Positions 1-64,000 of a stretch of 64,000 bases of DNA are shown here, piece by piece (positions within the stretch are counted from its first letter, which is position 1; each line of letters begins with the position of its first letter). This DNA is from Flavobacteriales bacterium. GTDB taxonomy: Bacteria; Bacteroidota; Bacteroidia; Palsa-965. The DNA lies in the NCBI GenBank assembly GCA_040377305.1, contig JBEIPA010000012.1:32001-96000 (forward strand). The letters run 5' to 3'. The notes under the pieces are model-generated. The model was not told the DNA's origin, did not search any database, and saw only the letters and a list, made by a program, of their open reading frames with translations. The translations under genes and the position numbers were made by a program.

Positions 1-307
1 GCAGGGTTATGCGCGCGCGAGGATATGAAAGCTTCCTATAAGCTTCAGCTATTGAAAGAACAAATACCGCTTACTCCACTATGGACGCGAAGAACCGTCG
101 ATGGCATACATTCTTCCGTAAATCTGAATACGTAAGATCCACTTAAAATCTCAACCCCTTTTTAGTCTTCACGTCTGCTTGTACGGTAACATGAGAGTTC
201 ACGAAGCATCCATGTAACCAACGGTCGTATTGGCGTAAGGAGTGGAGTGAGAACACGAGGAATAGCGGTGTGCAGGGACTATTTTTATTCTGATAAAACC
301 CCGCACC

Positions 308-1225
308 ATGAAGCTCATTAAATTCACAGGCCTCGTCCTCTGCGCGATTGTTGCGTTGGTAGTTGTGTTCTTCTCTTCACAAGCATTCGAAGAACCCAGG
401 TTGAATAAGAGATTTCAGGCGTTTGATGTTCCTCCAATCTTTCTTCGCAATGTGTCGTACGGCAGCGATCCGTCACAAACAATGGATATTTATCTGCCGA
501 AACAGTGGGACACAACCACTCCGGTGATTTTGGTAATTCATGGAGGTGGATGGGTGAGCGGAGATAAAGACGATGCGCACGGATTGTTAGTCATGTTTGC
601 ACAGCAATATCCGGAATGTGCGGTTGTAAATCTGAATTATCGTCTGTCGATGGAAGGCAGTCCCGCGTTTCCTAAGCAGCCCCAGGATATCGCAGCTGCG
701 GTGAAGAAGTTGCGGGCAGAGTACAACTTATCTCAGAAGTACTTCGTGTTTGGTTCATCAGCAGGAGGATTTCTGGCAATGATGTACGCGTATGCTTTCG
801 ACAGCACGAATCTTGTTCAGGGCGTATTCAGCAGTGTAGGCTTGTGCGATTTGACTGATTCTAAATTTCAGAGTGGATCGAGTCGTATGTATGCGGAAGT
901 AATCGTTGGTCCCGGATCTTTTACAAAAGACACTGCGAAGTACATTGAAGCCAGTCCGGTGAATTACATCGATGAAGAAACACCACCTACGATTGCATTT
1001 TACGGTGAAGATGACTCGCTCGTTCCGGTTTCTCAAAAGGAGATTCTCGAAGAAGAATTGGAAACACATGGAGTGCCGAATGTGGTTGTTTCTTACAAAG
1101 GTGCTGGTCACCGCTGGAATCAGGAAGCTCTGGAAGACTGCAAAATGCGCTTGTTCAAGTTCGTTGAGAAGAGTCTTTATCTGAAGAAAGTTTCTCAGAG
1201 TGCGCAGGATTTGAAACGAAGGTAA
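308..1225 (+). CDS. alpha/beta hydrolase (carboxylesterase-like)
   Basis: HGGGW oxyanion motif, GSSAG nucleophile elbow, C-terminal D...H (GEDD, GAGH); N-terminal signal/TM. Confidence 0.85.
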   Translation: MKLIKFTGLVLCAIVALVVVFFSSQAFEEPRLNKRFQAFDVPPIFLRNVSYGSDPSQTMDIYLPKQWDTTTPVILVIHGGGWVSGDKDDAHGLLVMFAQQYPECAVVNLNYRLSMEGSPAFPKQPQDIAAAVKKLRAEYNLSQKYFVFGSSAGGFLAMMYAYAFDSTNLVQGVFSSVGLCDLTDSKFQSGSSRMYAEVIVGPGSFTKDTAKYIEASPVNYIDEETPPTIAFYGEDDSLVPVSQKEILEEELETHGVPNVVVSYKGAGHRWNQEALEDCKMRLFKFVEKSLYLKKVSQSAQDLKRR

Positions 1226-1409
1226 TATCAACTATAGCGTGTACGTTGAAAATGAAATGAGGGTCAACATGCTTGCCACGTGACTCCGAAATGATGTGCC
1301 GATATGCTGATATGCCGATTTGCAGACGGTAGGTGTGAGCAGCGGATGGTCAAAAAGACTTCACATTTTTTAGGTTGCCTTGGAATTTGTTTCCTGATAC
1401 CTTGCTGCA

Positions 1410-1865
1410 ATGAATGTTTGGAAAGTAATCAGGTGGACACTATTCTGGATCGGAATGTTTGTCGGATTCATAGTACTTTTCACATACACTTTCGGACAGT
1501 GGCTGCCTGTTGAATTTGTTGATTGGAAGCCCAAAAGAATATACTACGACACGTTAACAGATTTAACTCCGTTCGTTGTGTTGTCAATTCTGTTGGTCAC
1601 GCTGAAAAAGGAACAAACTGGTGGATTTAAGATCGGACTTGTTACTGCGATTGTTGCAGCTGCTCCAGTCGTAATGTTCATTGTTGGAGCAATGAATTTT
1701 GGTCACAATTTCTGTGGGTGGGCAGATTCTGAGGTCATTGAAAGTGGCTCGGATTACAGAATTGTAGAGCAGTATGAAGATTGTGGAATAGCATCCGGAG
1801 GAAGTCGCACAGTAAGAATTGAGCCCTTGTTCGGTTATTGGCAAATTGTCGCTGAAGTTCGTTAG
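1410..1865 (+). CDS. hypothetical membrane protein
   Basis: 151-aa ORF with three hydrophobic segments. Confidence 0.6.
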   Translation: MNVWKVIRWTLFWIGMFVGFIVLFTYTFGQWLPVEFVDWKPKRIYYDTLTDLTPFVVLSILLVTLKKEQTGGFKIGLVTAIVAAAPVVMFIVGAMNFGHNFCGWADSEVIESGSDYRIVEQYEDCGIASGGSRTVRIEPLFGYWQIVAEVR

Positions 1866-1895
1866 TGTGAATATGATATTTCATAACTTCATTCG

Positions 1896-2273
1896 ATGAA
1901 CACAATCGGCTATTTTGAAATTCAATCCTCTTTTCCTTCCCGCGAAGTTGCTTTCTATTCTGCAGTATTCGGATGGAAATTCACGCGCGATGAAAATATT
2001 GCACTGGAATATTTTCGCATTGAAACGAAAACGATCAATGGCGGTTTATTGAAAAGACCAGCTCCGATTCCAAAAGAAGGAATGGGAACAAATGCATTTG
2101 TAAATTCTGTACAGGTAGAAAATTTCGATCTTACATTTAACCTGATTCTCGGTAACGGCGGATCCATCGCAATGCCGAAGTTTGCTATCCCGGGAAAATG
2201 CTGGCAAGGCTATTTTATGGATGCGGATAATAATACGTTCGGGATTTTTGAGGTGGATGAGAATGCGAAGTAA
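1896..2273 (+). CDS. VOC/glyoxalase family protein
   Basis: YFEI...FYSAVFGWKF, INGGLLKR, GYFMDADNNTFGIFE. Confidence 0.85.
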   Translation: MNTIGYFEIQSSFPSREVAFYSAVFGWKFTRDENIALEYFRIETKTINGGLLKRPAPIPKEGMGTNAFVNSVQVENFDLTFNLILGNGGSIAMPKFAIPGKCWQGYFMDADNNTFGIFEVDENAK

Positions 2274-2294
2274 CTTGGATTTATATTTTTCAAT

Positions 2295-3419
2295 ATGAAG
2301 AAATTACTATTCCTCGCCCTTGTTTCGTTATTGTATGAACCAGTAATTGCGCAGTGCGTTCCATCTTTCTCTTATTCAGGTTCAACAGACACTATTTCAT
2401 TTATGAATAGTTCTGTAGTGTCTGATGCGCATTATTATTGGGACTTCGGTGATGGCTCCGGATCCACAGTAGTTAGTCCCCTTCATATTTTTCCCGATGA
2501 TGGAGAGTATCTCGTCACGCTTTATGTTCTTGATACGATTACCGGGTGTTCCGATTATTCTCAAAGCCGAATCAGTGTTGTCAAGCCGGACACGAGCACG
2601 TGTGATTTGCAGTTCAGCTATGTTATACAATCGTGCATTACGGATAGCTGCTTGTACATGACGGATTCATCTACGAATTGTGGTTGGACTTATAGAAATT
2701 TTGATGGAGGACCAGGACTGAATCACAATAACGTCTGGCTAGGAGGTGGTTGGGTGTCGGCTGTATTCCTAGCTCGGGAACAAGCGTACGTTATAGACAC
2801 AGCGAGCAATAGTTACCTATTGAAAGAATATTATCAGACGGTTCCCTTTGCTTTCAGTCCCACAGTGAATTACCAGCCTTGTTCAGCGAACTTCGAAATT
2901 GAACTGACTTACTTGTGGAACGGTGCAATAGCAACTTTCACCGCTATGAACCGGTTTGCCACATCTTATCAGTGGGAAGTAATAGGTTTTGGAAATCCGA
3001 TTTATTCAAGCACTAATGTCATTTCACAATTTTATCCCTACCAACCGGGCGAGCAAGCGTTTCCGTGGCTCGTGGTCTTAAGAACAAATGACACTATCAA
3101 CGACTGCGGCGAAACTTTCACGAGACATGTTCTCATCCGGGATCCGTATTTCAATATTTCTACGGGAATTGAGGAAAGAACATCACCAGGACTAAACTGT
3201 TATCCAAACCCAACAACAGACATCTTAAATGTCAGTTTGCCTGGATCAAGTGGAATTAAAACCATCACCGTGATTGACGTGGTTGGTCATGAAGTGCATG
3301 GAACGACAACTGTACAGAACGAATTTAAACTTGATGTGAATGCACTGGCTCCTGGTTTATATTTGATTCAGGTAATTGATGGAGATAAAATTTACCATTC
3401 CCAATTCATTCGGCAATAG
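2295..3419 (+). CDS. PKD-domain protein with T9SS type A C-terminal domain
   Basis: Signal peptide, YYWDFGDG PKD motif, C-terminal YPNPT...GLYLIQV. Confidence 0.8.
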   Translation: MKKLLFLALVSLLYEPVIAQCVPSFSYSGSTDTISFMNSSVVSDAHYYWDFGDGSGSTVVSPLHIFPDDGEYLVTLYVLDTITGCSDYSQSRISVVKPDTSTCDLQFSYVIQSCITDSCLYMTDSSTNCGWTYRNFDGGPGLNHNNVWLGGGWVSAVFLAREQAYVIDTASNSYLLKEYYQTVPFAFSPTVNYQPCSANFEIELTYLWNGAIATFTAMNRFATSYQWEVIGFGNPIYSSTNVISQFYPYQPGEQAFPWLVVLRTNDTINDCGETFTRHVLIRDPYFNISTGIEERTSPGLNCYPNPTTDILNVSLPGSSGIKTITVIDVVGHEVHGTTTVQNEFKLDVNALAPGLYLIQVIDGDKIYHSQFIRQ

Positions 3420-3469
3420 CCCCTATACGACCATCGTCCGAAGAAATTATTTGAAGGCTAACTTACATT

Positions 3470-3931
3470 ATGAAAAAATCCATCCTCCTTTATTCTTCCC
3501 TGATCCTCCTCTCAACTTCCTGCGGAGAAACCTATCAACCCAATGCAGACTCTGTACCAGTTGCAAAAGAAGTCACTGCAAATGATCAACCTTCGGAACC
3601 CGTAGCTATGAGCGATCCCAAAGTATTCTACTACGACTATGTCGGACAACGCGGTGCAGAGGAAGCACTCGTGATGAGCAAAGAAGATGCGCTTACTGAA
3701 ATGAAAAATCTGCCGGAAGAAGATGGTAACTTTTTTGGTCTCGAATTGAGCGACGGCAAAATCGTTCAGTTCATGTACGATGAAAAGAAAGCAACCTGGT
3801 TCCTCGATATTCCAAATCCGGTGACGCAGGATTCGTACAATGCAGATGTAACACGTGACGATGTGCTAAAAATCATCAGCGATGTTTATGACGGGAAGAA
3901 TGCTGATGATGTAACGGCAGCTTATAAATAA
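3470..3931 (+). CDS. hypothetical lipoprotein
   Basis: Lipobox-like LSTSC after hydrophobic stretch. Confidence 0.65.
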   Translation: MKKSILLYSSLILLSTSCGETYQPNADSVPVAKEVTANDQPSEPVAMSDPKVFYYDYVGQRGAEEALVMSKEDALTEMKNLPEEDGNFFGLELSDGKIVQFMYDEKKATWFLDIPNPVTQDSYNADVTRDDVLKIISDVYDGKNADDVTAAYK

Positions 3932-4174
3932 GCTTTGCGTTCCTTTGCGGCTTGGCGCCTTTGTAGTTAAATGTCAACTGTTTTTTAGGGCAGGTACCGC
4001 AGTAACATACACACAGTCGTCGGCAACTTACTGCAACGGCTCCGGAAATATCTTTGGGGCATTATGATGATACTCGTGCCCACATTTGCTCTTCTGGGCA
4101 AAACTGTGTCATTCTCTCCACGATAAATCTTTACTTAGCAAAAAATAGTTCTTCACGGTTTCACAACATGGGTA

Positions 4175-4182
4175 TAATTTTG
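4175..4182 (+). promoter_or_regulatory. Bacteroidota -7 promoter box TAATTTTG
   Basis: Exact TAnnTTTG about 22 nt upstream of ATG 4205. Confidence 0.55.
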
Positions 4183-4204
4183 TCGGATAAACAAAAACAA
4201 ACCC

Positions 4205-4726
4205 ATGAAGGCAATAATTTTCACGATCTGTTGTTCCGCTGTGCTGATTGCATGCAACAACAAGAAAGATTACGGTAGGTATAATACTGCAGTCGATAAT
4301 GCAAGAACGTACTTCAACACGGAGCGCGGTGATGATGCTGAGTACGAAGAAATATCATGGAGCGCACCGGAACCACGCAAAGTCGAGTGGAAGACATCGG
4401 ATCGCTACAAATTGTATCAGGATACAATCGTGATGATGCAGGAACAGTTGCGCATCATGAACGACAGCCTTGAGATCGAAATGCAAATGAACGGGGCAGA
4501 AACACCGTATTATAATTCCCTGCGGATGCGTCGCGATGGCTACCAGATGTACTACACCACGTACAACAATGAAGTGGAAAGAATGAAAGCGTATGATAAT
4601 AATCCGGAGTATCGCGGCTATTCAATCTATCACGAATACAATATGGATGGATCGCCGAAACACGTGCGCATCATTTTCGATGACACCACCACATGGCATG
4701 CGACTGAAGTTATCTACGAAGAATAA
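4205..4726 (+). CDS. hypothetical lipoprotein
   Basis: Lipobox LIAC; 173 aa with coiled-coil-like middle. Confidence 0.65.
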   Translation: MKAIIFTICCSAVLIACNNKKDYGRYNTAVDNARTYFNTERGDDAEYEEISWSAPEPRKVEWKTSDRYKLYQDTIVMMQEQLRIMNDSLEIEMQMNGAETPYYNSLRMRRDGYQMYYTTYNNEVERMKAYDNNPEYRGYSIYHEYNMDGSPKHVRIIFDDTTTWHATEVIYEE

Positions 4727-4872
4727 ACACATAGTAACATAGACCGTCGTTTTCTGGTTGGGCGAAAGGAATACATAGTCCACAGGAGGATATCGCTTTA
4801 CGCGATATTCTCTTGTGAACTATGATCGCGTAGCGCCTTAGCACTCAACGAAAACTATGTTCCTATGTGGTT
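4725..4872. repeat. nested inverted repeat between convergent genes
   Basis: Outer arms aacacatagtaacatag / ctatgttcctatgtggtt; inner arms catagtccacaggaggatatcgc / gcgatattctcttgtgaactatg. Confidence 0.6.
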
Positions 4873-5680
4873 ACGGTTCGAAGTCGACATGAAAATGATC
4901 ATCATGTTGCTTGTCCGTGAGCTCAGGTAAATTCATTGCAAAGTATATTCCTTTTGCTTTTACTTTCTTGCCGGTTTTGGTTGCATAAAATTCCGGCTTG
5001 AGTGAAAGCATGAGGATTACTTTTTTTACACGTAACCCTTGCGTGCGCGCGTGCTTCTCCAGAGAAAGTATCTGCTGGCCCAGAAGCGTGAAATCAATTT
5101 CAATGGTGGAGTCTGTTTTTAATCGACCCTTGTCATCAAACTGCAGGCGATAGTGCATTCCACCAATTGTATCGAGACCATAATACGGAACGGAATCTTT
5201 CAGAAGCGGAACCATCAGATCAATACTTCTTCCATTCTGATGTGTGCGGTGACCGGGAATTGGTCCGCCGGTTTTTAATCCGGTTTCCATGTACGTAAAT
5301 ATTCTTCCCGGCGCAGTCGTTTCTAATTCTGCATACGACAGTTCGAGCGTGTTTCGCATCTTGTCGCTCATGTACGCGTGTCCCCACACATAACTCATCG
5401 TGTCGAAGTAGCGATAGTTTTTTCCGGAGAAGGGTAGAAGCTTCGCATGTTCGAGCGTTCCACCTGCTTCTGTACCTGTACACACGCTGGGGAGCGAATC
5501 GCCTTTGTGATTGTTGTAGTAAATCTCGACGGGAGAAAGTCCTGGTTGTTGTGTCGTGGTCTCTGTCCCGGCATGCGTCAGTTCTGCGACTACGAGACCA
5601 CAACCAGAGAGTGTTTCCGGATTATTCGTGAACAACAAGAATCCACTGGCGAAAAAGAGGGCGAGCTTGGTCATCATCAA
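4871..5680 (-). CDS. penicillin-insensitive murein endopeptidase (MepA-like)
   Basis: GHRTHQNGRSIDL and HDDHFHV zinc-ligand motifs of LAS/MepA peptidases. Confidence 0.75.
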   Translation of the reverse strand: MMMTKLALFFASGFLLFTNNPETLSGCGLVVAELTHAGTETTTQQPGLSPVEIYYNNHKGDSLPSVCTGTEAGGTLEHAKLLPFSGKNYRYFDTMSYVWGHAYMSDKMRNTLELSYAELETTAPGRIFTYMETGLKTGGPIPGHRTHQNGRSIDLMVPLLKDSVPYYGLDTIGGMHYRLQFDDKGRLKTDSTIEIDFTLLGQQILSLEKHARTQGLRVKKVILMLSLKPEFYATKTGKKVKAKGIYFAMNLPELTDKQHDDHFHVDFEP

Positions 5681-5841
5681 AGAGGTTTTGAAAATGAAAG
5701 CTAGTGCGGGAAGTGCGTGAAGAAATGTTAAATGGAACTATCCGTTAATTAGAACTTTCAAGTGGTTGCTTCGACACCACAATTGGAAATCAAGGAAGTT
5801 CAACGCACGTGTTAAAAGCAGGATCGCACCAGAATCGTGAT

Positions 5842-7401
5842 CTAGTACTTCACCCAGCGTACACAGCTAGTACTGAAACCCGATGTTACATTGATGAAAT
5901 ACACGCCAGCTGGCCATGCAGAAGCGTCGTATACAATTGTATTCTGATTGCCTCCGGTGTATTCAATCGTGAAACAATCGACTTGCTGACCGAACGCATT
6001 GTAAATTTCAATACTGCTTGTCGCGTTAGTCTCTGTCGTGTATTGAATGTTCAGTACATCACTTCCGGGATTTGGAAAAAGTGTACAATTCAAATCTCCG
6101 GATGATGGGCTCTGAACTGTCAGCAGATTCTCCGACGCTTCCAGATACAATCCCATCGTGTACACATCGAGATAATCGCCACTGCTGGAAACAACGTTGT
6201 TGATGTATTGACCAATCAGATTCGTTAGTGAATCATGCAAAGTCTGAGGAACAATACTCGTGTCGAGACGCCATGCCCGCAACAATCCATCGAAACCGGT
6301 TGATGCATCGCAAGCACTTTCATAAACAATGAAATTGCGTAATGCGGAACACAACATATGAGTAAGCGTATCCTGCCATTGATTGTTCGGATCGGCGTAC
6401 ATCAGTGTTGCAGAAACGTTGTGGATAATGATGCTGTGATAAACCGAACGTGCATTGTGACCATCCATCCAACGTCCGTTAACGAGTTGTCCGGGAAGTA
6501 CGGAATATCTCAGAATTGTATCGGCATTCATCGTCCAGTCGGAATTGCCGGGTGCCAATGCATATCCAAACGCCAATCCGTAAGTCTGAAACGAATTGTA
6601 ATTGTAGTTGGTGTTCATGCGCAGTGTGTCCATGTACGCAGCAGTTTTCAGTGCAGCATTACGGTAGTTCGTATCGCCGGTGAACAGAAATGCTTCTGCG
6701 AATGCACCGCCGATCACTCCTGCATCGAATTTAAATTCACCGGTACCCGAATCATCAATGATCCATCCGTTAACGAGTACATTCACCGAATCACTTCCCA
6801 GACTCTGCATGTAATTGTTGATGATGGGCGTGTACACCGGATCGTTGTAGGTGCGCAAATCCGGAAACGGAAAAGCACCATTGGCAAGCTGCAAGGTTAG
6901 AAGAGAATCGAGTCCATCGGTTGCCCACTGCAGGTATAAATTCCGACGCGCCAAATCTGTTTCTGCAAGTGCAATGCGGATTAACCCAATACTTATCTCA
7001 GCACCCGCACGTAGAGGAACTGAATGAGGAAGATATGCTGGCGGTAATTCGCCCTTGCAGATTCTCCACGTTTGCGTGTATGCAAGGCTGTCGGCCGAAA
7101 TAAGGGCGCGTGAAACCAGCAGCGCATTTGACAATGGCAACCAGGTTGTATTGGTATTGAGCGGCGAATAATTTTCCGCAGCTTCCGGTTGACCCGCTTC
7201 AGTACCTAATACAATTCTGGCCTGATTACTCAACGAATCAATCTGCACCAGATTCTTGTTGTAGAGTGCTGTTTGAATTGCAGCAGTCAACATAGACATT
7301 TGTGAATTCTGCGTGCTGTTCAGAACCTGAACTTCGTTGCATTGCGCACACAGTTGAACTGAAAGTGCGAGTCCGAGAATGGTGAATAGGGTTTGTTTCA
7401 T
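5842..7401 (-). CDS. T9SS type A cargo protein, helical-barrel-like N-terminal domain of unknown activity
   Basis: Signal peptide; QLANGAF and AFLFTGDTNYRNAA segments; C-terminal FPNPG...GVYFINV. Confidence 0.7.
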   Translation of the reverse strand: MKQTLFTILGLALSVQLCAQCNEVQVLNSTQNSQMSMLTAAIQTALYNKNLVQIDSLSNQARIVLGTEAGQPEAAENYSPLNTNTTWLPLSNALLVSRALISADSLAYTQTWRICKGELPPAYLPHSVPLRAGAEISIGLIRIALAETDLARRNLYLQWATDGLDSLLTLQLANGAFPFPDLRTYNDPVYTPIINNYMQSLGSDSVNVLVNGWIIDDSGTGEFKFDAGVIGGAFAEAFLFTGDTNYRNAALKTAAYMDTLRMNTNYNYNSFQTYGLAFGYALAPGNSDWTMNADTILRYSVLPGQLVNGRWMDGHNARSVYHSIIIHNVSATLMYADPNNQWQDTLTHMLCSALRNFIVYESACDASTGFDGLLRAWRLDTSIVPQTLHDSLTNLIGQYINNVVSSSGDYLDVYTMGLYLEASENLLTVQSPSSGDLNCTLFPNPGSDVLNIQYTTETNATSSIEIYNAFGQQVDCFTIEYTGGNQNTIVYDASAWPAGVYFINVTSGFSTSCVRWVKY

Positions 7402-7441
7402 GTGCAGCGACTGAATAACAAGATTAACAATGTACTCGCTT

Positions 7442-7840
7442 CTAATCCTTCTTCCTTAAAAACGAAACGAAGACACAAAGCCAACCCGCAATAAACAACA
7501 ACCCACCAAGCGGTGTAATCGGTCCAAGAAAACCTGCATTAAATCCGGTAATGTTTCTCGTTGAAAGAAAATAGATTGATCCGGAAAAGAACAGAACGCC
7601 AATAATGAACAACCACATGGCTGACTTTAAGAGTTTCGTTTCACCAAATACTTTTGCGAGAATCCCGATTGCAATCAGCGCGAAGGCATGATACATCTGG
7701 TAACGCGATCCGGTATCCCAGGAGTTCAGTTGCACATCAGTCAGTTGTCCGCCTTCTTTCAAGGCATGTGCGCCCATTGCACCGAGTATAACAGCGAGTG
7801 CGGCGAAGATGGAACCGGTGAGAATAGATTTTCTGATCAT
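7442..7840 (-). CDS. DUF423 (YgdD/TMEM256) membrane protein
   Basis: GAMGAHAL, YQMYHA, FSGSIY, GPITPLGG motifs; start taken at MIRK. Confidence 0.9.
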   Translation of the reverse strand: MIRKSILTGSIFAALAVILGAMGAHALKEGGQLTDVQLNSWDTGSRYQMYHAFALIAIGILAKVFGETKLLKSAMWLFIIGVLFFSGSIYFLSTRNITGFNAGFLGPITPLGGLLFIAGWLCVFVSFLRKKD

Positions 7841-7857
7841 GAGATAAAGGTACAATT

Positions 7858-7995
7858 GTCAGCCCTCGGTACGTCCGGGATGTATCTGAAAATTCAATGG
7901 AGGCGACTACTCGGCCTGACAATTGAGTTCTTGTCAGACCGAGTAACCTCCACCATCTTGCGTGCATGAATTTTTTAGGTGTACCGAGGGATGGC
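7858..7995. repeat. inverted pair of expanded REP-like units
   Basis: gtcagccctcggtac...ctcggcctgac (7858-7920) facing gtcagaccgagt...gtaccgagggatggc (7933-7995). Confidence 0.5.
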
Positions 7996-8073
7996 AGGAA
8001 CATTCTCCGCAAAAGGAGCGACATTCACCGATTTCGAGGCAACCATTGACACCGAAAGTCTATCTTGTGAATA

Positions 8074-8772
8074 GTGAAATCCGCTGTTAGCATTCTACTT
8101 TTTCCTGTGCTGTTGATCATATTCACCGTCAACACATCATTCGTTGATCCGGCGAAGAAAGAGTTCACATTCACCGGCTACTTCGGTATAGACAAGCTTG
8201 TGCAGGACAAAAAGTACTGGTGTGCAGCAAAAGGCGATTCCATCAGCCTTAGCATGTGCCGCTTTTATGTGTCGAACATGAAACTGTTGAAGGATGATGT
8301 AGAGTGGGGGAGAATGGAATACAAACTCATTGATTTGTTCGACAGTACCACAACCAGGATGGACATTCCACATTACTCACGGAATGGAGTAAATGCGGTT
8401 CGGTTTTATCTCGGTATTGACAGCGTAAGGAATGTGGCAGGTGTAGGTTCTGGTGATCTCGATCCAACAAAGGGAATGTATTGGTCGTGGCAAAGTGGTT
8501 ACATCAACATGAAACTGGAAGGAAACAGTAAACTCTGTTCGAAATCGAAAAATGAATTTCAATATCACCTCGGAGGTTATGCCTCACCAAACAATGCGTT
8601 GCAGTTGGTGGAACTGAAACTTGAAAAAGGCGAATCGTACAATATCAAGGTTGACGTCGAACAGTTTTTCTCCCGAACCGATATGAGAGAAACAGCCCAC
8701 GTGATGTCTCCAGCGCTTAAGGCAGTCGAGCTTTCTGTTAACGCTTCGAAAATGTTTTCCATCGCCGAATGA
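8074..8772 (+). CDS. MbnP-family protein
   Basis: GDLDPTKGMYWSWQSGYINMKLEG (WxW motif), YHLGG; overlaps the next gene. Confidence 0.8.
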   Translation: MKSAVSILLFPVLLIIFTVNTSFVDPAKKEFTFTGYFGIDKLVQDKKYWCAAKGDSISLSMCRFYVSNMKLLKDDVEWGRMEYKLIDLFDSTTTRMDIPHYSRNGVNAVRFYLGIDSVRNVAGVGSGDLDPTKGMYWSWQSGYINMKLEGNSKLCSKSKNEFQYHLGGYASPNNALQLVELKLEKGESYNIKVDVEQFFSRTDMRETAHVMSPALKAVELSVNASKMFSIAE

Positions 8773-9791
8773 AGAACAGACTTTCTGTATTGATCGTATT
8801 AGCGTTACTACTGTTTGGTTTCCGATCGGTTCCTGCTCTCTTTTCATATCCGGAGTATTTTCCAAAACCGGTTTACGATGTAAAGAAACATGCGTTGACC
8901 GCAGAAAAAATTGAACTGGGAAGAAAACTCTTCTACGATCCGATATTGTCGCTCGATAGTTCCACCTCATGTGCATCCTGTCATTCTCCGTACAACGCTT
9001 TCGCACACATCGACCACAAACTAAGTCATGGCATAAACGACAGCATTGGAACGAGAAATGCTCCTGCTTTGTTTAACCTTGCGTGGCAATCGCAATTCAT
9101 GTGGGATGGCGCTGTGAATAATATCGAAGTTCAGCCTCTTGCTCCAATTGCGAATCCGATTGAAATGCACGAAGACATTGCGCATGTAGTTTTCAAATTG
9201 CAGCGTTCGAAAATTTATCCCACTTTTTTCCGCAATGCATTTGGCGATTCGGTCATCACCGGCCAACATGTTTTGCTCGCCCTCACACAGTTTCAGTTGA
9301 CGCTAGTTTCCTGTAATTCGAAATACGATAGCGTGATGAATCATACAGCGACTTTCACGAAGCAGGAACAGAATGGCCACGATTTGTTTCAGAAACATTG
9401 CAACTCGTGTCATACAGCACCGCTGTTTTCAACATACGCGTATGCAAGCAACGGGTTGCCGGTCGACACATTTCTGAACGACATTGGACGCGCGGGCATC
9501 ACACACATCGCGAGCGATTCCTTCCTGTTCAAGATTCCTTCTTTGCGCAATGTAGCGTACACGTTCCCATACATGCACGATGGCCGGTATGCGAAGTTGT
9601 ATGATGTAGTTAACTATTATTCAACGACCGGAAACAAGTCGCGATTTGTTTCACCTCAGCTTTCGCAACCAATCCTATTATCGTCCGACGAAAAAGTTGA
9701 TCTCGTCGCATTTATGTTGACGTTGAGTGACAAAAGTTTCATTTTTAATAAAAATATCGGACCTCCACCGCTGGAGCAGAAGAAGCCCTGA
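8769..9791 (+). CDS. di-heme cytochrome c peroxidase family protein (MbnH/MauG-like)
   Basis: CASCH and CNSCH heme motifs, RNAP.LFNLAW, FMWDG, PSLRNV...PYMHDG. Confidence 0.9.
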   Translation: MKNRLSVLIVLALLLFGFRSVPALFSYPEYFPKPVYDVKKHALTAEKIELGRKLFYDPILSLDSSTSCASCHSPYNAFAHIDHKLSHGINDSIGTRNAPALFNLAWQSQFMWDGAVNNIEVQPLAPIANPIEMHEDIAHVVFKLQRSKIYPTFFRNAFGDSVITGQHVLLALTQFQLTLVSCNSKYDSVMNHTATFTKQEQNGHDLFQKHCNSCHTAPLFSTYAYASNGLPVDTFLNDIGRAGITHIASDSFLFKIPSLRNVAYTFPYMHDGRYAKLYDVVNYYSTTGNKSRFVSPQLSQPILLSSDEKVDLVAFMLTLSDKSFIFNKNIGPPPLEQKKP

Positions 9792-9805
9792 TCAAAACCT
9801 AAGCT

Positions 9806-11161
9806 ATGAAGAAGACTCTTTCCATTGTTGCACTCCTTGGATCTGCAATTGCACTGCAAGCACAAACAAATCCGGTAATTCTAAACTGGTTGCAGAACAC
9901 GTCCATTTATGGATCGCATTACATTCAGAATAACTTCACACCAATTCCGGAAAATGTTCTGGCGAATTGTCAAACCGTACAATATTCTACGAACTGGGTT
10001 TACGTGAGTACACATGGTATTCCAACATACACAACCGGTCCTTTCCTCGATGGAAATCCATCACTGGCGAGCGATCAGAATGCAATCTTCCGGTTTCCTT
10101 TGAACCCAACACAGAACACAGGCAATCCAACTTCGACAACGATGGGGAACATTGGTGTGTTCATCAATGGTGTTGCTTTGTTTGATTACCGCGATGGTGT
10201 GTCGTGGAATAATGCACAACAACAGGAACGCGGTGGTCCATTGGGCGGAAGTGGCGACGGAGTTTGGAATCGCGATGCAGTTCCTGCAGAAATGCTTGGC
10301 TTCGATTGCGCGAAAGGTCATCCTGCAATGGGAAATTATCACCATCACCAAAATCCTTCTGCATTTGATCTGGATCTCGTGCAGGTTTCAACCGTGTGCA
10401 ATTTGTACGACGCCGATGGACTTTATGTAATTGACAGCGCAGTACATTCTCCGCTCATCGGTTTTGCTTACGATGGATTTCCGATCTACGGCGCTTACGG
10501 TTACGCAAACGCAAACGGAACTGGTGGAATTGTTCGCATCGAATCCGGTTACCAGTTGCGTAGCATTTCTGCCCGCACACATTATGCCGATGGAAGTGAT
10601 GTTACTGATGGACCAGCAATCAATTCAACGTATCCGCTTGGTCGTTACCGCGAAGATTACGAATGGATTTCACATCCGGGCAACGAATGGTATCTCGACG
10701 AACACAATGGTCGCTTCTGCGTAACACCGGAATATCCGAATGGTATCTATTGCTACTTCGCTACGGTTGATGCAAACTGGAATTCCGCTTATCCGTATGC
10801 AGTTGGTCCAACATTCTATGGCAACAAAGTAGCGCAGGAGGTGACACAGATTACGGAAACAACTACAACGTATGTTCCTACTTCGGGAGTAATATCTCAG
10901 GCGGAAATGGATGCTATGCAATTCACTGTGTATCCGAATCCCGCGCAGGATTTTATTGCTGTTCAGGTTGGCGATTTGGTCACAACAGTAATCAAAGCAA
11001 CGATGTACGATATGGCAGGTCGCGTGATTCAGGAAACGATGATTAATCCGGGAAGCACGATTGCGTATTTCGACACGCGTACTATTTACGACGGACAATA
11101 CATCATTCAGATTCAAAGTGGAGAAAGTGTAAGAACAAGCAAAGTAGTTTTGCAGCACTAG
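9806..11161 (+). CDS. YHYH-domain protein with T9SS type A C-terminal domain
   Basis: GVFINGV, GHP..GNYHHH, HSPLIGFAYDGFPIYG, LDEHNGRFCVTPEYP; C-terminal YPNPA. Confidence 0.85.
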   Translation: MKKTLSIVALLGSAIALQAQTNPVILNWLQNTSIYGSHYIQNNFTPIPENVLANCQTVQYSTNWVYVSTHGIPTYTTGPFLDGNPSLASDQNAIFRFPLNPTQNTGNPTSTTMGNIGVFINGVALFDYRDGVSWNNAQQQERGGPLGGSGDGVWNRDAVPAEMLGFDCAKGHPAMGNYHHHQNPSAFDLDLVQVSTVCNLYDADGLYVIDSAVHSPLIGFAYDGFPIYGAYGYANANGTGGIVRIESGYQLRSISARTHYADGSDVTDGPAINSTYPLGRYREDYEWISHPGNEWYLDEHNGRFCVTPEYPNGIYCYFATVDANWNSAYPYAVGPTFYGNKVAQEVTQITETTTTYVPTSGVISQAEMDAMQFTVYPNPAQDFIAVQVGDLVTTVIKATMYDMAGRVIQETMINPGSTIAYFDTRTIYDGQYIIQIQSGESVRTSKVVLQH

Positions 11162-11182
11162 CTCGGTTTGGATTAACCAGGT

Positions 11183-11222
11183 AAAGGCGTCCCGGCGGTA
11201 ATTCGTCGGGACGCCTTTTTTG
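11183..11222 (+). terminator. intrinsic terminator
   Basis: aaaggcgtcccggcg / cgtcgggacgcctttttt hairpin plus T run after the YHYH gene. Confidence 0.8.
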
Positions 11223-11247
11223 TTGCTTTTCGCGAAAATTGTACCTT

Positions 11248-11372
11248 GTGAGTTCACACATTAGTGCTTTTTGTCAGACTGAGCCTCGCTGAAGGGCGAC
11301 AACTGGCACGAATGATGAAATAGTGAGTTCACAATGTTATCCTTGTCAGACTGAGCGTAGCCGAAGGGTGAC
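11248..11372. repeat. two tandem REP-like units
   Basis: gtcagactgagcctcgctgaagggcgac (11273-11300) and gtcagactgagcgtagccgaagggtgac (11345-11372), each preceded by gtgagttcaca. Confidence 0.65.
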
Positions 11373-11396
11373 GAGGATGAAGACACAATCTCAACT

Positions 11397-12866
11397 ATGA
11401 ACAACGTATTACAATCTGGTTACGATTCACTCCACTCAGAAGAGAAGCGCAATTTGCGTCAACGGCTTTCTGATTCACCGCGTGCTATTCTGCTTTTGGA
11501 TTTTCTGGAAGAGAGAAGAGGGAAGAAGTTCAATACTGTGGATGCGGTGAACACTGTATATAGTGATGAATCGGACGAAGAGTTTACAACACTGCGCAAT
11601 CGTTTCTTCAAGCTTCGCAAGCACATCATTGAAACGCTTGATGAGAATACGGTGAATACGGGAACAGGAGTTTCGCTGCTACCCTTGGAGGAAGAGTTGT
11701 TTCGTTGCCGTCAAATGATCGGACAAAATCACTTTCAGCAAGCAGACAAACAGTTGAAAGCGCTGATCGCAGAATGCAAGCGACTCAATGTGTTTGAATT
11801 GCTGCCTGATGCTTACAACCAGATTGTTTATGCGAATCTCGCGCTGAACAATTTCAAAGAGCACGAACGTAATTTGCGCGACCTTGAGGAATCGAGCAAG
11901 GTGCTGGACGATTTACGTACCATGCAGGTATTGTCGCGACGAATTTATGTGGGCGCAATTACCCGTAATACCAAGGAAGTGGTGAAGCAATTGCAGGCAA
12001 TGCGCAGAATTGTTCTTCGTCGCAGTGCATTTCCACGCTTCGAATTGATTTATCATTTCGTAGTAGTAACGAATGCGCCTTCTGTTCCCGGTTACAGCGG
12101 AAAAGGACACGCGCGACATTTGGCTTCGCTCAAGAAAATATCAGCGAAGCATCCCGGAATGCCTGCTGCGAATTTCGAACCCAATGGAGCCGCGTTGATG
12201 CAATACTATCTGCTTGTCGCCGATGGATCACACCACTTCATGCGTGGTGATGTGCAAACCTGTTACAACCTCTTCAAAGAATCCTGGGATATCATGGAAC
12301 GCATTCCGAATCTCAAGCTGAGAAAGTCGGAAAGCAATTTCAAGAACAGGATTGCGATTGAAGTCGCAACGAATCGTTTCCGGGATGCTGTAAAGACTGC
12401 ACATGATCTCATCGAATTTCAGAAGGAGAACAAGAATGAAGAGAAGCGCCTGAACGGTTTTGCAGAGCTTGCAGTTATTTACAGTTATGCATATCCTGCG
12501 CTGAAATGTCCCGATCCTGAATTTCTGTCGCGGCAGCTCAAAGTATTCACATCCTTGCTCAAACGGGAAAAATCTGTTCTCCTCGGCGACGGGCAATCAA
12601 CACAAGCCATTTTTGCTTTCATGAACAAAGACTGGAAGCTTGCAAACACGATCATGCAGAATAAAGCTGCTCAGGATGTTTTCACTTCCATGGATCTTGA
12701 AATTTACAACGAAGTGCTGCTGATGTCGCCCGCAATGCCCGTTGAGAAAATCAAAGAGGTGAAGAAGCGTGCACAGACTATGCTCGACAAGTCGTTTTCT
12801 TCAGATCGGGTTTATTCGTTGAAGCGGGTGGTGAATTTGATCGGGATATTGGAGAATTCGCTGTGA
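11397..12866 (+). CDS. hypothetical alpha-helical (TPR-like) protein
   Basis: 489-aa ORF with helical pattern, no recognised catalytic motif. Confidence 0.6.
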   Translation: MNNVLQSGYDSLHSEEKRNLRQRLSDSPRAILLLDFLEERRGKKFNTVDAVNTVYSDESDEEFTTLRNRFFKLRKHIIETLDENTVNTGTGVSLLPLEEELFRCRQMIGQNHFQQADKQLKALIAECKRLNVFELLPDAYNQIVYANLALNNFKEHERNLRDLEESSKVLDDLRTMQVLSRRIYVGAITRNTKEVVKQLQAMRRIVLRRSAFPRFELIYHFVVVTNAPSVPGYSGKGHARHLASLKKISAKHPGMPAANFEPNGAALMQYYLLVADGSHHFMRGDVQTCYNLFKESWDIMERIPNLKLRKSESNFKNRIAIEVATNRFRDAVKTAHDLIEFQKENKNEEKRLNGFAELAVIYSYAYPALKCPDPEFLSRQLKVFTSLLKREKSVLLGDGQSTQAIFAFMNKDWKLANTIMQNKAAQDVFTSMDLEIYNEVLLMSPAMPVEKIKEVKKRAQTMLDKSFSSDRVYSLKRVVNLIGILENSL

Positions 12867-12923
12867 GAACACGATAGTAAATTAAGTGTTCTGTGCACTT
12901 AGTTGTTGTCCATGATAGCGTTG

Positions 12924-13520
12924 TCAAGTATACGACCTGGTGTTTTTGTAATCATCAGTTAAAATGGTCGGTATTGCTGAAGTGGTATACTTTCTAAAAT
13001 CCTTGACGGTTGTTTCATACTGCACATTGAGTGCCTGAAAAGCGTCAAATTGGATTTTGGAATAAATGTTGAATTTGAAGACGTGCATCTGACCATCTAC
13101 GGTCTTAAGATAAACAAGTGCATTACCGTTACGTTCTATATCACGATGGTTGTTTCTAAAACCACAATAATGGTCATAGAATAGGAGGAAGGTGTTGATA
13201 TGTGTTAGTGCTATAGCAAGTCGCTCATCCGGTTTTGTTATCGTGATTTCGTCCAACGTAAACGTAATTGTGCCGGCATAATTGCTGGGCTTGGGCCAGT
13301 CTGGATACAACCTCCGGATGTATTTATCAGTTACGAACAACAAACTCAAGAGTAATACGACAAATACAATTCCACGAGCCTCCCTTGAAACGGGAAGTGA
13401 TTGAACGACGAGCAGCGTAATGATTGCAACAACAACTGATCGTGCGATTCGCGCTAAGCAGCCGTGGTCTGAAAGAACATTGATGTCATCACGGTACAAA
13501 TTCAACTCAACGCTATTCAT
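12924..13520 (-). CDS. hypothetical membrane protein
   Basis: 198 aa, two TM segments. Confidence 0.6.
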   Translation of the reverse strand: MNSVELNLYRDDINVLSDHGCLARIARSVVVAIITLLVVQSLPVSREARGIVFVVLLLSLLFVTDKYIRRLYPDWPKPSNYAGTITFTLDEITITKPDERLAIALTHINTFLLFYDHYCGFRNNHRDIERNGNALVYLKTVDGQMHVFKFNIYSKIQFDAFQALNVQYETTVKDFRKYTTSAIPTILTDDYKNTRSYT

Positions 13521-13608
13521 TTATTGTTGCTTATGGTTTTCGGATTGACATCATTAGCGTTTCCTTCAAATAACTATAACTGAAAAGTGGTTGGCAACAA
13601 TTACACTC

Positions 13609-14046
13609 TTATGCATCAGTTTTCGCAAGGGCAGCTACTAACTCATCAGGCCTCTTTGTGGTCAATACAACTTTTGTTAGGCTGCCTGCTTCCGAAGTAA
13701 ATTCGATTGCAACTGTTTCTTTGACCCGTTCAACGTTAACTATGTTTTTGAGCGGAACGCGGTGAAGCATCTCATACTGTTGTAGAAAACTGGCAAAAAG
13801 CAAAGGACATTTAAGCCAAAGTTCGCTGTCTGTCACAACAATGTCCAGTCCGCGACTTGTTCCGCCCAGTCTGGTCATAAGAGTCCGAGTAGAGTGTCCA
13901 GACGCAGAACGATCCCGATATTTCACCAGTACCGTTTCGATATCTGGAAATATCGCAATTGCTTTTTTTCCTCGTGTATAAGCGAGATAAAACATAGTTA
14001 GCATCACGACACACCAACAAAGAAATAATACTGTTTGACCGTTCAT
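13609..14046 (-). CDS. hypothetical protein
   Basis: 145 aa, N-terminal TM. Confidence 0.6.
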   Translation of the reverse strand: MNGQTVLFLCWCVVMLTMFYLAYTRGKKAIAIFPDIETVLVKYRDRSASGHSTRTLMTRLGGTSRGLDIVVTDSELWLKCPLLFASFLQQYEMLHRVPLKNIVNVERVKETVAIEFTSEAGSLTKVVLTTKRPDELVAALAKTDA

Positions 14047-14104
14047 TTAATCGATTTTCCAAGCATTTATATTTCACGGTGATTTTTAGAAATTCCGGAA
14101 GCAG

Positions 14105-14563
14105 TTATTTCTCACAAATTTCCTTCAGCTTCTCCAATGCTTTTGGATATTTCTCGTTCATATAACCAACAAAATCTTCTGTGGTGTCTAAGTCAACAGT
14201 AACGGTCGTGGTTCCGTTGTTTTCTTCGAACGAATAGTTTTCAAATCCGTTTGCCCACTTTTCCACCTCAGGTCCGTCTGTAATTTCCTTGTCGCCTTGT
14301 ACAAGGCCATAATGTTGGATCGAAACAAATTTGCCGGGAGTGTTTTCCGCTATCCTGGAAACCATGCCTCCCTTTTCTCCGTTCTCCGAAACTCCGACAA
14401 AAAGAATTTTGCTTCCCTTGTCCCAGCTTCCTTCGAATGTCGAGGTTGCGTTAAACAGAGCAGTCCACTGCTCATACGTTGATTTATTGCTGATGCCAAG
14501 CATCACATCGTAAACCTTAGTTGCAGTTGCATTGATGTTTACTGTGAACTGGAGTTTTTTCAT
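14105..14563 (-). CDS. SRPBCC/AHA1-like domain protein
   Basis: INA...VYDVM, FEGSWDKGSKILF, ENYSFEE..GTTTVTV, YPKALEKLKEICE. Confidence 0.85.
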   Translation of the reverse strand: MKKLQFTVNINATATKVYDVMLGISNKSTYEQWTALFNATSTFEGSWDKGSKILFVGVSENGEKGGMVSRIAENTPGKFVSIQHYGLVQGDKEITDGPEVEKWANGFENYSFEENNGTTTVTVDLDTTEDFVGYMNEKYPKALEKLKEICEK

Positions 14564-14673
14564 GGTATTGAGTTTGTTTAGATTATACAGATTGTAATTG
14601 GAATGTTATTTCAATTCATATCTCGTGATACGAAACTTCAAATGAGCATAGACTGACTTGTTTCTGCATGCAG

Positions 14674-15927
14674 TTAATATTTTATCAGTTTCGTCGTATA
14701 AGTTTTATTGGAGTCAAGTTCCCCGATGGTTAGAAAATATATTCCCGGTTGTAAACTAATTTGAACCTCTCCATTGTGTATTTCATCCGCATAAACTAAT
14801 TGACCGACGGAGTTGTAAATGCTCAGATTTATGAGTCCGGTAACTCCAATAATTTTGAATGAATTATCAATTGGATTTGGAAATATACTGATGACTGAAC
14901 CAGAATAAAGTTCGTCATACCCCACAGACGAGGAGCAGTTTGATGGAATTGAATCGGTCGAGTAAAAGTCAGTGCAATTATTACAGAATACACTCTTCAT
15001 GAAGCAACTTGCTCTTTTAGCTCTAAACACACTACTTGCGTTTCGATAAATTCCATGTCCACCTGTGGTATCGATTGTTACTTCGCTGCAAATATTATTC
15101 GCAACCAAGTCATTATGTATTGCTCTGGAACCATTGAGTGTGTAGTGCAAAAATGAATTGTCCGAATCAATCTGAACTAATGTGTCAAGTTCCCCATGAA
15201 AAGCAATGGTTGGTAGCATTTCTACACTATCAATTTCGGATTCAGTTACGCCTCCCCAATTATTAAAAATGCCTTTGAATGAATAACTGTTTGATAAATT
15301 ATTTCCTGAAGTATAAAGGTTCCCTAATTCAACACTCGTAGCATTTGCGCTATACAACAACGAGATGCTGTCAAGTTCTGATTGGTCGGCATACACCATA
15401 CCTAATGCAAGTAATGAGCCTGCACTCTGACCTCCAACAAAAATCCAATTCGTATCTATTCTAACGGCATTTGCGTTGTTAACAACAAATCTCATTGCAG
15501 CGTGTCCGTCCTGAATGGCTCTGTATCTCGCCTTATATTGCCCGTATTCAGAAAAATCATGTCCAAGTCTGTAATTGACCGATGCACATACAAAACCTCT
15601 CAATGCCAAATGAACGCATAAGTCAGCGATGTCTCCGGATTGCTTGTCTCCTGAAGAGAAACCACCACCATGAAACAACATAATAAATGGACGTTTAGGC
15701 GACGAATCAATACCAAGATTTGGATAGTAGAGATCCAGAAGCAACGTGTCTGGATTTCCTAAATAATCTTGGGCGATACCATATTGAATATTTGTTCCAA
15801 TCGTAATTTCGGTTGAATCAAAGTATTGGACTTCGGTATATCTCGTATCGCTGGTGCAATACTGTCCATAAGTTTCTCCAATCAAAAGAAATATGGCCGA
15901 TGCAAGGACTAAAAATTTGGGTGTCAT
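14674..15927 (-). CDS. carboxylesterase-family hydrolase with T9SS type A C-terminal domain
   Basis: HGGGF, VNYRLG, GGQSAG, FHGELD, GHG; C-terminal FPNP...GIYFLTI. Confidence 0.85.
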   Translation of the reverse strand: MTPKFLVLASAIFLLIGETYGQYCTSDTRYTEVQYFDSTEITIGTNIQYGIAQDYLGNPDTLLLDLYYPNLGIDSSPKRPFIMLFHGGGFSSGDKQSGDIADLCVHLALRGFVCASVNYRLGHDFSEYGQYKARYRAIQDGHAAMRFVVNNANAVRIDTNWIFVGGQSAGSLLALGMVYADQSELDSISLLYSANATSVELGNLYTSGNNLSNSYSFKGIFNNWGGVTESEIDSVEMLPTIAFHGELDTLVQIDSDNSFLHYTLNGSRAIHNDLVANNICSEVTIDTTGGHGIYRNASSVFRAKRASCFMKSVFCNNCTDFYSTDSIPSNCSSSVGYDELYSGSVISIFPNPIDNSFKIIGVTGLINLSIYNSVGQLVYADEIHNGEVQISLQPGIYFLTIGELDSNKTYTTKLIKY

Positions 15928-15986
15928 TGATGTTTACTTTGAATAGATGTATTAACCTCTTGTTTTATTATTTATTTGTGAGTCCT

Positions 15987-16544
15987 TCACATAGAATTTC
16001 CATCAAAGTCAATTTTATACTTTGTGCCATCGAGATTAGTAAGTTCGATCCAGTCGCTTTCAATTTTGAACACTTCTTCTCCGTCAAGTGACATTAAAAT
16101 ACCAACCTCCTTAAATTCCCAATTTATATATCCATCGCGGTCAAGTTGGGTGACTTGCAATTCTCCGTGAACCAAATAATTGTCCTTGTGTTTGAATATT
16201 TGGAAACAAGAAGCAAAGTCTGCCTCGGTTTTCCATACGAGTTCCAGTTCAGTAAGTGTTAAGCAAAAAACGGAATTGCAGCAGCAGATTAGCAGTACAT
16301 CGTCGTCAATCAATGCTGAGTTTTGAGAAACATCTGTCTTGCCACCATAGCCGATAATTATACAGTCGCTGATTAGCTTTCCATCCTGGAAGATCTTGAC
16401 ACCGTGTTTTGACGTCGGAAAGTCGTATGCCATGGATGCGAAATGCTCTTTGGAATAATTGAAGGCATTATTGTCAACGCCAGATTCGTAACCCGGTTCG
16501 TTTAACACTTCAACTATTAAGTCCTTGTATTGATATTGGCTCAT
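15987..16544 (-). CDS. hypothetical protein
   Basis: 185-aa beta-rich ORF. Confidence 0.6.
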   Translation of the reverse strand: MSQYQYKDLIVEVLNEPGYESGVDNNAFNYSKEHFASMAYDFPTSKHGVKIFQDGKLISDCIIIGYGGKTDVSQNSALIDDDVLLICCCNSVFCLTLTELELVWKTEADFASCFQIFKHKDNYLVHGELQVTQLDRDGYINWEFKEVGILMSLDGEEVFKIESDWIELTNLDGTKYKIDFDGNSM

Positions 16545-16661
16545 TCTATTGTGTTCTTATAGTCCAATGATTAGGTTAAATATCGAAATTATCTAAACAG
16601 AACATTCTTTTACTAACTATTCGATGAACACGTATTAAACTACATCCGTCCGCACCACCAT

Positions 16662-17444
16662 TTACACATTCTGATTATGAAACTTCAAAACCTTAAATCG
16701 TTCTTTTGTCCAGAGAATGGTCATTATTGAAACGGGAATAGCGAGCATGTTGAAGAACACAAAATTTTCATAAAATTTCGGGAATTCTCCAAAAACAGTT
16801 TTCACAGGTTCATTCAACGACTCATCATTTAAGAACATAATGTTTACAAGCACGGTAACCACCAGCGCAATCACCATTGGCCAGATAGAAAACAAGCCAT
16901 GTACTTTTCCGGTCTGCGTATTCTTCAACATCTCCAGGTAGCCGTATTGATTGGTAACGCCGGTCATCTGATCGCCTGTTTTTACTTTACTGTATGAACT
17001 GCTTCCTTCCAGAGTTCGGCCGGAAATAGTTATAAAATACGTAGTACGTTTTTCAAATGTACTGCTACGCGTTCCGGACCGCGGCAGGTGTGTATTCACA
17101 GTCTCTGTCTTCGATCGTTTATCGGTAACAGTGCCTGAAACAAACTGGTAATTGAGCTTGGGCTTTTTTGATCCTGGGAGCGTTTCAATTAGTTTTTGAT
17201 TTCCCCATTTCAAATCTTGCAGCGGAGAACTGAATGCAACGATTTCCTTGTCCGGATTGATTTCAAAAATGAATTCAAATTTTTGCGTGAAGTCAATTCC
17301 TGACGGGAGACTTTTACCCCGTGTTTGTAACTTAAACTTTTCTCCGTTGATCATGAGTTCGTAAACGGGGTGAGGATCTCCGTATTCATCAAAATCACGA
17401 CTGCTGTAACGTTGAATATTGGAACGTACTACTTTATTGCTCAT
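16662..17444 (-). CDS. hypothetical protein with C-terminal TM segments
   Basis: 260-aa ORF. Confidence 0.6.
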   Translation of the reverse strand: MSNKVVRSNIQRYSSRDFDEYGDPHPVYELMINGEKFKLQTRGKSLPSGIDFTQKFEFIFEINPDKEIVAFSSPLQDLKWGNQKLIETLPGSKKPKLNYQFVSGTVTDKRSKTETVNTHLPRSGTRSSTFEKRTTYFITISGRTLEGSSSYSKVKTGDQMTGVTNQYGYLEMLKNTQTGKVHGLFSIWPMVIALVVTVLVNIMFLNDESLNEPVKTVFGEFPKFYENFVFFNMLAIPVSIMTILWTKERFKVLKFHNQNV

Positions 17445-17464
17445 GAGGTGGGTGTTGTTCGCTG

Positions 17465-17493
17465 GTCTATTTGGAATATGTGCTGTTAGCGGC
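17465..17493 (-). repeat. truncated attC-like remnant (long family)
   Basis: ctatttggaatatgtgctgttagcggc resembles ctattgcaaatgtgctgttatgcg at the right end of the 22918-23049 site. Confidence 0.55.
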
Positions 17494-17498
17494 TGATT

Positions 17499-18563
17499 TC
17501 ATATTTTTAGTTTAAACTTTTCAAACTTATTTCCATTTTGTTTGTAAACTCCGTCATTGTCAGTTCCAAGCCAAATTATTCCGCTGCTGTCTTGGTAGAT
17601 AGATACTAGCAAGACATTTTCTGTACCCTTTTTTACTTCAAGGTTGGTGAGCGTTTTACCGTCATATTTCCAAACTCCACCACCATAAGTAGTCATGAAT
17701 AAATTACCATCTTGATCTACAATTCCTGAGTTGAAATAATGGGGTTTTTCTTTTCGAACACCCTTTATTATTTCATATTGTAAATTGTTCGATTCAATTT
17801 TATACTTGCTTATAAAATTGCTCAACCAAAAATATCCGTCTTTGTCTTGAATGATTGAACGAACACCGCCAGCAGTGCCATCTGGGAGAATTGAAAGTTC
17901 TTTTTCATCAAACCACATAAACGATTTTCCATCGTATCGGAACGCACCTGCTACAAAAGTTCCAAACCAAATATTTCCGTCTTTGTCTTTATTTATGCCA
18001 TAAACTGAATAAGGGTTATTGCTATTAAAAGGGCTGATTAGCGTGTCAATTCCAAACGCTTTATTTAAATCTTTCCGTGGCAATTTTAATTCAAAAAGAG
18101 AATCGCCACTATAACGGAATAAATCATTTGCATTGTAGCCAAACCATAAGTCATTCGGTAAAAGTTTCCATTGGTTATGTGACGATTTTATTGGCTTTAA
18201 AGTGGTAAATTGATTTCCGTCAAATTTGCTTATTCCTTTGTGTGTTTCGATGTATATGTTTCCGTCAGTATCTTCTTGAATACCACGGATTGAATCGTTC
18301 ACTAATCCGTCTACTGTTGTAAATTGTTTTAACTCGTTTCCATCTAAAGAATAGATACCGTTTCCATTGCTACCAAACCAATATTTTCCTTTTGAGTCTT
18401 GAAATATTCTCCAAATTTGATTATCCAGTTCAGAAATCACTTTGCCAATTTGTACAGTTTCTGTTTCAGTCTTTTTGTGTTCAGATTGCATCTGTCCTTT
18501 GCATGAGAGGAAACTAATCGAAACAAAAACTATTGAGATTGTTTTTATAGTGGTAATTGTCAT
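17499..18563 (-). CDS. two-component-regulator-propeller (Reg_prop) repeat lipoprotein; cassette 10
   Basis: Lipobox FLSC; repeated IxQDxxGxxWFG blades. Confidence 0.8.
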   Translation of the reverse strand: MTITTIKTISIVFVSISFLSCKGQMQSEHKKTETETVQIGKVISELDNQIWRIFQDSKGKYWFGSNGNGIYSLDGNELKQFTTVDGLVNDSIRGIQEDTDGNIYIETHKGISKFDGNQFTTLKPIKSSHNQWKLLPNDLWFGYNANDLFRYSGDSLFELKLPRKDLNKAFGIDTLISPFNSNNPYSVYGINKDKDGNIWFGTFVAGAFRYDGKSFMWFDEKELSILPDGTAGGVRSIIQDKDGYFWLSNFISKYKIESNNLQYEIIKGVRKEKPHYFNSGIVDQDGNLFMTTYGGGVWKYDGKTLTNLEVKKGTENVLLVSIYQDSSGIIWLGTDNDGVYKQNGNKFEKFKLKI

Positions 18564-18594
18564 TTCAATATTAATATGGCTGGTTTAAAGTTGC

Positions 18595-18680
18595 CGCTAA
18601 CATTTCGCGGATTGGCGTCGCGCGCTTTTCCTTCTAATAAATATACGTGAAAAGCGCAAAGTGCCAATGCGCGATTAGGG
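18595..18680 (-). repeat. attC-like site, resident family (one core mutated)
   Basis: cgctaacatttcgcggattggcgtcgcgcgcttttc...gaaaagcgcaaagtgccaatgcgcgattaggg; overlaps stop codon at 18675. Confidence 0.8.
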
Positions 18681-19121
18681 GCTGATAGCTCTTATCGGTT
18701 TCCAAACGAAATAGAACGCTCCAATAAGTATGTTCACAAGCGAAATAATATAAACTGAATTATACGTTTCAGACCTATAATAACTCAATCCGGCTTCTGT
18801 GTGCATATTCACTCCGGGATGAGAATTGTCGACGATGCAAAATGCGAAAATTAGAATTCCGATAGCTTGTAATATAAAAATGGATCCTTTAGCCAATCTA
18901 CTCTTTACTTTTCGTGTCTGTCGAATAAAAACAAAGTAACAGACTGGAAAGACAACAAATAAGAAAAAGTAATTGTACATGATTGAAGTCACGTGCATAC
19001 CAAAAGTCACACCATCATGAATGTCCTTGGTCTGGATTCCAACGGAAGGGATAATCAGTGAAGAAGTCAACACGATCAGAAATGCCGATCCTAATTTATT
19101 GAGATTAGTGAAGTCTGTCAA
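18675..19121 (-). CDS. hypothetical membrane protein; cassette 9
   Basis: 148 aa, four TM segments; TTG start uncertain. Confidence 0.55.
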   Translation of the reverse strand: MTDFTNLNKLGSAFLIVLTSSLIIPSVGIQTKDIHDGVTFGMHVTSIMYNYFFLFVVFPVCYFVFIRQTRKVKSRLAKGSIFILQAIGILIFAFCIVDNSHPGVNMHTEAGLSYYRSETYNSVYIISLVNILIGAFYFVWKPIRAISP

Positions 19122-19157
19122 CGTTCTTATGTTTGGAGTCGCTCAGTGCTTTTAGCA
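19116..19157 (-). repeat. possible internally deleted attC-like remnant
   Basis: caacgttcttatgtttggagtcgc aligns loosely with taacgttttgcggattggcgccgc, followed by cagtgcttttagc. Confidence 0.35.
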
Positions 19158-19163
19158 GTAGGG

Positions 19164-19694
19164 TCACACTTCGGCTTGAAGCAGTTTGTCAATACCTCGA
19201 ATTATCAAATCGCGATGGGCATAAAATGATTTCGGAAAATCTTCGGTACCAACATGTGGGCGCTTTTCCAATGCAAACCAATTGCGGAGACCTATCAGGT
19301 TCTCTTTTTTACGTGCCAATAGATACCGTGAATCAACCGCAACCTTATAGAAATATAGTTCATCAGTGAGTGTAGCTTTCTGAATCGAACCGCATTCTAG
19401 ACATTTTATAAGGCCGATCTTTTTGTCCAGTTCATCTGTTTCGGAAAACATTAGCGGATACAGATTCATTAGCCACGTTGGATCTTTCATCCAAACTTTA
19501 CCTCCGAAAAGTTCATTTACAATTATTCCATTGTCAGGCTTATAGCACGCGGAAATTTCAGAGAAAGTCGCGTTAGTATATCGATCCTTAATTACAGCTA
19601 TGTGCTCTTCATAAATCCGACGGAATGGGAAGGTGAACTGAGCTTTAGCAGAACAGGTAGGGCAAACCACATCAATGTCATAATTAATCGTCAT
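19164..19694 (-). CDS. hypothetical protein with two CxxC motifs; cassette 8
   Basis: CPTC and CLEC, possible zinc ribbon. Confidence 0.65.
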   Translation of the reverse strand: MTINYDIDVVCPTCSAKAQFTFPFRRIYEEHIAVIKDRYTNATFSEISACYKPDNGIIVNELFGGKVWMKDPTWLMNLYPLMFSETDELDKKIGLIKCLECGSIQKATLTDELYFYKVAVDSRYLLARKKENLIGLRNWFALEKRPHVGTEDFPKSFYAHRDLIIRGIDKLLQAEV

Positions 19695-19706
19695 GTGGAC
19701 AATTAC

Positions 19707-19790
19707 GCTTAACGTTTATGGATTGGCGCCGCGCTTTTTCCTTCTAATAAATATACGTGAAAAGTGGAGGGTGACAATACGCTGTTACCC
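19707..19790 (-). repeat. attC-like site, resident family (partly degenerate)
   Basis: gcttaacgtttatggattggcgccgcgctttttccttctaataaatatacgtgaaaagtggagggtgacaatacgctgttaccc. Confidence 0.8.
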
Positions 19791-19807
19791 GTAGCAGTTG
19801 TATCAAA

Positions 19808-20170
19808 CTACTGCTTATCTGTCTCATTTTTGAACTCCTCGAGCATGCGATAAAACATATCTATTGATTCCAAATGCTGCTGTTTCGATGGTATCGTTTC
19901 CAGCATAACGTTCCAATCGATTTCTCTCGGTTCGAAGCCCATGCATTTGGCAAGAATCATATTGGCCCAACCTGCTGTGGATTCGTAATAGTCAAGTTTG
20001 CTAGCAACCCAGTCGTGAAATGGGTCTGATTGTAATTCAAATTTGTCTTCAACCAGCGCATGATGGTAACCAGAAATGTAAATGTGTATACTTTTTAAGG
20101 TGAGTTCTCCAGTGAACATTGCTGGTCGACCTTCTATTTGCTTCAACACCGGATAACAGTTCAGTATCAT
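19808..20170 (-). CDS. hypothetical protein; cassette 7
   Basis: 120-aa ORF filling the space between two repeats. Confidence 0.7.
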   Translation of the reverse strand: MILNCYPVLKQIEGRPAMFTGELTLKSIHIYISGYHHALVEDKFELQSDPFHDWVASKLDYYESTAGWANMILAKCMGFEPREIDWNVMLETIPSKQQHLESIDMFYRMLEEFKNETDKQ

Positions 20171-20177
20171 ATTTTGC

Positions 20178-20260
20178 GATTAGGGGTTTGGGGAATTGCG
20201 ACTCTCTTGTCCTTCTAATCAATATACATAAAAGCGCGTGGAGCCAATGCGCTGTTAGCA
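20178..20260 (-). repeat. attC-like site, resident family (left arm degenerate)
   Basis: Right part ccttctaatcaatatacataaaagcgcgtggagccaatgcgctgttagca conserved; left AAC core lost. Confidence 0.7.
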
Positions 20261-20264
20261 CCAG

Positions 20265-20765
20265 TTATTGTTTGCTCCGCTCTTCCCACCACTTTTTTAT
20301 TTCCTGTACTCTTGTCGAATCAGTGATAGAACAGTCGACAAAGAAATTTGGGTACGGCTCATTTTTTCGATACGAATCAATTATATTCATCACCTGCCCT
20401 CCCAATGTAGAAAAATCATCACTGCCTGGCTTCCAATCGGATGAAATTGATTCCTTGACGCATTTAGCACGCCGCTTGGATTCTATTAATGTCATCAAAT
20501 AATTTAAGTCAGATTCCTTAATCCAATCCGATTTGGCTCTGTTTCCAGTTGTCAGGCGATAAATGGTATATATTCCCCTTTCTTCGAATTTGAGCAGTTC
20601 AACATAATCTACCACTGTAATTCTGTGAAAAAAAATCCAATCGTATTTATGGCGTTTTTGCTTATAGCGGTGGGTCGCTTCATTTAAATTAGCTCTTTCC
20701 ATTGAGTCTGCATGGTCCGAACATGCTGCCAGACTAATTGCAAATATTAAGAGCAGTCTGATCAT
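20265..20765 (-). CDS. hypothetical lipoprotein; cassette 6
   Basis: Lipobox LAAC; bounded by repeats. Confidence 0.7.
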   Translation of the reverse strand: MIRLLLIFAISLAACSDHADSMERANLNEATHRYKQKRHKYDWIFFHRITVVDYVELLKFEERGIYTIYRLTTGNRAKSDWIKESDLNYLMTLIESKRRAKCVKESISSDWKPGSDDFSTLGGQVMNIIDSYRKNEPYPNFFVDCSITDSTRVQEIKKWWEERSKQ

Positions 20766-20776
20766 ATTAAAATTGG

Positions 20777-20856
20777 TGGTAACGTTTTTCGGATTGGCGC
20801 CGCGCGCTTTTCATTCTAATAAATATACGTGAAAAGAGCCCTTGAGCTGGTTAAGA
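20777..20856 (-). repeat. attC-like site, resident family (right arm degenerate)
   Basis: tggtaacgtttttcggattggcgccgcgcgcttttcattctaataaatatacgtgaaaagagcccttgagctggttaaga; overlaps stop at 20851. Confidence 0.8.
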
Positions 20857-21258
20857 ATTGGTGTTTTCCCGATGTGCCACTTTGAACAGCATTGCGATTT
20901 GAATAAGCCCAAGAACCAGGAATGGAATTGCTGTCCACAAGTAAATGTCAGTCCCTCGCCAATAGCAATCAGGAATGATGAAAAATTGATAATGGACAAT
21001 TTCAATCGTGAGGAGAATGAATCCTGCAGCGAAAAATTTGAGAGACCTTAAGTTCGAAGTTGCAATCGCTAGTATTAAGCAAAGTAGTCCGATGAAATAT
21101 ATTAGTGCTATGAAAAAACTGTCGAGGGTTGTTAGCGACAAGTTAAAAGCCATTAGTCCAATTGTAGGGAATGAGAATTTGTTGCCGCTTCTAAATTGTA
21201 TCAAAGTTAAAACGAGGCAAGCAATTTTCAGAAATAATTGACTTCTTCTGGAGATCAT
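20851..21258 (-). CDS. hypothetical membrane protein; cassette 5
   Basis: Start moved to MISRR (21258) because the longer ORF runs through the repeat; four TM segments. Confidence 0.65.
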   Translation of the reverse strand: MISRRSQLFLKIACLVLTLIQFRSGNKFSFPTIGLMAFNLSLTTLDSFFIALIYFIGLLCLILAIATSNLRSLKFFAAGFILLTIEIVHYQFFIIPDCYWRGTDIYLWTAIPFLVLGLIQIAMLFKVAHRENTNS

Positions 21259-21266
21259 ACGCTTGC

Positions 21267-21352
21267 TGCTAACGTTTTGCGGATTGGCGCCGCGCGCTTT
21301 TCCTTCCAATAAATATACGTGAAAAGCGCATGGTGCCAATGCGCTGTTAGCG
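21267..21352 (-). repeat. attC-like site, resident family (intact)
   Basis: tgctaacgttttgcggattggcgccgcgcgcttttccttccaataaatatacgtgaaaagcgcatggtgccaatgcgctgttagcg. Confidence 0.9.
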
Positions 21353-21359
21353 TATCGTG

Positions 21360-21842
21360 CTACCGACTTTTGTTCTTCGATTTATTGCGAGCTTCAAATT
21401 CTGCGATCAGGGTGTTCAATTGAATTACCTGTTCAGTATTAATTGAACCTGTTTGTTGTGCTACAACTATATTGTCGATGACATAGTCGTATTCATGAAT
21501 GTTCTTTATTTTATTTCTTCGGAGAGCATCCTGAATCGCATCCTTCTTTTTGAATTGAAGTCCCGCACTTGCAATCAATTGCCAGAATTTGTCACTGTCA
21601 GGCCCCGCAGTTTCATTCCAGTAGATTAGAAAGTCATGTTCAAGATATTTGAGACTGGCGACCTTTCTGAATTGCGGCTCAGGATTTAGTGCCAATTTCC
21701 TAGTATTGGATGAAAAGAACAAAAGTGGCTCCTTGATGGATGCAGGCAAAGTTGACGATTCAGAAACTACCTGTTCGGCAATATCGATTGCTTTAACCAA
21801 TTCATTGGCTCGCTCTTCATAAATCGACTTCTTGGTAGTCAT
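21360..21842 (-). CDS. hypothetical protein; cassette 4
   Basis: 160-aa helical ORF between two repeats. Confidence 0.75.
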   Translation of the reverse strand: MTTKKSIYEERANELVKAIDIAEQVVSESSTLPASIKEPLLFFSSNTRKLALNPEPQFRKVASLKYLEHDFLIYWNETAGPDSDKFWQLIASAGLQFKKKDAIQDALRRNKIKNIHEYDYVIDNIVVAQQTGSINTEQVIQLNTLIAEFEARNKSKNKSR

Positions 21843-21852
21843 AGGGCATGTA

Positions 21853-21939
21853 CGCTAACGTTTTGCGGATTGGCGCCGCCCGCTTTTTCCTTCTAATAAA
21901 TATACATGAAAAGCGCGTGGTGCCAATGCGCTGTTATGC
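21853..21939 (-). repeat. attC-like site, resident family (intact)
   Basis: cgctaacgttttgcggattggcgccgcccgctttttccttctaataaatatacatgaaaagcgcgtggtgccaatgcgctgttatgc. Confidence 0.9.
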
Positions 21940-21944
21940 GGTAG

Positions 21945-22388
21945 TTATTTTATCTCAGAAACGTGAATGTCGCTACATGTTATCACGTTGATGATATGTC
22001 TTGCCGTTACGACAACATAGTGCCGAATTGAACTTTCCGAATTTAATTGGAATCCCAGCGTTTCATTTCTGCAGTATGTGAGGTAAGATGATTTCGTGTA
22101 AACTCTAATGCGATCGCCGTCGTACTCGCCAAATACGCCAGCGTCATAGCTTTCGTTAACAACGTGATATGCGATATAAGACGTAAAATGTAATCGATAT
22201 AATGCGCCGGAGTCGAAATTTACCGGGTAAACCGGACCTATATCGGTTTGTGATATGTTTAAACTCTGGGAAAGTTCGGACACTTCGCCTGCAATCAGAT
22301 CAATTATCAATTCATTCTCGCTGGGTTCAAATAATTTATCAACTAACAGGTTTCGGCAAGCATTAACTATGTCGTATGGTGTTGTCAT
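21945..22388 (-). CDS. hypothetical protein; cassette 3
   Basis: 147-aa ORF between two repeats. Confidence 0.75.
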   Translation of the reverse strand: MTTPYDIVNACRNLLVDKLFEPSENELIIDLIAGEVSELSQSLNISQTDIGPVYPVNFDSGALYRLHFTSYIAYHVVNESYDAGVFGEYDGDRIRVYTKSSYLTYCRNETLGFQLNSESSIRHYVVVTARHIINVITCSDIHVSEIK

Positions 22389-22395
22389 AAATTAC

Positions 22396-22481
22396 GCATA
22401 ACGTTTTGCGGATTGGCGCCGCGCGCTTTTCCTTCTAACTAATATACATGAAAAGCGCGTGGTGCCAATGCGCTGTTAGGC
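22396..22481 (-). repeat. attC-like site, resident family (intact)
   Basis: gcataacgttttgcggattggcgccgcgcgcttttccttctaactaatatacatgaaaagcgcgtggtgccaatgcgctgttaggc; overlaps stop at 22476. Confidence 0.9.
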
Positions 22482-22904
22482 GTTGGACTTTCCTGAAGTT
22501 CCTTGAAAAACATCTTTATATTCAGGATGCTTCTTTTTGTCACTTGCCGAGAGCACGGTTCGCAATGCATTAGCGAGCACCCACTTCATGGATCGATCTT
22601 CTTCTTTATAGAAATGTTCGAGTAATTTGTCTTTCGCAATCGATCGGGCCGATTTCTCAGTTAGTGCTCTGATAATGCCTTCTCTTATACGCGAATGATG
22701 CGGAAGGTCAAGGTGTTTAACCAGGATTGGGTAGGCCTGTTCGTACGAACCGAGAAACTTGTTTTCTAAATGCTCGACAGCACGATTATTTACTAAATCA
22801 TAAACACTTTCTACAATACATCCTACGGCATTCAGTTCACGAACAAGTGTCTCTTGGTCTTTGAGAAGCATCTGATGAAATTCTTGTTTTTCAAGCTCGT
22901 TCAT
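22476..22904 (-). CDS. hypothetical protein, HEAT-repeat-like; cassette 2
   Basis: PILVKHL...IREGIIRALT...KWVLANAL pattern. Confidence 0.7.
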   Translation of the reverse strand: MNELEKQEFHQMLLKDQETLVRELNAVGCIVESVYDLVNNRAVEHLENKFLGSYEQAYPILVKHLDLPHHSRIREGIIRALTEKSARSIAKDKLLEHFYKEEDRSMKWVLANALRTVLSASDKKKHPEYKDVFQGTSGKSNA

Positions 22905-22917
22905 GTACGTGTCTTGC

Positions 22918-23049
22918 GCCTAACGTTTTGCAGATTTGCGATGGGCGGGCTTTTTAACACAACTGGTCATTCGGAGAACTGAACTTTCGGTAACCACAAA
23001 ACTGTCTGCGGAGAACGAAACCCTGCCTATTGCAAATGTGCTGTTATGC
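22918..23049 (-). repeat. attC-like site, long (~132 bp) different family
   Basis: gcctaacgttttgcagatttgcgatgggcggg ... ccctgcctattgcaaatgtgctgttatgc; same terminal architecture, unrelated interior. Confidence 0.8.
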
Positions 23050-23061
23050 GTTCGCCATTCT

Positions 23062-23673
23062 TTACTCATTGGTGATGTCCTCAATTTTAGTTGCAAATTT
23101 TCTGTTGTCCTTTGAGATATGTTCGTAGTTGTCTTGTCCAACAAAAAAACTCGAAGGTGTCCAACTGTTTGTTAAAGGAGTTTTCAAATTGTCCAAGTAA
23201 TATTGTCCTGAAACTTCAAAGTCAAGAATTGCAAGTTGAAAAGGGTAGATTTTATATAACTGTTTCAATATTGTCGCAAAGAACTTTTTCAACTCGCTAG
23301 GGACTTTTGGGTTTTCAGTCCAAGTTTTGTATTCAGAACCGAACACCTTTTCTATTGCTGCTGTGTAAAAACAAATGTCAAACCAATTAAAGCCAGTTTC
23401 TACTGGCTCGTCTTCTCGTATATTGTATGTCATAAATGGAATTGCATAATTGTCAAGGTGCAAAACTCCAATATGTTGAATATTTACAATGTCAATTGGG
23501 ATTGAATTATTATTTACGTCAAAAGGTCCTTCAACGTTTTTTAAAGACCAAATAAAGTCAGTGTAAAGCCTTATTGGTTCGTTGTCTGCACTGGGACAAA
23601 CTTGAATAGCAAGTTCGTAAAAACCACCTGTTCTTAATTCTTTGTCAAGAAGTATATCGTTACTTTTTGTCAT
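23062..23673 (-). CDS. hypothetical protein; cassette 1 (recombinase-proximal)
   Basis: 203-aa ORF between candidate attI and the long site. Confidence 0.75.
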   Translation of the reverse strand: MTKSNDILLDKELRTGGFYELAIQVCPSADNEPIRLYTDFIWSLKNVEGPFDVNNNSIPIDIVNIQHIGVLHLDNYAIPFMTYNIREDEPVETGFNWFDICFYTAAIEKVFGSEYKTWTENPKVPSELKKFFATILKQLYKIYPFQLAILDFEVSGQYYLDNLKTPLTNSWTPSSFFVGQDNYEHISKDNRKFATKIEDITNE

Positions 23674-23706
23674 TCGTTCTCTAGCGCTGTAGTTTTATAT
23701 GGTGAC

Positions 23707-23753
23707 GCATAACTAGTTTATTTGCGCTACATCGTAGCGCAAATAAACCCTAG
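23707..23753 (-). other. candidate attI-like primary recombination site
   Basis: Single core gcataac (23707-23713) abutting a perfect 15-bp inverted repeat gtttatttgcgctac-atc-gtagcgcaaataaac (23716-23748). Confidence 0.6.
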
Positions 23754-23803
23754 ATGGCTGTATTGGCGCGTAAACATCCGATTTAGCTCATACAATTTAC
23801 AAA

Positions 23804-24685
23804 TTAAAGTGAATCGAAAGGCGAACGTATTTTCCCGATTGCATGGGCGCTTACGTGGGTATAAATCTCTGTCGTTTTGCTGCTCGCATGCCCCAACAAC
23901 TCCTGAATGTATCGAAGATCTGTTCCCGACTCCAGCAGATGAGTGGCAAAACTGTGCCGTAACCAATGAAGTGTGACCGGTTTCGTAATTCCCGCTCGGG
24001 CAACACTTTGCTTCAGCACCTGCTGCAAACTCCGGGCATCGTAGGGTTGACCGCACTCTTGTCCTTCGAATAGATATTTTACAGGACGATACGATTTGAA
24101 ATATTCACGCAACTGCTCGAGAATCTTTTCACTCAACGGAACAATTCTGTCCTTACGGCCTTTCCCATTCTTAATGATGACGAGCATGCGATTCGAATCA
24201 ATATGCTCCGGCAAAAGACCGATCAATTCTCCACTGCGCAATCCGCAACTGTAAATGAGCGATAACATAGCTTTGTGCTTGGTATTTATTGTGCGTGTAA
24301 GCAGAAGCTTTACTTCTTCTTTACTCAGCACATTCGGTAGTGGCTTTCCGCGACGCGGCCGATAGATCAATTCCGGATTCAGAATCTTATTGTGCAGAAT
24401 CCGGAAGTACAACTTTATTGCGTTGATACATTGATTCTGAAAGGACACAGACAATTCCTTCGCAATGATGTATTCCGAATTGAAACGCTGTACATCTGTG
24501 TTTGTAATCACAGAAACATCCTTGTCGCAAAAGGAAATAAATGTCCGTAAGCATTCCGTGTAAACCTTTATCGTACCATTACTATAACGGCGCGACTTCA
24601 GCCAGTCACTGAACTGTTCCATAGATGGAGTGGGTGCTCCCCGTCCGACCGGCTCGTCCGGGCGGGCATAAGTGTTCTCTTTCAT
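23804..24685 (-). CDS. tyrosine recombinase, integron-integrase-like (no IntI-specific insertion)
   Basis: YSCGLR, GKGRKDR, HWLRHSFATHLLE.GTDLRYIQELLGH, TTEIYTHV, C-terminal SPFDSL; N-terminal RRYSNGTIKVY...SFQNQCINAI. Confidence 0.93.
   Translation of the reverse strand: MKENTYARPDEPVGRGAPTPSMEQFSDWLKSRRYSNGTIKVYTECLRTFISFCDKDVSVITNTDVQRFNSEYIIAKELSVSFQNQCINAIKLYFRILHNKILNPELIYRPRRGKPLPNVLSKEEVKLLLTRTINTKHKAMLSLIYSCGLRSGELIGLLPEHIDSNRMLVIIKNGKGRKDRIVPLSEKILEQLREYFKSYRPVKYLFEGQECGQPYDARSLQQVLKQSVARAGITKPVTLHWLRHSFATHLLESGTDLRYIQELLGHASSKTTEIYTHVSAHAIGKIRSPFDSL
24640..24666. repeat. 27-bp GC-rich mini-hairpin element
   Basis: cccgtccgaccggctcgtccgggcggg; related copy at 60756-60782. Confidence 0.5.
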
Positions 24686-24765
24686 ATTTTATCTTTTTCG
24701 TAGCGTACATATAGCTGCAAAGTAAAATGATAAAAATGAAATAGCCGTTTGTAAACGTTTGTAAA

Positions 24766-24778
24766 CGGATAATCTCCG
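24766..24778. promoter_or_regulatory. putative Bacteroidota SOS (LexA-like) box
   Basis: cGGAtaatcTCCg = CGGA-N5-TCCG, about 80 bp upstream of the recombinase start. Confidence 0.5.
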
Positions 24779-24797
24779 GTATTCGACGAAATTCATT

Positions 24798-25040
24798 GTC
24801 ATCCCGATAGCTATCGGGATGAGCGTAGCCGAAGGGTGACAAGTGAAGGCCAGACTGAACGTATCCAGATAGCGATCGGGAGACGGGTGATAAGCAGCGT
24901 AGTCGAATTCACTTCTGTTGATCTTGGTACATTGTCAGATTGAGCACTTCGACAGGCTCAGCACAGGCTTCGCCGAAGGTTGACAAGCAGAATTGTGAGA
25001 CTCAGCGCCTGACCGCTGTGGAGCGTAGCTGAAGGTTGAC
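24798..25040. repeat. cluster of four REP-like units with nested insertions
   Basis: gtca..tgagcg...gaagg.tgac-type units at 24798-24840, 24849-24891, 24934-24984, 24995-25040. Confidence 0.65.
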
Positions 25041-25046
25041 GAACAG

Positions 25047-25082
25047 AAAACAAAAGCCCACGAAGTTTAAACTCCGTGGGCT
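25047..25082 (-). terminator. intrinsic terminator of the large adhesin gene
   Basis: Minus strand AGCCCACGGAG-TTTAAA-CTTCGTGGGCT followed by TTTGTTTT. Confidence 0.7.
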
Positions 25083-25101
25083 CCGTGTACTTCGTGATCA
25101 A

Positions 25102-28100
25102 CTACTGACCCCGAATAACTCGTATCGTCTGAACACTGCTACCCACCAACCTCACCGAATAAATTCCATCCGCCCAATCATTCATATCCAACTGCGTAGT
25201 GGTTTTTCCTTCGACGTTCTCGGCATAAACCAGTTTGCCGTTTGCATCAAACACTTCGAGTGTGGAAACGTTTGCATCTGCTGTCCACTGCACCGTTGTG
25301 AAATCAGCAGCTGGATTTGGATAAGCGAGTACTCCATTGCTTTGTGTAACACCATCGATTCCCATGCACAGGTCGACAAACACAATGGCATTCGCGGAGT
25401 TGTAGCAACCGTTTCCATCCGTGTAATCGTAGGTCAAGGTTACGAAACCTGTTCCTGCTGCTCCAGGGAAGAATTGATTTCCGATAATTCCCGGACCGGA
25501 ATACGTTCCGCCTGCTGGTGAACCGCCTGTAAGTACCAGCGGATTACTGAATACACAGAACGAAGTATCGTTGCCCATCGAGAACTGAACATTTGGTAAT
25601 GGATTCACCGTGACATTGATTGCAGTCGATGTAACTCCGCACGATCCGTTGGAAACATCAACCGTGTAACTTCCTGATTGCGTCACCACAATTGAACTTG
25701 TTGTTGCACCTGTACTCCAGAGATACGATGTACCACCACTAGCAGTGAGTGTAACCGCACCGCCTGCGCAGAATGTTGTCGGTCCGCCTGCAGAAATGTT
25801 TGCAGTAGGAGGAGGGACAACCGTTACCGAAATAGAATTGGAGTTTGCAGTACATCCGTTCGCGCCTGTCACCACACAATCGTAAGTTCCGGATGCTGAA
25901 ACAAGAATGGATTGCGTTGTAGCGCCTGTGCTCCACAAATAGCTATTCGCACTTGCTACCGTAAGCGTTACGTTTCCACCTGTACAGAATGTTGTTGGTC
26001 CACCTGCAGAAATGCTTGCAGTAGGAGCCGGATTCACAACAACCGTAATGGTGGAAGTTGTATCGCTGCACATTCCGTTGGAGACGATGCAATAGTACGT
26101 TCCTGCAACACTTACGTTGATTGCAGTAGTTGTTGCACCTGAACTCCACAGGTAATTAGTGCCGCCACCAGCTGTGAGTGTTACAACATCGCCCTGACAA
26201 ATTGTAGTAGATCCGGAAGCAGTGATTGTTGCGCTCGGAGTTGAGTTTACTGTAACCGTTATCGGCGATGAAACTGCGGTGCATCCATTCGCCGAAGAGG
26301 TAGTGACACTATACGTTCCTGAAGTAGAAACTGTAATGGCTTGCGTCGTTGCGCCTGTGCTCCATAAGTAACTATTCGAAGCATCTGCTGTTAGTGTTAC
26401 GTTGTCGCCCGCGCAGAAACTCAGCGGACCTGATGCCGTGATTCCTGCTGTTGGCGCTGGATTAACTACCACAGTTACCAGTGAAGTTGTATCAGTACAA
26501 GTTCCATTGGAAACAACACAGTAGTAATTTCCTGCAGTACTTACGTTGATTGCCGTCGTTGTTGCTCCTGTGCTCCACGTGTAAGTGGTGCCACCACCTG
26601 CAGTTAAGGTTACCACATCTCCCTGACAAATTGTTGTAGGACCAGACGTGCTGATCGTTGCGTTCGGAGTTGTGTTCACGGTAACTGTTACCGGCGATGA
26701 TTGTGCAGTACATCCATTCGCTCCGGTGGTAATTACGTTGTACGAACCGGAAGTTGTGACAACGATTGAAGAAGTTGTTGCACCTGTGTTCCACAAATAA
26801 CCGTTAGCAGCATTGGCAAACAATGTTACGTTATCGCCAGCGCAGAATGTTGTAGGTCCGCCAGCTGTAATGCTCGCTGTTGGTGATGGATTTACCGTAA
26901 CCACTACGGATGAAGTTGTGTCTGTACACGATCCGTTTGATACAACGCAGTAGAAAGTTCCGCTTGTGCTTACGGTGATTGCTGAAGTTGTTGCTCCTGT
27001 ACTCCACAGGTAAGTTCCACCACCGCCTGCAGTGAGTACAACGTTATCTCCCGAACAGAATGTTGTTGGTCCGCCGGTTGAAAGTGTTGCAACTGGTGGC
27101 GCGATTACATTCACATTCACGACCTGTGAATTCGAAACACAACCGTTTGCATTGGTCACGGCTACGGAGTACGCACCGCCCGAAGTCACCAGTATCGTTT
27201 GCGTAGTAGCCCCGTTGCTCCATAAATAAGAAGATGACATCGGAACAGAAAGTGTAACGCTTCCACCCGAACAGAAGGTTGTTGGACCGCTTGGTGTGAT
27301 TGTCGCATTCGGCATTGCAATAACGTTGATGCGTGCTGTATCTGTTACGTTCACGTTTCCGCAACCGGGCTGTGAGATTGTAATCGTAATGACTTGTGTT
27401 CCTGATCCCATTCCGCTTGTGTTAATCGGAATGGTCAATGCAGAACCGGTTCCGTTTGTTGCTGCAGAAACTGGAGTGCTGTTCCAGAATGCCTGATACG
27501 TTACGCCAACCTGACTTGTGTTCAATGTTACGTTTGAAGTTGTAACATCATCGCAAATGGTTGCACCGGAAACTGTCATGGCCTGCGACATTGGATTGTT
27601 GTACACAGCAATGACGGGTGTGCGTGTCGGTGATGGGCAACCGGCAGCAGAAACAATGACAACCCAGAATGTATCTGTTGCTGTAAGATTGGTGAGCGTG
27701 TACGTTCCGGAAGTTTGTCCGTTGATCGGAGTTCCGTTAACTGCAACGCTATACCACTGATAACTTCCACCAACTGGTGCACCACTCGCAGTGAGTACTG
27801 CATTTCCGCTTCCGCAAACGGTATCGTTAACTGTTGTTGCAGCTACAGGAAGCGGATTCACAACCACCGTGTTTGTTTGTGGAGTAGTTACGCATCCGTT
27901 AGGATTTGAAATGACGAGTGTATAAACTCCTGCGTGAATTGCAGCTGCATTGAGAATAGGAGCAGGCACTTGCTGATTCGAAGTGAAACCATTTGGTCCG
28001 TTCCAGGAATAAGTTGCTCCTGCAATCAACGGTGAGCTGAGCTGAATGATATTTCCTTCGCACACGGGTGAATTCGAAAACGCAACCATGTTGTTGTGAT

Positions 28101-31100
28101 ACAACGCGAGTACTTCATCTGAATTCAACGCGCGATTGTACACGCGACCATCGTCGTAAATTCCTTCGAAGATTGCATTGCCCAATCCGTTCGCCTGTCT
28201 GCCAATCTGGAAATTCGTGATCGTGTTTGTAATAACACCGGTGTACGCCAAATCTCCGGTCTGCACACCGTTCTGATAAATTTTCAGTCGCGAACCATTG
28301 TACGTTACAACAATATGATGCCAGGTGTTGTACGGAACGTTTTGTGAACTGTTCACATACGTTGCACCGTTGATTCTCCAACGAACACGATTCATTTGCT
28401 GGCCTTGACCAACGTCATAATAATTGTCGAGTCCCATGTACAATCCGTTGTTCTGCCACTTGTTCATGAGTGGACTGAAGAATCCGTAGTTGGGATTTGT
28501 TTCGTAAATCCACAACGACATCGTGATCTGCGTGGTGAGCGCCTGAAAATCTCCTGGGTTACCTGCGTCGACGTACGCGTTTACCACGGGTTGAAGCGCG
28601 TGTGCAGCCTGACCGAGTCGATCGTTAACGTAAGCGCCGTTCCAGTTCAGTGTTGCGTGATTATTTCGTCCGCTCGAATCGGCCGTGTTGCCATCGAACA
28701 TCCAGTGTGCAATTAATCCTGTGTAAAGATCAACTGCAGGTGCTGTCGCGAGATTGATAGTCGCGGTTACTGCTGTGCGTCCTGTTTCGCATCCGTTAAA
28801 CAAAATGGATACGTAGTATGTTGTGGTCGTACTCAACGTTGGAGTAGAATAGGTGGCTCCAACGTGGAATGGACTTCCGCCCACTGCAGCCGTGTACCAA
28901 TTGTATGTTGCACCAACCGGCGCACCGCTTGCACTTAGTGAAACACTTCCAGGTTCGCATCGTGATGCTCCGACCGTAGTTGGTAATGCGGGAAGAACAA
29001 TTACGGTAACTGTCACCGAACTGATGATGACTGAACAGCCGTTCGGGCCTGTAGCCACAACCTGGAAAGTAGTATTTGCTGTTAAGTTTCCTGTTGCGAA
29101 TGAAAGTGTATCGCAGTTTCCTGCTTGTGCCGCTCCGATGTTTGCACTCGTTGCTGCATTCTGTAATTGATATGTAACGCCTTTTTGTGTGCCGATTACT
29201 TTAATTGAGCTCGCTGTGTTCGGACAAACCTGGGTTGGAACAGCAACCAGATTCATTGCATCCGGTTGTTCCATCATCAGTGAAATCATTTCCTGTTGTG
29301 AAATTGCCCGGTTGTAAATCCGGAAATCATCGAACGCGGCATTCGCATACGCATCTCCGGCCCACTGACTTCTTCCGATGTAACACATGGTGCGGAGAAC
29401 GTTTTGCGGAGTCGTGTGCGTACCGGCTGCAATCTGGGTACCGTTCATGTAAACCCGCGCCGCATTTCCGGTAAGCGTGTAGGTGAGTAACTGCCACGTG
29501 TTCGTGCCGGTTGCTGTTGCACTCGATGCAACACCACCAGACACAGTACCGTTATAAACTTCTCCATGCGGACGACCATTTGTACCCTGAGACAGACACA
29601 GCAACACGTTGTTGTTGGCAGGACCGTTCGCAAAATCGAATACCCGACTCCAACTGGTGTACGTGTTTACTTTCACCCAACAGCTTACTGTGAAATCTCC
29701 ATTGAAGTAAACACCGTCTGGTGCATCAACATATCCATTTGTTCCGTTGAACTGAAGCGCTCCACCTGGATTTCCAAAACGATCGTTCACCGCCGTTACA
29801 CCACCGATCATAGTTCCGTTCAATCCGTTTCCACTCGCATCGTTTGCATTCGCGTTAAACGGATAGTGCAATATCAATCCTGTTGTAAGCGACGACACCA
29901 GTGAAGATGTCTGTGTCATGTTGTTAGGTCCTTGAACAACACTTACAACGGTTGTAACTGTTGCCGAGCAACCTGCTTTTGTAATGGTGAGCGTATACGT
30001 GCCTGCATCAGACAAACCAGCATTCGGAATAACCGGATTTTGTTGTGTGGAAGAGAATCCGTTCGGTCCATTCCACTGGTAAGTTGCTCCACCGGTAACG
30101 TTCGCTCCAAAAAGTGTAAGTGCAGTTCCGCTGCAAACAGGAGAATTCGCACTTGCTGCATTGAGCTGATAGAAAATGTAGCGACTGACTGTTCCATTCA
30201 CATCGTTCCAATGACCGTGTGTGAGCATGTGACCAAAATCCTCATTACTCGCATTGTTCGGTTCGCCGGGATACCATGTTGTGTAACCATTGGGATAGCC
30301 GCCTTCCCATGCAAACGCTCCTTCTGTGACTTGATCAGTGTATCCGATGAACGCACCTGTAGAAACGTGAAGTGCAAGCATATTGTTTGTGGTGTAATCA
30401 GGAATGTATGCGAGATTTCCTCCATTAGAAATGCATGTAGTTCTTGCTGTTGCCCACGTTTGCTGCACATTACTCACAAAATAGTTTCTTCCGTTTGTCG
30501 ATCCAACAAAGCGAAAAAGTGAAGCCGATGGAATGTCTCCCAATACTCCGTTGACTGTAAATGTTGCTGTGCTTGCTGCGCCAATGGAAACGGGCGTGTT
30601 TGTGATTACTCGAAGCTTGTATCCTGTTCCCGATGGCATTGCTTCCGGAACTGTACACGTAATAGTTGCTGTTGCCGCATTCGAAACGAGTGATCCTATT
30701 TCAACCGGATTCGTGAATGCACCATTCGCATCCGAAATCTGAACACTGTATGTGTTTCCGTTTGCAATTGCACCTGTTGATGAAATGTCGACCGTGATTT
30801 GTTGTCCGGCACACAGCACAGAAGGAGAAATATTCGTCACTGTTCCGGAAACTACCCCTACTGTTGACAGCGTTGTCACTTCGTCTGGTGTGAGCGCGCG
30901 ATTGTACACACGGAATTCATCAATAGCGCCATTCATCGGATACCAGTCTGATGCATAGCGAGCGAGCATGAGATTTTTTGTGTTCATCGTTGCGAAATTC
31001 GGCGCGCCCGGAGTTGTCTGAACAAGAGTTCCGTTGATGTACATTCTCTGTTCAGTGGCATCCATAATGTACACGAAGTGTTGCCACTGGGCTGTGGAAA

Positions 31101-31593
31101 TTCCAGACTGAACAAATTGGCATGTAGTCATACTCACATTGCCAATGCGGTTGTTCATTGCACCTGCTCCCGTGAGTGAAGTGTTGAACCAAAGTCCGCC
31201 ACCTGCATCACCATCTTTCGCAAATACACAATGATCGCCGCCTGCAACGACATTGCCCGTGCCATTTGTTCCGGTAACACTATTTAGTTTCAGCCAGAAT
31301 GAAAATGAACATGCAGTTGTAAACTGAAGTGTGGGGCTGTTTGGAATTGTTACTTCACCCCAACCGGTTGTACCGTTGAAGTTGTAAGCCGAGTTTGCAT
31401 TTCCCCACTGATCCGTAGTTGGAGCAGCAGTGCCGCCCGGAATTCCATTGTTTCCATTTCCACTGTAGTCAAGTGCATTTCCGTTGAACGGATAATATCC
31501 TACGAGTCCGTTCGATAAATTCACTTGCGCGAATGATGACATCAGACATGCAAACACAGCAATTCCAGCGAGTAGTTTCTTCTTCAAATTCAT
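25102..31593 (-). CDS. large T9SS-secreted adhesin-like protein: three LamG-like domains, C-type lectin domain, Ig-like tandem repeats
   Basis: GLVGYYPFNGNA.D...R(V/I)YNRA x3; GEPNN...WNDV lectin; repeated GPTTFC...YLWSTGATT; C-terminal YPNPA; start taken at MNLKKK. Confidence 0.88.
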   Translation of the reverse strand: MNLKKKLLAGIAVFACLMSSFAQVNLSNGLVGYYPFNGNALDYSGNGNNGIPGGTAAPTTDQWGNANSAYNFNGTTGWGEVTIPNSPTLQFTTACSFSFWLKLNSVTGTNGTGNVVAGGDHCVFAKDGDAGGGLWFNTSLTGAGAMNNRIGNVSMTTCQFVQSGISTAQWQHFVYIMDATEQRMYINGTLVQTTPGAPNFATMNTKNLMLARYASDWYPMNGAIDEFRVYNRALTPDEVTTLSTVGVVSGTVTNISPSVLCAGQQITVDISSTGAIANGNTYSVQISDANGAFTNPVEIGSLVSNAATATITCTVPEAMPSGTGYKLRVITNTPVSIGAASTATFTVNGVLGDIPSASLFRFVGSTNGRNYFVSNVQQTWATARTTCISNGGNLAYIPDYTTNNMLALHVSTGAFIGYTDQVTEGAFAWEGGYPNGYTTWYPGEPNNASNEDFGHMLTHGHWNDVNGTVSRYIFYQLNAASANSPVCSGTALTLFGANVTGGATYQWNGPNGFSSTQQNPVIPNAGLSDAGTYTLTITKAGCSATVTTVVSVVQGPNNMTQTSSLVSSLTTGLILHYPFNANANDASGNGLNGTMIGGVTAVNDRFGNPGGALQFNGTNGYVDAPDGVYFNGDFTVSCWVKVNTYTSWSRVFDFANGPANNNVLLCLSQGTNGRPHGEVYNGTVSGGVASSATATGTNTWQLLTYTLTGNAARVYMNGTQIAAGTHTTPQNVLRTMCYIGRSQWAGDAYANAAFDDFRIYNRAISQQEMISLMMEQPDAMNLVAVPTQVCPNTASSIKVIGTQKGVTYQLQNAATSANIGAAQAGNCDTLSFATGNLTANTTFQVVATGPNGCSVIISSVTVTVIVLPALPTTVGASRCEPGSVSLSASGAPVGATYNWYTAAVGGSPFHVGATYSTPTLSTTTTYYVSILFNGCETGRTAVTATINLATAPAVDLYTGLIAHWMFDGNTADSSGRNNHATLNWNGAYVNDRLGQAAHALQPVVNAYVDAGNPGDFQALTTQITMSLWIYETNPNYGFFSPLMNKWQNNGLYMGLDNYYDVGQGQQMNRVRWRINGATYVNSSQNVPYNTWHHIVVTYNGSRLKIYQNGVQTGDLAYTGVITNTITNFQIGRQANGLGNAIFEGIYDDGRVYNRALNSDEVLALYHNNMVAFSNSPVCEGNIIQLSSPLIAGATYSWNGPNGFTSNQQVPAPILNAAAIHAGVYTLVISNPNGCVTTPQTNTVVVNPLPVAATTVNDTVCGSGNAVLTASGAPVGGSYQWYSVAVNGTPINGQTSGTYTLTNLTATDTFWVVIVSAAGCPSPTRTPVIAVYNNPMSQAMTVSGATICDDVTTSNVTLNTSQVGVTYQAFWNSTPVSAATNGTGSALTIPINTSGMGSGTQVITITISQPGCGNVNVTDTARINVIAMPNATITPSGPTTFCSGGSVTLSVPMSSSYLWSNGATTQTILVTSGGAYSVAVTNANGCVSNSQVVNVNVIAPPVATLSTGGPTTFCSGDNVVLTAGGGGTYLWSTGATTSAITVSTSGTFYCVVSNGSCTDTTSSVVVTVNPSPTASITAGGPTTFCAGDNVTLFANAANGYLWNTGATTSSIVVTTSGSYNVITTGANGCTAQSSPVTVTVNTTPNATISTSGPTTICQGDVVTLTAGGGTTYTWSTGATTTAINVSTAGNYYCVVSNGTCTDTTSLVTVVVNPAPTAGITASGPLSFCAGDNVTLTADASNSYLWSTGATTQAITVSTSGTYSVTTSSANGCTAVSSPITVTVNSTPSATITASGSTTICQGDVVTLTAGGGTNYLWSSGATTTAINVSVAGTYYCIVSNGMCSDTTSTITVVVNPAPTASISAGGPTTFCTGGNVTLTVASANSYLWSTGATTQSILVSASGTYDCVVTGANGCTANSNSISVTVVPPPTANISAGGPTTFCAGGAVTLTASGGTSYLWSTGATTSSIVVTQSGSYTVDVSNGSCGVTSTAINVTVNPLPNVQFSMGNDTSFCVFSNPLVLTGGSPAGGTYSGPGIIGNQFFPGAAGTGFVTLTYDYTDGNGCYNSANAIVFVDLCMGIDGVTQSNGVLAYPNPAADFTTVQWTADANVSTLEVFDANGKLVYAENVEGKTTTQLDMNDWADGIYSVRLVGSSVQTIRVIRGQ

Positions 31594-31623
31594 GATTTTT
31601 TTGTTTGTTTCACGATCACAATA

Positions 31624-31631
31624 CAAAAGTA
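31624..31631 (-). promoter_or_regulatory. Bacteroidota -7 promoter box TACTTTTG
   Basis: Exact TAnnTTTG 30 nt upstream of ATG 31593. Confidence 0.55.
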
Positions 31632-31817
31632 TTGCCGTGACAGCGGGCAAATTTACCGGACAGAACTCGTAACCGCGATTAAGGACTTACTTTTGGTATT
31701 TCCATGACGTAAGTCGTTGAAAACTAGCAATTAAAGGTACTTGGATGTGAACTCACAGTACCCTTGTGTCAAGGTTTTGTCGATTGACTTATCTTCGCAG
31801 GAACAAACAAAAAACAC

Positions 31818-33773
31818 ATGAAGAAACTTCTACTCATTTTCACCGCGTTCTTGAGCATTTCGGCAATGGCTCAAACGCAGATTCAGATGCCGATTTCAAC
31901 CCAATCCGGAACTTTCTCCGGAAGCGTGCGCGGATATTATTTCGTTGCACCAACCTGTTTCACAATTACAGGGCTAATGGTTCCAACTGATGCCAGTACT
32001 GGTCCTCAGTCAATCGCGGTAGTTCGGTTCCATTCAAACCTTACTCCACCTTTGTATTCTGTTACCACAAATGCTTTTACAACATTGTTTCTCACGCAGA
32101 ATGATCCTACATCCGGTATTATTCCCGTGAACATTCAGGTGGAACAAGGTGATGTAATCGGAATTCTGGGTCAGCGGGCAACTGTAAATTCTTATGGCGG
32201 CGGAAGCTTTCCTACAACAATTGATGGATTCCCGACAACAGTGAATCGCTTGGGCATGCAGTTTCCTTTGACAACAACAGCACCACAGCAATTGTGGACA
32301 GAAGCAGCAGGAAGCATCAGCCGCGTATTCATGTATTACGATTCGTTGATTACTTACAACGTTACTTCCGGACCAATCGGACCACTCACTGAGCAGTTCG
32401 GAAACGGCGCTGACACTTCTTTCACTTCATCATGGGATTTTGGTGATGGGTCTCCACTTGGAACGGGATCGAATCCAACGCACACGTATGCAATGGCGGG
32501 TACTTATAACGTGTGTACGTACATCACGAACACTTGTGGAACTGACACATTGTGTACTTCTGTAACAGTTTGTAATCCTTCACCGGCGGTTGCAGGTTAT
32601 ACATCAAGTGTAGCCGGTCCAACAGTCACTTTCACGGACGGCTCTTCGAATGCAAGCAACTGGCTTTGGGATTTCGGTGATGCAACTACGTCAACAGCAC
32701 AAAACCCTTCGCATACGTATGCAATGTCAGGAACGTATAACGTCTGCCAGATTGCATACAACGGAACTTGCGACGCAGATACGATTTGTACTTCAATCAC
32801 AGTATGCGTTGCACCAACAGTTACTTACACTTCTATGGATATGGGTGGCGGATTGTACATGTTTAATGATACAACCACCGGCGCAACGTCATGGGCATGG
32901 GATTTCGGTGACGGATCACCAATCGGAACAACACAGGATCCTTCACACACATACGCAGTGAACGGAACCTATACCGTGTGCGTTACTGCTTACGGATGTG
33001 ACAGCACAACCTACTGCAACACCGTTGTTGTTTGTATGCCAACCGTTGCAAACTACACAAGCACATCTTCAATGGGCATGGTCATGTTCACAGATGCTTC
33101 TGCACACGCAACTTCATGGGCATGGGATTTCGGTGATGCATCTCCGGTTGACAACACTCAAAACCCAATGCATACATACGCTACAAATGGCGTGTACACA
33201 GTTTGTTTGATTGCTACAGGATGCAGCGGATCAGATACAACCTGCACCATGATCACAGTTTGTCCTGAAGCATTGAGTGCGGCGTTTACATCAACAGACA
33301 CGCTGATGAATGCAACTTTCTCAAATGGTTCAATGAGCGCATCCAGCTACCTGTGGGATTTCGGTGACGCCTCAACAGACACAGCTGCGAATCCATCGCA
33401 CACGTATGCTGCAACGGGTCAGTATCTGGTTTGTCTCACTGCATGGAATATCTGTGGAGATTCAGCTACCACATGTGATACGATTCTCCTGATTATTCTC
33501 GACAACAACTCGATGACAACAGGGTCAACAATTGATCTGTATCCGAATCCGGCGAATGAAGTAGCAACTGTAAACGTTTCTTCAGTGATTTACAGCGGCA
33601 ACTATGTATTCGAAATGTTTGATGCAGCCGGGAAACTGGTGCGCACGCAAAACGGAGTATTCGGTCAGAACATGAACGTAGATCGTAGCGGACTTGAAGG
33701 TGGAATTTACATCTACAAGATCAGCGTTGATCAGAACGTTGTTGGTAACGGACGTTTGATCTTTACTCAGTAG
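31818..33773 (+). CDS. PKD-repeat protein with T9SS type A C-terminal domain
   Basis: Five WDFGD...P.HTY..G.Y.VC repeats; C-terminal LYPNPA. Confidence 0.88.
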   Translation: MKKLLLIFTAFLSISAMAQTQIQMPISTQSGTFSGSVRGYYFVAPTCFTITGLMVPTDASTGPQSIAVVRFHSNLTPPLYSVTTNAFTTLFLTQNDPTSGIIPVNIQVEQGDVIGILGQRATVNSYGGGSFPTTIDGFPTTVNRLGMQFPLTTTAPQQLWTEAAGSISRVFMYYDSLITYNVTSGPIGPLTEQFGNGADTSFTSSWDFGDGSPLGTGSNPTHTYAMAGTYNVCTYITNTCGTDTLCTSVTVCNPSPAVAGYTSSVAGPTVTFTDGSSNASNWLWDFGDATTSTAQNPSHTYAMSGTYNVCQIAYNGTCDADTICTSITVCVAPTVTYTSMDMGGGLYMFNDTTTGATSWAWDFGDGSPIGTTQDPSHTYAVNGTYTVCVTAYGCDSTTYCNTVVVCMPTVANYTSTSSMGMVMFTDASAHATSWAWDFGDASPVDNTQNPMHTYATNGVYTVCLIATGCSGSDTTCTMITVCPEALSAAFTSTDTLMNATFSNGSMSASSYLWDFGDASTDTAANPSHTYAATGQYLVCLTAWNICGDSATTCDTILLIILDNNSMTTGSTIDLYPNPANEVATVNVSSVIYSGNYVFEMFDAAGKLVRTQNGVFGQNMNVDRSGLEGGIYIYKISVDQNVVGNGRLIFTQ

Positions 33774-33833
33774 GCAGTATGTCAGTAGTGCAGTAGGCAG
33801 TCGTGAGGGCTGAATTGCTGTAAGAAAAGTATA

Positions 33834-33878
33834 AGAAAGGGGTTGTTCAGGTGAAGTCTGAATGACCCTTTTTCTTTT
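33834..33878 (+). terminator. intrinsic terminator
   Basis: agaaaggggttgttcag / ctgaatgaccctttttct plus T run. Confidence 0.65.
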
Positions 33879-33992
33879 GACTGTCTACTGCCCAAAGCTG
33901 ATTCACTTGGCGCGATCAGCATACCACTGCAACGACGGGACTGCCTACTGCCCAACTGCCCAACTGCCTACTATTTAGTAGTTTTGTCCTCT

Positions 33993-35321
33993 ATGAACTC
34001 CATTCTCATCATTGGCGCTGGCCGGTCTTCTTCCGCACTTATTTCGTATTTACTGAAAAACGCCGAAGTGCATGACTGGAATGTCCGCGTTGGCGACATG
34101 AATGAACAATTCGCGAAGGATAGAGTAGGCGCGAGCAAACGGGGTACTCCTTTTCGTTTTGATATCACGAATCAGTCTCAACGTGAAGAGGAAATTCAGA
34201 AAGCGGACCTCGTAGTGTCGATGTTGCCTGCGACTATGCACGGACAAGTAGCAGAAGACTGCGTTCGTTACGGAAAACATCTGGTAACAGCATCGTATGT
34301 TTCAGACAAGATGCGTTCGCTGGATGAAGAGGCAAAAAAGAAAGGTGTGATCCTTCTCAATGAAATCGGATTGGATCCGGGCATTGACCACATGAGTGCT
34401 ATGCAGATTATTGATGATGTTCATGCACGCGGAGGAGAAATGAAAGCGTTTTACTCGTACTGCGGTGGATTGGTTGCTCCCGAATCGAATGATAATCCAT
34501 GGGGATATAAGTTCTCCTGGAATCCGCGCAATGTGATTCTTGCCGGACAAGGCGCACCTGCACAGTATATTGAGGATGGAGAACTTCAGGAAGTGGATTA
34601 CATCGAGTTGTTTTCTTCGGCACGACAAATTGAAGTGAAGGGTCACGGGAAATTTGACGCGTATGCCAATCGCGATTCGCTTTCTTACAGAAGTGTGTAT
34701 GGCTTGGAGAATATTCCAACGATGCTGCGTGGTACGTTGCGTGCAGAAGGCTTTTGCAAAGCATGGAATGTACTGGTGCAGTTAGGTTGGACAGATGACA
34801 GTTACACACAAGAGAATCTGACCGGCTTGAGTTACGCACAACTCACAGAACGTTTGCTTGGTCAGTGTAAACGTTCCTTGCGTGCAGAAGCTGCGGGTGA
34901 TGCAGGTCTGGCCGAGAATGATCCCGCAATGGACATGGTGGAATGGATCGGCATTTTTGGCGACGAGAAAATTCCGTTCGACAAAGGAAGTCCTGCGCAA
35001 ATTCTTCAGGAACTTTTGGAACGTAAATGGAAACTGCAGCCTGGCGATAAGGATATGATTGTGATGCAGCACGAGTTTGAATATTCACTGAACGGTAATG
35101 ATGCGAGAATCACTTCTTCACTGGTTGTGAAAGGCGAAGATGAAATTCACACCGCGATGGCAAAGACAGTAGGCTTACCAGCGGCCATAGCGGTGAAATT
35201 GATTTTGACCGGGCAATATAAATCGAGTGGGGTAGTGGTGCCGGTAAAGAAGGAATTGTATGAGCCGGTGTTGAAGGAATTAGGAGAGATGGGAATTGTT
35301 TTTGAAGAAGTGCACTCCTGA
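33993..35321 (+). CDS. saccharopine dehydrogenase family protein
   Basis: IIGAGRSS, TASYVS, NEIGLDPGIDH, YCGGL, YKFSWNP, AMAKTVG. Confidence 0.92.
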   Translation: MNSILIIGAGRSSSALISYLLKNAEVHDWNVRVGDMNEQFAKDRVGASKRGTPFRFDITNQSQREEEIQKADLVVSMLPATMHGQVAEDCVRYGKHLVTASYVSDKMRSLDEEAKKKGVILLNEIGLDPGIDHMSAMQIIDDVHARGGEMKAFYSYCGGLVAPESNDNPWGYKFSWNPRNVILAGQGAPAQYIEDGELQEVDYIELFSSARQIEVKGHGKFDAYANRDSLSYRSVYGLENIPTMLRGTLRAEGFCKAWNVLVQLGWTDDSYTQENLTGLSYAQLTERLLGQCKRSLRAEAAGDAGLAENDPAMDMVEWIGIFGDEKIPFDKGSPAQILQELLERKWKLQPGDKDMIVMQHEFEYSLNGNDARITSSLVVKGEDEIHTAMAKTVGLPAAIAVKLILTGQYKSSGVVVPVKKELYEPVLKELGEMGIVFEEVHS

Positions 35322-35330
35322 TTCATCTCT

Positions 35331-35765
35331 ATGAAGCGTTTCATTCTGCTTCTGGTCGCTGGAATTCTATTCATGGGATGTGGGTATAACTATTTGAGTT
35401 ATCGGCACAGGAAGCAATTCCGCGATTCAAAGTCTGAAGTAACGCTCAATCAAATATCACAATTACGTGTTTTGGATTCTGCAAAGTTTAGTCGGGGAGC
35501 ACACGTTTACATTCGTCCAATCATGGTGAACAGAAATCACGTTGGAGTTTATGGCTACAACCGGAACTCTTCACATTTCGGACGCGTATATTTCTTCGAA
35601 TACAAGAACGACTCTGTGATTCTCATTTCGCGAAACAATGAGGATAGTTTACGCAACGAAGTTGAACGATTTCTCAATGAACATGATTTCAGCAAACGAA
35701 AGATTGCGGTAGCTATGAAACGACTGAAGTCGACGTACGATATACTGTCAACGGATTCGTTCTGA
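35331..35765 (+). CDS. hypothetical lipoprotein
   Basis: Lipobox-like FMGC. Confidence 0.55.
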   Translation: MKRFILLLVAGILFMGCGYNYLSYRHRKQFRDSKSEVTLNQISQLRVLDSAKFSRGAHVYIRPIMVNRNHVGVYGYNRNSSHFGRVYFFEYKNDSVILISRNNEDSLRNEVERFLNEHDFSKRKIAVAMKRLKSTYDILSTDSF

Positions 35766-35926
35766 GATTGCGGTATTCAATCTACCTCGCGAATCTGAAA
35801 TCAGTTCCCGAAGACGGAGTTGATTTGCGCAACAAGAATCCGGAATTACTGACCAATTTCAAGTGATTGGGATTTTTAACAAGTCAGTGTGTTGCCTAAC
35901 GTTTGCCCGTTCACTATCTTTCTAAG

Positions 35927-36271
35927 ATGAAAACCAACCTGCTTGTTCGCGTAATTACACTTTCCGGATTTACAATTCTGATGAGTGGATTTGTTGCGTA
36001 CAAAGCGGGTGCATTTGAATCGGGCTCGAATGTTAATGCTGACTCTCCGGTTAAGGATACCCTTTCACCGTTGATTTACGCACCAAGTTCCAAGTCGGGT
36101 CCGGTGTTTATTAGTGCTTCAAGTACTCAAGACACGGTAAAGCTACAGTCGACAGAGCAGCAAGCACCAAACCAGCGTGCTGAGCCACCAAAAGTGAAGA
36201 CTTATATGGGTGGAAGTAAATCGAAGCAGGTATTTACTCCTGAGCCAAAAGACACAAGCAAGCCGAAATAA
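35927..36271 (+). CDS. hypothetical membrane-anchored protein with two SKS motifs
   Basis: TM ending GFVAYKAGAF; YAPSSKS, YMGGSKS. Confidence 0.65.
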   Translation: MKTNLLVRVITLSGFTILMSGFVAYKAGAFESGSNVNADSPVKDTLSPLIYAPSSKSGPVFISASSTQDTVKLQSTEQQAPNQRAEPPKVKTYMGGSKSKQVFTPEPKDTSKPK

Positions 36272-36277
36272 AAGCTG

Positions 36278-36748
36278 ATGAAGACTTTTCATCCTGCGGT
36301 AAAGATTCTTACAGCATCAATTTTCTTTTTGTTGATGTTCGCGTTTGTTGCGTTCAGATCGGGAGCGTTTGACGGAACACGAGCAGCACAAATCAAGCTT
36401 CATGTGAGTCGGACAGGAAAAAGTCATCACCAGAAATCAAACGATCCGAATAAAAGAGCAGTTCACGAAGGACGTCCAACGCTTAAGCAACGTGCTTCGA
36501 CAATTGAGATAAATCCAGAATGGGCAATGATGGCCAGTTCGAAGACAATTGTTGCTACACCTGTACATTGGTCTTTCGTCGGAAATTCTTTTGGGTCTAA
36601 TGCCTCACGCGCTATGATGTCGAGTTCCAAATCAACTCTCATGGTCTCTGAAGCGGAATTATATTCAGTCTACCGTGGAATTTTTAATGTTCCTTATAGC
36701 GACAAAACAGTAGGTAAAAACGAACAGCTGAAGCAAGGCAAGAAGTAA
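36278..36748 (+). CDS. hypothetical membrane-anchored protein with two SSK[ST] motifs
   Basis: TM ending AFVAFRSGAF; AMMASSKT, AMMSSSKS. Confidence 0.65.
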   Translation: MKTFHPAVKILTASIFFLLMFAFVAFRSGAFDGTRAAQIKLHVSRTGKSHHQKSNDPNKRAVHEGRPTLKQRASTIEINPEWAMMASSKTIVATPVHWSFVGNSFGSNASRAMMSSSKSTLMVSEAELYSVYRGIFNVPYSDKTVGKNEQLKQGKK

Positions 36749-36749
36749 G

Positions 36750-37622
36750 ATGGAGCAGCTCAAGGAAATATTCGACTTGATTTGGCCAACCGGCTTGAGC
36801 ATTCTGTTCCTCGCCATCCTTTTCATTCCCATGGAAAAAGTTTTTCCTGCGAAACCGGGACAGAAAGTATTTCGTCCGCGTTGGTTTACCGATCTGCTGT
36901 TTTTTCTCGGACAATATCTTTTCTGGAGCTTCTTCGTGTTCTGGGTGCTCAGCTTTTTCAGCGAGTGGATTTTCATGATTGTGCCCGAAGGATTCAGATC
37001 AGCCGTTGCATCACAACCCTGGGCGCTTCAGGTGTTCGAGGTAATTGTGTTAAGCGATTTCATCATCTACTGGGCACATCGTCTGCAGCATAAAGTGGAT
37101 TTCCTCTGGCGTTTTCACAAAGTACATCACACCGCCGAGCATCTCGATTGGCTGGCTGCACACCGCGAACATCCGCTCGATTCGATTTACACCATCGGAC
37201 TGATTAATCTGCCCGCATTCATTCTCGGATTTCCGTTGGAGACAATCGCCGGCTTAATTGCTTTCCGTGGCATCTGGGCAATTTACATTCACTCAAATGT
37301 GCGCATTCCCCTCGGACCATTGCGTGTACTCATTGGGTCTCCGGAACTGCATCACTGGCATCACGAACTCGAACGCGATCGCGGTAACTACGCAAACATT
37401 TCTCCGATCATGGACAAACTGTTTGGAACATACACCTGTCCCGATCACGAACCGGAGCATCTCGGCATCAAAGAAGAATTTCCCAAACACTACGTTGGAC
37501 AGCTCGTTCATCCGATCCTGCCGAAGAGAGTGGGGGATTGGATGTTTAAGAAGAAGAAGGCCGTTGTTACGATGAAACCAGAGCCCATTCGTGAAACAGT
37601 CGAAGTTCAGGTTCCACAGTAA
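36750..37622 (+). CDS. sterol desaturase / fatty acid hydroxylase family protein
   Basis: His boxes HRLQH, HKVHH, HSN, HHWHH; NYA...DKLFGT. Confidence 0.92.
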   Translation: MEQLKEIFDLIWPTGLSILFLAILFIPMEKVFPAKPGQKVFRPRWFTDLLFFLGQYLFWSFFVFWVLSFFSEWIFMIVPEGFRSAVASQPWALQVFEVIVLSDFIIYWAHRLQHKVDFLWRFHKVHHTAEHLDWLAAHREHPLDSIYTIGLINLPAFILGFPLETIAGLIAFRGIWAIYIHSNVRIPLGPLRVLIGSPELHHWHHELERDRGNYANISPIMDKLFGTYTCPDHEPEHLGIKEEFPKHYVGQLVHPILPKRVGDWMFKKKKAVVTMKPEPIRETVEVQVPQ

Positions 37623-37708
37623 TGTAAACGTAACATCACGATCAAATTGTCTTAAGGTTAAACAGCTAACTCCTTCCTAATTTCATATCAGAATAAAATC
37701 AATACTGA

Positions 37709-38476
37709 ATGAATGATCATGAAAAACAACTTTGGAACAGGATTAAAGAGTTTCAATTCGATGAACCGGAAGTAGCATTTAGCTTTTCCGACCGGTTGGC
37801 AAATGAGAACAACTGGAAAAAGGATTTCGCCATTCGGGCGATTGAAGAATACCGCAAGTTTATTTATCTCTGCTGCGTTGCTGGACATCAGGTCACTCCT
37901 TCCGATGAAGTAGATCAGGTATGGCATCTTCACCTCACTTTTACTAAATCGTACTGGAAAGAGTTGTGCGAAAAAGTTTTGGAGAAAGAGTTGCATCACA
38001 ATCCAACAAAGGGCGGTAAAGTTGAAGAGAAGAAGTTCGACTTGTGTTACTCGAAAACGTTGGTTTCTTATCGCAATCACTTCGGAGTTAATCCTCCGGT
38101 AGATTTATGGCCGAATGGAACTACACGGTTTCAAAATGCAAATCATATACGCGTCGATGCACTTCGAAACTGGATAATTAAAAAGCCACAGCGAAGAATC
38201 CGAATTGCATTTGTAGTTCTACTTCTTTCGATCGGAGGACTCCTGAATGTTCAGGCATACGACAACAAGGATGTGATTGTCGGGTTTGGTGTAATGGCAG
38301 TGATTGCGGTTATCGGAATTATCACCTGGCGAAACGGTGGAGGAAATGGAAATGGGGGAAGTTGTTCATCCGGTTGCAGCACGAGCGGTTGCGGTGGATC
38401 ACACAGTGGATGTTCTTCGAACGGTTGCAGCTCCGGTTGTGGTGGCGGTTGCGGTGGAGGCGGATGTGGAAGTTAG
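37709..38476 (+). CDS. glycine-rich domain (GRDP-like) membrane protein with Cys/Gly-rich tail
   Basis: AIEEYRKFIYL, PSDEVDQVWHLHL, LHHNP; tail GCSSGCGGGCGGGGCGS. Confidence 0.8.
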   Translation: MNDHEKQLWNRIKEFQFDEPEVAFSFSDRLANENNWKKDFAIRAIEEYRKFIYLCCVAGHQVTPSDEVDQVWHLHLTFTKSYWKELCEKVLEKELHHNPTKGGKVEEKKFDLCYSKTLVSYRNHFGVNPPVDLWPNGTTRFQNANHIRVDALRNWIIKKPQRRIRIAFVVLLLSIGGLLNVQAYDNKDVIVGFGVMAVIAVIGIITWRNGGGNGNGGSCSSGCSTSGCGGSHSGCSSNGCSSGCGGGCGGGGCGS

Positions 38477-38526
38477 TTTCATAAAAAAGCGCGAATCTCT
38501 CCGCGCTCATACTATATCCTGACTGC

Positions 38527-38544
38527 TCCCGATAGCTATCGGGA
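38527..38544. repeat. 18-bp perfect palindrome tcccgatagctatcggga
   Basis: Identical to 24802-24819; degenerate copy at 24864-24881. Confidence 0.7.
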
Positions 38545-38546
38545 TG

Positions 38547-39275
38547 CTACTGCCGCTGCAACTGATTTTTAGGAACAATCTTATCCATCACTTTCCCACC
38601 CATCTCTTTTCCTTTTTCTTTTCCTTTTTCCTTCGCTTTCTCCTTCACCTCTTCTTTTACTTCTTCCTTCACTTGCTCTTTCACGGTAGTTGGAGCGGCA
38701 GCTGTTGTATCACTCGCATTCGAAGGAGAAGGTGCTGGTTTTGTTTTTCCCGTTCCTGCTTCGTCGATGGAAAGGTTAGTTGGACTAACAGCGCCATTAA
38801 CTGCGTCTGCAGGTGATTTCACCTTACCGGTTCCGGCTTCATCAATTGTGATTTGTCCACCTCCCCCATCAAGTCCACTCGCACCAGCAGGTGGAGCCGG
38901 AGCAGGTGATGCTTCTTCAGCCGGAGCAGCTTCAACTTTCGATGCAGATGTTCCAGCCTCAGCTTCTTTTGGTTGTTCCGGCTCGGGTTCACTCGGTCGC
39001 TCAAGTCCAGGAACACTTGGATTATTCGTAGTTGAGTCGGTACGATTCGCGTCGTTCTTAGTCTTCGTTTTACCTGTGCCAGGCTCATCGATGGTTATCT
39101 CCTGAGGAACACCACCGGATGGTTGATCGCGATTATTGACCGTAGTTGTATCCACAGCCTCCGCAGCATCTTTCTTTTTATTCTTCTTTTTCTTTCCTCC
39201 GTCTTGTGCGTAAGCATCGGCAGACAAAATCACTGCAGCCGCAAGAGTTAATAAAGTAAGTAGTCGTTTACTCAT
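38547..39275 (-). CDS. secreted low-complexity protein with three IDExGTGK motifs
   Basis: Signal peptide (AYA-Q); ITIDEPGTGKTK, ITIDEAGTGKVK, LSIDEAGTGKTK. Confidence 0.7.
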   Translation of the reverse strand: MSKRLLTLLTLAAAVILSADAYAQDGGKKKKNKKKDAAEAVDTTTVNNRDQPSGGVPQEITIDEPGTGKTKTKNDANRTDSTTNNPSVPGLERPSEPEPEQPKEAEAGTSASKVEAAPAEEASPAPAPPAGASGLDGGGGQITIDEAGTGKVKSPADAVNGAVSPTNLSIDEAGTGKTKPAPSPSNASDTTAAAPTTVKEQVKEEVKEEVKEKAKEKGKEKGKEMGGKVMDKIVPKNQLQRQ

Positions 39276-39389
39276 GTGATTGTAAATTATATTGATTCGA
39301 TTTCGTGAATCCAAACACAACCGTTCGGACTTCCTGGCAGAACTTTATAATGGATTATTACCCAAAATTAGTGCCATTTGGGATACCTT

Positions 39390-41837
39390 TTACTTAGACA
39401 ACTCAATTGCCTCAGGTACAGACACTTGCTCCCCTTTATAGAAAGCAATAATGAAGCATTCCGGGAAGCCCTGAGCACGCATTTTGTCTTTCAGCGCGGT
39501 GATATCGGAATAGCTGGAAGTGCCACCTACTGTGTATCGCGTTAAGCCTTGTGTTGTGGTCGACTTCTTCAGTCCAACCACTTTATCAAACTTCGCCTGA
39601 TCTTCTGCTGATGGAGCATTCTTGTATGCGCCCAACTGAACCTGGAACTCAACAAATCCTTTCGTGCCTGCACCTTGAGCTGTATCAGGTGTCATCGGTT
39701 CAACTTTCATGTAGGTTGCTCCGGCTTTCTCGAGTGGAATTCTCTTTCCTTGTTTATACGCAACAATAAACGCTCCTGAATATCCTTTAACCAACAACGC
39801 AGCTTTCGCATCAGATGCTTCCTGGAATGTTTTGTATGAACCAGACATGTACTTGTAAAGTCCGTCATCCGTCTTGAAGTAAAGTAGATCTGGAACATCT
39901 GCGAATGTTGCTTTGGAAATCGGACGACTGAATGCACCAACCTGAACGCGGAAAGTTAATCCCGTATCATTCGGCATAGTTTTCACACCGCCGTTAGTTC
40001 CACCTGTATTTCCTCCGGTGTTGCCACCTGTATTTCCTCCGGTGTTACCACCAGTATTTCCTCCGGTGTTACCACCTGTATTTCCTCCGGTGTTGCCACC
40101 TGTATTTCCTCCGGTGTTACCACCTGTATTTCCTCCGGTGTTGCCACCTGTATTTCCTCCGGTGTTACCACCTGTATTTCCTCCGGTGTTACCACCTGTA
40201 TTTCCTCCGGTGTTGCCACCAGTATTTCCTCCGGTGTTACCACCTGTATTTCCTCCGGTGTTGCCACCTGTGTTTCCTCCGGTGTTGCCACCTGTATTTC
40301 CTCCGGTGTTGCCACCCGTATTTCCTCCGGTGTTGCCACCTGTATTTCCTCCGGTGTTACCACCTGTATTTCCTGCAGTGTTGCCAGTGAGGCCTGTTAC
40401 TTCAACCAGTTTTCCATCAGCAGTTTTGTATACGATGGTTGGCGTTTTGAATCCTTGTGCTTCCAGTGCTTTTCTTCTGCGTTCAGCTTCTACGAGATCG
40501 TAAAACTTTCCGGCAGTATATGCTGTAGATGAATCATACAACGAGTGCGTTGCAATATCCGGAACGCTGAGAAAACGCATCATCTGTTCATTGGTGATGG
40601 CGCTGTTGTAAGTCCCGAGCGAAACCATATACACTTTCCGTTCTGCTCCACCTGTCCCGGCAGTATTCTGTCCGTTGAGTTTGACATTCACTGAATGGTA
40701 TTCACCGGTTGAATCGTTGTAAAGCAACCAACGCTTGTATACGATTGAATCTGTCAACGCAATTCCATTCTCGTCGGTAAAGAATTCTTTCGGCGATTCT
40801 AGTTCCTTATCGCGATAGTCAGCCGTGTTGTCAATGTCATCATCAAGCGGACAACCGTGTATGTCAACCGAAACTCCAACAGGTGTGAGTGCGCAGGAGT
40901 CTGACAAATCGAATACGCCATCCATATCGTAGTCATCGTCATTGAACACATAAAGGCTGTCTGTCGGTGCGAATGTGTCAATCTCCTCTTTCTCTTGTCC
41001 GGTGAGATTGTAACGCATTCCGAACGAAGTCATCACGAAATGGTCATTCTTAGAATTGCCTTGACGTGCGCCCGTGCTTTGTGCAGTTATTCCGTCAACA
41101 TAATCGGTGAACGTAAAGTGGAATGTGGTTCCAACAACGGCCTGCCAACGGTCGGTCAGGTGCATCGTGAATCCAATTCCAACAGGAACGGCGAAAGAAC
41201 GTTCAGGATATCTTCCGAAGTCATCCGGATTCGTATTGCGCACATCTGTTTCGTACGTGTAATCGCGCACAAGCATAGAAGCCTGCCACGCGAAGGGATC
41301 GCTTTCGTCAATATTACGGATTGATCCATCAGACCAGTAGTAATAACGATTTCCATTTGCATCGAACAAATCTGTCTTCGATAAGAACTCGAACGATTCA
41401 ATACCAACGCTTACCCACGGCATCACGTTTCTTCTCGTGCGAAAGAAATTCTGAAAGTTGTACTCGAAATGAATTCCGCCAACACGAATTGCTGATTCGA
41501 AATTCACATTGCGTGTAATCAAACGTTCATTTGCCCCAAGCTTTCCGAAGCAGGTATAAAATCCGATGTTGAGGTAGGGAGTAAGCGTTTGATGAACCGA
41601 AAGTTCAAATCCAATTCTGCTGACCTGAAAATTTGCAAGATGCTTATCGTACACGTCGCCGTAATACGAGAACATTCCAGTACCAAGACCTACGGTTGGC
41701 TTAAAAACGAAAGGTGCCGGTTCATCGGCTACTTTCTTTTGCCACAGTCGGGGTTGGACTGTATTTTCCCGGCTGTGCATTATTGCTGTATGCAAAACCA
41801 GTAACAGGACGAAGGTTATTCTTCGCATTAATCTCAA
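39390..41837 (-). CDS. outer-membrane beta-barrel / TSP3-repeat / SPOR-domain protein with (GNTG)n linker
   Basis: Barrel-like N half, DDDYDMDGVFD...DC Ca-binding repeats, FRVQVGAF and FQVQLGAY SPOR-type motifs. Confidence 0.75.
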   Translation of the reverse strand: MRLMRRITFVLLLVLHTAIMHSRENTVQPRLWQKKVADEPAPFVFKPTVGLGTGMFSYYGDVYDKHLANFQVSRIGFELSVHQTLTPYLNIGFYTCFGKLGANERLITRNVNFESAIRVGGIHFEYNFQNFFRTRRNVMPWVSVGIESFEFLSKTDLFDANGNRYYYWSDGSIRNIDESDPFAWQASMLVRDYTYETDVRNTNPDDFGRYPERSFAVPVGIGFTMHLTDRWQAVVGTTFHFTFTDYVDGITAQSTGARQGNSKNDHFVMTSFGMRYNLTGQEKEEIDTFAPTDSLYVFNDDDYDMDGVFDLSDSCALTPVGVSVDIHGCPLDDDIDNTADYRDKELESPKEFFTDENGIALTDSIVYKRWLLYNDSTGEYHSVNVKLNGQNTAGTGGAERKVYMVSLGTYNSAITNEQMMRFLSVPDIATHSLYDSSTAYTAGKFYDLVEAERRRKALEAQGFKTPTIVYKTADGKLVEVTGLTGNTAGNTGGNTGGNTGGNTGGNTGGNTGGNTGGNTGGNTGGNTGGNTGGNTGGNTGGNTGGNTGGNTGGNTGGNTGGNTGGNTGGNTGGNTGGNTGGNTGGNTGGNTGGNTGGNTGGNTGGNTGGNTGGTNGGVKTMPNDTGLTFRVQVGAFSRPISKATFADVPDLLYFKTDDGLYKYMSGSYKTFQEASDAKAALLVKGYSGAFIVAYKQGKRIPLEKAGATYMKVEPMTPDTAQGAGTKGFVEFQVQLGAYKNAPSAEDQAKFDKVVGLKKSTTTQGLTRYTVGGTSSYSDITALKDKMRAQGFPECFIIAFYKGEQVSVPEAIELSK
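40000..40383. repeat. coding tandem repeat, 16 x 24 bp
   Basis: Unit ccacctgtatttcctccggtgtt(g/a), encoding about 32 GNTG tetrapeptides. Confidence 0.95.
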
Positions 41838-41924
41838 AAATAGCTATTCTAATTCGAATTCTCTTGGTTTTTAACAGCGAAGATCGTCATGACTGCCTAC
41901 GGCCCAACTGCTCACTGCCTACTG

Positions 41925-43343
41925 CTACTTGATCCACTTTTGACTCGTAATCATCAGCGCTTCCTGCACCGTAATTCTCTTACCGCTGCTGTATGCCACT
42001 ACAAACGGACCTTCAACACCTTTTCCACGAACTGTTTCACGGCTATTTCGTGCATCCTGATAAGTTGTGAATGAACCTGTCGTGTACTTATTCAAACCAT
42101 CAACCTGTTCAGCATTCACCGTATTGAGTCCGTATGTGTTCTCGTAATAATTAGTTGGAACACGACGCACCATTGCTGCAACCTGAATCGAGAAAGAAAC
42201 ACCTTGAGTCTTATTCACGATAGGATCCTGTTGCGTATCTCCGGTGTTTCCGTCATTACCGGTGTTTCCGTCATTGCCCGTGTTGCCTGTATTTTCTGTA
42301 ACCGGATCTTGCCCCGACTTGTTTCCGTTGGCATCGTTCCCCGTGTTTCCGTCGTTACCGGTATTGCCATCATTCCCTGTATTTCCAGTGTTCCCTGTGT
42401 TTCCAATGTTCCCTGTGTTTCCAATGTTCCCTGTGTTTCCTGTATTGCCCGTGTTACCCGTGTTACCGGTATTATTATTTCCAACGATAGCTTCGTTCGC
42501 TTTCATTTCAATAACTGCAGGAGCAATATTCACCAGCTTGTTATCCATGTTCTCGATGTACGAAACGTGTCCGTTGATGGTATAACGCCCAGCTACATCA
42601 GGAGATACAATAACTTTATACTGGGCATGCAATGTTGCGCTCGCCTTGTTTGGATTGTACCACTGCAAACGCACAATTCCATTCTCAAAAGACCAGTCGC
42701 CACCATCGTTCATGACCGACTTTGCAATGAATCCTTCCGGCAATGTATCCTGGAGCTTGATGAAGCTGCTGAGATCGCCCTTTTGTATAGTGATATCAAC
42801 AATGAATTCTCCGGTTACAGGTTCAGTGGGAACAATACGCGTTACTGTAACACTTGCTGCTGGATTTGCAGTCGAATCGTTGGTCTCCGGAATGTAGTTG
42901 CCGTTGTTTTGGGTTCCCGCGTTACCGACAATGAGTTTCATGGGATCAAGTACTATATGACTCGGTAGATTGTCTACTGTATGCGAAAGTTTTTGTGTGC
43001 ATTCAAACGTCCCTTCCGCATCTGACGGAGGTGTAAGCTTGAAGGAAACATTCAGTTCTTCGCGCACACCAACACGTGACCAAAGAAATTTTACGGTGCG
43101 ATCTTCAAACATGAAAGAAGATCCGTCTTCTTCAATCTTTTCTGCTGTCCATCCTTCGGGAATTACCATGGAATAACGAAGCAGCTTATCAACTCCGTTT
43201 GGATCAATTTTCACCTTCACTATCACGCTCTCGCCCTTATTAATCGAAGCAGGAGCCGTAATGGTTGCAGAAGGACCTCCCGCGAGCAGAGAAAAAATCC
43301 ACACAGCTAAAAAGTTCAACGCAAATATCAGTCCTCGTATCAT
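41925..43343 (-). CDS. SPOR-domain protein with (GNT)n linker
   Basis: Two related beta-rich N-terminal domains, GNT/GND repeats, C-terminal FSIQVAA...KYTTGSF...FVVAY. Confidence 0.7.
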   Translation of the reverse strand: MIRGLIFALNFLAVWIFSLLAGGPSATITAPASINKGESVIVKVKIDPNGVDKLLRYSMVIPEGWTAEKIEEDGSSFMFEDRTVKFLWSRVGVREELNVSFKLTPPSDAEGTFECTQKLSHTVDNLPSHIVLDPMKLIVGNAGTQNNGNYIPETNDSTANPAASVTVTRIVPTEPVTGEFIVDITIQKGDLSSFIKLQDTLPEGFIAKSVMNDGGDWSFENGIVRLQWYNPNKASATLHAQYKVIVSPDVAGRYTINGHVSYIENMDNKLVNIAPAVIEMKANEAIVGNNNTGNTGNTGNTGNTGNIGNTGNIGNTGNTGNTGNDGNTGNDGNTGNDANGNKSGQDPVTENTGNTGNDGNTGNDGNTGDTQQDPIVNKTQGVSFSIQVAAMVRRVPTNYYENTYGLNTVNAEQVDGLNKYTTGSFTTYQDARNSRETVRGKGVEGPFVVAYSSGKRITVQEALMITSQKWIK

Positions 43344-43361
43344 AGTTTCCCTTATTTGTAA

Positions 43362-44567
43362 TTATTGTTCGAAGTAGTAGTCAATCAGCTGATTGATTTT
43401 TTCTGCAGTCCAACCGCCTTTATCATCAAAGAAATCATCTACCACAGAATCAATTTCATCAGCCGTTATCATACAGTTGCTATCGTAATCAGCCGCGCGA
43501 AATTCTTCAGGAATGCAATTCGGGTTAATTACATTTCCGAGACTGTCGAGTTGAGTGAGTGTAGTTGTTACTCCATCCTTATCAACCGGCGTGTTTTTAG
43601 CCGTGTTCTGTTCTTTGTCGCGATAATCAGGAACTCCGTCTTCATCATTATCAGGCGGACATCCATTGCGATTTACCTGAACACCCGATGGAGTTCCTGC
43701 GCACAGATCATCCGCATCGCGAACACCGTCTTTGTCGGAGTCTTCGTTCAGAATATCAGATCCGTTGGTGCGGTCTGCTTTCGGACCACGTGAATTGAAT
43801 TGATAATAGATGGAAACACTCGCATACATCCAACTGTCGTTGCGGTCAAACTTGAAGTTGTCAATGTAATCGCTGAACGTAAGATTGTATGTAGCGCGAA
43901 AATCAGCACCAACATGTCTGTTGAATTTGAACTTCGTACCAACGCTCAGTGGAATTCCCATTGTGCTTCGCGTGTAATTCACTGCGCTGTCGGTGAGCTG
44001 AGTTTCGTAAGTGTAATCGCGGGTGAGATAATTCGATATGAAATTTGCATTGGGTGCGCTTTCATTCACATCGCGAATAGTTCCGTCAGACCAGTAGTGG
44101 TACGTTGAATCATTCGCCGCTTTCAGATCGCCATACGGATCAAAACTCATCCACATAAATCCAACACCCAGGTAAGGACCGACTGTTGCGCGCCGCGACA
44201 GAATGAAATCATTGTCGAGATTAAACATCAGTCCGCCACCAACGCTGATGAATTGTGTTGTGAAATTTCTGTTGAATGCAACTGAACGTTCATTGGCGGT
44301 TAGCGTACCATATACTCCGTATAATTCTGCACCCAGTGTTCCAAGAAAACGTTGTTCTATTCCAAAACGAAAACCGGTTCTGAATGATCCTCCGGTTCCT
44401 TTGGTTGGAGCAATATCTCCACGGAAGTAAGTGAGTCCCGCACCAACTCCAAGGAGTGGAAGTTCTTTGTGTTCAGGATCGGATTGAGCCGACAAAGTTG
44501 TGGTCGCGCAGAATATGGGCACGATACAGAGCAAGGGAAGCAGCTTAATGGTTTGGTTCAAATCCAA
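43362..44567 (-). CDS. outer-membrane beta-barrel (DUF6089-like) protein with TSP3 repeats and EF-hand-like C-terminus
   Basis: GLTYFRGD, TFSDYID, DSDKDGVRDADDLC, DNDEDGVPDYRD, DYDSNCMITADEI. Confidence 0.7.
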   Translation of the reverse strand: MDLNQTIKLLPLLCIVPIFCATTTLSAQSDPEHKELPLLGVGAGLTYFRGDIAPTKGTGGSFRTGFRFGIEQRFLGTLGAELYGVYGTLTANERSVAFNRNFTTQFISVGGGLMFNLDNDFILSRRATVGPYLGVGFMWMSFDPYGDLKAANDSTYHYWSDGTIRDVNESAPNANFISNYLTRDYTYETQLTDSAVNYTRSTMGIPLSVGTKFKFNRHVGADFRATYNLTFSDYIDNFKFDRNDSWMYASVSIYYQFNSRGPKADRTNGSDILNEDSDKDGVRDADDLCAGTPSGVQVNRNGCPPDNDEDGVPDYRDKEQNTAKNTPVDKDGVTTTLTQLDSLGNVINPNCIPEEFRAADYDSNCMITADEIDSVVDDFFDDKGGWTAEKINQLIDYYFEQ

Positions 44568-44824
44568 TGGGTTTATGCGTACCCAACAAATCTATACTTG
44601 CAGTGCGCGCACAACGGCCGACGTTATTCACAATTACCAACATGAAAATGTGAATACGACAATGAACGAAACGATGAAAGCCCCGTCGATAGAGGCTTTC
44701 AGAGGTTTTGAAGAATGATGTTGTAGTGTTAGTCGTTATTCACATTTGACTGTTAGCGAATGTTCCTTGATACGTTCCACGAATGTGTGGCTCAAGCTTT
44801 CGCTGAGTCTTAGCGTCGCTACGA

Positions 44825-45538
44825 TTAAAAGTTCGGCTTAAGGAGGTAATGCGAGTAGAAGTCGTTAATGATCTTCACTGCATCATCTGCCGTGTCTACC
44901 ACATGAAACAACTGCAGATCGGAAGGATTGATGTTGTGCTCTTTCTCCAGCATAGTATGCTTTATCCAATCGAGGAGTCCGCTCCAGTATGCAGTGCCTA
45001 CAAGAATTACCGGAAAGTTGGCAATCTTCGATGTTTGAACAAGCGTCAACGATTCGAAGAGCTCATCCAGTGTTCCGAATCCGCCGGGCATTGCAATGAA
45101 TCCCTGGCTGTATTTCAGAAAGATTGTTTTGCGAATGAAGAAGTAGTCGAAGTTGATATTCTTGTCGAGATCAACGTAAATGTTCGACGACTGTTCAAAC
45201 GGCAAACGAATGTTGAGTCCAACCGATTTTCCTTTCGCTGTCTTTGCGCCCTTGTTCCCGGCTTCCATAATTCCCGGACCACCACCTGTGATAATTCCGT
45301 AACCTTCCTGCGTGAGACGCAATGCAATTTCTTCCGCGAGTTTGTAGTAGGGACTATCGGGTTTTGTTCGTGCAGATCCGAAAATTGAAACACACGGTCC
45401 GATCTTCGCCATCTTCTCAAATCCTTCAACGAACTCCGACATGATTTTAAAAATCTGCCAGGAGTTTCCGGCTTTAATCTCATTCCAATCTTTTTCAGCA
45501 AATGCGCGCCGGATTTTTTCTTCTTGATTCTCAGTCAT
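44825..45538 (-). CDS. LOG family / TIGR00730 Rossmann-fold protein
   Basis: SIFGSAR, TGGGPGIMEA, PGGFGTLDE. Confidence 0.92.
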   Translation of the reverse strand: MTENQEEKIRRAFAEKDWNEIKAGNSWQIFKIMSEFVEGFEKMAKIGPCVSIFGSARTKPDSPYYKLAEEIALRLTQEGYGIITGGGPGIMEAGNKGAKTAKGKSVGLNIRLPFEQSSNIYVDLDKNINFDYFFIRKTIFLKYSQGFIAMPGGFGTLDELFESLTLVQTSKIANFPVILVGTAYWSGLLDWIKHTMLEKEHNINPSDLQLFHVVDTADDAVKIINDFYSHYLLKPNF

Positions 45539-45690
45539 AAAAATTCTATAGGGTTATTCTCTTAATCTCTGGGATGAACTGTTGAGATATGTTTAGCAAA
45601 CAACTTGCCATGTTAGTGAGGACAGTTGTTATACGGCCACAATAACATGATGTTTCAGAATAAATGCAAATGCGCCTAAATCGGAGTGAA

Positions 45691-48540
45691 TTACGGCATT
45701 TCCAGTTCTTCTTTCAAAAACTTCGCAGTAAAGCTCACCTTATTCTTCGCAACAATTTCCGGGGTTCCGGCAGCAAGAATTTGTCCGCCCCCGCTTCCGC
45801 CTTCAGGACCAAGATCAATGACGTAGTCGGCAACTTTGATGATGTCTAAGTTGTGTTCGATCACAAGAACGGTGTTGCCTTGATCAACGAGCTTCTGCAA
45901 GACTTCAAGAAGAATGCGAATGTCTTCGAAATGCAATCCTGTTGTTGGTTCGTCGAGCAGATACAACGTATTTCCGGTTTGCTTCTTCGCTAATTCGGTT
46001 GCAAGCTTCACTCGTTGTGCTTCACCACCGGAAAGCGTGGTACTTTGCTGTCCAAGTGTAATGTAACCTAGACCAACATCAAACATTGCTTTTACGCGTG
46101 CGAGAATTGAAGGATGCGCTTCGAAAAATTCAACAGCTTGTTCAATCGTAAGATCAAGTACATCGCTGATTGATTTTCCTTTGAAACGAATTTCCAGCGT
46201 TTCACGATTATAGCGTTTGCCATTGCAGCTTTCGCAATGAACATAAACGTCCGGAAGAAAGTTCATCTCAATGGTCCGCAAGCCTGCTCCCTGACATGTT
46301 TCGCAACGACCACCTTTTACATTGAAAGAGAATCGGCCGGGCTTGTAACCACGGATTTTCGCTTCAGGCAACTCGGAGAAAAGCAACCGAATATCGGAGA
46401 ACACATTCGTGTACGTTGCCGGATTCGAACGTGGAGTTCTTCCGATTGGCGACTGATCAATGTCAATCACTTTATCGATATACTCGAGCCCGTGAATTTT
46501 CTTGTATGGTAACGGACGTTTCTCTGAGCGGTAAAAATGTTTGCCGAGAATAGGGTAGAGGGTTTCATTAATCAGCGAAGACTTTCCACTACCACTCACG
46601 CCAGTTACACAAATGAAACGACCGAGCGGCAACTCGACAGTTACATTTTTGAGGTTGTGACCTGTACAGCCATCGAGTACAATTGACTTGCCATTTCCTT
46701 TACGTCGCTCTTTCGGAATTGCAATGGAACGTTTACCCGTGATGTAATCCGCCGTAAGCGTATCGAATTTGATCAGTTCTTCCGGAGTTCCTTGTGCAAC
46801 AATGTGTCCGCCATGCACACCTGCTTTCGGACCAATGTCGAGCACGTGATCGGCACACATAATCATTTCCTTGTCGTGTTCAACCACAAGAACAGAATTA
46901 CCGATGTCGCGCAAATTCTTCAATGCGTCAATCAATCGGACATTATCGCGTTGATGCAATCCAATACTCGGCTCGTCGAGAATGTACAACACACCGACAA
47001 GCTGAGAACCGATTTGTGTTGCCAAACGAATGCGTTGCGCTTCTCCACCCGAAAGTGAACGCGAACTGCGATTGATCTGCAAATAATTCAATCCTACATC
47101 AAGCAGAAAGCCAAGTCGTGCACGAATTTCTTTCAACACTTCCTGGCCGATGCTTTTCTGACGGTCACTGATTCGTTTTTCAACACCCGTAAACCACTTC
47201 TGCAAATCTTCAAGTCCCATTGCAGATAACTCCGCGATGTTCTTCTCGTTGATGCGGAAATATAAGGCCTCTTTCTTCAATCGCGATCCTTCACACTTCG
47301 GACAAACCGATTCGTTCATGTATTCCTGCGCCCACTTCTGCACATTCGAAGAACCTTCCTGTTCCTGTCGCGCAAGAAAATTCACAACACCCTCGAACGA
47401 CATGGAATAACTCGTGCCGGTGCTTTGCTGTTCGCTTTTCACCTTGAGCATTTCGTCGGTACCAAACAGAATAGCATTCAATCCGTCTTCCGGAATATCT
47501 TTCACCGGATCAGCAAGCTTGAATCCGAATTTATGTGCGATTGCTTCGAGCTGGGCAAAGATCCAGTTATTGCGATGCTCACCAATAGGAACAATCGCTC
47601 CCGACTTGATGCTTCGCGTTTTATTCGGAATGATCTTGTTGATGTCAATCTCGAGGATGTGTCCGAGTCCGTTGCAACGTGTACACGCCCCATAAGGAGA
47701 GTTAAACGAAAACAAATTCGGAGCAGGATCGTCGTAAGCAATTCCGGAGGTTGGGCACATCAAATGTCGGCTGAAGTGACGCGCCTCGTTTTTGTTCTGT
47801 TCGGCAACCATCATCGTGCCTTTGCCATGACGCAAAGCAAGTTTGATAGAGTCGACCACACGTTGCTTGTCGTCTTCTTTCACTTCCAGACGATCGATTA
47901 CTATTTCAATGTCGTGTACTTTGTAACGGTCGAGTTGTACACGCGAAGTGAGTTCAAGAATCTCTCCGTCAACACGTGCACGAAGAAATCCTTGTTTGCG
48001 GATGTGCTCAAACAACTCACGGTAATGCCCTTTGCGTCCTTTGACAACGGGAGCGAGGATAAATATTTTCTTCTTCGCGTACGTTGTTAGAATAAGATCA
48101 ACAATCTGTTCATCCGAATAGCGAACCATCTTCTCGCCCGTAACGTACGAGTAAGCATCACCGGCACGTGCAAACAGCAGTCGAAGAAAATCGTAGATCT
48201 CCGTGATTGTTCCGACTGTTGAACGTGGATTCTTATTGATCGTTTTCTGTTCGATAGAAATTACAGGACTCAATCCGGTAATCTTGTCTACATCCGGGCG
48301 TTCAAGATCACCCAGGAACTGACGCGCATAAGCAGAAAACGTTTCGATATAGCGACGTTGTCCTTCTGCATAAATGGTATCGAATGCAAGCGACGACTTT
48401 CCGCTTCCGCTCAAACCCGTAATTACAACCAGTTTGTTGCGAGGAATGGAAACTGAAACGTTTTTCAGGTTGTGCACTCTCGCACCGGATACTTCCAGTG
48501 TTTCGCTTTCACTTTCTGCAATGGCAGGTAAATTCTTCAT
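45691..48540 (-). CDS. uvrA: excinuclease ABC subunit A
   Basis: Two Walker A Gx[15 protein letters not shown] x2, zinc fingers, [10 protein letters not shown]. Confidence 0.98.
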
Positions 48541-48549
48541 ACTACTTCC

Positions 48550-49764
48550 TTATCGGCGAGGAATTGCAATCTCTTCACCGGCAACCGGCTCCTTGCTCTC
48601 ATCACGTTTGTTAAACTCTAAAATGTATTCTTTGGTGATTCCAAATTTGTCCGAAATCGATTTCCACGTGTCGCCCGCAACAACGGTGTAGAAGATTGAT
48701 CGTGCGGTTGAATCTGCTGTCACTTCGGCTTGCGTTACGTATTTGGATGTATCGGTAATGGTCATGCTATTCGGAGGTAAAACATCCTCTTCTAGTCCAT
48801 ACAATGCTGCACCTTTCGCAGGCAATTGTATCGTGTATTTCTTGTTCGAAGTGTTTGCCAGGGAACTATTCAGCAGCCAGGGATTTAATGTTTTGAGAAT
48901 CTTGTAGGTTGTACCGTTTGCAATGGCGAAGGCAGCAAGATCTGTAATCGCAGAATCTACAATTACTTTGTTCACCGGAATGGCGGGATACAAATCTGAT
49001 TTACGCAGATGATATCCATACGCTTTTGGACGTGAAATAATTTCTTTCAACGCAACGATCCGGTAAATGTAACGAGCCGTTTCTTCGTTCAGATACAGAT
49101 TGTAGTAACTATCTGTTTGCTGTTTTGACATGGCTTTGTCGATTCCGCCCATGCCCAGATTGTATGAAGCAGCAGCCATGGTCCAGTTGCCGTAATGCTT
49201 GTATGCATCGAGTAATACTTCGCACGCTGCTTGTGTTGCCTTCTCCACGTTGTAGCGTTCATCTACTTCGTCTGAAACTTCCAGACCATAGTAGTCGGCA
49301 GTGGCTTTCATGATTTGCCAGAATCCGGTTGCTTTCTGTGGCGAAACTGCATTGGTCAATCCGCTTTCAGCAAGTGCAATGTATTTCATATCATCAGGAA
49401 CTCCATTCTGTTTGAGTATGGGTTCGATCACCGGAAACCAACGGGAAGCACGCTTATGTAACAACACCGTTTGCGACTGCCAATACGTGTTCACAAGAAG
49501 TTCACGTTCCATCGCTTCACGTACGGTGAAATCGGTAATTGGAATTTGCTCTCCGCAGAAATTAATGTCTTTCGGAATCGTAATGCCGAACACCTTGTAG
49601 TTCGATGCGAAGTAGGAACGGTAATCCTCATCACTTACTGCATCGTCTGTCGAAAAGTTAAACAACTTGATCATGATCACCAGCAGCATAAGTGCAGGAA
49701 CCGCGAACAGGTGTTTATACCAACGCCTGAGGAAATCAGTTATTTTTTCCGTTCTCTTTTTCAT
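48550..49764 (-). CDS. lytic transglycosylase (SLT) with LysM domain, MltD-like
   Basis: [31 protein letters not shown]; C-terminal YTVVAGDT; start taken at MKKRTE. Confidence 0.88.
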
Positions 49765-50833
49765 CCTTCTGAGGAGGTTTTGAATAACGTGTGATTCCGT
49801 AGAGTATTCCGCCAATGATGACCATGTACGCGACAAATCCAGCGATGTATTTCCAGTTCCAGGTTGTGAGCGATTTCTGTATAACAACAATCAACACTGT
49901 TGAAACCATAGAAATGCCACCGTAGGTCATGGCAACCTGACTGTCACTCAATCCAAGATAGGAGAGATGATGTGTAGTGTGGTCTTTACCTCCAATGAAC
50001 GGAGATTTTCTTTTGAGCAAACGGTTAATGACAACGGTTGTGGTGTCGACTATGGGAATAAGGAACCCAATTCCAACGACGATGATTTGTTTCGAACGAA
50101 TAAAATTGTTGTCGATGTCGGGGTGATTCCAGAAATACTGGATTCCGAAAATTGCAAGCACGATTCCAAGAAACTGGCTTCCGGTATCTCCCATGAACAA
50201 ACGGGAAGGATGCCAATTGTAGAAGAGAAATCCAAGTAGTGATCCGCCTACACCGATGATGATGAGCATGTGGGCATTGTAATAATCCTGACTCATGAAC
50301 AATATCAGAAATGCCTGCAGCAAGATGAAGAGTGAAGTGACCGCAGTTATTGCATCCATGTTGTCAAGCATGTTGATGGAGTTCATCATGGCAACAACCC
50401 AGAAAACAGTTAGTAGGATGTTGAGATATTCATTGCCAGTAACCGTGATGAGAAATCCGGTATTCGCTACAATCAATCCGCATAAGAACTGAACTATAAA
50501 CTTCAGCAGTGGTTTGGTGTTGTATGCATCGTCTGCAAGTCCCATGAGAAAGGCAAGCGTAACACTTCCCAGTAAACCCAACATTGCGGTGTCTGTGGGT
50601 ATAAACTTGTAGGGAAAGAAAACCGTGTAACAGGCAATCGAAATCAGGAACACAAAGAAGAATGTAATTCCACCCAATGAGGGTTTCTGCATCGGCGACC
50701 AACGGATCAAATCTCCGTCTGAACGAATTCCCAGGTTTCGGGAAAAGCGCAAAAAGAGGCCGTTAAGCATCAAAGCCACAACGATACTGAAAATGAAAAA
50801 TCCCGCGTAAATCAGGATGTAGTTGCCGCTCAT
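49736..50833 (-). CDS. MraY/WecA-family undecaprenyl-phosphate sugar-1-phosphate transferase
   Basis: PSLGG, GLADD, NSINMLDNMD, FMGDTGS, DHTTHHL. Confidence 0.9.
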   Translation of the reverse strand: MSGNYILIYAGFFIFSIVVALMLNGLFLRFSRNLGIRSDGDLIRWSPMQKPSLGGITFFFVFLISIACYTVFFPYKFIPTDTAMLGLLGSVTLAFLMGLADDAYNTKPLLKFIVQFLCGLIVANTGFLITVTGNEYLNILLTVFWVVAMMNSINMLDNMDAITAVTSLFILLQAFLILFMSQDYYNAHMLIIIGVGGSLLGFLFYNWHPSRLFMGDTGSQFLGIVLAIFGIQYFWNHPDIDNNFIRSKQIIVVGIGFLIPIVDTTTVVINRLLKRKSPFIGGKDHTTHHLSYLGLSDSQVAMTYGGISMVSTVLIVVIQKSLTTWNWKYIAGFVAYMVIIGGILYGITRYSKPPQKDEKENGKNN

Positions 50834-50855
50834 CCGAAGGGTTAAAACTGAAGCG

Positions 50856-50863
50856 CAAAGATA
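50856..50863 (-). promoter_or_regulatory. Bacteroidota -7 promoter box TATCTTTG
   Basis: Exact match 22 nt upstream of ATG 50833. Confidence 0.6.
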
Positions 50864-50953
50864 CGAAATCAGCAGGCAGCGTGTTGAACAGGATTACATA
50901 GTAAACGTAAAGTTGTTCACCACATAACACGCATTAAATCTCTGAAAAGCAGA

Positions 50954-51505
50954 CTATTGAAATAAAAAGGGAGACTCGAAATCTTTCAGCAAACTTCCTT
51001 CGAGGTCTTTAGGTGAAAGAAGTGGATTGTTTACGTTCCAGTCAATTTTCAAGTCAGGATCGTTCCACAAAAGGCAGCCTTCAGAAGCCTTGTTGTAATA
51101 GTTTGAACACTTGTACTGGAAAATGGTGTTGTCTTCCAGAGACACAAAGCCATGTGCAAATCCTGCTGGAATGTAGAATTGAAGATTGTTCTCAGCGGAG
51201 AGAATGATTGTTTCGTGAAGTCCATACGTCGGAGAGCCTTTACGAATGTCCACTGCAACATCCAGTACAGCACCCCGCGTTACACGAACGAGCTTTGCCT
51301 GTGCAAACGGTGGAGTCTGAAAATGCAAGCCGCGCAAAACGTTTGCTTTTGACTCCGATTGATTATCCTGAACAAAGTCATCGTTTATTCCGGCAACGGT
51401 AAAAATTTGCTTGCTAAACGATTCATAGAATGAACCTCTGTTGTCGCCGAAAACTTTTGGTTTAATAATCCGGAGGCCCGGAATCTTAGAAGCAACTATT
51501 TCCAC
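50954..51505 (-). CDS. rfbC: dTDP-4-dehydrorhamnose 3,5-epimerase
   Basis: FGDNRG.FYE, FVQDNQS, VLRGLHFQ, DVAVDIR, IPAGFAHGF. Confidence 0.96.
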   Translation of the reverse strand: MEIVASKIPGLRIIKPKVFGDNRGSFYESFSKQIFTVAGINDDFVQDNQSESKANVLRGLHFQTPPFAQAKLVRVTRGAVLDVAVDIRKGSPTYGLHETIILSAENNLQFYIPAGFAHGFVSLEDNTIFQYKCSNYYNKASEGCLLWNDPDLKIDWNVNNPLLSPKDLEGSLLKDFESPFLFQ

Positions 51506-53961
51506 TATTTCCTTTTTAAAATCCTACTTAGAATTCCTTTAGACTTTGGCTTTTGATCCTCGTCATAATATCCATAACCGTAACCATAACCATATCCGTA
51601 ACCATAACCATAACCGGCGTTGGCAGATTTGCGATCTACATCAACACCATTGAGAACAACTGCAAGCTTGCGCACATTATTTTCATTGTGGAGTCGATCA
51701 ACAATCTGAATGAAATTTTTCCGGGAGTAGTCTGCCCTGAAAATATAAATCGGGTAATCTGCTTTCTGGAAAATGTGAATTCCATCAGTTACTAATCCAA
51801 CTGGTGGGTTATCTACAATAACAATGTCGTACATGCTCTTGAATTCATCCAGAAGCTCATCCATTTTTTTACTGATGATGAGCTCCGAAGGATTAGGAGG
51901 AATTGGACCTGCAGTAATGAAATGTAAATTCTCCTGAGAACTATGACGTATGCAGTTCTCCAGCGAATCGCGCCCGATCAGTAGTGTGCTCATTCCGCGG
52001 TCGTTTGGAACATTAAAGCCCAGGTGAATTTTTGGCTTACGCATGTCCAGATCGACAATGATCACTTTCTTTCCGGAGTAAGCAATAATTCCCCCGAGGT
52101 TAATCGCCACGAATGTTTTGCCTTCGCCGGAAATGGTTGACGTCACCGCTAACACTTTTGACCCCGGTTCGTTATCAATGAACTGAAGATTTGTTCGCAA
52201 TGAACGAAAAGCTTCAGAGATCAAAGACTTCGGATTCTTGTCGACGATAAGCTGCGATACCGGAATTTCATGCTTGTATTTCGGAACAATTCCCAACGCA
52301 CTTACTGAAGCATTTGTGTGGCGTAGTATTTCATTCAGACTGCTGATCGTATCATGGAGCAGGTAACGGATAATTACGAGAATAATACTTACCAGAGACG
52401 CAACAAGGAAGCAGGTAAGAATCGTCGCACGACTTGACGGGCGAATAGGAGTAGTCGGAATGCGCGCCTGTTCCAGGATAACGTGGTTTGCCGTGATTCC
52501 TTTTTCGCTGATCTGAAATTCTGTTTTGCGCTCGAGTAGTAAGTTGAAAAACTTTTCGTTGATGTTGTAAAGTCGCTGAAGTTCGAGGTACTTGAAAGCG
52601 CTATCCATTTTCACGGTACCGCGTTCGTAAGTATAAGCACCCATTTTCTGTGCAATGGCATCGCGACGGATCGTGTTTTGCTGAAGCAACGAGGCAACGC
52701 TTGCCGTCAATATATTTTTCTGCGTTTCTATCTGGAAGTCCAATGCTTTCACTTCCGGACTATCCTTGGTTGCCACGTACATGGCCTGATCGCGTTCATC
52801 AATTAGGCGTGCAAGGTTTGATAGCGGTAGATTCAATGCCTGACTGTTGTCCGTACCTGCGAGTAATGCAATGATCGACTTCACATCGGTCTTTGGATCG
52901 TTCAAACGTTCAGAGACCTGCGAGAGTACCTGTATCTGAAGTTCCAGATCCGTTAACTGTGCTTCAAGAGTACCGTATCTCGAAAAGTTGAACGCCATCA
53001 GTTCCGGATCTTTTTCCGGACCCATTTGCTGTTTGAATTTATCAAGAGAATCTTCGGAAGATTTCATCTTCTCAGTCACCTGATTCAACTGATCATCGAT
53101 AAAAGCCAGAATTGTTTTCGAACTTTTACTTCTGCGTTCAACATCATAATCAATGAACTCGCGTGCCACACAATTCGCAAGGTCGTATGCTTTCTGCGGG
53201 TTGTTAGTTTCAAATGAAATTCGAACGGTCTTTGCTGCTTCGTTCACTAATCCAACGGTTAACTGCGGACCATAGTAATCAGGAAGCAACTCCGGATCAT
53301 TCAGTGTGAAGTAATACTTATTGCTGCCCTCGTCATTAGCAACCATTGAAATTAAACGCACCTGATCGATAGTTACCATCAACGAAACATCATTGAACTC
53401 AACCCACGTGTTGTTCACAAATGATTTTTCAGTAGGAACACCCGACTCGTTAATCGTGATTTTACCGGAGTTATTATCCGCGTTGAATACGATGTCGTTA
53501 CGGCGTCCGTATCCCGCATTATTCTTAACGAGGTAAGTGATGGTATACGGAGACGAGCGATAATGTTCGTTCGTCTTTATGCGCCCCTCTGCGTAGTAAC
53601 TGATCTGCAAGGGAAGCTTGAGCAATGCACGTTTGAGAAACTCTTCCGAACGAATTACCTCGATGAGCGATGCAACTTCATTTGATTCGTCAACGAATGC
53701 TGAATTCATATCAAGCACCTTCGATGAAGTGTTCTCAATATTTATCTGAACAACAGAAGCAGCCTGGTAATAGTTTTGAGAATAACGCAGATACAGCCAC
53801 GAGATTACACCGGCCATTCCCATAAGGAACATGATCCAGATGAGGCTCTTTCTTGCAATGAACATGAAAAGACCGAACTCGAATTCGACACTAAAATTCG
53901 TAAGACGTTCTTTGTAACGGTCAAACGTCTCGTTGCGGTCATTAACCTGCGCCTGTAGCAT
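51505..53961 (-). CDS. polysaccharide biosynthesis tyrosine autokinase (Wzc-like)
   Basis: EAFRSLRTNL, SGEGKTF, DLDMRKP, PPNPSEL, C-terminal (GY)n cluster. Confidence 0.93.
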   Translation of the reverse strand: MLQAQVNDRNETFDRYKERLTNFSVEFEFGLFMFIARKSLIWIMFLMGMAGVISWLYLRYSQNYYQAASVVQINIENTSSKVLDMNSAFVDESNEVASLIEVIRSEEFLKRALLKLPLQISYYAEGRIKTNEHYRSSPYTITYLVKNNAGYGRRNDIVFNADNNSGKITINESGVPTEKSFVNNTWVEFNDVSLMVTIDQVRLISMVANDEGSNKYYFTLNDPELLPDYYGPQLTVGLVNEAAKTVRISFETNNPQKAYDLANCVAREFIDYDVERRSKSSKTILAFIDDQLNQVTEKMKSSEDSLDKFKQQMGPEKDPELMAFNFSRYGTLEAQLTDLELQIQVLSQVSERLNDPKTDVKSIIALLAGTDNSQALNLPLSNLARLIDERDQAMYVATKDSPEVKALDFQIETQKNILTASVASLLQQNTIRRDAIAQKMGAYTYERGTVKMDSAFKYLELQRLYNINEKFFNLLLERKTEFQISEKGITANHVILEQARIPTTPIRPSSRATILTCFLVASLVSIILVIIRYLLHDTISSLNEILRHTNASVSALGIVPKYKHEIPVSQLIVDKNPKSLISEAFRSLRTNLQFIDNEPGSKVLAVTSTISGEGKTFVAINLGGIIAYSGKKVIIVDLDMRKPKIHLGFNVPNDRGMSTLLIGRDSLENCIRHSSQENLHFITAGPIPPNPSELIISKKMDELLDEFKSMYDIVIVDNPPVGLVTDGIHIFQKADYPIYIFRADYSRKNFIQIVDRLHNENNVRKLAVVLNGVDVDRKSANAGYGYGYGYGYGYGYGYYDEDQKPKSKGILSRILKRK

Positions 53962-53976
53962 CGCTTTTGCGAAAAG

Positions 53977-54771
53977 TTATATTCGGGTGAATATCAAATA
54001 CAGCGAGAAGGATGCAGTAATCAGAGAAAGAATTGGTGTCACCTCCTGCAGGGTGCGGCTTGCTATACGTTTTCGAGGCTCTACGTATATCACATCGTTG
54101 GACTGTACCACAATGCTACCTTGATCAACGTTACGGATATCAGATAGATCGAGCCGGTAAACGTACGGGTTAGCAGGGTCTTCTGATTGTCTGATCAACG
54201 AAATTTTATGCGCTTTACCGTTGGCAGAAATTCCTCCGGCTTGTGCGATCGCTTCAAAAACTGTTGTATTTCCTGCAACCAACGGAATAACTCTCGCTTC
54301 TCCGGGACCTCCAGGGAAAACAATAATTCTCCGGCTGGAAACGCGAATAATTACATAGGGCTTTACGTAATACACCGAGTATCTTTCTTCCAAATGAGCT
54401 TCAGCTTCACGAATAGTCATGCTGTCCAGCTTCACAAGTCCGAGGATAGGCAACTTAGCATAACCACGTGCATCAATCGTGTATTCAAAACCTTGACGTA
54501 CAATTGAATTTGATTGTGCATTCGCTCCCGACGTAATCAGATCGACCATTTTGAAACCATCATTAGCGAACAGACGCAACTCGATTACGTCATCAGGCGC
54601 CAAACGGTATTCGGTTGAAAATCTGGCAGAGTCCAACTTCAGCGTGTCAAACACAAAGTTTTTGTCTGCTTCAATCATGATGCTGGGATTAAGCAACCGG
54701 CAACTGTTTAAACTCAACAGCGCAATTGGTGTCAGAATCAGCAGAAATCTCTTAAGTGTAGCTAGTTTCAT
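53977..54771 (-). CDS. polysaccharide export lipoprotein (Wza-like)
   Basis: Lipobox LNSC, EYRLAPDD, G...LPILG, EAIAQAGG, NDVIYVEP; TACCTTTG box at 54793-54800 supports the shorter start. Confidence 0.88.
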   Translation of the reverse strand: MKLATLKRFLLILTPIALLSLNSCRLLNPSIMIEADKNFVFDTLKLDSARFSTEYRLAPDDVIELRLFANDGFKMVDLITSGANAQSNSIVRQGFEYTIDARGYAKLPILGLVKLDSMTIREAEAHLEERYSVYYVKPYVIIRVSSRRIIVFPGGPGEARVIPLVAGNTTVFEAIAQAGGISANGKAHKISLIRQSEDPANPYVYRLDLSDIRNVDQGSIVVQSNDVIYVEPRKRIASRTLQEVTPILSLITASFSLYLIFTRI

Positions 54772-54816
54772 ACAGCGCATGGATACTTGCTGCAAAGGTA
54801 TCAAAATCAGCGGTTT

Positions 54817-56028
54817 TTACGCCTTTTGGGACAACAATCGGGTGTACAAACGCTTCATATCTGCACAAAGACGTTGATAGCTGTAATTCCGGAGAACTTG
54901 ATCTTTCGCGCGGGAAGCCATCGATTCGCGCAAATCAACATTATTAATCAGCTTTTCGAGGTGTTCAGTAAATGTTTTAACATCTCCGGGATCGCAAACA
55001 AAACCTGTTTCTCCATGCTTAACGATATCCTCAACACCTCCAGCCCGGGTGGTTACTACCGGACAAGACGCTGCGTGTGCTTCGATTAAGCTTACTGGCG
55101 TTCCTTCATTCCACGATGTTAATGCTATAATTTCGGATCCGGCAAGTACAGCATCTACTTCACGAATCCACGATGTAAATACAATCTGATCCCGATAAAG
55201 CTCGGTTACCGCAATGCTGTTTAGATAATTTACGTGCTCTTCCAATTCTGTCCGCATTTCCCCATCACCCACAATCAGAAACCTGATTTTGTTGGGTCGT
55301 GTTTCCAGAATTTTGAACGCACTCTCCAAAAACATTTTGTGATTCTTCACCGGCACAAGTCTTCCGATAATTGAAATCACAACATCATCATCCGCAATGT
55401 TCCACTTCGCGCGAAATGCTTTCCGTTTCTCCTCCCGATTCTGTTGAAACCTGTCGAGGTCAAATCCCAATGGGATCACTTCCATTTTTTCACGAGGACA
55501 GATTTTGTGCACATCACACAATTCTGTTTTTTGAATCTCGCTGATTGCTACAATGGCTGTACTTCGTTTTGCGAGATAACGTTCAATCCGTTTAAAAATC
55601 GCAGTGGTGAATCCGCTGAAGTACGAATGAAAAACATGCCCGTGAAAAGTGTGTACAATTACAGGTACTTTTTCTTTGATTGCAGCTAATCTTCCAAGTG
55701 CACCTGACTTTGATGCGTGCGTGTGAACAATATCCGGTTTGAATTCGCGAATGATTTTGCGGATCTCTTTGTAGGCTTTGTAGTCGTTCAGCGGATTGAG
55801 GCTGCGCTTCATGCCGTGAATAATTCTTGGAGCAATGCCAAGATTTTTCACAATGAAATCGGAGTCAGCTTCTGATTCGTCTTTCTCTCCACCAACGAGA
55901 AGTGTTTCATACTCCGGCTCGAGATATTTCGTGAGATACGAAACGTTGTACGTCGGGCCGCCAAGATTAAAGCGGTTGATTATTCGCAGGACGCGGATTT
56001 TGTTCTCAGTTCTCGGTTCTCGGTTCAC
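54817..56028 (-). CDS. glycosyltransferase family 4
   Basis: RFNLGGP, PDIVHTH, HTFHGH, GRLVPVKN, EGTPVSLIEA; start uncertain (GTG 56028 assumed). Confidence 0.9.
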   Translation of the reverse strand: MNREPRTENKIRVLRIINRFNLGGPTYNVSYLTKYLEPEYETLLVGGEKDESEADSDFIVKNLGIAPRIIHGMKRSLNPLNDYKAYKEIRKIIREFKPDIVHTHASKSGALGRLAAIKEKVPVIVHTFHGHVFHSYFSGFTTAIFKRIERYLAKRSTAIVAISEIQKTELCDVHKICPREKMEVIPLGFDLDRFQQNREEKRKAFRAKWNIADDDVVISIIGRLVPVKNHKMFLESAFKILETRPNKIRFLIVGDGEMRTELEEHVNYLNSIAVTELYRDQIVFTSWIREVDAVLAGSEIIALTSWNEGTPVSLIEAHAASCPVVTTRAGGVEDIVKHGETGFVCDPGDVKTFTEHLEKLINNVDLRESMASRAKDQVLRNYSYQRLCADMKRLYTRLLSQKA

Positions 56029-56110
56029 AGCAGGAGTAACTGAAATAAATGTACTTGATATTAATGAGAATTCGTTGAACTGAGCACTGAGAACAGAGCA
56101 CTTGGAACAA

Positions 56111-56743
56111 TTACCAGAGATGTTCCGTCTCACCCAAACCTTGTCGCACAACAGCACATGCACCACCGGCCGCATCAATAATGGTTGAAACCTGATTGTG
56201 GCAATACCCGCCGTTGATTACAAGCTGCACTTCATCGCGATCCTGAAACTTCTCGTAAACGGCATCCGGATCAGCGAAAAATTCTTCGAGCTCTTCTTCC
56301 GACTGATGTGCAGAAGAGGATACAATCGGATTGCCCAACTCTTTCACAATCTCACTCACGATTTTATTGTCTGGTACACGGATTCCGATCGTCTTTTTCT
56401 TGTGCAGAAAGAACTTCGGAACTTTTTGATTCGCATCAAGAATGAACGTGTACGGACCAGGAAGTGCTTTCTTCAGGACACGAAACACTGGTGTCTTTAT
56501 CGGTGTTGTGAAATCCGCCAGATGTGAAAGATCATGGCAGATGATGGAGAAATTCGCTTGCGTCACTGGAATGTTCTTCAGCTTGCACAAATTCTCAAGC
56601 GCTTTTGGTTGCATGATGTCGCAGCCGATCCCGTAAACCGTATCAGTAGGGTAGACGATGATTCCACCCGAACGCAAAATATTCGCAGCACGAATAATTT
56701 GATCGTGATCGGGTTTATCTGGATTGAGATAGATTAAAGCCAT
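56111..56743 (-). CDS. Sua5/YciO/YrdC family (threonylcarbamoyl-AMP synthase-like)
   Basis: YPTDTVYGIGC, LPGPYTFIL, TIGIRVPD. Confidence 0.92.
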   Translation of the reverse strand: MALIYLNPDKPDHDQIIRAANILRSGGIIVYPTDTVYGIGCDIMQPKALENLCKLKNIPVTQANFSIICHDLSHLADFTTPIKTPVFRVLKKALPGPYTFILDANQKVPKFFLHKKKTIGIRVPDNKIVSEIVKELGNPIVSSSAHQSEEELEEFFADPDAVYEKFQDRDEVQLVINGGYCHNQVSTIIDAAGGACAVVRQGLGETEHLW

Positions 56744-56884
56744 CGGTACTTCTTCTACGACTTCGGTAATTTGAAGATTCTAAAATTCGAAGATTTGAAA
56801 ATACCGGGGGTTAATTGGAACGATTAGCCAGCTTTCAACCGGTAATCGAATTTTCAAATCTTCAAATATTCGAATAGATTGATG

Positions 56885-57538
56885 TTATGCGAACTTCTTC
56901 GCGTCAATCAGGAACTGTGCAAGCCCGGTGTCGGTTAGCGGATGCTTCAACAAAGCAGTGATCGCACTCAAAGGACATGTTGCAACATCAGCTCCGATTT
57001 TCGCGCACTCAATAATGTGCATCGGGTGACGAACTGAAGCAGCGAGAATTTCTGTGCGGTATCCGTAGTTGTCGTAAATGGTTCTGATCTCTTCAATCAA
57101 AGCAAGTCCATTTACAGAAACATCATCCAATCGACCAATGAAAGGCGACACATAAGAAGCTCCGGCTTTAGCAGCGAGCAATGCTTGTCCTGAAGAAAAC
57201 ACGAGTGTGCAGTTCGTGCGGATTCCTTTATCACTGAAATAGCGGATCGCACGAATGCCGTCTTTTATCATCGGAACTTTCACCACAATCTGGTTGTGCA
57301 GCTTCGCGAGCTCTTCACCTTCTTTAATGATGGTTTCGTAATCAGTTGCAATTACTTCTGCACTCACATCACCAGTTACGATGTTGCAAATGTCGACGTA
57401 ATGTTTCATCACCGCTTCTTTTCCGGAGATTCCAACTTTAGCCATGAGAGATGGGTTAGTTGTTACTCCGTCGAGCACACCTAATTCCTGTGCTTCTTTA
57501 ATTTGTGCGAGATCTGCGGTATCGATGAAAAATTTCAT
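56885..57538 (-). CDS. fsa: transaldolase / fructose-6-phosphate aldolase
   Basis: [39 protein letters not shown]. Confidence 0.93.
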
Positions 57539-57700
57539 AGTTGTGTGTTTTTACGAATGCGAAATTACTCATAGTTCCCGGTTCTCAGTTCCCGGTTTCC
57601 GGTTGAGCGAAGTGCTATTGTCAACAATATTTGAACACAAGTTGAGCGTAATGAGGAGATTCATTCATAATACGCGAAACAGGGATCTGAGAACCGGAAA

Positions 57701-58249
57701 CTACTTGTAGATCTCGTAGTATACGCAGTCCATGAGTATTCCATCATGTGAACGAAAATCGCGTTTCGCCAGACCAATTTCACTCGCATTTAGCTTTTTC
57801 GCAATTGCAACAGAAGCTTTATTCTCCGGCCAGATACGCATGGTGATTTTCTCCAGCTTCAATTTCGCAAAACCCCAATCGGAAAACGCCTTCGCGACTT
57901 TGGTTCCCAATCCTTTTCCGGTGCGCGATTTCTCAATGAAATATCCCATGTCGCATTTCGGTACAGTCCAATCGAACTTGGTGAAAAGAACATGACCAAA
58001 TAATCTTTCAGTTAGTGGATCAAACACACCGCAAACCACAATCAGTCCCGATTTACGCTCGGCTTGTTTCTGCAGAATATATTTTCGTGTGCGCATCACC
58101 GTACTCGTGCCAGCAACCGATAGAGGAAACGTATGTAACAGATCCGCTTGATTTGCCTTCATCATGCGATGCAAAGGATGTGTATCGCCCATTGCATACG
58201 GACGAATTACAAAGTCTGGGGTTTCGAGAACTGGGGCTGGGATGTTCAC
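57701..58249 (-). CDS. GNAT acetyltransferase (RimJ/RimL-like)
   Basis: DMGYFI...GKGLGT, ENKASVAIAKKL; start shortened to GTG 58249 to avoid overlapping the SRP RNA. Confidence 0.8.
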   Translation of the reverse strand: MNIPAPVLETPDFVIRPYAMGDTHPLHRMMKANQADLLHTFPLSVAGTSTVMRTRKYILQKQAERKSGLIVVCGVFDPLTERLFGHVLFTKFDWTVPKCDMGYFIEKSRTGKGLGTKVAKAFSDWGFAKLKLEKITMRIWPENKASVAIAKKLNASEIGLAKRDFRSHDGILMDCVYYEIYK

Positions 58250-58265
58250 GTATGGGCAAAAAAAA

Positions 58266-58364
58266 GTGGGTAAGCTACTCATATCGCACCGCTCAACCAC
58301 CTACCCTTGCTCCCTTCCGGACCTGGGGGATTCAGCAGGAGCTGGTCGTATAAGACTTACCCGG
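58266..58364 (-). ncRNA. ffs: signal recognition particle RNA (small bacterial SRP)
   Basis: Minus strand CAGGTCCGGAAGGGAGCA helix-8 motif, GGGTAAG/CTTACCC closing stem, T run after it, TACTTTTG box at 58367-58374. Confidence 0.92.
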
Positions 58365-58485
58365 CACAAAAGTAGCAAAAGTGTGCAGTTTATCGTGCGC
58401 CGTACACAGTATTTTATTTTCCATGCTGCCAATTACCGTGAACTGCGCACTGTTTCCCTCGCACTGCGTACTTTTAGGTCGCTAG

Positions 58486-59280
58486 ATGATTGAGCCATTG
58501 AATATTCGCACAGTAGATGTTACCCGCTATATCGCACCGTTGCGGGAAGGTGGATCACTGCCTGCGATAGCGGAAGCTGACGATCATTTCAAATACGTTT
58601 TAAAATTCCGGGGCGCCGGACATGGCACTAAAGCATTGATCGCCGAGTTTATTGGCTCTGAAGTTGCGCGGGCACTCGGTTTTCGTGTTCCGGAAGTTGT
58701 ATTTGCCCGCCTTGATGAAGCCTTCGGTCGTACGGAAGGTGATGAAGAGATTCAGGAATTGCTGCGAAAAAGTCACGGGATCAATCTAGGACTTCATTTT
58801 CTTTCCGGCGCCGTTACGTTCGATCCGGTGACGAATAAAATTGATGAGTTAACCGCTTCGAAGATTGTATGGCTGGATGCTTTTCTCACGAACATCGACC
58901 GCACATTCCGCAATACAAATATGCTGATGTGGAACAAGGAACTATGGCTCATTGATCACGGCGCAGCTTTATATTTTCACCATTCCTGGAGCAATTGGGA
59001 AGTTCATGCGAAAAGTGCTTTCGAACTGATCAAGGATCATGTACTTCTTCCATCTGCAACACAAATGCAAGAAGCGGATGCAGCATGCCGCGCATTGTTG
59101 AATCCTGATTTTTTTACCCGGTTAGTAGATGCATTGCCTGAAGATTGGCTGACGTGGGAGGGAAGTGAACTGACGCCAATTGAAATCCGAAAAGTCTACA
59201 GCAATTTTTTAGCAATGCGACTCGCGCATTCTTCCATTTTCACTAATGCCGCAAACGATGCACGGAAAACGCTTGTATGA
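58486..59280 (+). CDS. HipA-family kinase-like protein
   Basis: LREGGSLP, YVLKFRGAG, NIDRT.RNTN, LWLIDHG. Confidence 0.85.
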   Translation: MIEPLNIRTVDVTRYIAPLREGGSLPAIAEADDHFKYVLKFRGAGHGTKALIAEFIGSEVARALGFRVPEVVFARLDEAFGRTEGDEEIQELLRKSHGINLGLHFLSGAVTFDPVTNKIDELTASKIVWLDAFLTNIDRTFRNTNMLMWNKELWLIDHGAALYFHHSWSNWEVHAKSAFELIKDHVLLPSATQMQEADAACRALLNPDFFTRLVDALPEDWLTWEGSELTPIEIRKVYSNFLAMRLAHSSIFTNAANDARKTLV

Positions 59281-59641
59281 GTATGCGGTGATCCGTTATG
59301 TCCCTCGTGTCGAACGGGAGGAGTTTCTTAACGTAGGAGTGATCGTGTTCTGCAAAGACGAGAAAAAAGTACACGTGTTGTTTCATGTCAATGAGGCACG
59401 GCTTCATTCCTTAGCACCGGATGCAGATGTGAAAGAACTCAATGCATACCTCGAAGCATTTGCGGCAACAGCATCGGGTAGGAAGGAAGGTGGACCCATT
59501 GCACGGGAAGATGCTGCGTCGCGTTTCCGTTGGTTGACTGCAGTGCGAAGTTCTTCGATTCAGACGTCGCGTCCACATCCCGGATTTTCAGGTGATACGG
59601 AAAATACTGCTCAGCGTTTGCTGGATGAACTGGTGAAATAA
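59258..59641 (+). CDS. DUF3037 domain protein
   Basis: YEYAVIRYVPRVEREEFLNVG, RFRWLTA.RSS.IQ.S..HPG. Confidence 0.88.
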   Translation: MHGKRLYEYAVIRYVPRVEREEFLNVGVIVFCKDEKKVHVLFHVNEARLHSLAPDADVKELNAYLEAFAATASGRKEGGPIAREDAASRFRWLTAVRSSSIQTSRPHPGFSGDTENTAQRLLDELVK

Positions 59642-59664
59642 ATTGCTGTGTCGCTGTTGGCTTA

Positions 59665-60729
59665 CTAATTTGAATCGATCAGGTCTGCAATCACAATATA
59701 ACCTTCCTGCGTAATCAGACTTTTCTGAATTCCTCCAATGAAACGCTTTCCGTTCGGACTGAATGAAACCAATCCTGTCCATCGTGCTTTGCCAACGTAC
59801 ATCAAATGGCCGGGCGTATTGAAAAAGGTTAAACGCTTTTTGTTCGTTCCATCCGCATTCATGATCCACCAATCCGTGCCTTTGTTGTCGTTGTCTTTGT
59901 TCGACATCCAGATGATGCGCTTTCCGTCGGGAGAGAAAACACCATGTTCGTTGTAATCGCCTTTGCCGGGAGTTCCTTGCGTGAGCTGTTGCAATTCTGT
60001 TCCGTCAATGTTCATGATATACAATTGACTCTGCCACGCCGATTTGGTTGTGAAGCTTCCGCAGAATATGATCTTCTTTCCATCGGGTGAAAATCCGTAA
60101 GCCTCTATGAAAGAATGATAACCGGGAAACAAATCTTTCGGGTGCTTGACAATCGGAATGCTGTCTACACCCCAACTGAATTCAGAAAGCTGCACCGACC
60201 AGAAACCAAAATGTCGTTCTGCATTCAGAATTCCCGGTCTGCGAAAACGATCGGTCCACATAATCTTAGTGCCGTCAGGGGAAAACTTCGGCATAATAAC
60301 TCCGTGATCGAAATCGTTGGGCAGCTCAATGAGTTTATACGCTTTTTTTCCGTCGGAAGAAATGAGCCAGATGTCGCAATACGCACCAAATCCCGGAAGA
60401 GAATTCGCTGAACTGCGCGGATGTACTTTCTTCTCTACAACCGCCAGCAACCATCTGCCGGAAGGATGCCAGGACATATTCGCAATGTGTCGGTTTGGAA
60501 GCAAGGGATGATCGCACGTAATGCAAACATCTTTCTTGCGATCGGGTGAAGCGATGTGAATGTCGTAATACATGTCTTTGCCTTTCACCGAATAGGCAAT
60601 CACGTTGCTGTCGACCGGACTCCACATGGCATCCAATGCAGTGTCCCGAAATTGTGTCACTTTAACGGTTTGTGCATACGTGTGCATGGAAATGCAAAGC
60701 GTGCCTAAAAAAATCAGCAGTTTACTCAT
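59665..60729 (-). CDS. TolB-like PD40-repeat beta-propeller protein
   Basis: Repeated FSPDGK motifs, YIMNIDG, signal peptide. Confidence 0.8.
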   Translation of the reverse strand: MSKLLIFLGTLCISMHTYAQTVKVTQFRDTALDAMWSPVDSNVIAYSVKGKDMYYDIHIASPDRKKDVCITCDHPLLPNRHIANMSWHPSGRWLLAVVEKKVHPRSSANSLPGFGAYCDIWLISSDGKKAYKLIELPNDFDHGVIMPKFSPDGTKIMWTDRFRRPGILNAERHFGFWSVQLSEFSWGVDSIPIVKHPKDLFPGYHSFIEAYGFSPDGKKIIFCGSFTTKSAWQSQLYIMNIDGTELQQLTQGTPGKGDYNEHGVFSPDGKRIIWMSNKDNDNKGTDWWIMNADGTNKKRLTFFNTPGHLMYVGKARWTGLVSFSPNGKRFIGGIQKSLITQEGYIVIADLIDSN

Positions 60730-60755
60730 ATGAAAGTATTTTCAACTTTTGAATT

Positions 60756-60810
60756 CCTGCCCGACTCTGTCATTCAGGCGGGCGTGAATCCTGACTAAAA
60801 AGTCAGGATT
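60756..60810. repeat. 27-bp mini-hairpin element plus adjacent palindrome
   Basis: cctgcccgactctgtcattcaggcggg (60756-60782); aatcctgact-aaaa-agtcaggatt (60787-60810). Confidence 0.5.
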
Positions 60811-60886
60811 TCATGGTGAGTGAATGTACCAATTTGACGGCTATCTGTTAACGATTGTTACACCTGTGGAGTAGAAGGGTTTATTC

Positions 60887-60894
60887 TATCTTTG
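60887..60894 (+). promoter_or_regulatory. Bacteroidota -7 promoter box TATCTTTG
   Basis: Exact match 5 nt before ATG 60900. Confidence 0.6.
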
Positions 60895-60899
60895 CTGCA

Positions 60900-61463
60900 A
60901 TGGAAAATTCGAACGGAAAGTCCCTTTTAATTACTGCACTACAGTATGCAGGTGTGCTTGCAGTAGTGATGGCGGTATTAACGCTGGTTTCATACCTTAC
61001 TGGATTATCTTATTTCTGGGGAGGTGCTATTGCGAATGTCCTCAAAGGAGTAGTTTTCCTCATTGGGTTCATTTTGGTTCTTGTCAATTGGAGGAAGAAA
61101 TCAGTGGAAATTACTTACAAGAACGCGTTCATGTTCGGTTCTCTAATTGTCATCGGTTATGTACTGATGATCACGATATTTGACTATATATTTTATGCTT
61201 TTATTGCACCTGACTTTTACAATGAGCTTCGTACACATACATTGCAAATGATGATTGAATACAATCTTCCTGAAGCACAGATTGACGAAACTGACGCGCA
61301 ATTTGAGAAAGGAATGGCTGGGGCAACACCAATCAAAATGAGTTTGAATACTGGGATTGCCCGTTTGGTAGCAGACCTTATTTTATTATCAATTGTTGCA
61401 ATTTTTCTTAGAAAGAAATTGCCAGTAGTACATGATTCATTGCCTTCTAATTCTCCGCAATAA
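60900..61463 (+). CDS. DUF4199-like membrane protein
   Basis: Four TM segments, YKNAFMFG, FIAPDF; located just before a GT2 gene. Confidence 0.7.
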   Translation: MENSNGKSLLITALQYAGVLAVVMAVLTLVSYLTGLSYFWGGAIANVLKGVVFLIGFILVLVNWRKKSVEITYKNAFMFGSLIVIGYVLMITIFDYIFYAFIAPDFYNELRTHTLQMMIEYNLPEAQIDETDAQFEKGMAGATPIKMSLNTGIARLVADLILLSIVAIFLRKKLPVVHDSLPSNSPQ

Positions 61464-61469
61464 TATAGT

Positions 61470-62435
61470 ATGCAGATTTCAGTAATAGTTCCGCTTTACA
61501 ACGAAGATGAATCGTTACCAGAGCTTCACGACTGGATCGTGAGAGTGATGGCGGCAAATAATTTTTCGTACGAAATTGTTTTTGTTGATGACGGAAGCAA
61601 GGACAAATCGTGGAAGGTGATTGAATCGTTGTCGGCTAAAAATCCTTGCGTGCGCGGAATCAAATTCCGTCGTAACTACGGGAAGTCGGCAGCACTGCAA
61701 ACCGGCTTCGAAGCGTGCAAAGGCGATGTGGTGATTACCATGGATGCGGATCTGCAGGATAGTCCTGACGAAATTCCTGATTTGTACAAACAGATCACGC
61801 AAGACGAATTCGATATTGTATCCGGATGGAAGCAGAAGCGTTTCGATCCTATCACGAAAACACTTCCTACGAAATTATTCAACTGGGCGGCGCGCAAAAT
61901 GTCGGGCATTTACCTGCACGATTTCAATTGCGGACTCAAAGCATATCGCTCTGATGTCGTGAAGAGCATTGAAGTGTATGGTGAAATGCATCGCTACATT
62001 CCGGTGATTGCAAAACGCGCTGGCTTTACGAAAATAGGTGAGAAGGTTGTTCAGCACCAATCACGGAAATACGGTACAACCAAATTCGGGTTGGAGCGTT
62101 TCGTGAATGGATTCCTCGATCTCGTTTCGATTTCATTCGTCACACGTTTCGGAAAAGCGCCCATGCATTTCTTTGGTTTGCTCGGAACACTGATTTTTAC
62201 ACTTGGATTTTTCTCCGCAGCGTGGCTGGGCGCTCACAAACTGTGGGTGATTTACTACGAGCATGGTACAGATGAACGGGTTACTGAAAGTGCGTGGTTC
62301 TACATTGCACTTACTTGCATCATTCTGGGTACGCAACTTTTCCTCGCAGGATTCTTAGCTGAATTAATCGGACGCAATTCGCCGGACAGAAATACTTACC
62401 TCGTCGAAAAGGAAGTCGGCGAAGGAATCGCCTGA
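61470..62435 (+). CDS. glycosyltransferase family 2 (polyprenol-phosphate sugar transferase-like)
   Basis: VIVPLYNE, VDDGSKD, RNYGKSAAL, MDADLQD, DFNCGLKAY; C-terminal TMs. Confidence 0.93.
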   Translation: MQISVIVPLYNEDESLPELHDWIVRVMAANNFSYEIVFVDDGSKDKSWKVIESLSAKNPCVRGIKFRRNYGKSAALQTGFEACKGDVVITMDADLQDSPDEIPDLYKQITQDEFDIVSGWKQKRFDPITKTLPTKLFNWAARKMSGIYLHDFNCGLKAYRSDVVKSIEVYGEMHRYIPVIAKRAGFTKIGEKVVQHQSRKYGTTKFGLERFVNGFLDLVSISFVTRFGKAPMHFFGLLGTLIFTLGFFSAAWLGAHKLWVIYYEHGTDERVTESAWFYIALTCIILGTQLFLAGFLAELIGRNSPDRNTYLVEKEVGEGIA

Positions 62436-62470
62436 TGACTGATAGCTAACGACTGATATAAAATAGTTGT

Positions 62471-62510
62471 ACAAAAAAAGAGTGAGTCAATTGGCTCACT
62501 CTTTTTTTGT
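62471..62510. terminator. bidirectional intrinsic terminator
   Basis: acaaaaaaagagtgagtc / ggctcactctttttttgt between convergent genes. Confidence 0.85.
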
Positions 62511-62529
62511 AGCTATCAGTCATCAGCTA

Positions 62530-63519
62530 TCAGTTTGTTGAAGCGCGGACTTTGTGTCCACTTTTTCCTGTACCCGTGTAAATCACACCCATTTCAAATC
62601 CTCCACGACGGCCACCGAAGTTTTTCAGGTTGCTGGTAACAACATCGTAGCTGATGCGGAATGTGTTTCCACCTTGTTTGAATCCGAGGTGAATAACGAT
62701 CGCATCTCTGTGACGGTATGATCCACCCGCGAGTAAGCTGTATTCCGATCCCGATACCGCGTAGTTTGCAAGTAATCCGGCGTTGATCTCCATTGCTTTT
62801 CGCTGGTACATGAAGAGAACATTCGGCGTGAAAGTCAAATCTTCTCTTGCGTGAATATCACATGCACCTGTTACCGCCCAACGAATTGGCAGACGATGTT
62901 TTTGACCTGTGAACGATTCATTCGGCATGGTCAAGTGATAAACACCGAGACCAATGGATGGATCAAACTTTCCGTTTTTATCAATGTATTTGTAGTACAT
63001 GCCGATGTTCGCATCAAAACGGAACATGTTGTAACGCGGGAATAATTCTCCGTCAGGAAGGTTTGGATCCAGTCCGTTCGTAGCGTCGTATTGATTCTCG
63101 AAGAGCAAAGCTGCATCGTTAAAACGCTTCTGGAAGAATCCAAGTTGCAAGCCTGCCGTAAGAATATGGTTTTTGCTTTTTGGATCAGTGATCTTATACG
63201 AACCGGATCCCATAAACTGAAACGTACCGAAGTTTGATGTACCTGCGATGTGATCCAATATTTGAACTCCAATTCCGAAACGATCATCCAAAGGCATATC
63301 CCACGATATACCAACAGAAGAGTACGGTTTCCCTTGCAGCTTTTGCCACTGAGAACGATAGCTTCCGCAGACCCGCATCTTCACGTTATCGTCGAAGAAC
63401 AATCCCGTAACTGCCGGATTGTAATACAACGGTTGCATTTCGTATTGCGAAAGGTGAAAGTCCTGCGACTTTGCATTGTATCCAATCAGGACGAGCAAAA
63501 TGACCAGTGTCTTTTTCAT
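62530..63519 (-). CDS. PorP/SprF-family T9SS outer-membrane protein
   Basis: QDFHLSQY...YYNPAVTG, YRSQW, ISYD, GGFE; alternative start 63549. Confidence 0.9.
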   Translation of the reverse strand: MKKTLVILLVLIGYNAKSQDFHLSQYEMQPLYYNPAVTGLFFDDNVKMRVCGSYRSQWQKLQGKPYSSVGISWDMPLDDRFGIGVQILDHIAGTSNFGTFQFMGSGSYKITDPKSKNHILTAGLQLGFFQKRFNDAALLFENQYDATNGLDPNLPDGELFPRYNMFRFDANIGMYYKYIDKNGKFDPSIGLGVYHLTMPNESFTGQKHRLPIRWAVTGACDIHAREDLTFTPNVLFMYQRKAMEINAGLLANYAVSGSEYSLLAGGSYRHRDAIVIHLGFKQGGNTFRISYDVVTSNLKNFGGRRGGFEMGVIYTGTGKSGHKVRASTN

Positions 63520-63567
63520 AATCGTGATGTGTGAAAAATAGTTCTTCATGTTTCAGTTCCTCCCCGT

Positions 63568-64000
63568 TTAGCGAATCAGTGTTACGTTACCGGAGAGATT
63601 AACCGGCTTTCCATCAATGGTTGTTCCGATGACCGTGTAGATGTATACACCGCCCGGCTGATCTTTGCCTTTGTATGTTCCGTCCCATCCTCCGTCAGGA
63701 TCTGTAGTGGAGTAAACCAGGTTGCCCCACTCATTGTAGATTCGGAAATCACACTCAGAGAATGGTCCACCTAATACGTGGAGCACATCATTCGTCTGGT
63801 CATTGTTCGGTGTGAATCCTGTTGGAATTGCAACCGGTGTGAGAATTTCTTCGGTAGGTGTAACTACAGAAACCGCAGTGTCTGTACATCCACCTGAACT
63901 GGTAATGATCAACGTCACCGTATAGCTTCCTGCAGTCTGATAGATTTGCGAAGGATTCTGTTGTGTGGATGTTGCTGTGTTTCCGAAATCCCAATACCAG
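63568..64000 (-). CDS. 3' end of a PKD-repeat protein with gliding-motility (type B, CHU_C) C-terminal domain; truncated by window edge
   Basis: WDFG PKD remnant; IPTGFTPNND..ND, IYNEWG, WDGTYKG, GNVTLIR. Confidence 0.88.
   Translation of the reverse strand, partial: WYWDFGNTATSTQQNPSQIYQTAGSYTVTLIITSSGGCTDTAVSVVTPTEEILTPVAIPTGFTPNNDQTNDVLHVLGGPFSECDFRIYNEWGNLVYSTTDPDGGWDGTYKGKDQPGGVYIYTVIGTTIDGKPVNLSGNVTLIR

Follow-up and report, generated by a model that had tools for sequence, protein, structure and literature searches.

The window, the whole stretch of 64,000 nucleotides that was analysed, contains ten co-oriented cassette ORFs of 120-354 amino acids (17499..23673, minus strand; GC 0.34-0.413) and, upstream of them in the same orientation, a gene for a tyrosine recombinase of 293 amino acids (23804..24685, minus strand). 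A putative attI-like insertion site lies between the two (23711..23748, minus strand) and consists of an AT-rich motif followed by GTT (G at 23713), with a foldable palindrome upstream; the motif class is also seen in related loci. Cassette 10 encodes Reg_prop propeller repeats and is the sole cassette with a family match, as the other nine matched no family in Pfam or NCBIfam. No defence-system match was found in the ten cassettes, nor any immunity family in Pfam, NCBIfam and PADLOC, nine of the ten having no match at all. Rfam gave no family at gathering score between 11000 and 26000 of the window (8 weak chance hairpin matches), and on eight related loci a single Flavo-1 match, upstream of the recombinase and outside any array.

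AttC-like sites separate the cassettes, and each intact cassette begins with a start arm and finishes with an end arm (all features on the minus strand, in plus coordinates). Cassette 1 runs from its start arm, positions 1-15 (23699..23713), to an end arm with an extra base at position 10 (23043..23058), followed by site S1 of the 126-nt class (22921..23046), which has related copies on contigs C49 and C4. Cassette 2 (arms 22910..22924 and 22475..22489) is followed by S2 of the 80-nt class (22399..22478), cassette 3 (22388..22402 and, with an extra base, 21933..21948) by S3 (21856..21936), and cassette 4 (21845..21859 and, with an extra base, 21346..21361) by S4 (21270..21349). S5 is a remnant (20780..20839), and the end arm of cassette 5 is deleted. 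Cassette 6 has a start arm with a mismatch at position 5 (20769..20783) and an end arm (20254-20268) that occupies 20186..20268 together with S6; the downstream arm and GTT of S6 are lost, and cassette 7 has no start arm. The end arm of cassette 7 and a diverged S7 lie at 19710..19798, a collapsed S8 between cassettes 8 and 9 at 19120..19160, and the end of cassette 9, without the GTT complement, with S9 at 18598..18688. Cassette 10 has a start arm at 18587..18601 and an end arm at 17485..17499, after which S10 is truncated. The start G and end-arm G are at 23713/23043, 22924/22475 and 22402/21933 for cassettes 1-3, and at 21859/21346, 20783/20254 and 18601/17485 for cassettes 4, 6 and 10.

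The initial annotation described the two ends of each cassette as reverse complements of each other, specific to that cassette. Six of the ten cassettes keep both ends, and in all six the ends match; the pairs that it quoted are present where it placed them, including the single extra base in cassettes 1, 3 and 4. Cassettes 5, 7, 8 and 9 are unpairable, an end being lost or degenerate. When only positions 5-9 and 12-15 were counted and one extra base was allowed for every pairing, the cognate set scored best of 720 permutations (46 of 54; next 42, mean 24.2), in agreement with cassette specificity. The match across the gene also exceeded that across the touching repeat, as had been claimed, in all four window comparisons (9, 7, 7 and 8 against 6, 5, 1 and 4), and over 44 pooled comparisons the mean match was 4.55+3.80 for cognate ends versus 2.43+2.09 for the end across the repeat.

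In the intact cassettes of the window and at related loci the outer arm follows a rule of 15 positions. Positions 1 to 9 or 10 are paired, with an optional extra T at 10, position 11 has an A opposite a C, positions 12-15 are paired, and pairing ends sharply at position 16. Position 11 is thus a near-invariant G·T pair on the bottom strand and an A·C mismatch on the top strand: the start arm has A there in 73/73, and the position pairs as A/G in 60/62 (pooled set) and 32/32 (held-out metagenome set). In the pooled set 60 of 73 distinct intervals pass the rule (51/54 among those up to 1500 nt), compared with 2.8% of 5256 non-cognate pairs, and the pooled score is 577, where 100000 permutations reached at most 336; the loci are related, and these counts are of non-independent events. 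The same fixed detector passed 31/40 held-out intervals (27/29 up to 1500 nt) versus 1.8% of non-cognate pairs. Most of the failing intervals (13/73 pooled, 9/40 held-out) are long, and these probably span undetected sites. Positions 12-15 covary, with a mean match of 3.76 of 4 between cognate ends and of 1.91 in a set of 47 non-cognate pairs that are the same at positions 1-9. Arm words vary while the pairing holds (42 different words at positions 5-9 in 62 pairs), and two integrase-free arrays elsewhere in the same genome obey the rule.

The inner stem is in register and has no fixed bulge, with a central spacer of 1 versus 5 nt. Our second detector required this 1/5 register, and independent support for it comes from a fold-based scan, in which it was the commonest class (57 sites, next class 9). 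A second G·T pair (A opposite C) is found on the bottom strand at inner position 15, symmetric to the outer one, in 59/75 and 29/37 (held-out) sites and in 4/4 intact window sites. The strand asymmetry is not uniform, because a wobble of the opposite sense is frequent at inner position 6 (G·T on the top strand in 27/76 and, held-out, 23/37). Each unit had been supposed to exist as a circle. Folding of cassettes circularised in silico favoured the bottom strand of the junction in 63/65 and 31/32 (held-out) cases, and in 62/65 that strand was also more stable at the junction than in the uncircularised site; the circle is something that we infer. Contigs of four runs contained no cassette circle junctions, which, as contigs drop rare forms, is no evidence of absence. 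Two joints with unknown sequence between their sides were seen in run X1 and likely come from other arrays.

That integration splits the site at or near GTT, as had been proposed, is supported by the flanking bases and by the borders of repeated cassettes. The base before GTT tracks the upstream element (A at 59/62 attI-like and C at 73/74 fold-detected attC-like sites), and the base after it tracks the cassette's own far end in 62/62 pairs (53 A/A, 9 G/G) and in 32/32 held-out pairs. In repeated cassettes identity begins or ends at the GTT junction, and copies of cassettes that turn up at different positions or in different organisms also have their borders at GTT. The crossover maps inside GTT, the exact bond not being resolvable as the bases are shared.

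The recombinase has the domains PF13495 and PF00589 and the motifs GLR, HWLRH, LGH and IYT at 148, 240, 264 and 274. It scores 212 bits against TIGR02249, below the cut-off of 265, with model positions 182-238 unmatched. Aligned with IntI1 it has gaps of 31 and 10 amino acids (about 41 shorter), and it has 22 amino acids where IntI4 has 64; judged from these alignments, the enzyme lacks the IntI-specific insertion that defines integron integrases. Its catalytic domain aligns with archaeal XerA without a long gap (E 1e-41), and it scores just over the cut-off of NF040815 and far below those of the XerC and XerD models. In a tree of 19 proteins the family groups with IntI1 and two Xer-like proteins stand apart, but the grouping joins long branches and several rows are truncated, and we claim no sister relation. 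A single-sequence structure model was unusable (mean pLDDT 40.9). Separate Xer-like genes of the genome are on contigs C15 and C6. The attI-like motif with GTT follows the recombinase gene directly in 62/80 and 51/80 related loci, with positions -7, -9 and +11 conserved though not required by the search, which places the putative attI site next to the recombinase. A sigma-70 scan for the cassette promoter Pc gave 5 matches where 2.3 were expected, and had no match close to the attI-like site, with Bacteroidota promoters outside the model.

Complementary ends of one cassette are the textbook signature of integrons. The window shares with class 1 and Vibrio chromosomal integrons the array of single-gene units, a palindromic AAC...GTT hairpin after each gene, the complementary ends, the crossover in GTT, the better-folding bottom strand, an insertion site beside the recombinase and integrase-free arrays elsewhere in the genome; as to recombination of a single bottom strand with replicative resolution, the observation here is a folding bias. 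In contrast to integrons, the recombinase is shorter by about 41 amino acids, including the insertion (intI_Cterm), and is upstream of the cassettes in the same orientation, although co-oriented IntI is known (PMC4889954). The spacer is 1/5 as opposed to about 5/6, and the inner stem has no fixed extrahelical base, whereas the integron L arm has extrahelical bases and the spacer is unpaired on both arms.

The pairing had also been called longer than the 7-nt R box of classical attC; that it is longer than in classical cassettes we could not confirm. The unbroken run is mostly 9-10 nt, and for the six window pairs it measures 9, 8, 8, 9, 4 and 9 nt, compared with 7-13 nt in class 1 cassettes, a control whose pairs were picked by best run and which therefore favours long runs; most integron cassettes have ends complementary over 9-11 nt (PMC2727003). 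Length past 7 nt is ordinary, and what is distinctive in terms of length is only the total arm of 15 positions with its internal mismatch. The fixed arm with G·T at position 11 and a 4-bp distal stem was present in 0/13 scored class 1 pairs; 16 entries were examined by annotation, of which 13 were scorable (two with the same ends, one to position 10 only) and 3 not, while automated detection missed many class 1 sites. The unusual features are the position-11 mismatch, the 4-bp distal stem, the mirrored inner wobble and a recombinase without the IntI insertion, none of which figured in the initial annotation.

We propose, with a probability of roughly 0.8, that this is an integron variant in which each cassette has one site that acts as folded single-stranded DNA, the matching ends forming the opposite strands of its outer arm, and in which the neighbouring tyrosine recombinase, whose activity is predicted, cuts this site inside GTT. 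Integration would split the site, so that one of its strands comes to lie ahead of the gene and the other after it. In the excised circle, the bottom strand would fold into a core of pseudo-twofold symmetry whose two arms flank a 6-nt spacer; either arm would carry a G·T pair at a distance of ten base pairs and, next to the cut, a short T-rich bulge. A single strand exchange with the attI-like site, itself double-stranded, would put the cassette at the head of the array, with resolution by replication, by analogy with integrons. In the least certain step, to which we give even odds, the two G·T pairs and the bulge choose the strand, and hence the gene orientation, in place of extrahelical bases and the IntI insertion. 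The cluster of rAID type discussed below pairs its ends without a distal stem, so part of the family does without the wobble module. At locus L086 the locator script also took false starts, and its pairs comprise 5 clear ones from the script and 3 read by eye.

Recombination could be integron-like while the long arm and the wobble are a by-product of cassette making, in which new genes come to lie between the halves of palindromic sites of one family, or serve only to add stability, unread by the enzyme. Such a view is compatible with our mechanism up to the strand choice, the last step, which alone it would replace. Identical arm words do recur across genera, the distal stem is absent from the rAID-type cluster, and class 1 cassettes also run past 7 nt. 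However, position 11 hardly ever forms a Watson-Crick pair (match rate 0.03 in both sets), although such a pair would give greater stability, and pairing stops sharply at 16 with the wobble mirrored in the inner arm. We consider this explanation less likely than not.

Xer recombinases act on conserved double-stranded sites, and a recombinase half-site is about the size of a 14-bp arm. The array could be the work of a Xer-type enzyme at dif-like double-stranded DNA, with the complementarity providing symmetric binding arms and folding incidental. The compact catalytic domain without the IntI insertion, shared with XerA and XerC/D, the XerA alignment and the NF040815 score all suit such an enzyme. 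The sites themselves make it improbable: instead of a conserved short site for XerC/D or XerA they are hairpins of 80-126 nt between cassettes, the arm sequence varies widely while distant ends stay paired, in the circle a distance of 80-126 nt separates the two arms, which folding alone brings together, and the conserved mismatches stabilise one strand only.

Very improbable, in our view, is movement of ordinary integron cassettes by a canonical IntI, whether acting in trans or in a former host, with the adjacent recombinase a bystander. The AAC...GTT polarity is shared, run lengths overlap and the attI-like motif is AT-rich, but no gene over the TIGR02249 cut-off is present in this 99.99% complete genome, the attI-like motif is directly 3' of this recombinase family in most related loci, and the spacer is 1/5 as opposed to mostly 5-6/5 in class 1. 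The Polaribacter phage site P12002L_attC1 was the sole one of six that IntI1 failed to recombine (PMC9892861); the P12002L sites resemble those of the window but fail the 15-position detector, and with a geometry that is not identical this is weak evidence. Hardly credible is a reading of each gene as a small non-autonomous transposon inserted into a repeat or terminator hairpin, which the 15-nt imperfect inverted ends flanking each gene might suggest and which the unit boundaries already largely refute, since duplicated units take the downstream hairpin along and end at the next GTT (L063, L066, L047), no attC-like hairpin precedes the first unit, which begins at the attI-like site, and the window units are all co-oriented with unit-specific rather than family-constant arms.

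The integron variant that we favour has its closest published counterpart in rAID-1 of Bacteroidales, a run of co-directional low-GC genes that has a XerD-like recombinase on its 5' side and repeats called "reminiscent of integrons"; site structure, crossover and a recombination test are not given in the parts of the preprint available to us (Ross et al., bioRxiv 10.1101/471110). By its definition at least two co-directional downstream genes have a GC of at most 41%, and the window has ten (whole-array GC 0.39). A rAID-type cluster of Parabacteroides distasonis has cognate end pairing and a recombinase with the same gaps, 43.5-45.8% identical to ours, a comparison distinct from the >44% identity of the 5' recombinase to BF9343_RS08045 in the rAID-1 definition. 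Its sites differ in being shorter, with ATT for GTT and no 12-15 stem, and its cargo includes T6SS immunity genes, whereas the window cargo has no such family match.

We found no paper on these sites or on a recombination test of this family, in a search that lay outside most subscription journals and the journal version of the rAID paper (supplements, motif figure), which may bear on novelty. The IntI insertion is considered essential for recombining single strands in folded form. In this system the cassette ends specify a substrate base by base for an enzyme that lacks the insertion, so that hairpin recombination and strand choice without it become directly testable, as does a possible origin of integrons among Xer-like ancestors. 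The rule of paired ends could also serve to annotate cassette borders across a large phylum, the Bacteroidetes, from which integrons are reported nearly absent (PMC9024848).

At least 585 relatives were confirmed in each of two scans, and the system is present in 15 of 41 sampled related genomes. Tentatively, and at slightly less than even odds, we speculate that they represent a second, widespread integron lineage centred on Bacteroidota, in which a Xer-sized enzyme acts on folded single-stranded DNA through a pseudo-twofold hairpin with two symmetric G·T wobbles in place of extrahelical bases, and of which rAID-1 would be one branch; such a lineage would likely have been missed by searches based on IntI and attC. 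The tet(X3) gene, a resistance gene of clinical concern, has ends of the same kind as the window cassettes, and on this speculation would have been captured by the lineage before reaching Acinetobacter plasmids.

The window array holds ten co-oriented cassette ORFs on the minus strand (window 17485-23713) in DNA of low GC content (0.39, vs 0.44 for the window overall), with a TAAC...GTTA hairpin, 80 or 126 nt long, between one ORF and the next. Upstream, in the same orientation, lies a tyrosine recombinase of 293 aa (window 23804-24685; PF13495 and PF00589 in a domain search), whose closest relatives, among the matches listed, are Bacteroidota records. Relatives of this enzyme are 358-520 aa long, compared with its 294-aa open frame, so the window copy is without the N-terminal extension. 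A GC-rich palindrome occupies its first codons, at about 24643-24670. Downstream of cassette 10, seven further co-oriented ORFs with few recognisable sites (window 12924-17444; a degenerate site at about 13533-13601) probably form an older, eroded stretch of the array. The tally in related genomes is 15/41, with one unpublished genome (G012) counted in.

The initial annotation held that the two ends of each cassette are complementary. Six window cassettes keep both ends, and when cognate and shuffled end pairings were compared with scoring restricted to arm positions 5-9 and 12-15, the cognate assignment reached 46 of a maximum of 54, the best of all 720 permutations. The claim stands for these six, but 'each' is too strong, because an end is lost or degenerated in cassettes 5, 7, 8 and 9. 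Pairing was also said to be longer than in classical integrons, which the unbroken runs of 9, 8, 8, 9, 4 and 9 nt contradict: a class 1 control gives 7-13 nt (13 scorable of 16 entries, with pairs picked by best run), and the available text of Bouvier et al. (PMC2727003) gives 9-11 nt for most integron cassettes. From these two sources, end complementarity and run length are already known integron properties. The single extra base noted in cassettes 1 and 4 is accounted for by an extra T at position 10, present in 10 of 62 well-matched pairs from the pooled arrays described below; that of cassette 3 can be placed equally at position 9.

We analyzed the best 80 of at least 585 related loci from GTDB genomes, and found an attI-like motif after the recombinase in 62 of them. 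Together with the window and two further arrays from its genome, these 62 loci gave 65 arrays, which were searched with a site detector that uses only AAC, GTT, the bases next to them and the inner stem, yielding 76 sites in 32 of the 65 arrays (233 kb) vs 10 in 606 kb of upstream DNA. An interval was taken to pass the pairing rule with at least 4/5 matches at positions 5-9 and at least 3/4 at positions 12-15. The rule is observed in 60 of 73 distinct intervals (51/54 of those no longer than 1500 nt), compared with 2.8% of non-cognate pairs; the failing intervals are mostly long and likely span missed sites. The two ends match at rates of 0.84-0.93 over positions 4-9, 0.63 at 10, 0.03 at 11, 0.84-0.95 over 12-15 and 0.12 at 16. 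In the start arm, position 11 is A in 73/73, and in 60 of the 62 well-matched pairs the base opposite it at the far end is C, so that the bottom strand has a G·T pair here and the top strand a mismatched A·C. Cognate ends match at 3.76 of the four positions 12-15, compared with 1.91 in non-cognate pairs identical at positions 1-9, and this distal stem therefore carries separate information. With rules unchanged, 31 of 40 new intervals from 80 held-out metagenome loci pass (27/29 at up to 1500 nt), with A/G at position 11 in 32/32 and the extra T in 5/32. The 15-position module occurs in 0/13 class 1 cassette pairs, a small control with pairs picked by best run.

Within the hairpin, a single base is unpaired after AAC and five are unpaired before GTT. 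A second detector imposed this register, and an independent fold-based scan also returned it as the commonest (57 sites; next class 9). The inner stem extends ~20 bp beyond the spacer without a fixed bulge, and its position 15 carries a G·T pair of the bottom strand in 59/75 sites (held-out 29/37) and in 4/4 intact window sites, with a detector that gives this wobble no preference over a normal pair. Outer position 11 and inner position 15 are both the tenth pair counted from the 6-nt spacer, and T/A-rich bases open both arms, which suggests that the folded bottom strand resembles a twofold-symmetric recombinase core. A frequent opposite wobble at inner position 6 (27/76; held-out 23/37) counts against a clean picture of strand asymmetry. 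Folding of circle junctions made in silico, a check proposed at the outset, gave a more stable bottom than top strand in 63/65 (held-out 31/32), and in 62/65 the junctions are also more stable than the sites as they stand in the arrays. In related loci, nested inverted and direct repeats lie in the 75 nt preceding the attI-like sites; they fold below -5 kcal/mol in 56/62 and are possibly accessory binding sites.

The base before GTT is A in 59/62 attI-like sites and C in 73/74 fold-detected sites, and in 62/62 the base that follows GTT matches the far end of the same cassette. The identity of repeated cassettes starts or stops at the GTT junction in three related loci (L063, L066, L047), as does that of a cassette common to L032 and L060, and variants of cassette 3 in other metagenomes have different neighbors, switching at the site edges. 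Together, these observations place the exchange within GTT, as the initial annotation proposed in having each unit's site split at or near GTT, but the circle it invoked was not seen: the contigs contain no circle junctions. Some cassettes span several kb with ends still matching (L066:1150-8451, L011, L073, L102), and the L066 array holds three near-identical 1.9-kb stretches.

The closest described system, judging from the available part of its description, is rAID-1 (bioRxiv 10.1101/471110). A cluster of this type, which carries immunity genes, in Parabacteroides distasonis (L086:11716-19298) has a recombinase with 43.5-45.8% identity and cassette ends that pair, without the distal stem. 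In 8/9 of its units, the two ends of the unit pair over 8-10 nt beginning at position 2 (five scripted, three by eye), and the sites are short with ATT instead of GTT. On an Acinetobacter plasmid (NZ_CP104735.1; L085:3804-5013), a recombinase of the window family (43.5% identity) is immediately followed by tet(X3); the best 40 matches listed include many plasmids of Acinetobacter. The GTT arm at the start of the gene has A at position 11; the arm at its end gives G there and matches at 12-15, with a truncated hairpin after it. These arms match only in part, and tet(X3) looks like a captured cassette of a window-type system. The window genome also has arrays without an integrase, or lone sites, belonging to the window family on contigs C12 (about 7600-11000), C17 (about 200500-201850), C49 and C4; the C12 and C17 arrays begin at a motif resembling the window attI-like site, and the five C12 cassettes have own-end scores of 6-9 of 9.

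The window system works like an integron, but two defining features of integrons, the IntI insertion and extrahelical bases, are missing, and we therefore leave it outside the integrons proper. In alignments, the recombinase has 22 residues at the place of 64 in IntI4, and gaps of 31 and 10 aa relative to IntI1 are common to all aligned family members. It scores 212 bits with the integron integrase model (cut-off 265), a cut-off that no gene in the whole genome reaches. Accessible portions of the literature report one complete Bacteroidetes integron (Neron et al., PMC9024848) and Bacteroidota among integron-bearing phyla (Ghaly et al., PMC8618304); no description of the pairing rule was found in the literature searched. 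The cassette-end feature is real and its kind is known, and the site architecture is distinct, sharply defined and tied to a non-IntI recombinase. In the available text of Qi et al. (PMC9892861), phage sites were tried with IntI1, and a similar Polaribacter site is the one that failed. In that phage (P12002L; L175, about 29240-40950), similar hairpins, the failing site among them, flank methyltransferase genes that face the opposite way.

Alongside the observed pairing rule, geometry, crossover window, unit mobility and enzyme type, we propose a mechanism by analogy with integron biology, as presented in the available text of PMC2727003. A cassette would excise as a circle and the bottom strand of this circle would fold; a single exchange of strands with the attI-like site would follow, and replication would resolve the insertion. 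We give this mechanism overall a probability of about 0.8. We speculate that the wobbles and the bulge would select the strand, in place of extrahelical bases and the IntI insertion; the odds of this part are about even.

Short, intergenic, REP-like palindromic elements (family D18) are repeated upstream of the recombinase (window 24823-25048) and near 11.3 kb (11279-11380). Tandem repeats at window 39916-40467 (periods 12/24 nt) and 42223-42479 (9 nt) probably lie within coding sequence.

Follow-up and report, generated by a model that had tools for sequence, protein, structure and literature searches.

The repeats in the window, that is, in the whole stretch of 64,000 nt analyzed here (Flavobacteriales bacterium, assembly GCA_040377305.1, contig JBEIPA010000012.1, positions 32,001–96,000), are likely attC-like sites located between single-gene cassettes, and the neighboring Xer-like tyrosine recombinase P0001 would recombine them as folded single strands, probably the bottom ones, at AAC/GTT. 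The system works like an integron and yet stands outside the integrons proper, since its recombinase is without the IntI-specific I2 insertion and its genome is without IntI. The single-gene cassettes are co-oriented and have a low GC content, an attC-like site is found at the end of each, and they lie downstream of the co-oriented recombinase gene (23804–24685). The array has the following layout (window positions):

23804–24685, minus strand: tyrosine recombinase P0001 (293 aa), in the same orientation as the cassettes
23710–23800, minus strand: attI-like site, an inverted repeat and then ...GCAAATAAACTAG^TTA (coding strand), with a putative crossover at 23710–23713
23062–23673, minus strand: cassette 1 ORF, 203 aa, GC 0.34, without a Pfam family
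22921–23046, plus strand: attC-like site, 126 bp, of the widespread long type, with the same core and 4-nt bulge
22476–22904, minus strand: cassette 2 ORF, 142 aa, its stop codon supplied by the TAA in the TAAC of the next site
22399–22478, plus strand: attC-like site, 80 bp, intact
21945–22388, minus strand: cassette 3 ORF, 147 aa, preceded by different sites in runs X2 and X3
21856–21936, plus strand: attC-like site, 81 bp, intact
21360–21842, minus strand: cassette 4 ORF, 160 aa
21270–21349, plus strand: attC-like site, 80 bp, intact
20851–21258, minus strand: cassette 5 ORF, about 135 aa, hydrophobic
20780–20836, plus strand: attC-like copy without the right arm, no fold
20265–20765, minus strand: cassette 6 ORF, 166 aa
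about 20181–20257, plus strand: attC-like copy with a decayed left arm, no fold
19808–20170, minus strand: cassette 7 ORF, 120 aa
19710–19787, plus strand: attC-like copy with a decayed stem, no fold
18675–19694, minus strand: two ORFs, 19164–19694 (176 aa) and 18675–19121 (148 aa), with no clear site remaining between them
18598–18677, plus strand: attC-like site, 80 bp, which folds, with the right core altered to GATTA
17485–18563, minus strand: cassette with a 354-aa Reg_prop propeller ORF, whose end (17485–17488) matches its own start over 9 nt
12924–17444, minus strand: older, decayed array tail with six co-oriented ORFs and one degenerate site (13531–13610)

The remainder of the downstream site of the Reg_prop cassette (17485–18563) has been lost. 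Pfam named 2 of the 16 array ORFs, while PADLOC gave no match for 15 window ORFs and one weak match (E 0.008) among three C12 ORFs, two C49 ORFs having been left out of the scan. An eighth site (22921–23046), of another sequence type and with the same geometry, lies just beyond the region covered by the original prediction.

All seven predicted copies of the repeat were found in place, reading TAAC...GTTA on the plus strand, and a profile of the window copies detected 14 copies at E < 1e-5 in the 5.2-Mb genome (eight in C19, four in C12 and two in C17), all of which were located between co-oriented genes. The repeats had been called resident, which holds within the genus only: they were present in 6 of 24 same-genus genomes and in 0 of 16 genomes of other families. 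When both strands were folded using DNA parameters, the hairpin was obtained as described for four of the seven copies (z from −4.0 to −8.1 on the plus strand), whereas the copies at 19710, 20181 and 20780 do not fold (z from −0.1 to +0.9). With 6-nt flanks, the energies on the plus and coding strands were −33.1 and −22.1 kcal/mol for site 22399, −26.6 and −18.5 kcal/mol for site 21270, −23.3 and −17.0 kcal/mol for site 21856, and −27.6 and −22.4 kcal/mol for site 18598, respectively. The proposed internal loop of gtttt opposite t is asymmetric, as had been noted, but folds as a G:T pair followed by a 4-nt bulge; the supposed 4-bp core becomes 9–10 paired positions once the cassette's own two ends are joined, and the G:G mismatch is present in the 80-bp type and absent as a feature of the wider site family. 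The expectation of a bulge geometry unlike that of standard attC sites was borne out by a constant 4-nt bulge and by covariation across related sites. In Rfam, no relevant family was found at the gathering or E-value threshold, the only matches being chance ones to miRNA-type hairpins.

Sites of the family share an AAC/GTT core, an invariant G:T pair, a 4-nt bulge and a 20-bp stem from which single extrahelical bases are absent. In the 59 aligned sites, 94.2% of cells were paired (37.5–47.6% in slid controls) and 381 cells had two-sided, compensatory changes; it should be noted that the related-site set was chosen by arm complementarity at positions 1–15, so that pairing at those positions is partly circular, and that related genomes, and hence sites, are not independent. 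A strand-blind offset scan of 80 related-recombinase loci, of which only 35 yielded sites (many contigs stop soon after the recombinase gene), placed 90 of 107 downstream matches (258 kb) and 7 of 41 upstream matches (612 kb) at 3–4 extra nt; the offset of −4 was left out of the scan, and the reverse-strand control is therefore incomplete. The length of the sites ranges from about 64 to 200 nt, which is too variable for a fixed duplex core.

The plus strand folds better, in agreement with the predicted strand bias, but the bias is smaller than had been suggested: without the two invariant G:T pairs, only 61 G:T remain versus 40 A:C. The core-adjacent G:T was present in 59 of the 59 aligned sites, and that at stem position 14 in 57. 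Of 89 related sites, 66 were more stable as the bottom (non-coding) strand and 23 did not favor that strand, with a median energy gap between bottom and top strands of only −1.7 kcal/mol; in this genome, the bottom strand folds better in 14 of 15 sites. One stem position is A:C on the bottom strand in 25 of the 59 sites, where the top strand pairs as T:G; this favors the top strand and would suit single-strand hairpin recombination with the coding (top) strand as the substrate. A mirror-image mechanism could also give co-oriented arrays, and, with I2 missing, nothing fixes the classical polarity. This alternative is nevertheless very unlikely, since only the bottom strand can pair at the two invariant wobbles, that strand is the more stable in most related sites, and the veb1 attC, a member of the family, is weakly recombined by the bottom-strand-specific IntI1 (PMC3518468; PMC5027507).

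In the window, the cassette start complements the cassette's own end over 8–9 nt in five of the six measurable cassettes (9 nt in the first), and in the sixth, four of five positions beyond the core match; of the 13 coordinate pairs in this comparison, C12 b, C12 e and C49 a were displaced by a few bases and left uncounted. At the related-recombinase loci, own-cassette ends matched at 5/5 positions in 67 of 86 cassettes, compared with a mean of 3.5 and a maximum of 11 in 5000 permutations and with 9 of 89 in the same-site junction control. Cassette 3 (96–99% identity) runs into two different long-type sites in the public metagenome runs X3 and X2, and one of these junctions diverges 5 nt past the core start. 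In both runs, it keeps part of its own downstream site and has different upstream sites, on short contigs that may come from other organisms; this one cassette has apparently moved as a unit of gene plus downstream site. Run X1, which may be the source sample, was left out as support, and no cassette 3 relative was confirmed among 293 candidates in JGI metagenome contigs. The original reading of the repeats as attC-like sites acting as single-strand hairpins is consistent with the complementary ends, swapped upstream sites, covariation and non-coding-strand folding.

Repeats serving only as terminators, promoters or REP-like elements, without recombination, are highly improbable, because end complementarity and swapped neighbors would be unexplained by either role and no terminator-like coding-strand match was found inside any repeat. 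What speaks for such a role is the motif TTG-N19-TATATT(T/A), present on the coding strand in five of the six copies examined and close to the Bacteroidota −33/−7 promoter consensus (PMC2483708); the motif was, however, found in only 4 of 73 wider-family sites. A promoter was on this ground rejected as the function of the site family, and an internal promoter is possible as a side function of the 80-bp type. An intrinsic terminator, which would need a U-run after its hairpin, was likewise rejected: on the coding strand, the hairpin of the repeat is followed by AAAACGTT.

P0001 contains the domains PF00589 and PF13495 and the catalytic residues R150, K175, H240, R243, H266 and Y275, unchanged across 40 aligned homologs. 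Its score against TIGR02249 (IntI) was 212 bits (cut-off 265), with profile positions 182–238 unmatched; in the alignment to VchIntI4, P0001 residues 196–219 cover VchIntI4 residues 181–246, and the KxxKxR-to-HxLRH spacing was 65–68 in 113 of 120 proteins, the other seven having matched a different motif. Judged from its sequence, P0001 lacks the IntI-specific I2 insertion by which an integron integrase is recognized. In the predicted structure (pLDDT 81, pTM 0.57), the domain orientation is uncertain (rmsd 9–15), and only alignment lengths were therefore used. No IntI over the cut-off was found in the 99.99%-complete genome, which has two other Xer-like genes. Among phage records, the best match had 37.5% identity. 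The original prediction had mentioned neither an adjacent recombinase and its lack of the I2 insertion nor an attI-like site.

The best sequence and structural matches of P0001 were XerA (5hxy, E 1e-41), and it reached 220.9 bits against NF040815 (cut-off 220), with scores below the Xer cut-offs for TIGR02224 (183.9; 335) and TIGR02225 (196.4; 330). The role of an Xer/dif chromosome resolvase was rejected, since the XerC/XerD scores are under the cut-off and the gene occurs in only 18 of 41 related genomes. P0001 might instead act, in an Xer/dif-like manner, on an ordinary double-stranded GTT core, the hairpin being kept for an RNA role (processing, stability) or as a by-product of cassette making. 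The XerA matches and the missing I2 agree with this, as does the resemblance of the attC-like arm beside GTT to the attI-like arm (GCCAAT and GCAAAT), and RNA also allows G:U pairing. However, the G:T pairs favor the non-coding strand and not the mRNA strand, and a duplex site needs neither a variable cassette start complementing its own end (67/86) nor covariation of arms 60–200 nt apart, which makes this explanation unlikely.

An attI-like motif was found about 103 nt past the recombinase in 64 of 77 related loci and in 3% of control windows; by its position and sequence, the candidate GTT crossover lies beside the integrase, as in an attI site. The motif TAnnTTTG followed the recombinase stop codon on the sense strand in 42 of the 77 related loci and on the antisense strand in 4, and the Pc-like motif of the window is not an exact match to it. 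Four attI-like platforms were detected in this genome, three of which, likewise further arrays, are without an adjacent recombinase; no integrase remnants were found at the orphan arrays by tblastn or blastn. Such platforms would be expected if another enzyme (host XerC/D or a transient IntI) recombined the sites and P0001 were merely a neighbor, and XerCD can use folded single strands (PMC5027507). We consider this quite unlikely, given that P0001 relatives are followed by the attI-like motif at a constant spacing, the sites are downstream of the recombinase and not upstream, the genome is without IntI, and the catalytic residues are invariant in the 40 homologs.

According to the preferred reading, in which P0001 recombines folded single strands, the enzyme would excise a cassette (gene and downstream site) as a circle, within which the cassette's own two ends would build the paired core box, and would insert this circle at the attI-like site, where a predicted promoter just past the recombinase gene would express it. 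P0001 likely serves the three other attI-like platforms in trans, and the strand is likely marked by the 4-nt bulge and the invariant G:T pairs, a role that extrahelical bases have in classical attC; by analogy, resolution is taken to be coupled to replication. The description of the I2 helix as needed for cassette capture (PMC7790495) counts against this model.

The array resembles sedentary chromosomal integrons (e.g., the Vibrio cholerae superintegron with its VCR sites) in the order of recombinase, attI-like site and single-gene cassettes, the AAC/GTT core with complementary cassette ends, the better folding of the bottom strand, one dominant site type per genome, decay with distance from the point of insertion, and orphan arrays at other places. 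An intact tyrosine recombinase lies beside the array, as in an integron, and AAC/GTT is accompanied by complementary R″/R′, the RYYY/RRRY consensus being not strictly kept. Unlike in these integrons, the recombinase is without I2 and transcribed toward the array, single extrahelical G and T are missing from the sites, which carry a 4-nt bulge next to the core, an inverted repeat precedes the attI-like site, and a candidate promoter motif of the Bacteroidota type comes after the stop codon of the recombinase. P0001 shares with XerA and XerC/XerD, its best sequence and fold matches, a catalytic domain without an insertion, but its gene is accessory and stands at the head of an array of variable cassettes, unlike that of a dif resolvase. 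CTX-phage-type elements use Xer on folded single strands. In classical attC sites, the L″ arm carries two to three single extrahelical bases (G, T), and each arm has an unpaired central spacer of 5–6 nt (PMC5027507), whereas the sites described here keep one stem register over 20 bp and have the 4-nt bulge on the other arm. For insertion-less members of the "integron-like" tyrosine recombinase subgroup, no cassette arrays or sites are described in the available part of PMC8138268.

On the family arm profile, the veb1 attC scored 42 bits (members 9.5–67.8; background maximum 17.6) and appears as a member of this attC-like family, while classical attC sites scored negative (−13 to −28 for aadB, cmlA and aadA1); one site end displaced by a few bases was left uncounted here. 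Compared with the window sites, the veb1 attC has an additional unpaired base, its bulge is shorter, and it occurs in class 1 arrays; in the available part of PMC3518468, it is described only as atypical and inefficient. The ends of the veb1 cassette match over 10 nt, and in several plasmids this cassette comes immediately after a P0001 relative and an attI-like hairpin. P0001 relatives also directly precede blaVEB-3 and tet(X3); next to the latter, the relative is the gene named "xerD/tnpF".

A literature search found no description of this system. The ability of integron integrases to recombine hairpins of single-stranded DNA is ascribed to the I2 helix, and intermediate stages of evolution are described as missing (PMC7790495, available part). 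With a natural pair of enzyme and site that does without I2, the origin of integrons becomes directly testable, using a protein of 293 aa, a site of 80 bp and the attI-like site. The placement of P0001 relative to IntI and Xer may be ancestral. In surveys, Bacteroidota come out as having very few integrons (PMC9024848), and since the P0001-type recombinase occurs in 18 of 41 related genomes and in at least 585 genome stretches, current tools may miss a large cassette pool. Flavobacterium limicola is one of the carriers available in culture. It is slightly more likely than not that this is a widespread, undescribed class of Bacteroidota integrons, sister to or a living forerunner of IntI integrons, in which an I2-less Xer-like enzyme would act on folded single-stranded sites, with a 4-nt bulge taking the place of extrahelical bases as the feature that is read, and one enzyme would serve several dispersed attI platforms; resistance cassettes with veb1, and probably tet(X3), would have passed from this class into clinical plasmids and class 1 integrons. 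The system would also offer an origin for two resistance genes, veb1 and tet(X3).

The Flavobacteriales genome under study (5.18 Mb, 99.99% complete) contained 14 copies of the 80-bp attC-like repeat, and the seven copies expected in the window were all located on the + strand (18598, 19710, ~20181, 20780, 21270, 21856, and 22399). The predicted hairpin was recovered in four of these seven (z from −4.0 to −8.1); the remaining three were decayed and unfolded. Folding of both strands, as proposed in the original prediction, revealed that in the four intact copies the + (non-coding, bottom) strand was more stable than the coding strand by 5–11 kcal/mol. Read inwards, the TAAC/GTTA core of the fold was succeeded by a G:T pair and a bulge of 4 nt, then by 3 bp and a G:G mismatch, and finally by a long stem with two further G:T pairs and an 18-nt loop. 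Single ORFs separated the sites; all of them were encoded on the − strand, their GC content was 0.34–0.41 (genome, 0.45), and 14 of the 16 array ORFs had no Pfam family. The tyrosine recombinase P0001 (293 aa) was encoded upstream of the array on the same strand, and approximately 90 nt past its stop codon an inverted repeat was followed by ...GCAAATAAACTAG^TTA, the beginning of the first cassette. Bacteroidota indicators included a small SRP RNA, a Por secretion tail, and the named relatives of P0001. Two further features of the window were as follows:

22921-23046: 126-bp attC-like site (long type), geometry as in the 80-bp type, inner sequence unrelated
58264-58369, − strand: Bacteroidales small SRP RNA (RF04183, 105 bits)

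Directly at the attI-like site (23712-23750) was an inverted repeat of 15 bp, near-perfect and with a loop of 3 nt; in P0001 relatives, its place was taken by an inverted repeat with a longer loop. Clusters of REP-like short palindromic repeats, recurrent on many contigs, bordered the P0001 gene on one side (24730-25050) and the distant end of the array region on the other (11280-11380). Tandem repeats with periods of 12/24 nt (39916-40467) and 9 nt (42223-42479) were probably coding. On the coding strand, the 80-bp site at 21270-21349 and its sister copies contained TTG-N19-TATATTTA, which resembles a Bacteroidota promoter and would direct transcription into the next cassette. A purely transcriptional role of the repeats, to which such a motif would be suited, is regarded as extremely improbable beside the following data on cassette ends.

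For a circular cassette opened at GTT, the start is expected to pair with the end of that cassette, and not with the start of the one that follows. In the window, own starts and ends were complementary over 8–9 nt in five of the six measurable cassettes, and in the sixth, four of five positions past the core agreed; own-end joining stabilized the bottom-strand fold by 2.4–4.9 kcal/mol (4/4 cases). Among the best 80 of at least 585 related-recombinase loci, 67 of 86 consecutive pairs were 5/5 complementary, the misses including pairs with an undetected site between them and the related genomes being non-independent; the chance level was 3.5 on average, with a maximum of 11 (5000 permutations of the 86 pairs), and same-site junctions used for comparison matched 5/5 in 9 of 89 cases. 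The array follows a cassette logic, as read from its sequence. The original prediction of single-strand hairpin recombination at the attC-like repeats gains support from end complementarity, site geometry, strand bias, and swapped neighbours; we infer P0001 as the enzyme, a single-stranded substrate, the bottom strand, and the resolution path. It is likely that P0001 moves gene-plus-site cassettes by an AAC cut of the folded bottom strand, which would be recognized by its bulge and G:T pairs.

Site geometry was evaluated by an offset scan in which both wobble types were scored equally and offsets from −3 to +8 were permitted. Downstream of recombinases (258 kb), 107 matches were found, of which 75 had an offset of 4 and 15 an offset of 3, whereas upstream (612 kb) there were 41, 7 of them at offsets 3–4. 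The alignment comprised 59 of 72 sites of 115–135 nt; the 13 excluded were nine sites from one locus, whose bulge was 3 nt long, and four more. Of its 1475 cells, 94.2% were paired and 381 had two-sided changes, compared with 37.5–47.6% pairing in slid-register controls; pairing at stem positions 1–15 is partly circular because the sites were selected on these positions, and covariation was also found at positions 16–20. No conserved single-base bulge was present in the stem among the 59 sites. Classical attC sites, as characterized in part of the text of PMC5027507, have an unpaired spacer of 5–6 nt per arm, and two or three of their bases are extrahelical, and the expected departure from standard attC bulge geometry was borne out by the dominant 4-nt offset. 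The G:G mismatch stood in the window 80-bp fold and did not generalize to the aligned sites, 35 of 59 of which were unpaired at this position or the adjoining one.

Of 89 distinct sites, 66 folded more stably as the bottom strand, and the median energy difference was −1.7 kcal/mol. A G:T pair was present beside the core in 59/59 aligned sites and at position 14 in 57/59, coinciding with G:T places of the window copies. The predicted G:T/A:C asymmetry held at these two invariant pairs; elsewhere, there were only 61 G:T versus 40 A:C oppositions, with 25 A:C in a single column, and therefore the bias depends mainly on the two invariant pairs, which could serve as protein contacts instead of stabilizers. 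Recombination of the top strand, which the single A:C-rich column would favour, is considered very improbable.

The catalytic residues were invariant across 40 aligned P0001 homologs. The best match of P0001 in both sequence and fold was XerA, with IntI4 within the top three, and duplex Xer-type recombination is accordingly an alternative, though an unlikely one beside the single-strand reading and its end complementarity. The score of P0001 on the integron integrase profile was below the cut-off, profile positions 182–238 had no counterpart in the protein, and P0001 was ~42 residues shorter than VchIntI4 across this region; I2 is described in a passage of PMC7790495 as necessary for cassette capture and unique to IntI. 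Most relatives (~345–400 aa) had an N-terminal extension missing in P0001 and its 14 closest relatives. Of 77 loci, 64 had an attI-like motif downstream of the recombinase gene and 42 had TAnnTTTG there, which part of PMC2483708 gives as the −7 element of Bacteroidota. In seven loci (L004, L011, L012, L036, L047, L051, and L059), an ORF immediately followed the recombinase and the usual attI-like spacer was missing; the initial reading frame was similar in six of them. On a Chryseobacterium plasmid (L106, 13614-15850), the genes that follow a P0001 relative included a group II intron reverse transcriptase in reverse orientation, a setting that we take to be reminiscent of group IIC-attC introns.

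A search of the genome for the attI-like motif (≤2 mismatches) gave nine matches, four of the attI-like kind, three of them outside the window (C12 10964, C17 200495, and C57 173). The C12 and C17 motifs each headed a cassette array without a nearby recombinase, and the C57 contig ended 172 nt beyond the motif. Recombination of the sites by a different enzyme, which such arrays might bring to mind, is quite improbable alongside the recurrent attI-like motif behind P0001 relatives. The C12 and C57 loci shared ~100 nt of upstream similarity. An additional orphan array on C49 (L083, 4802-9255) comprised two long cassettes with long-type sites, one cassette covering two genes; the GTT at which it began, possibly a secondary site, was not accompanied by the attI-like motif. 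A solitary long-type site was located near C4 18800.

In metagenome run X3, from a separate study, one contig matched cassette 3 at 22255-22419 and then ran into a site of the long type, while another spanned 21907-22251 and retained some of the site that lies downstream of this cassette. A contig of run X2 that matched 22188-22403 departed 5 nt past the core start into a different long-type site. Thus, at least three different upstream neighbours are seen for cassette 3, the boundary lying at the core; the contigs are short and possibly from other organisms. The repeat family proved resident within the genus: of 24 same-genus genomes, 6 carried the 80-bp type, compared with 0 of 16 searched genomes of other families. 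Locus L043, possibly overlapping with this same-genus set, carried the 80-bp type with a compensatory variant alongside other site types.

Relatives of P0001 were also found beside resistance genes on plasmids:

L107 5937-6062 and L105 5720-6745: veb1 attC / blaVEB-3
L103 2757-4988 and L104 5001-7320: 'tnpF/xerD' and tet(X3)

A relative 48.6% identical to P0001 was immediately upstream of blaVEB-3, and 'tnpF/xerD' (43.5% identity) was immediately upstream of tet(X3); both annotated genes were shorter than the tblastn match. Preceded by an inverted repeat and GTTAGCGG, blaVEB-3 occupied the first cassette position, with the P0001 relative and a hairpin of the attI-like kind before it. On the family arm profile, the veb1 attC of class 1 arrays scored 42 bits (background maximum 17.6; three classical attC sites, −13 to −28 bits), and by this profile it would belong to this site family. 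Part of PMC3518468 describes it as atypical and ~50-fold less efficient with IntI1 than the aadB attC. The tet(X3) gene had a GTTATG core upstream and a truncated family-type half site downstream (23 bits; background maximum 20.8, n = 1792); this case is weaker than that of blaVEB because comparison of the two cassette ends gave no match. The passages of PMC11194056 and PMC8635130 on these contexts name the gene XerD and describe no cassette system.

No published description of this system was found in the full-text literature searched, which lay mostly outside subscription journals. A passage of PMC9024848 (IntegronFinder 2.0) names only Salinibacter within Bacteroidetes as having a complete integron, a review passage lists the phylum without detail (PMC8618304), and part of PMC8138268 reports an integron-like recombinase subgroup in which the insertion is not fully conserved. 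The integron-defining I2 insertion and extrahelical bases are missing in the window system, whereas its way of working would be that of a sedentary integron: P0001 would excise gene-plus-site units, the folded bottom strand would be cut within AAC, the 4-nt bulge and G:T pairs would mark this strand, and the excised unit would insert at the attI-like site.
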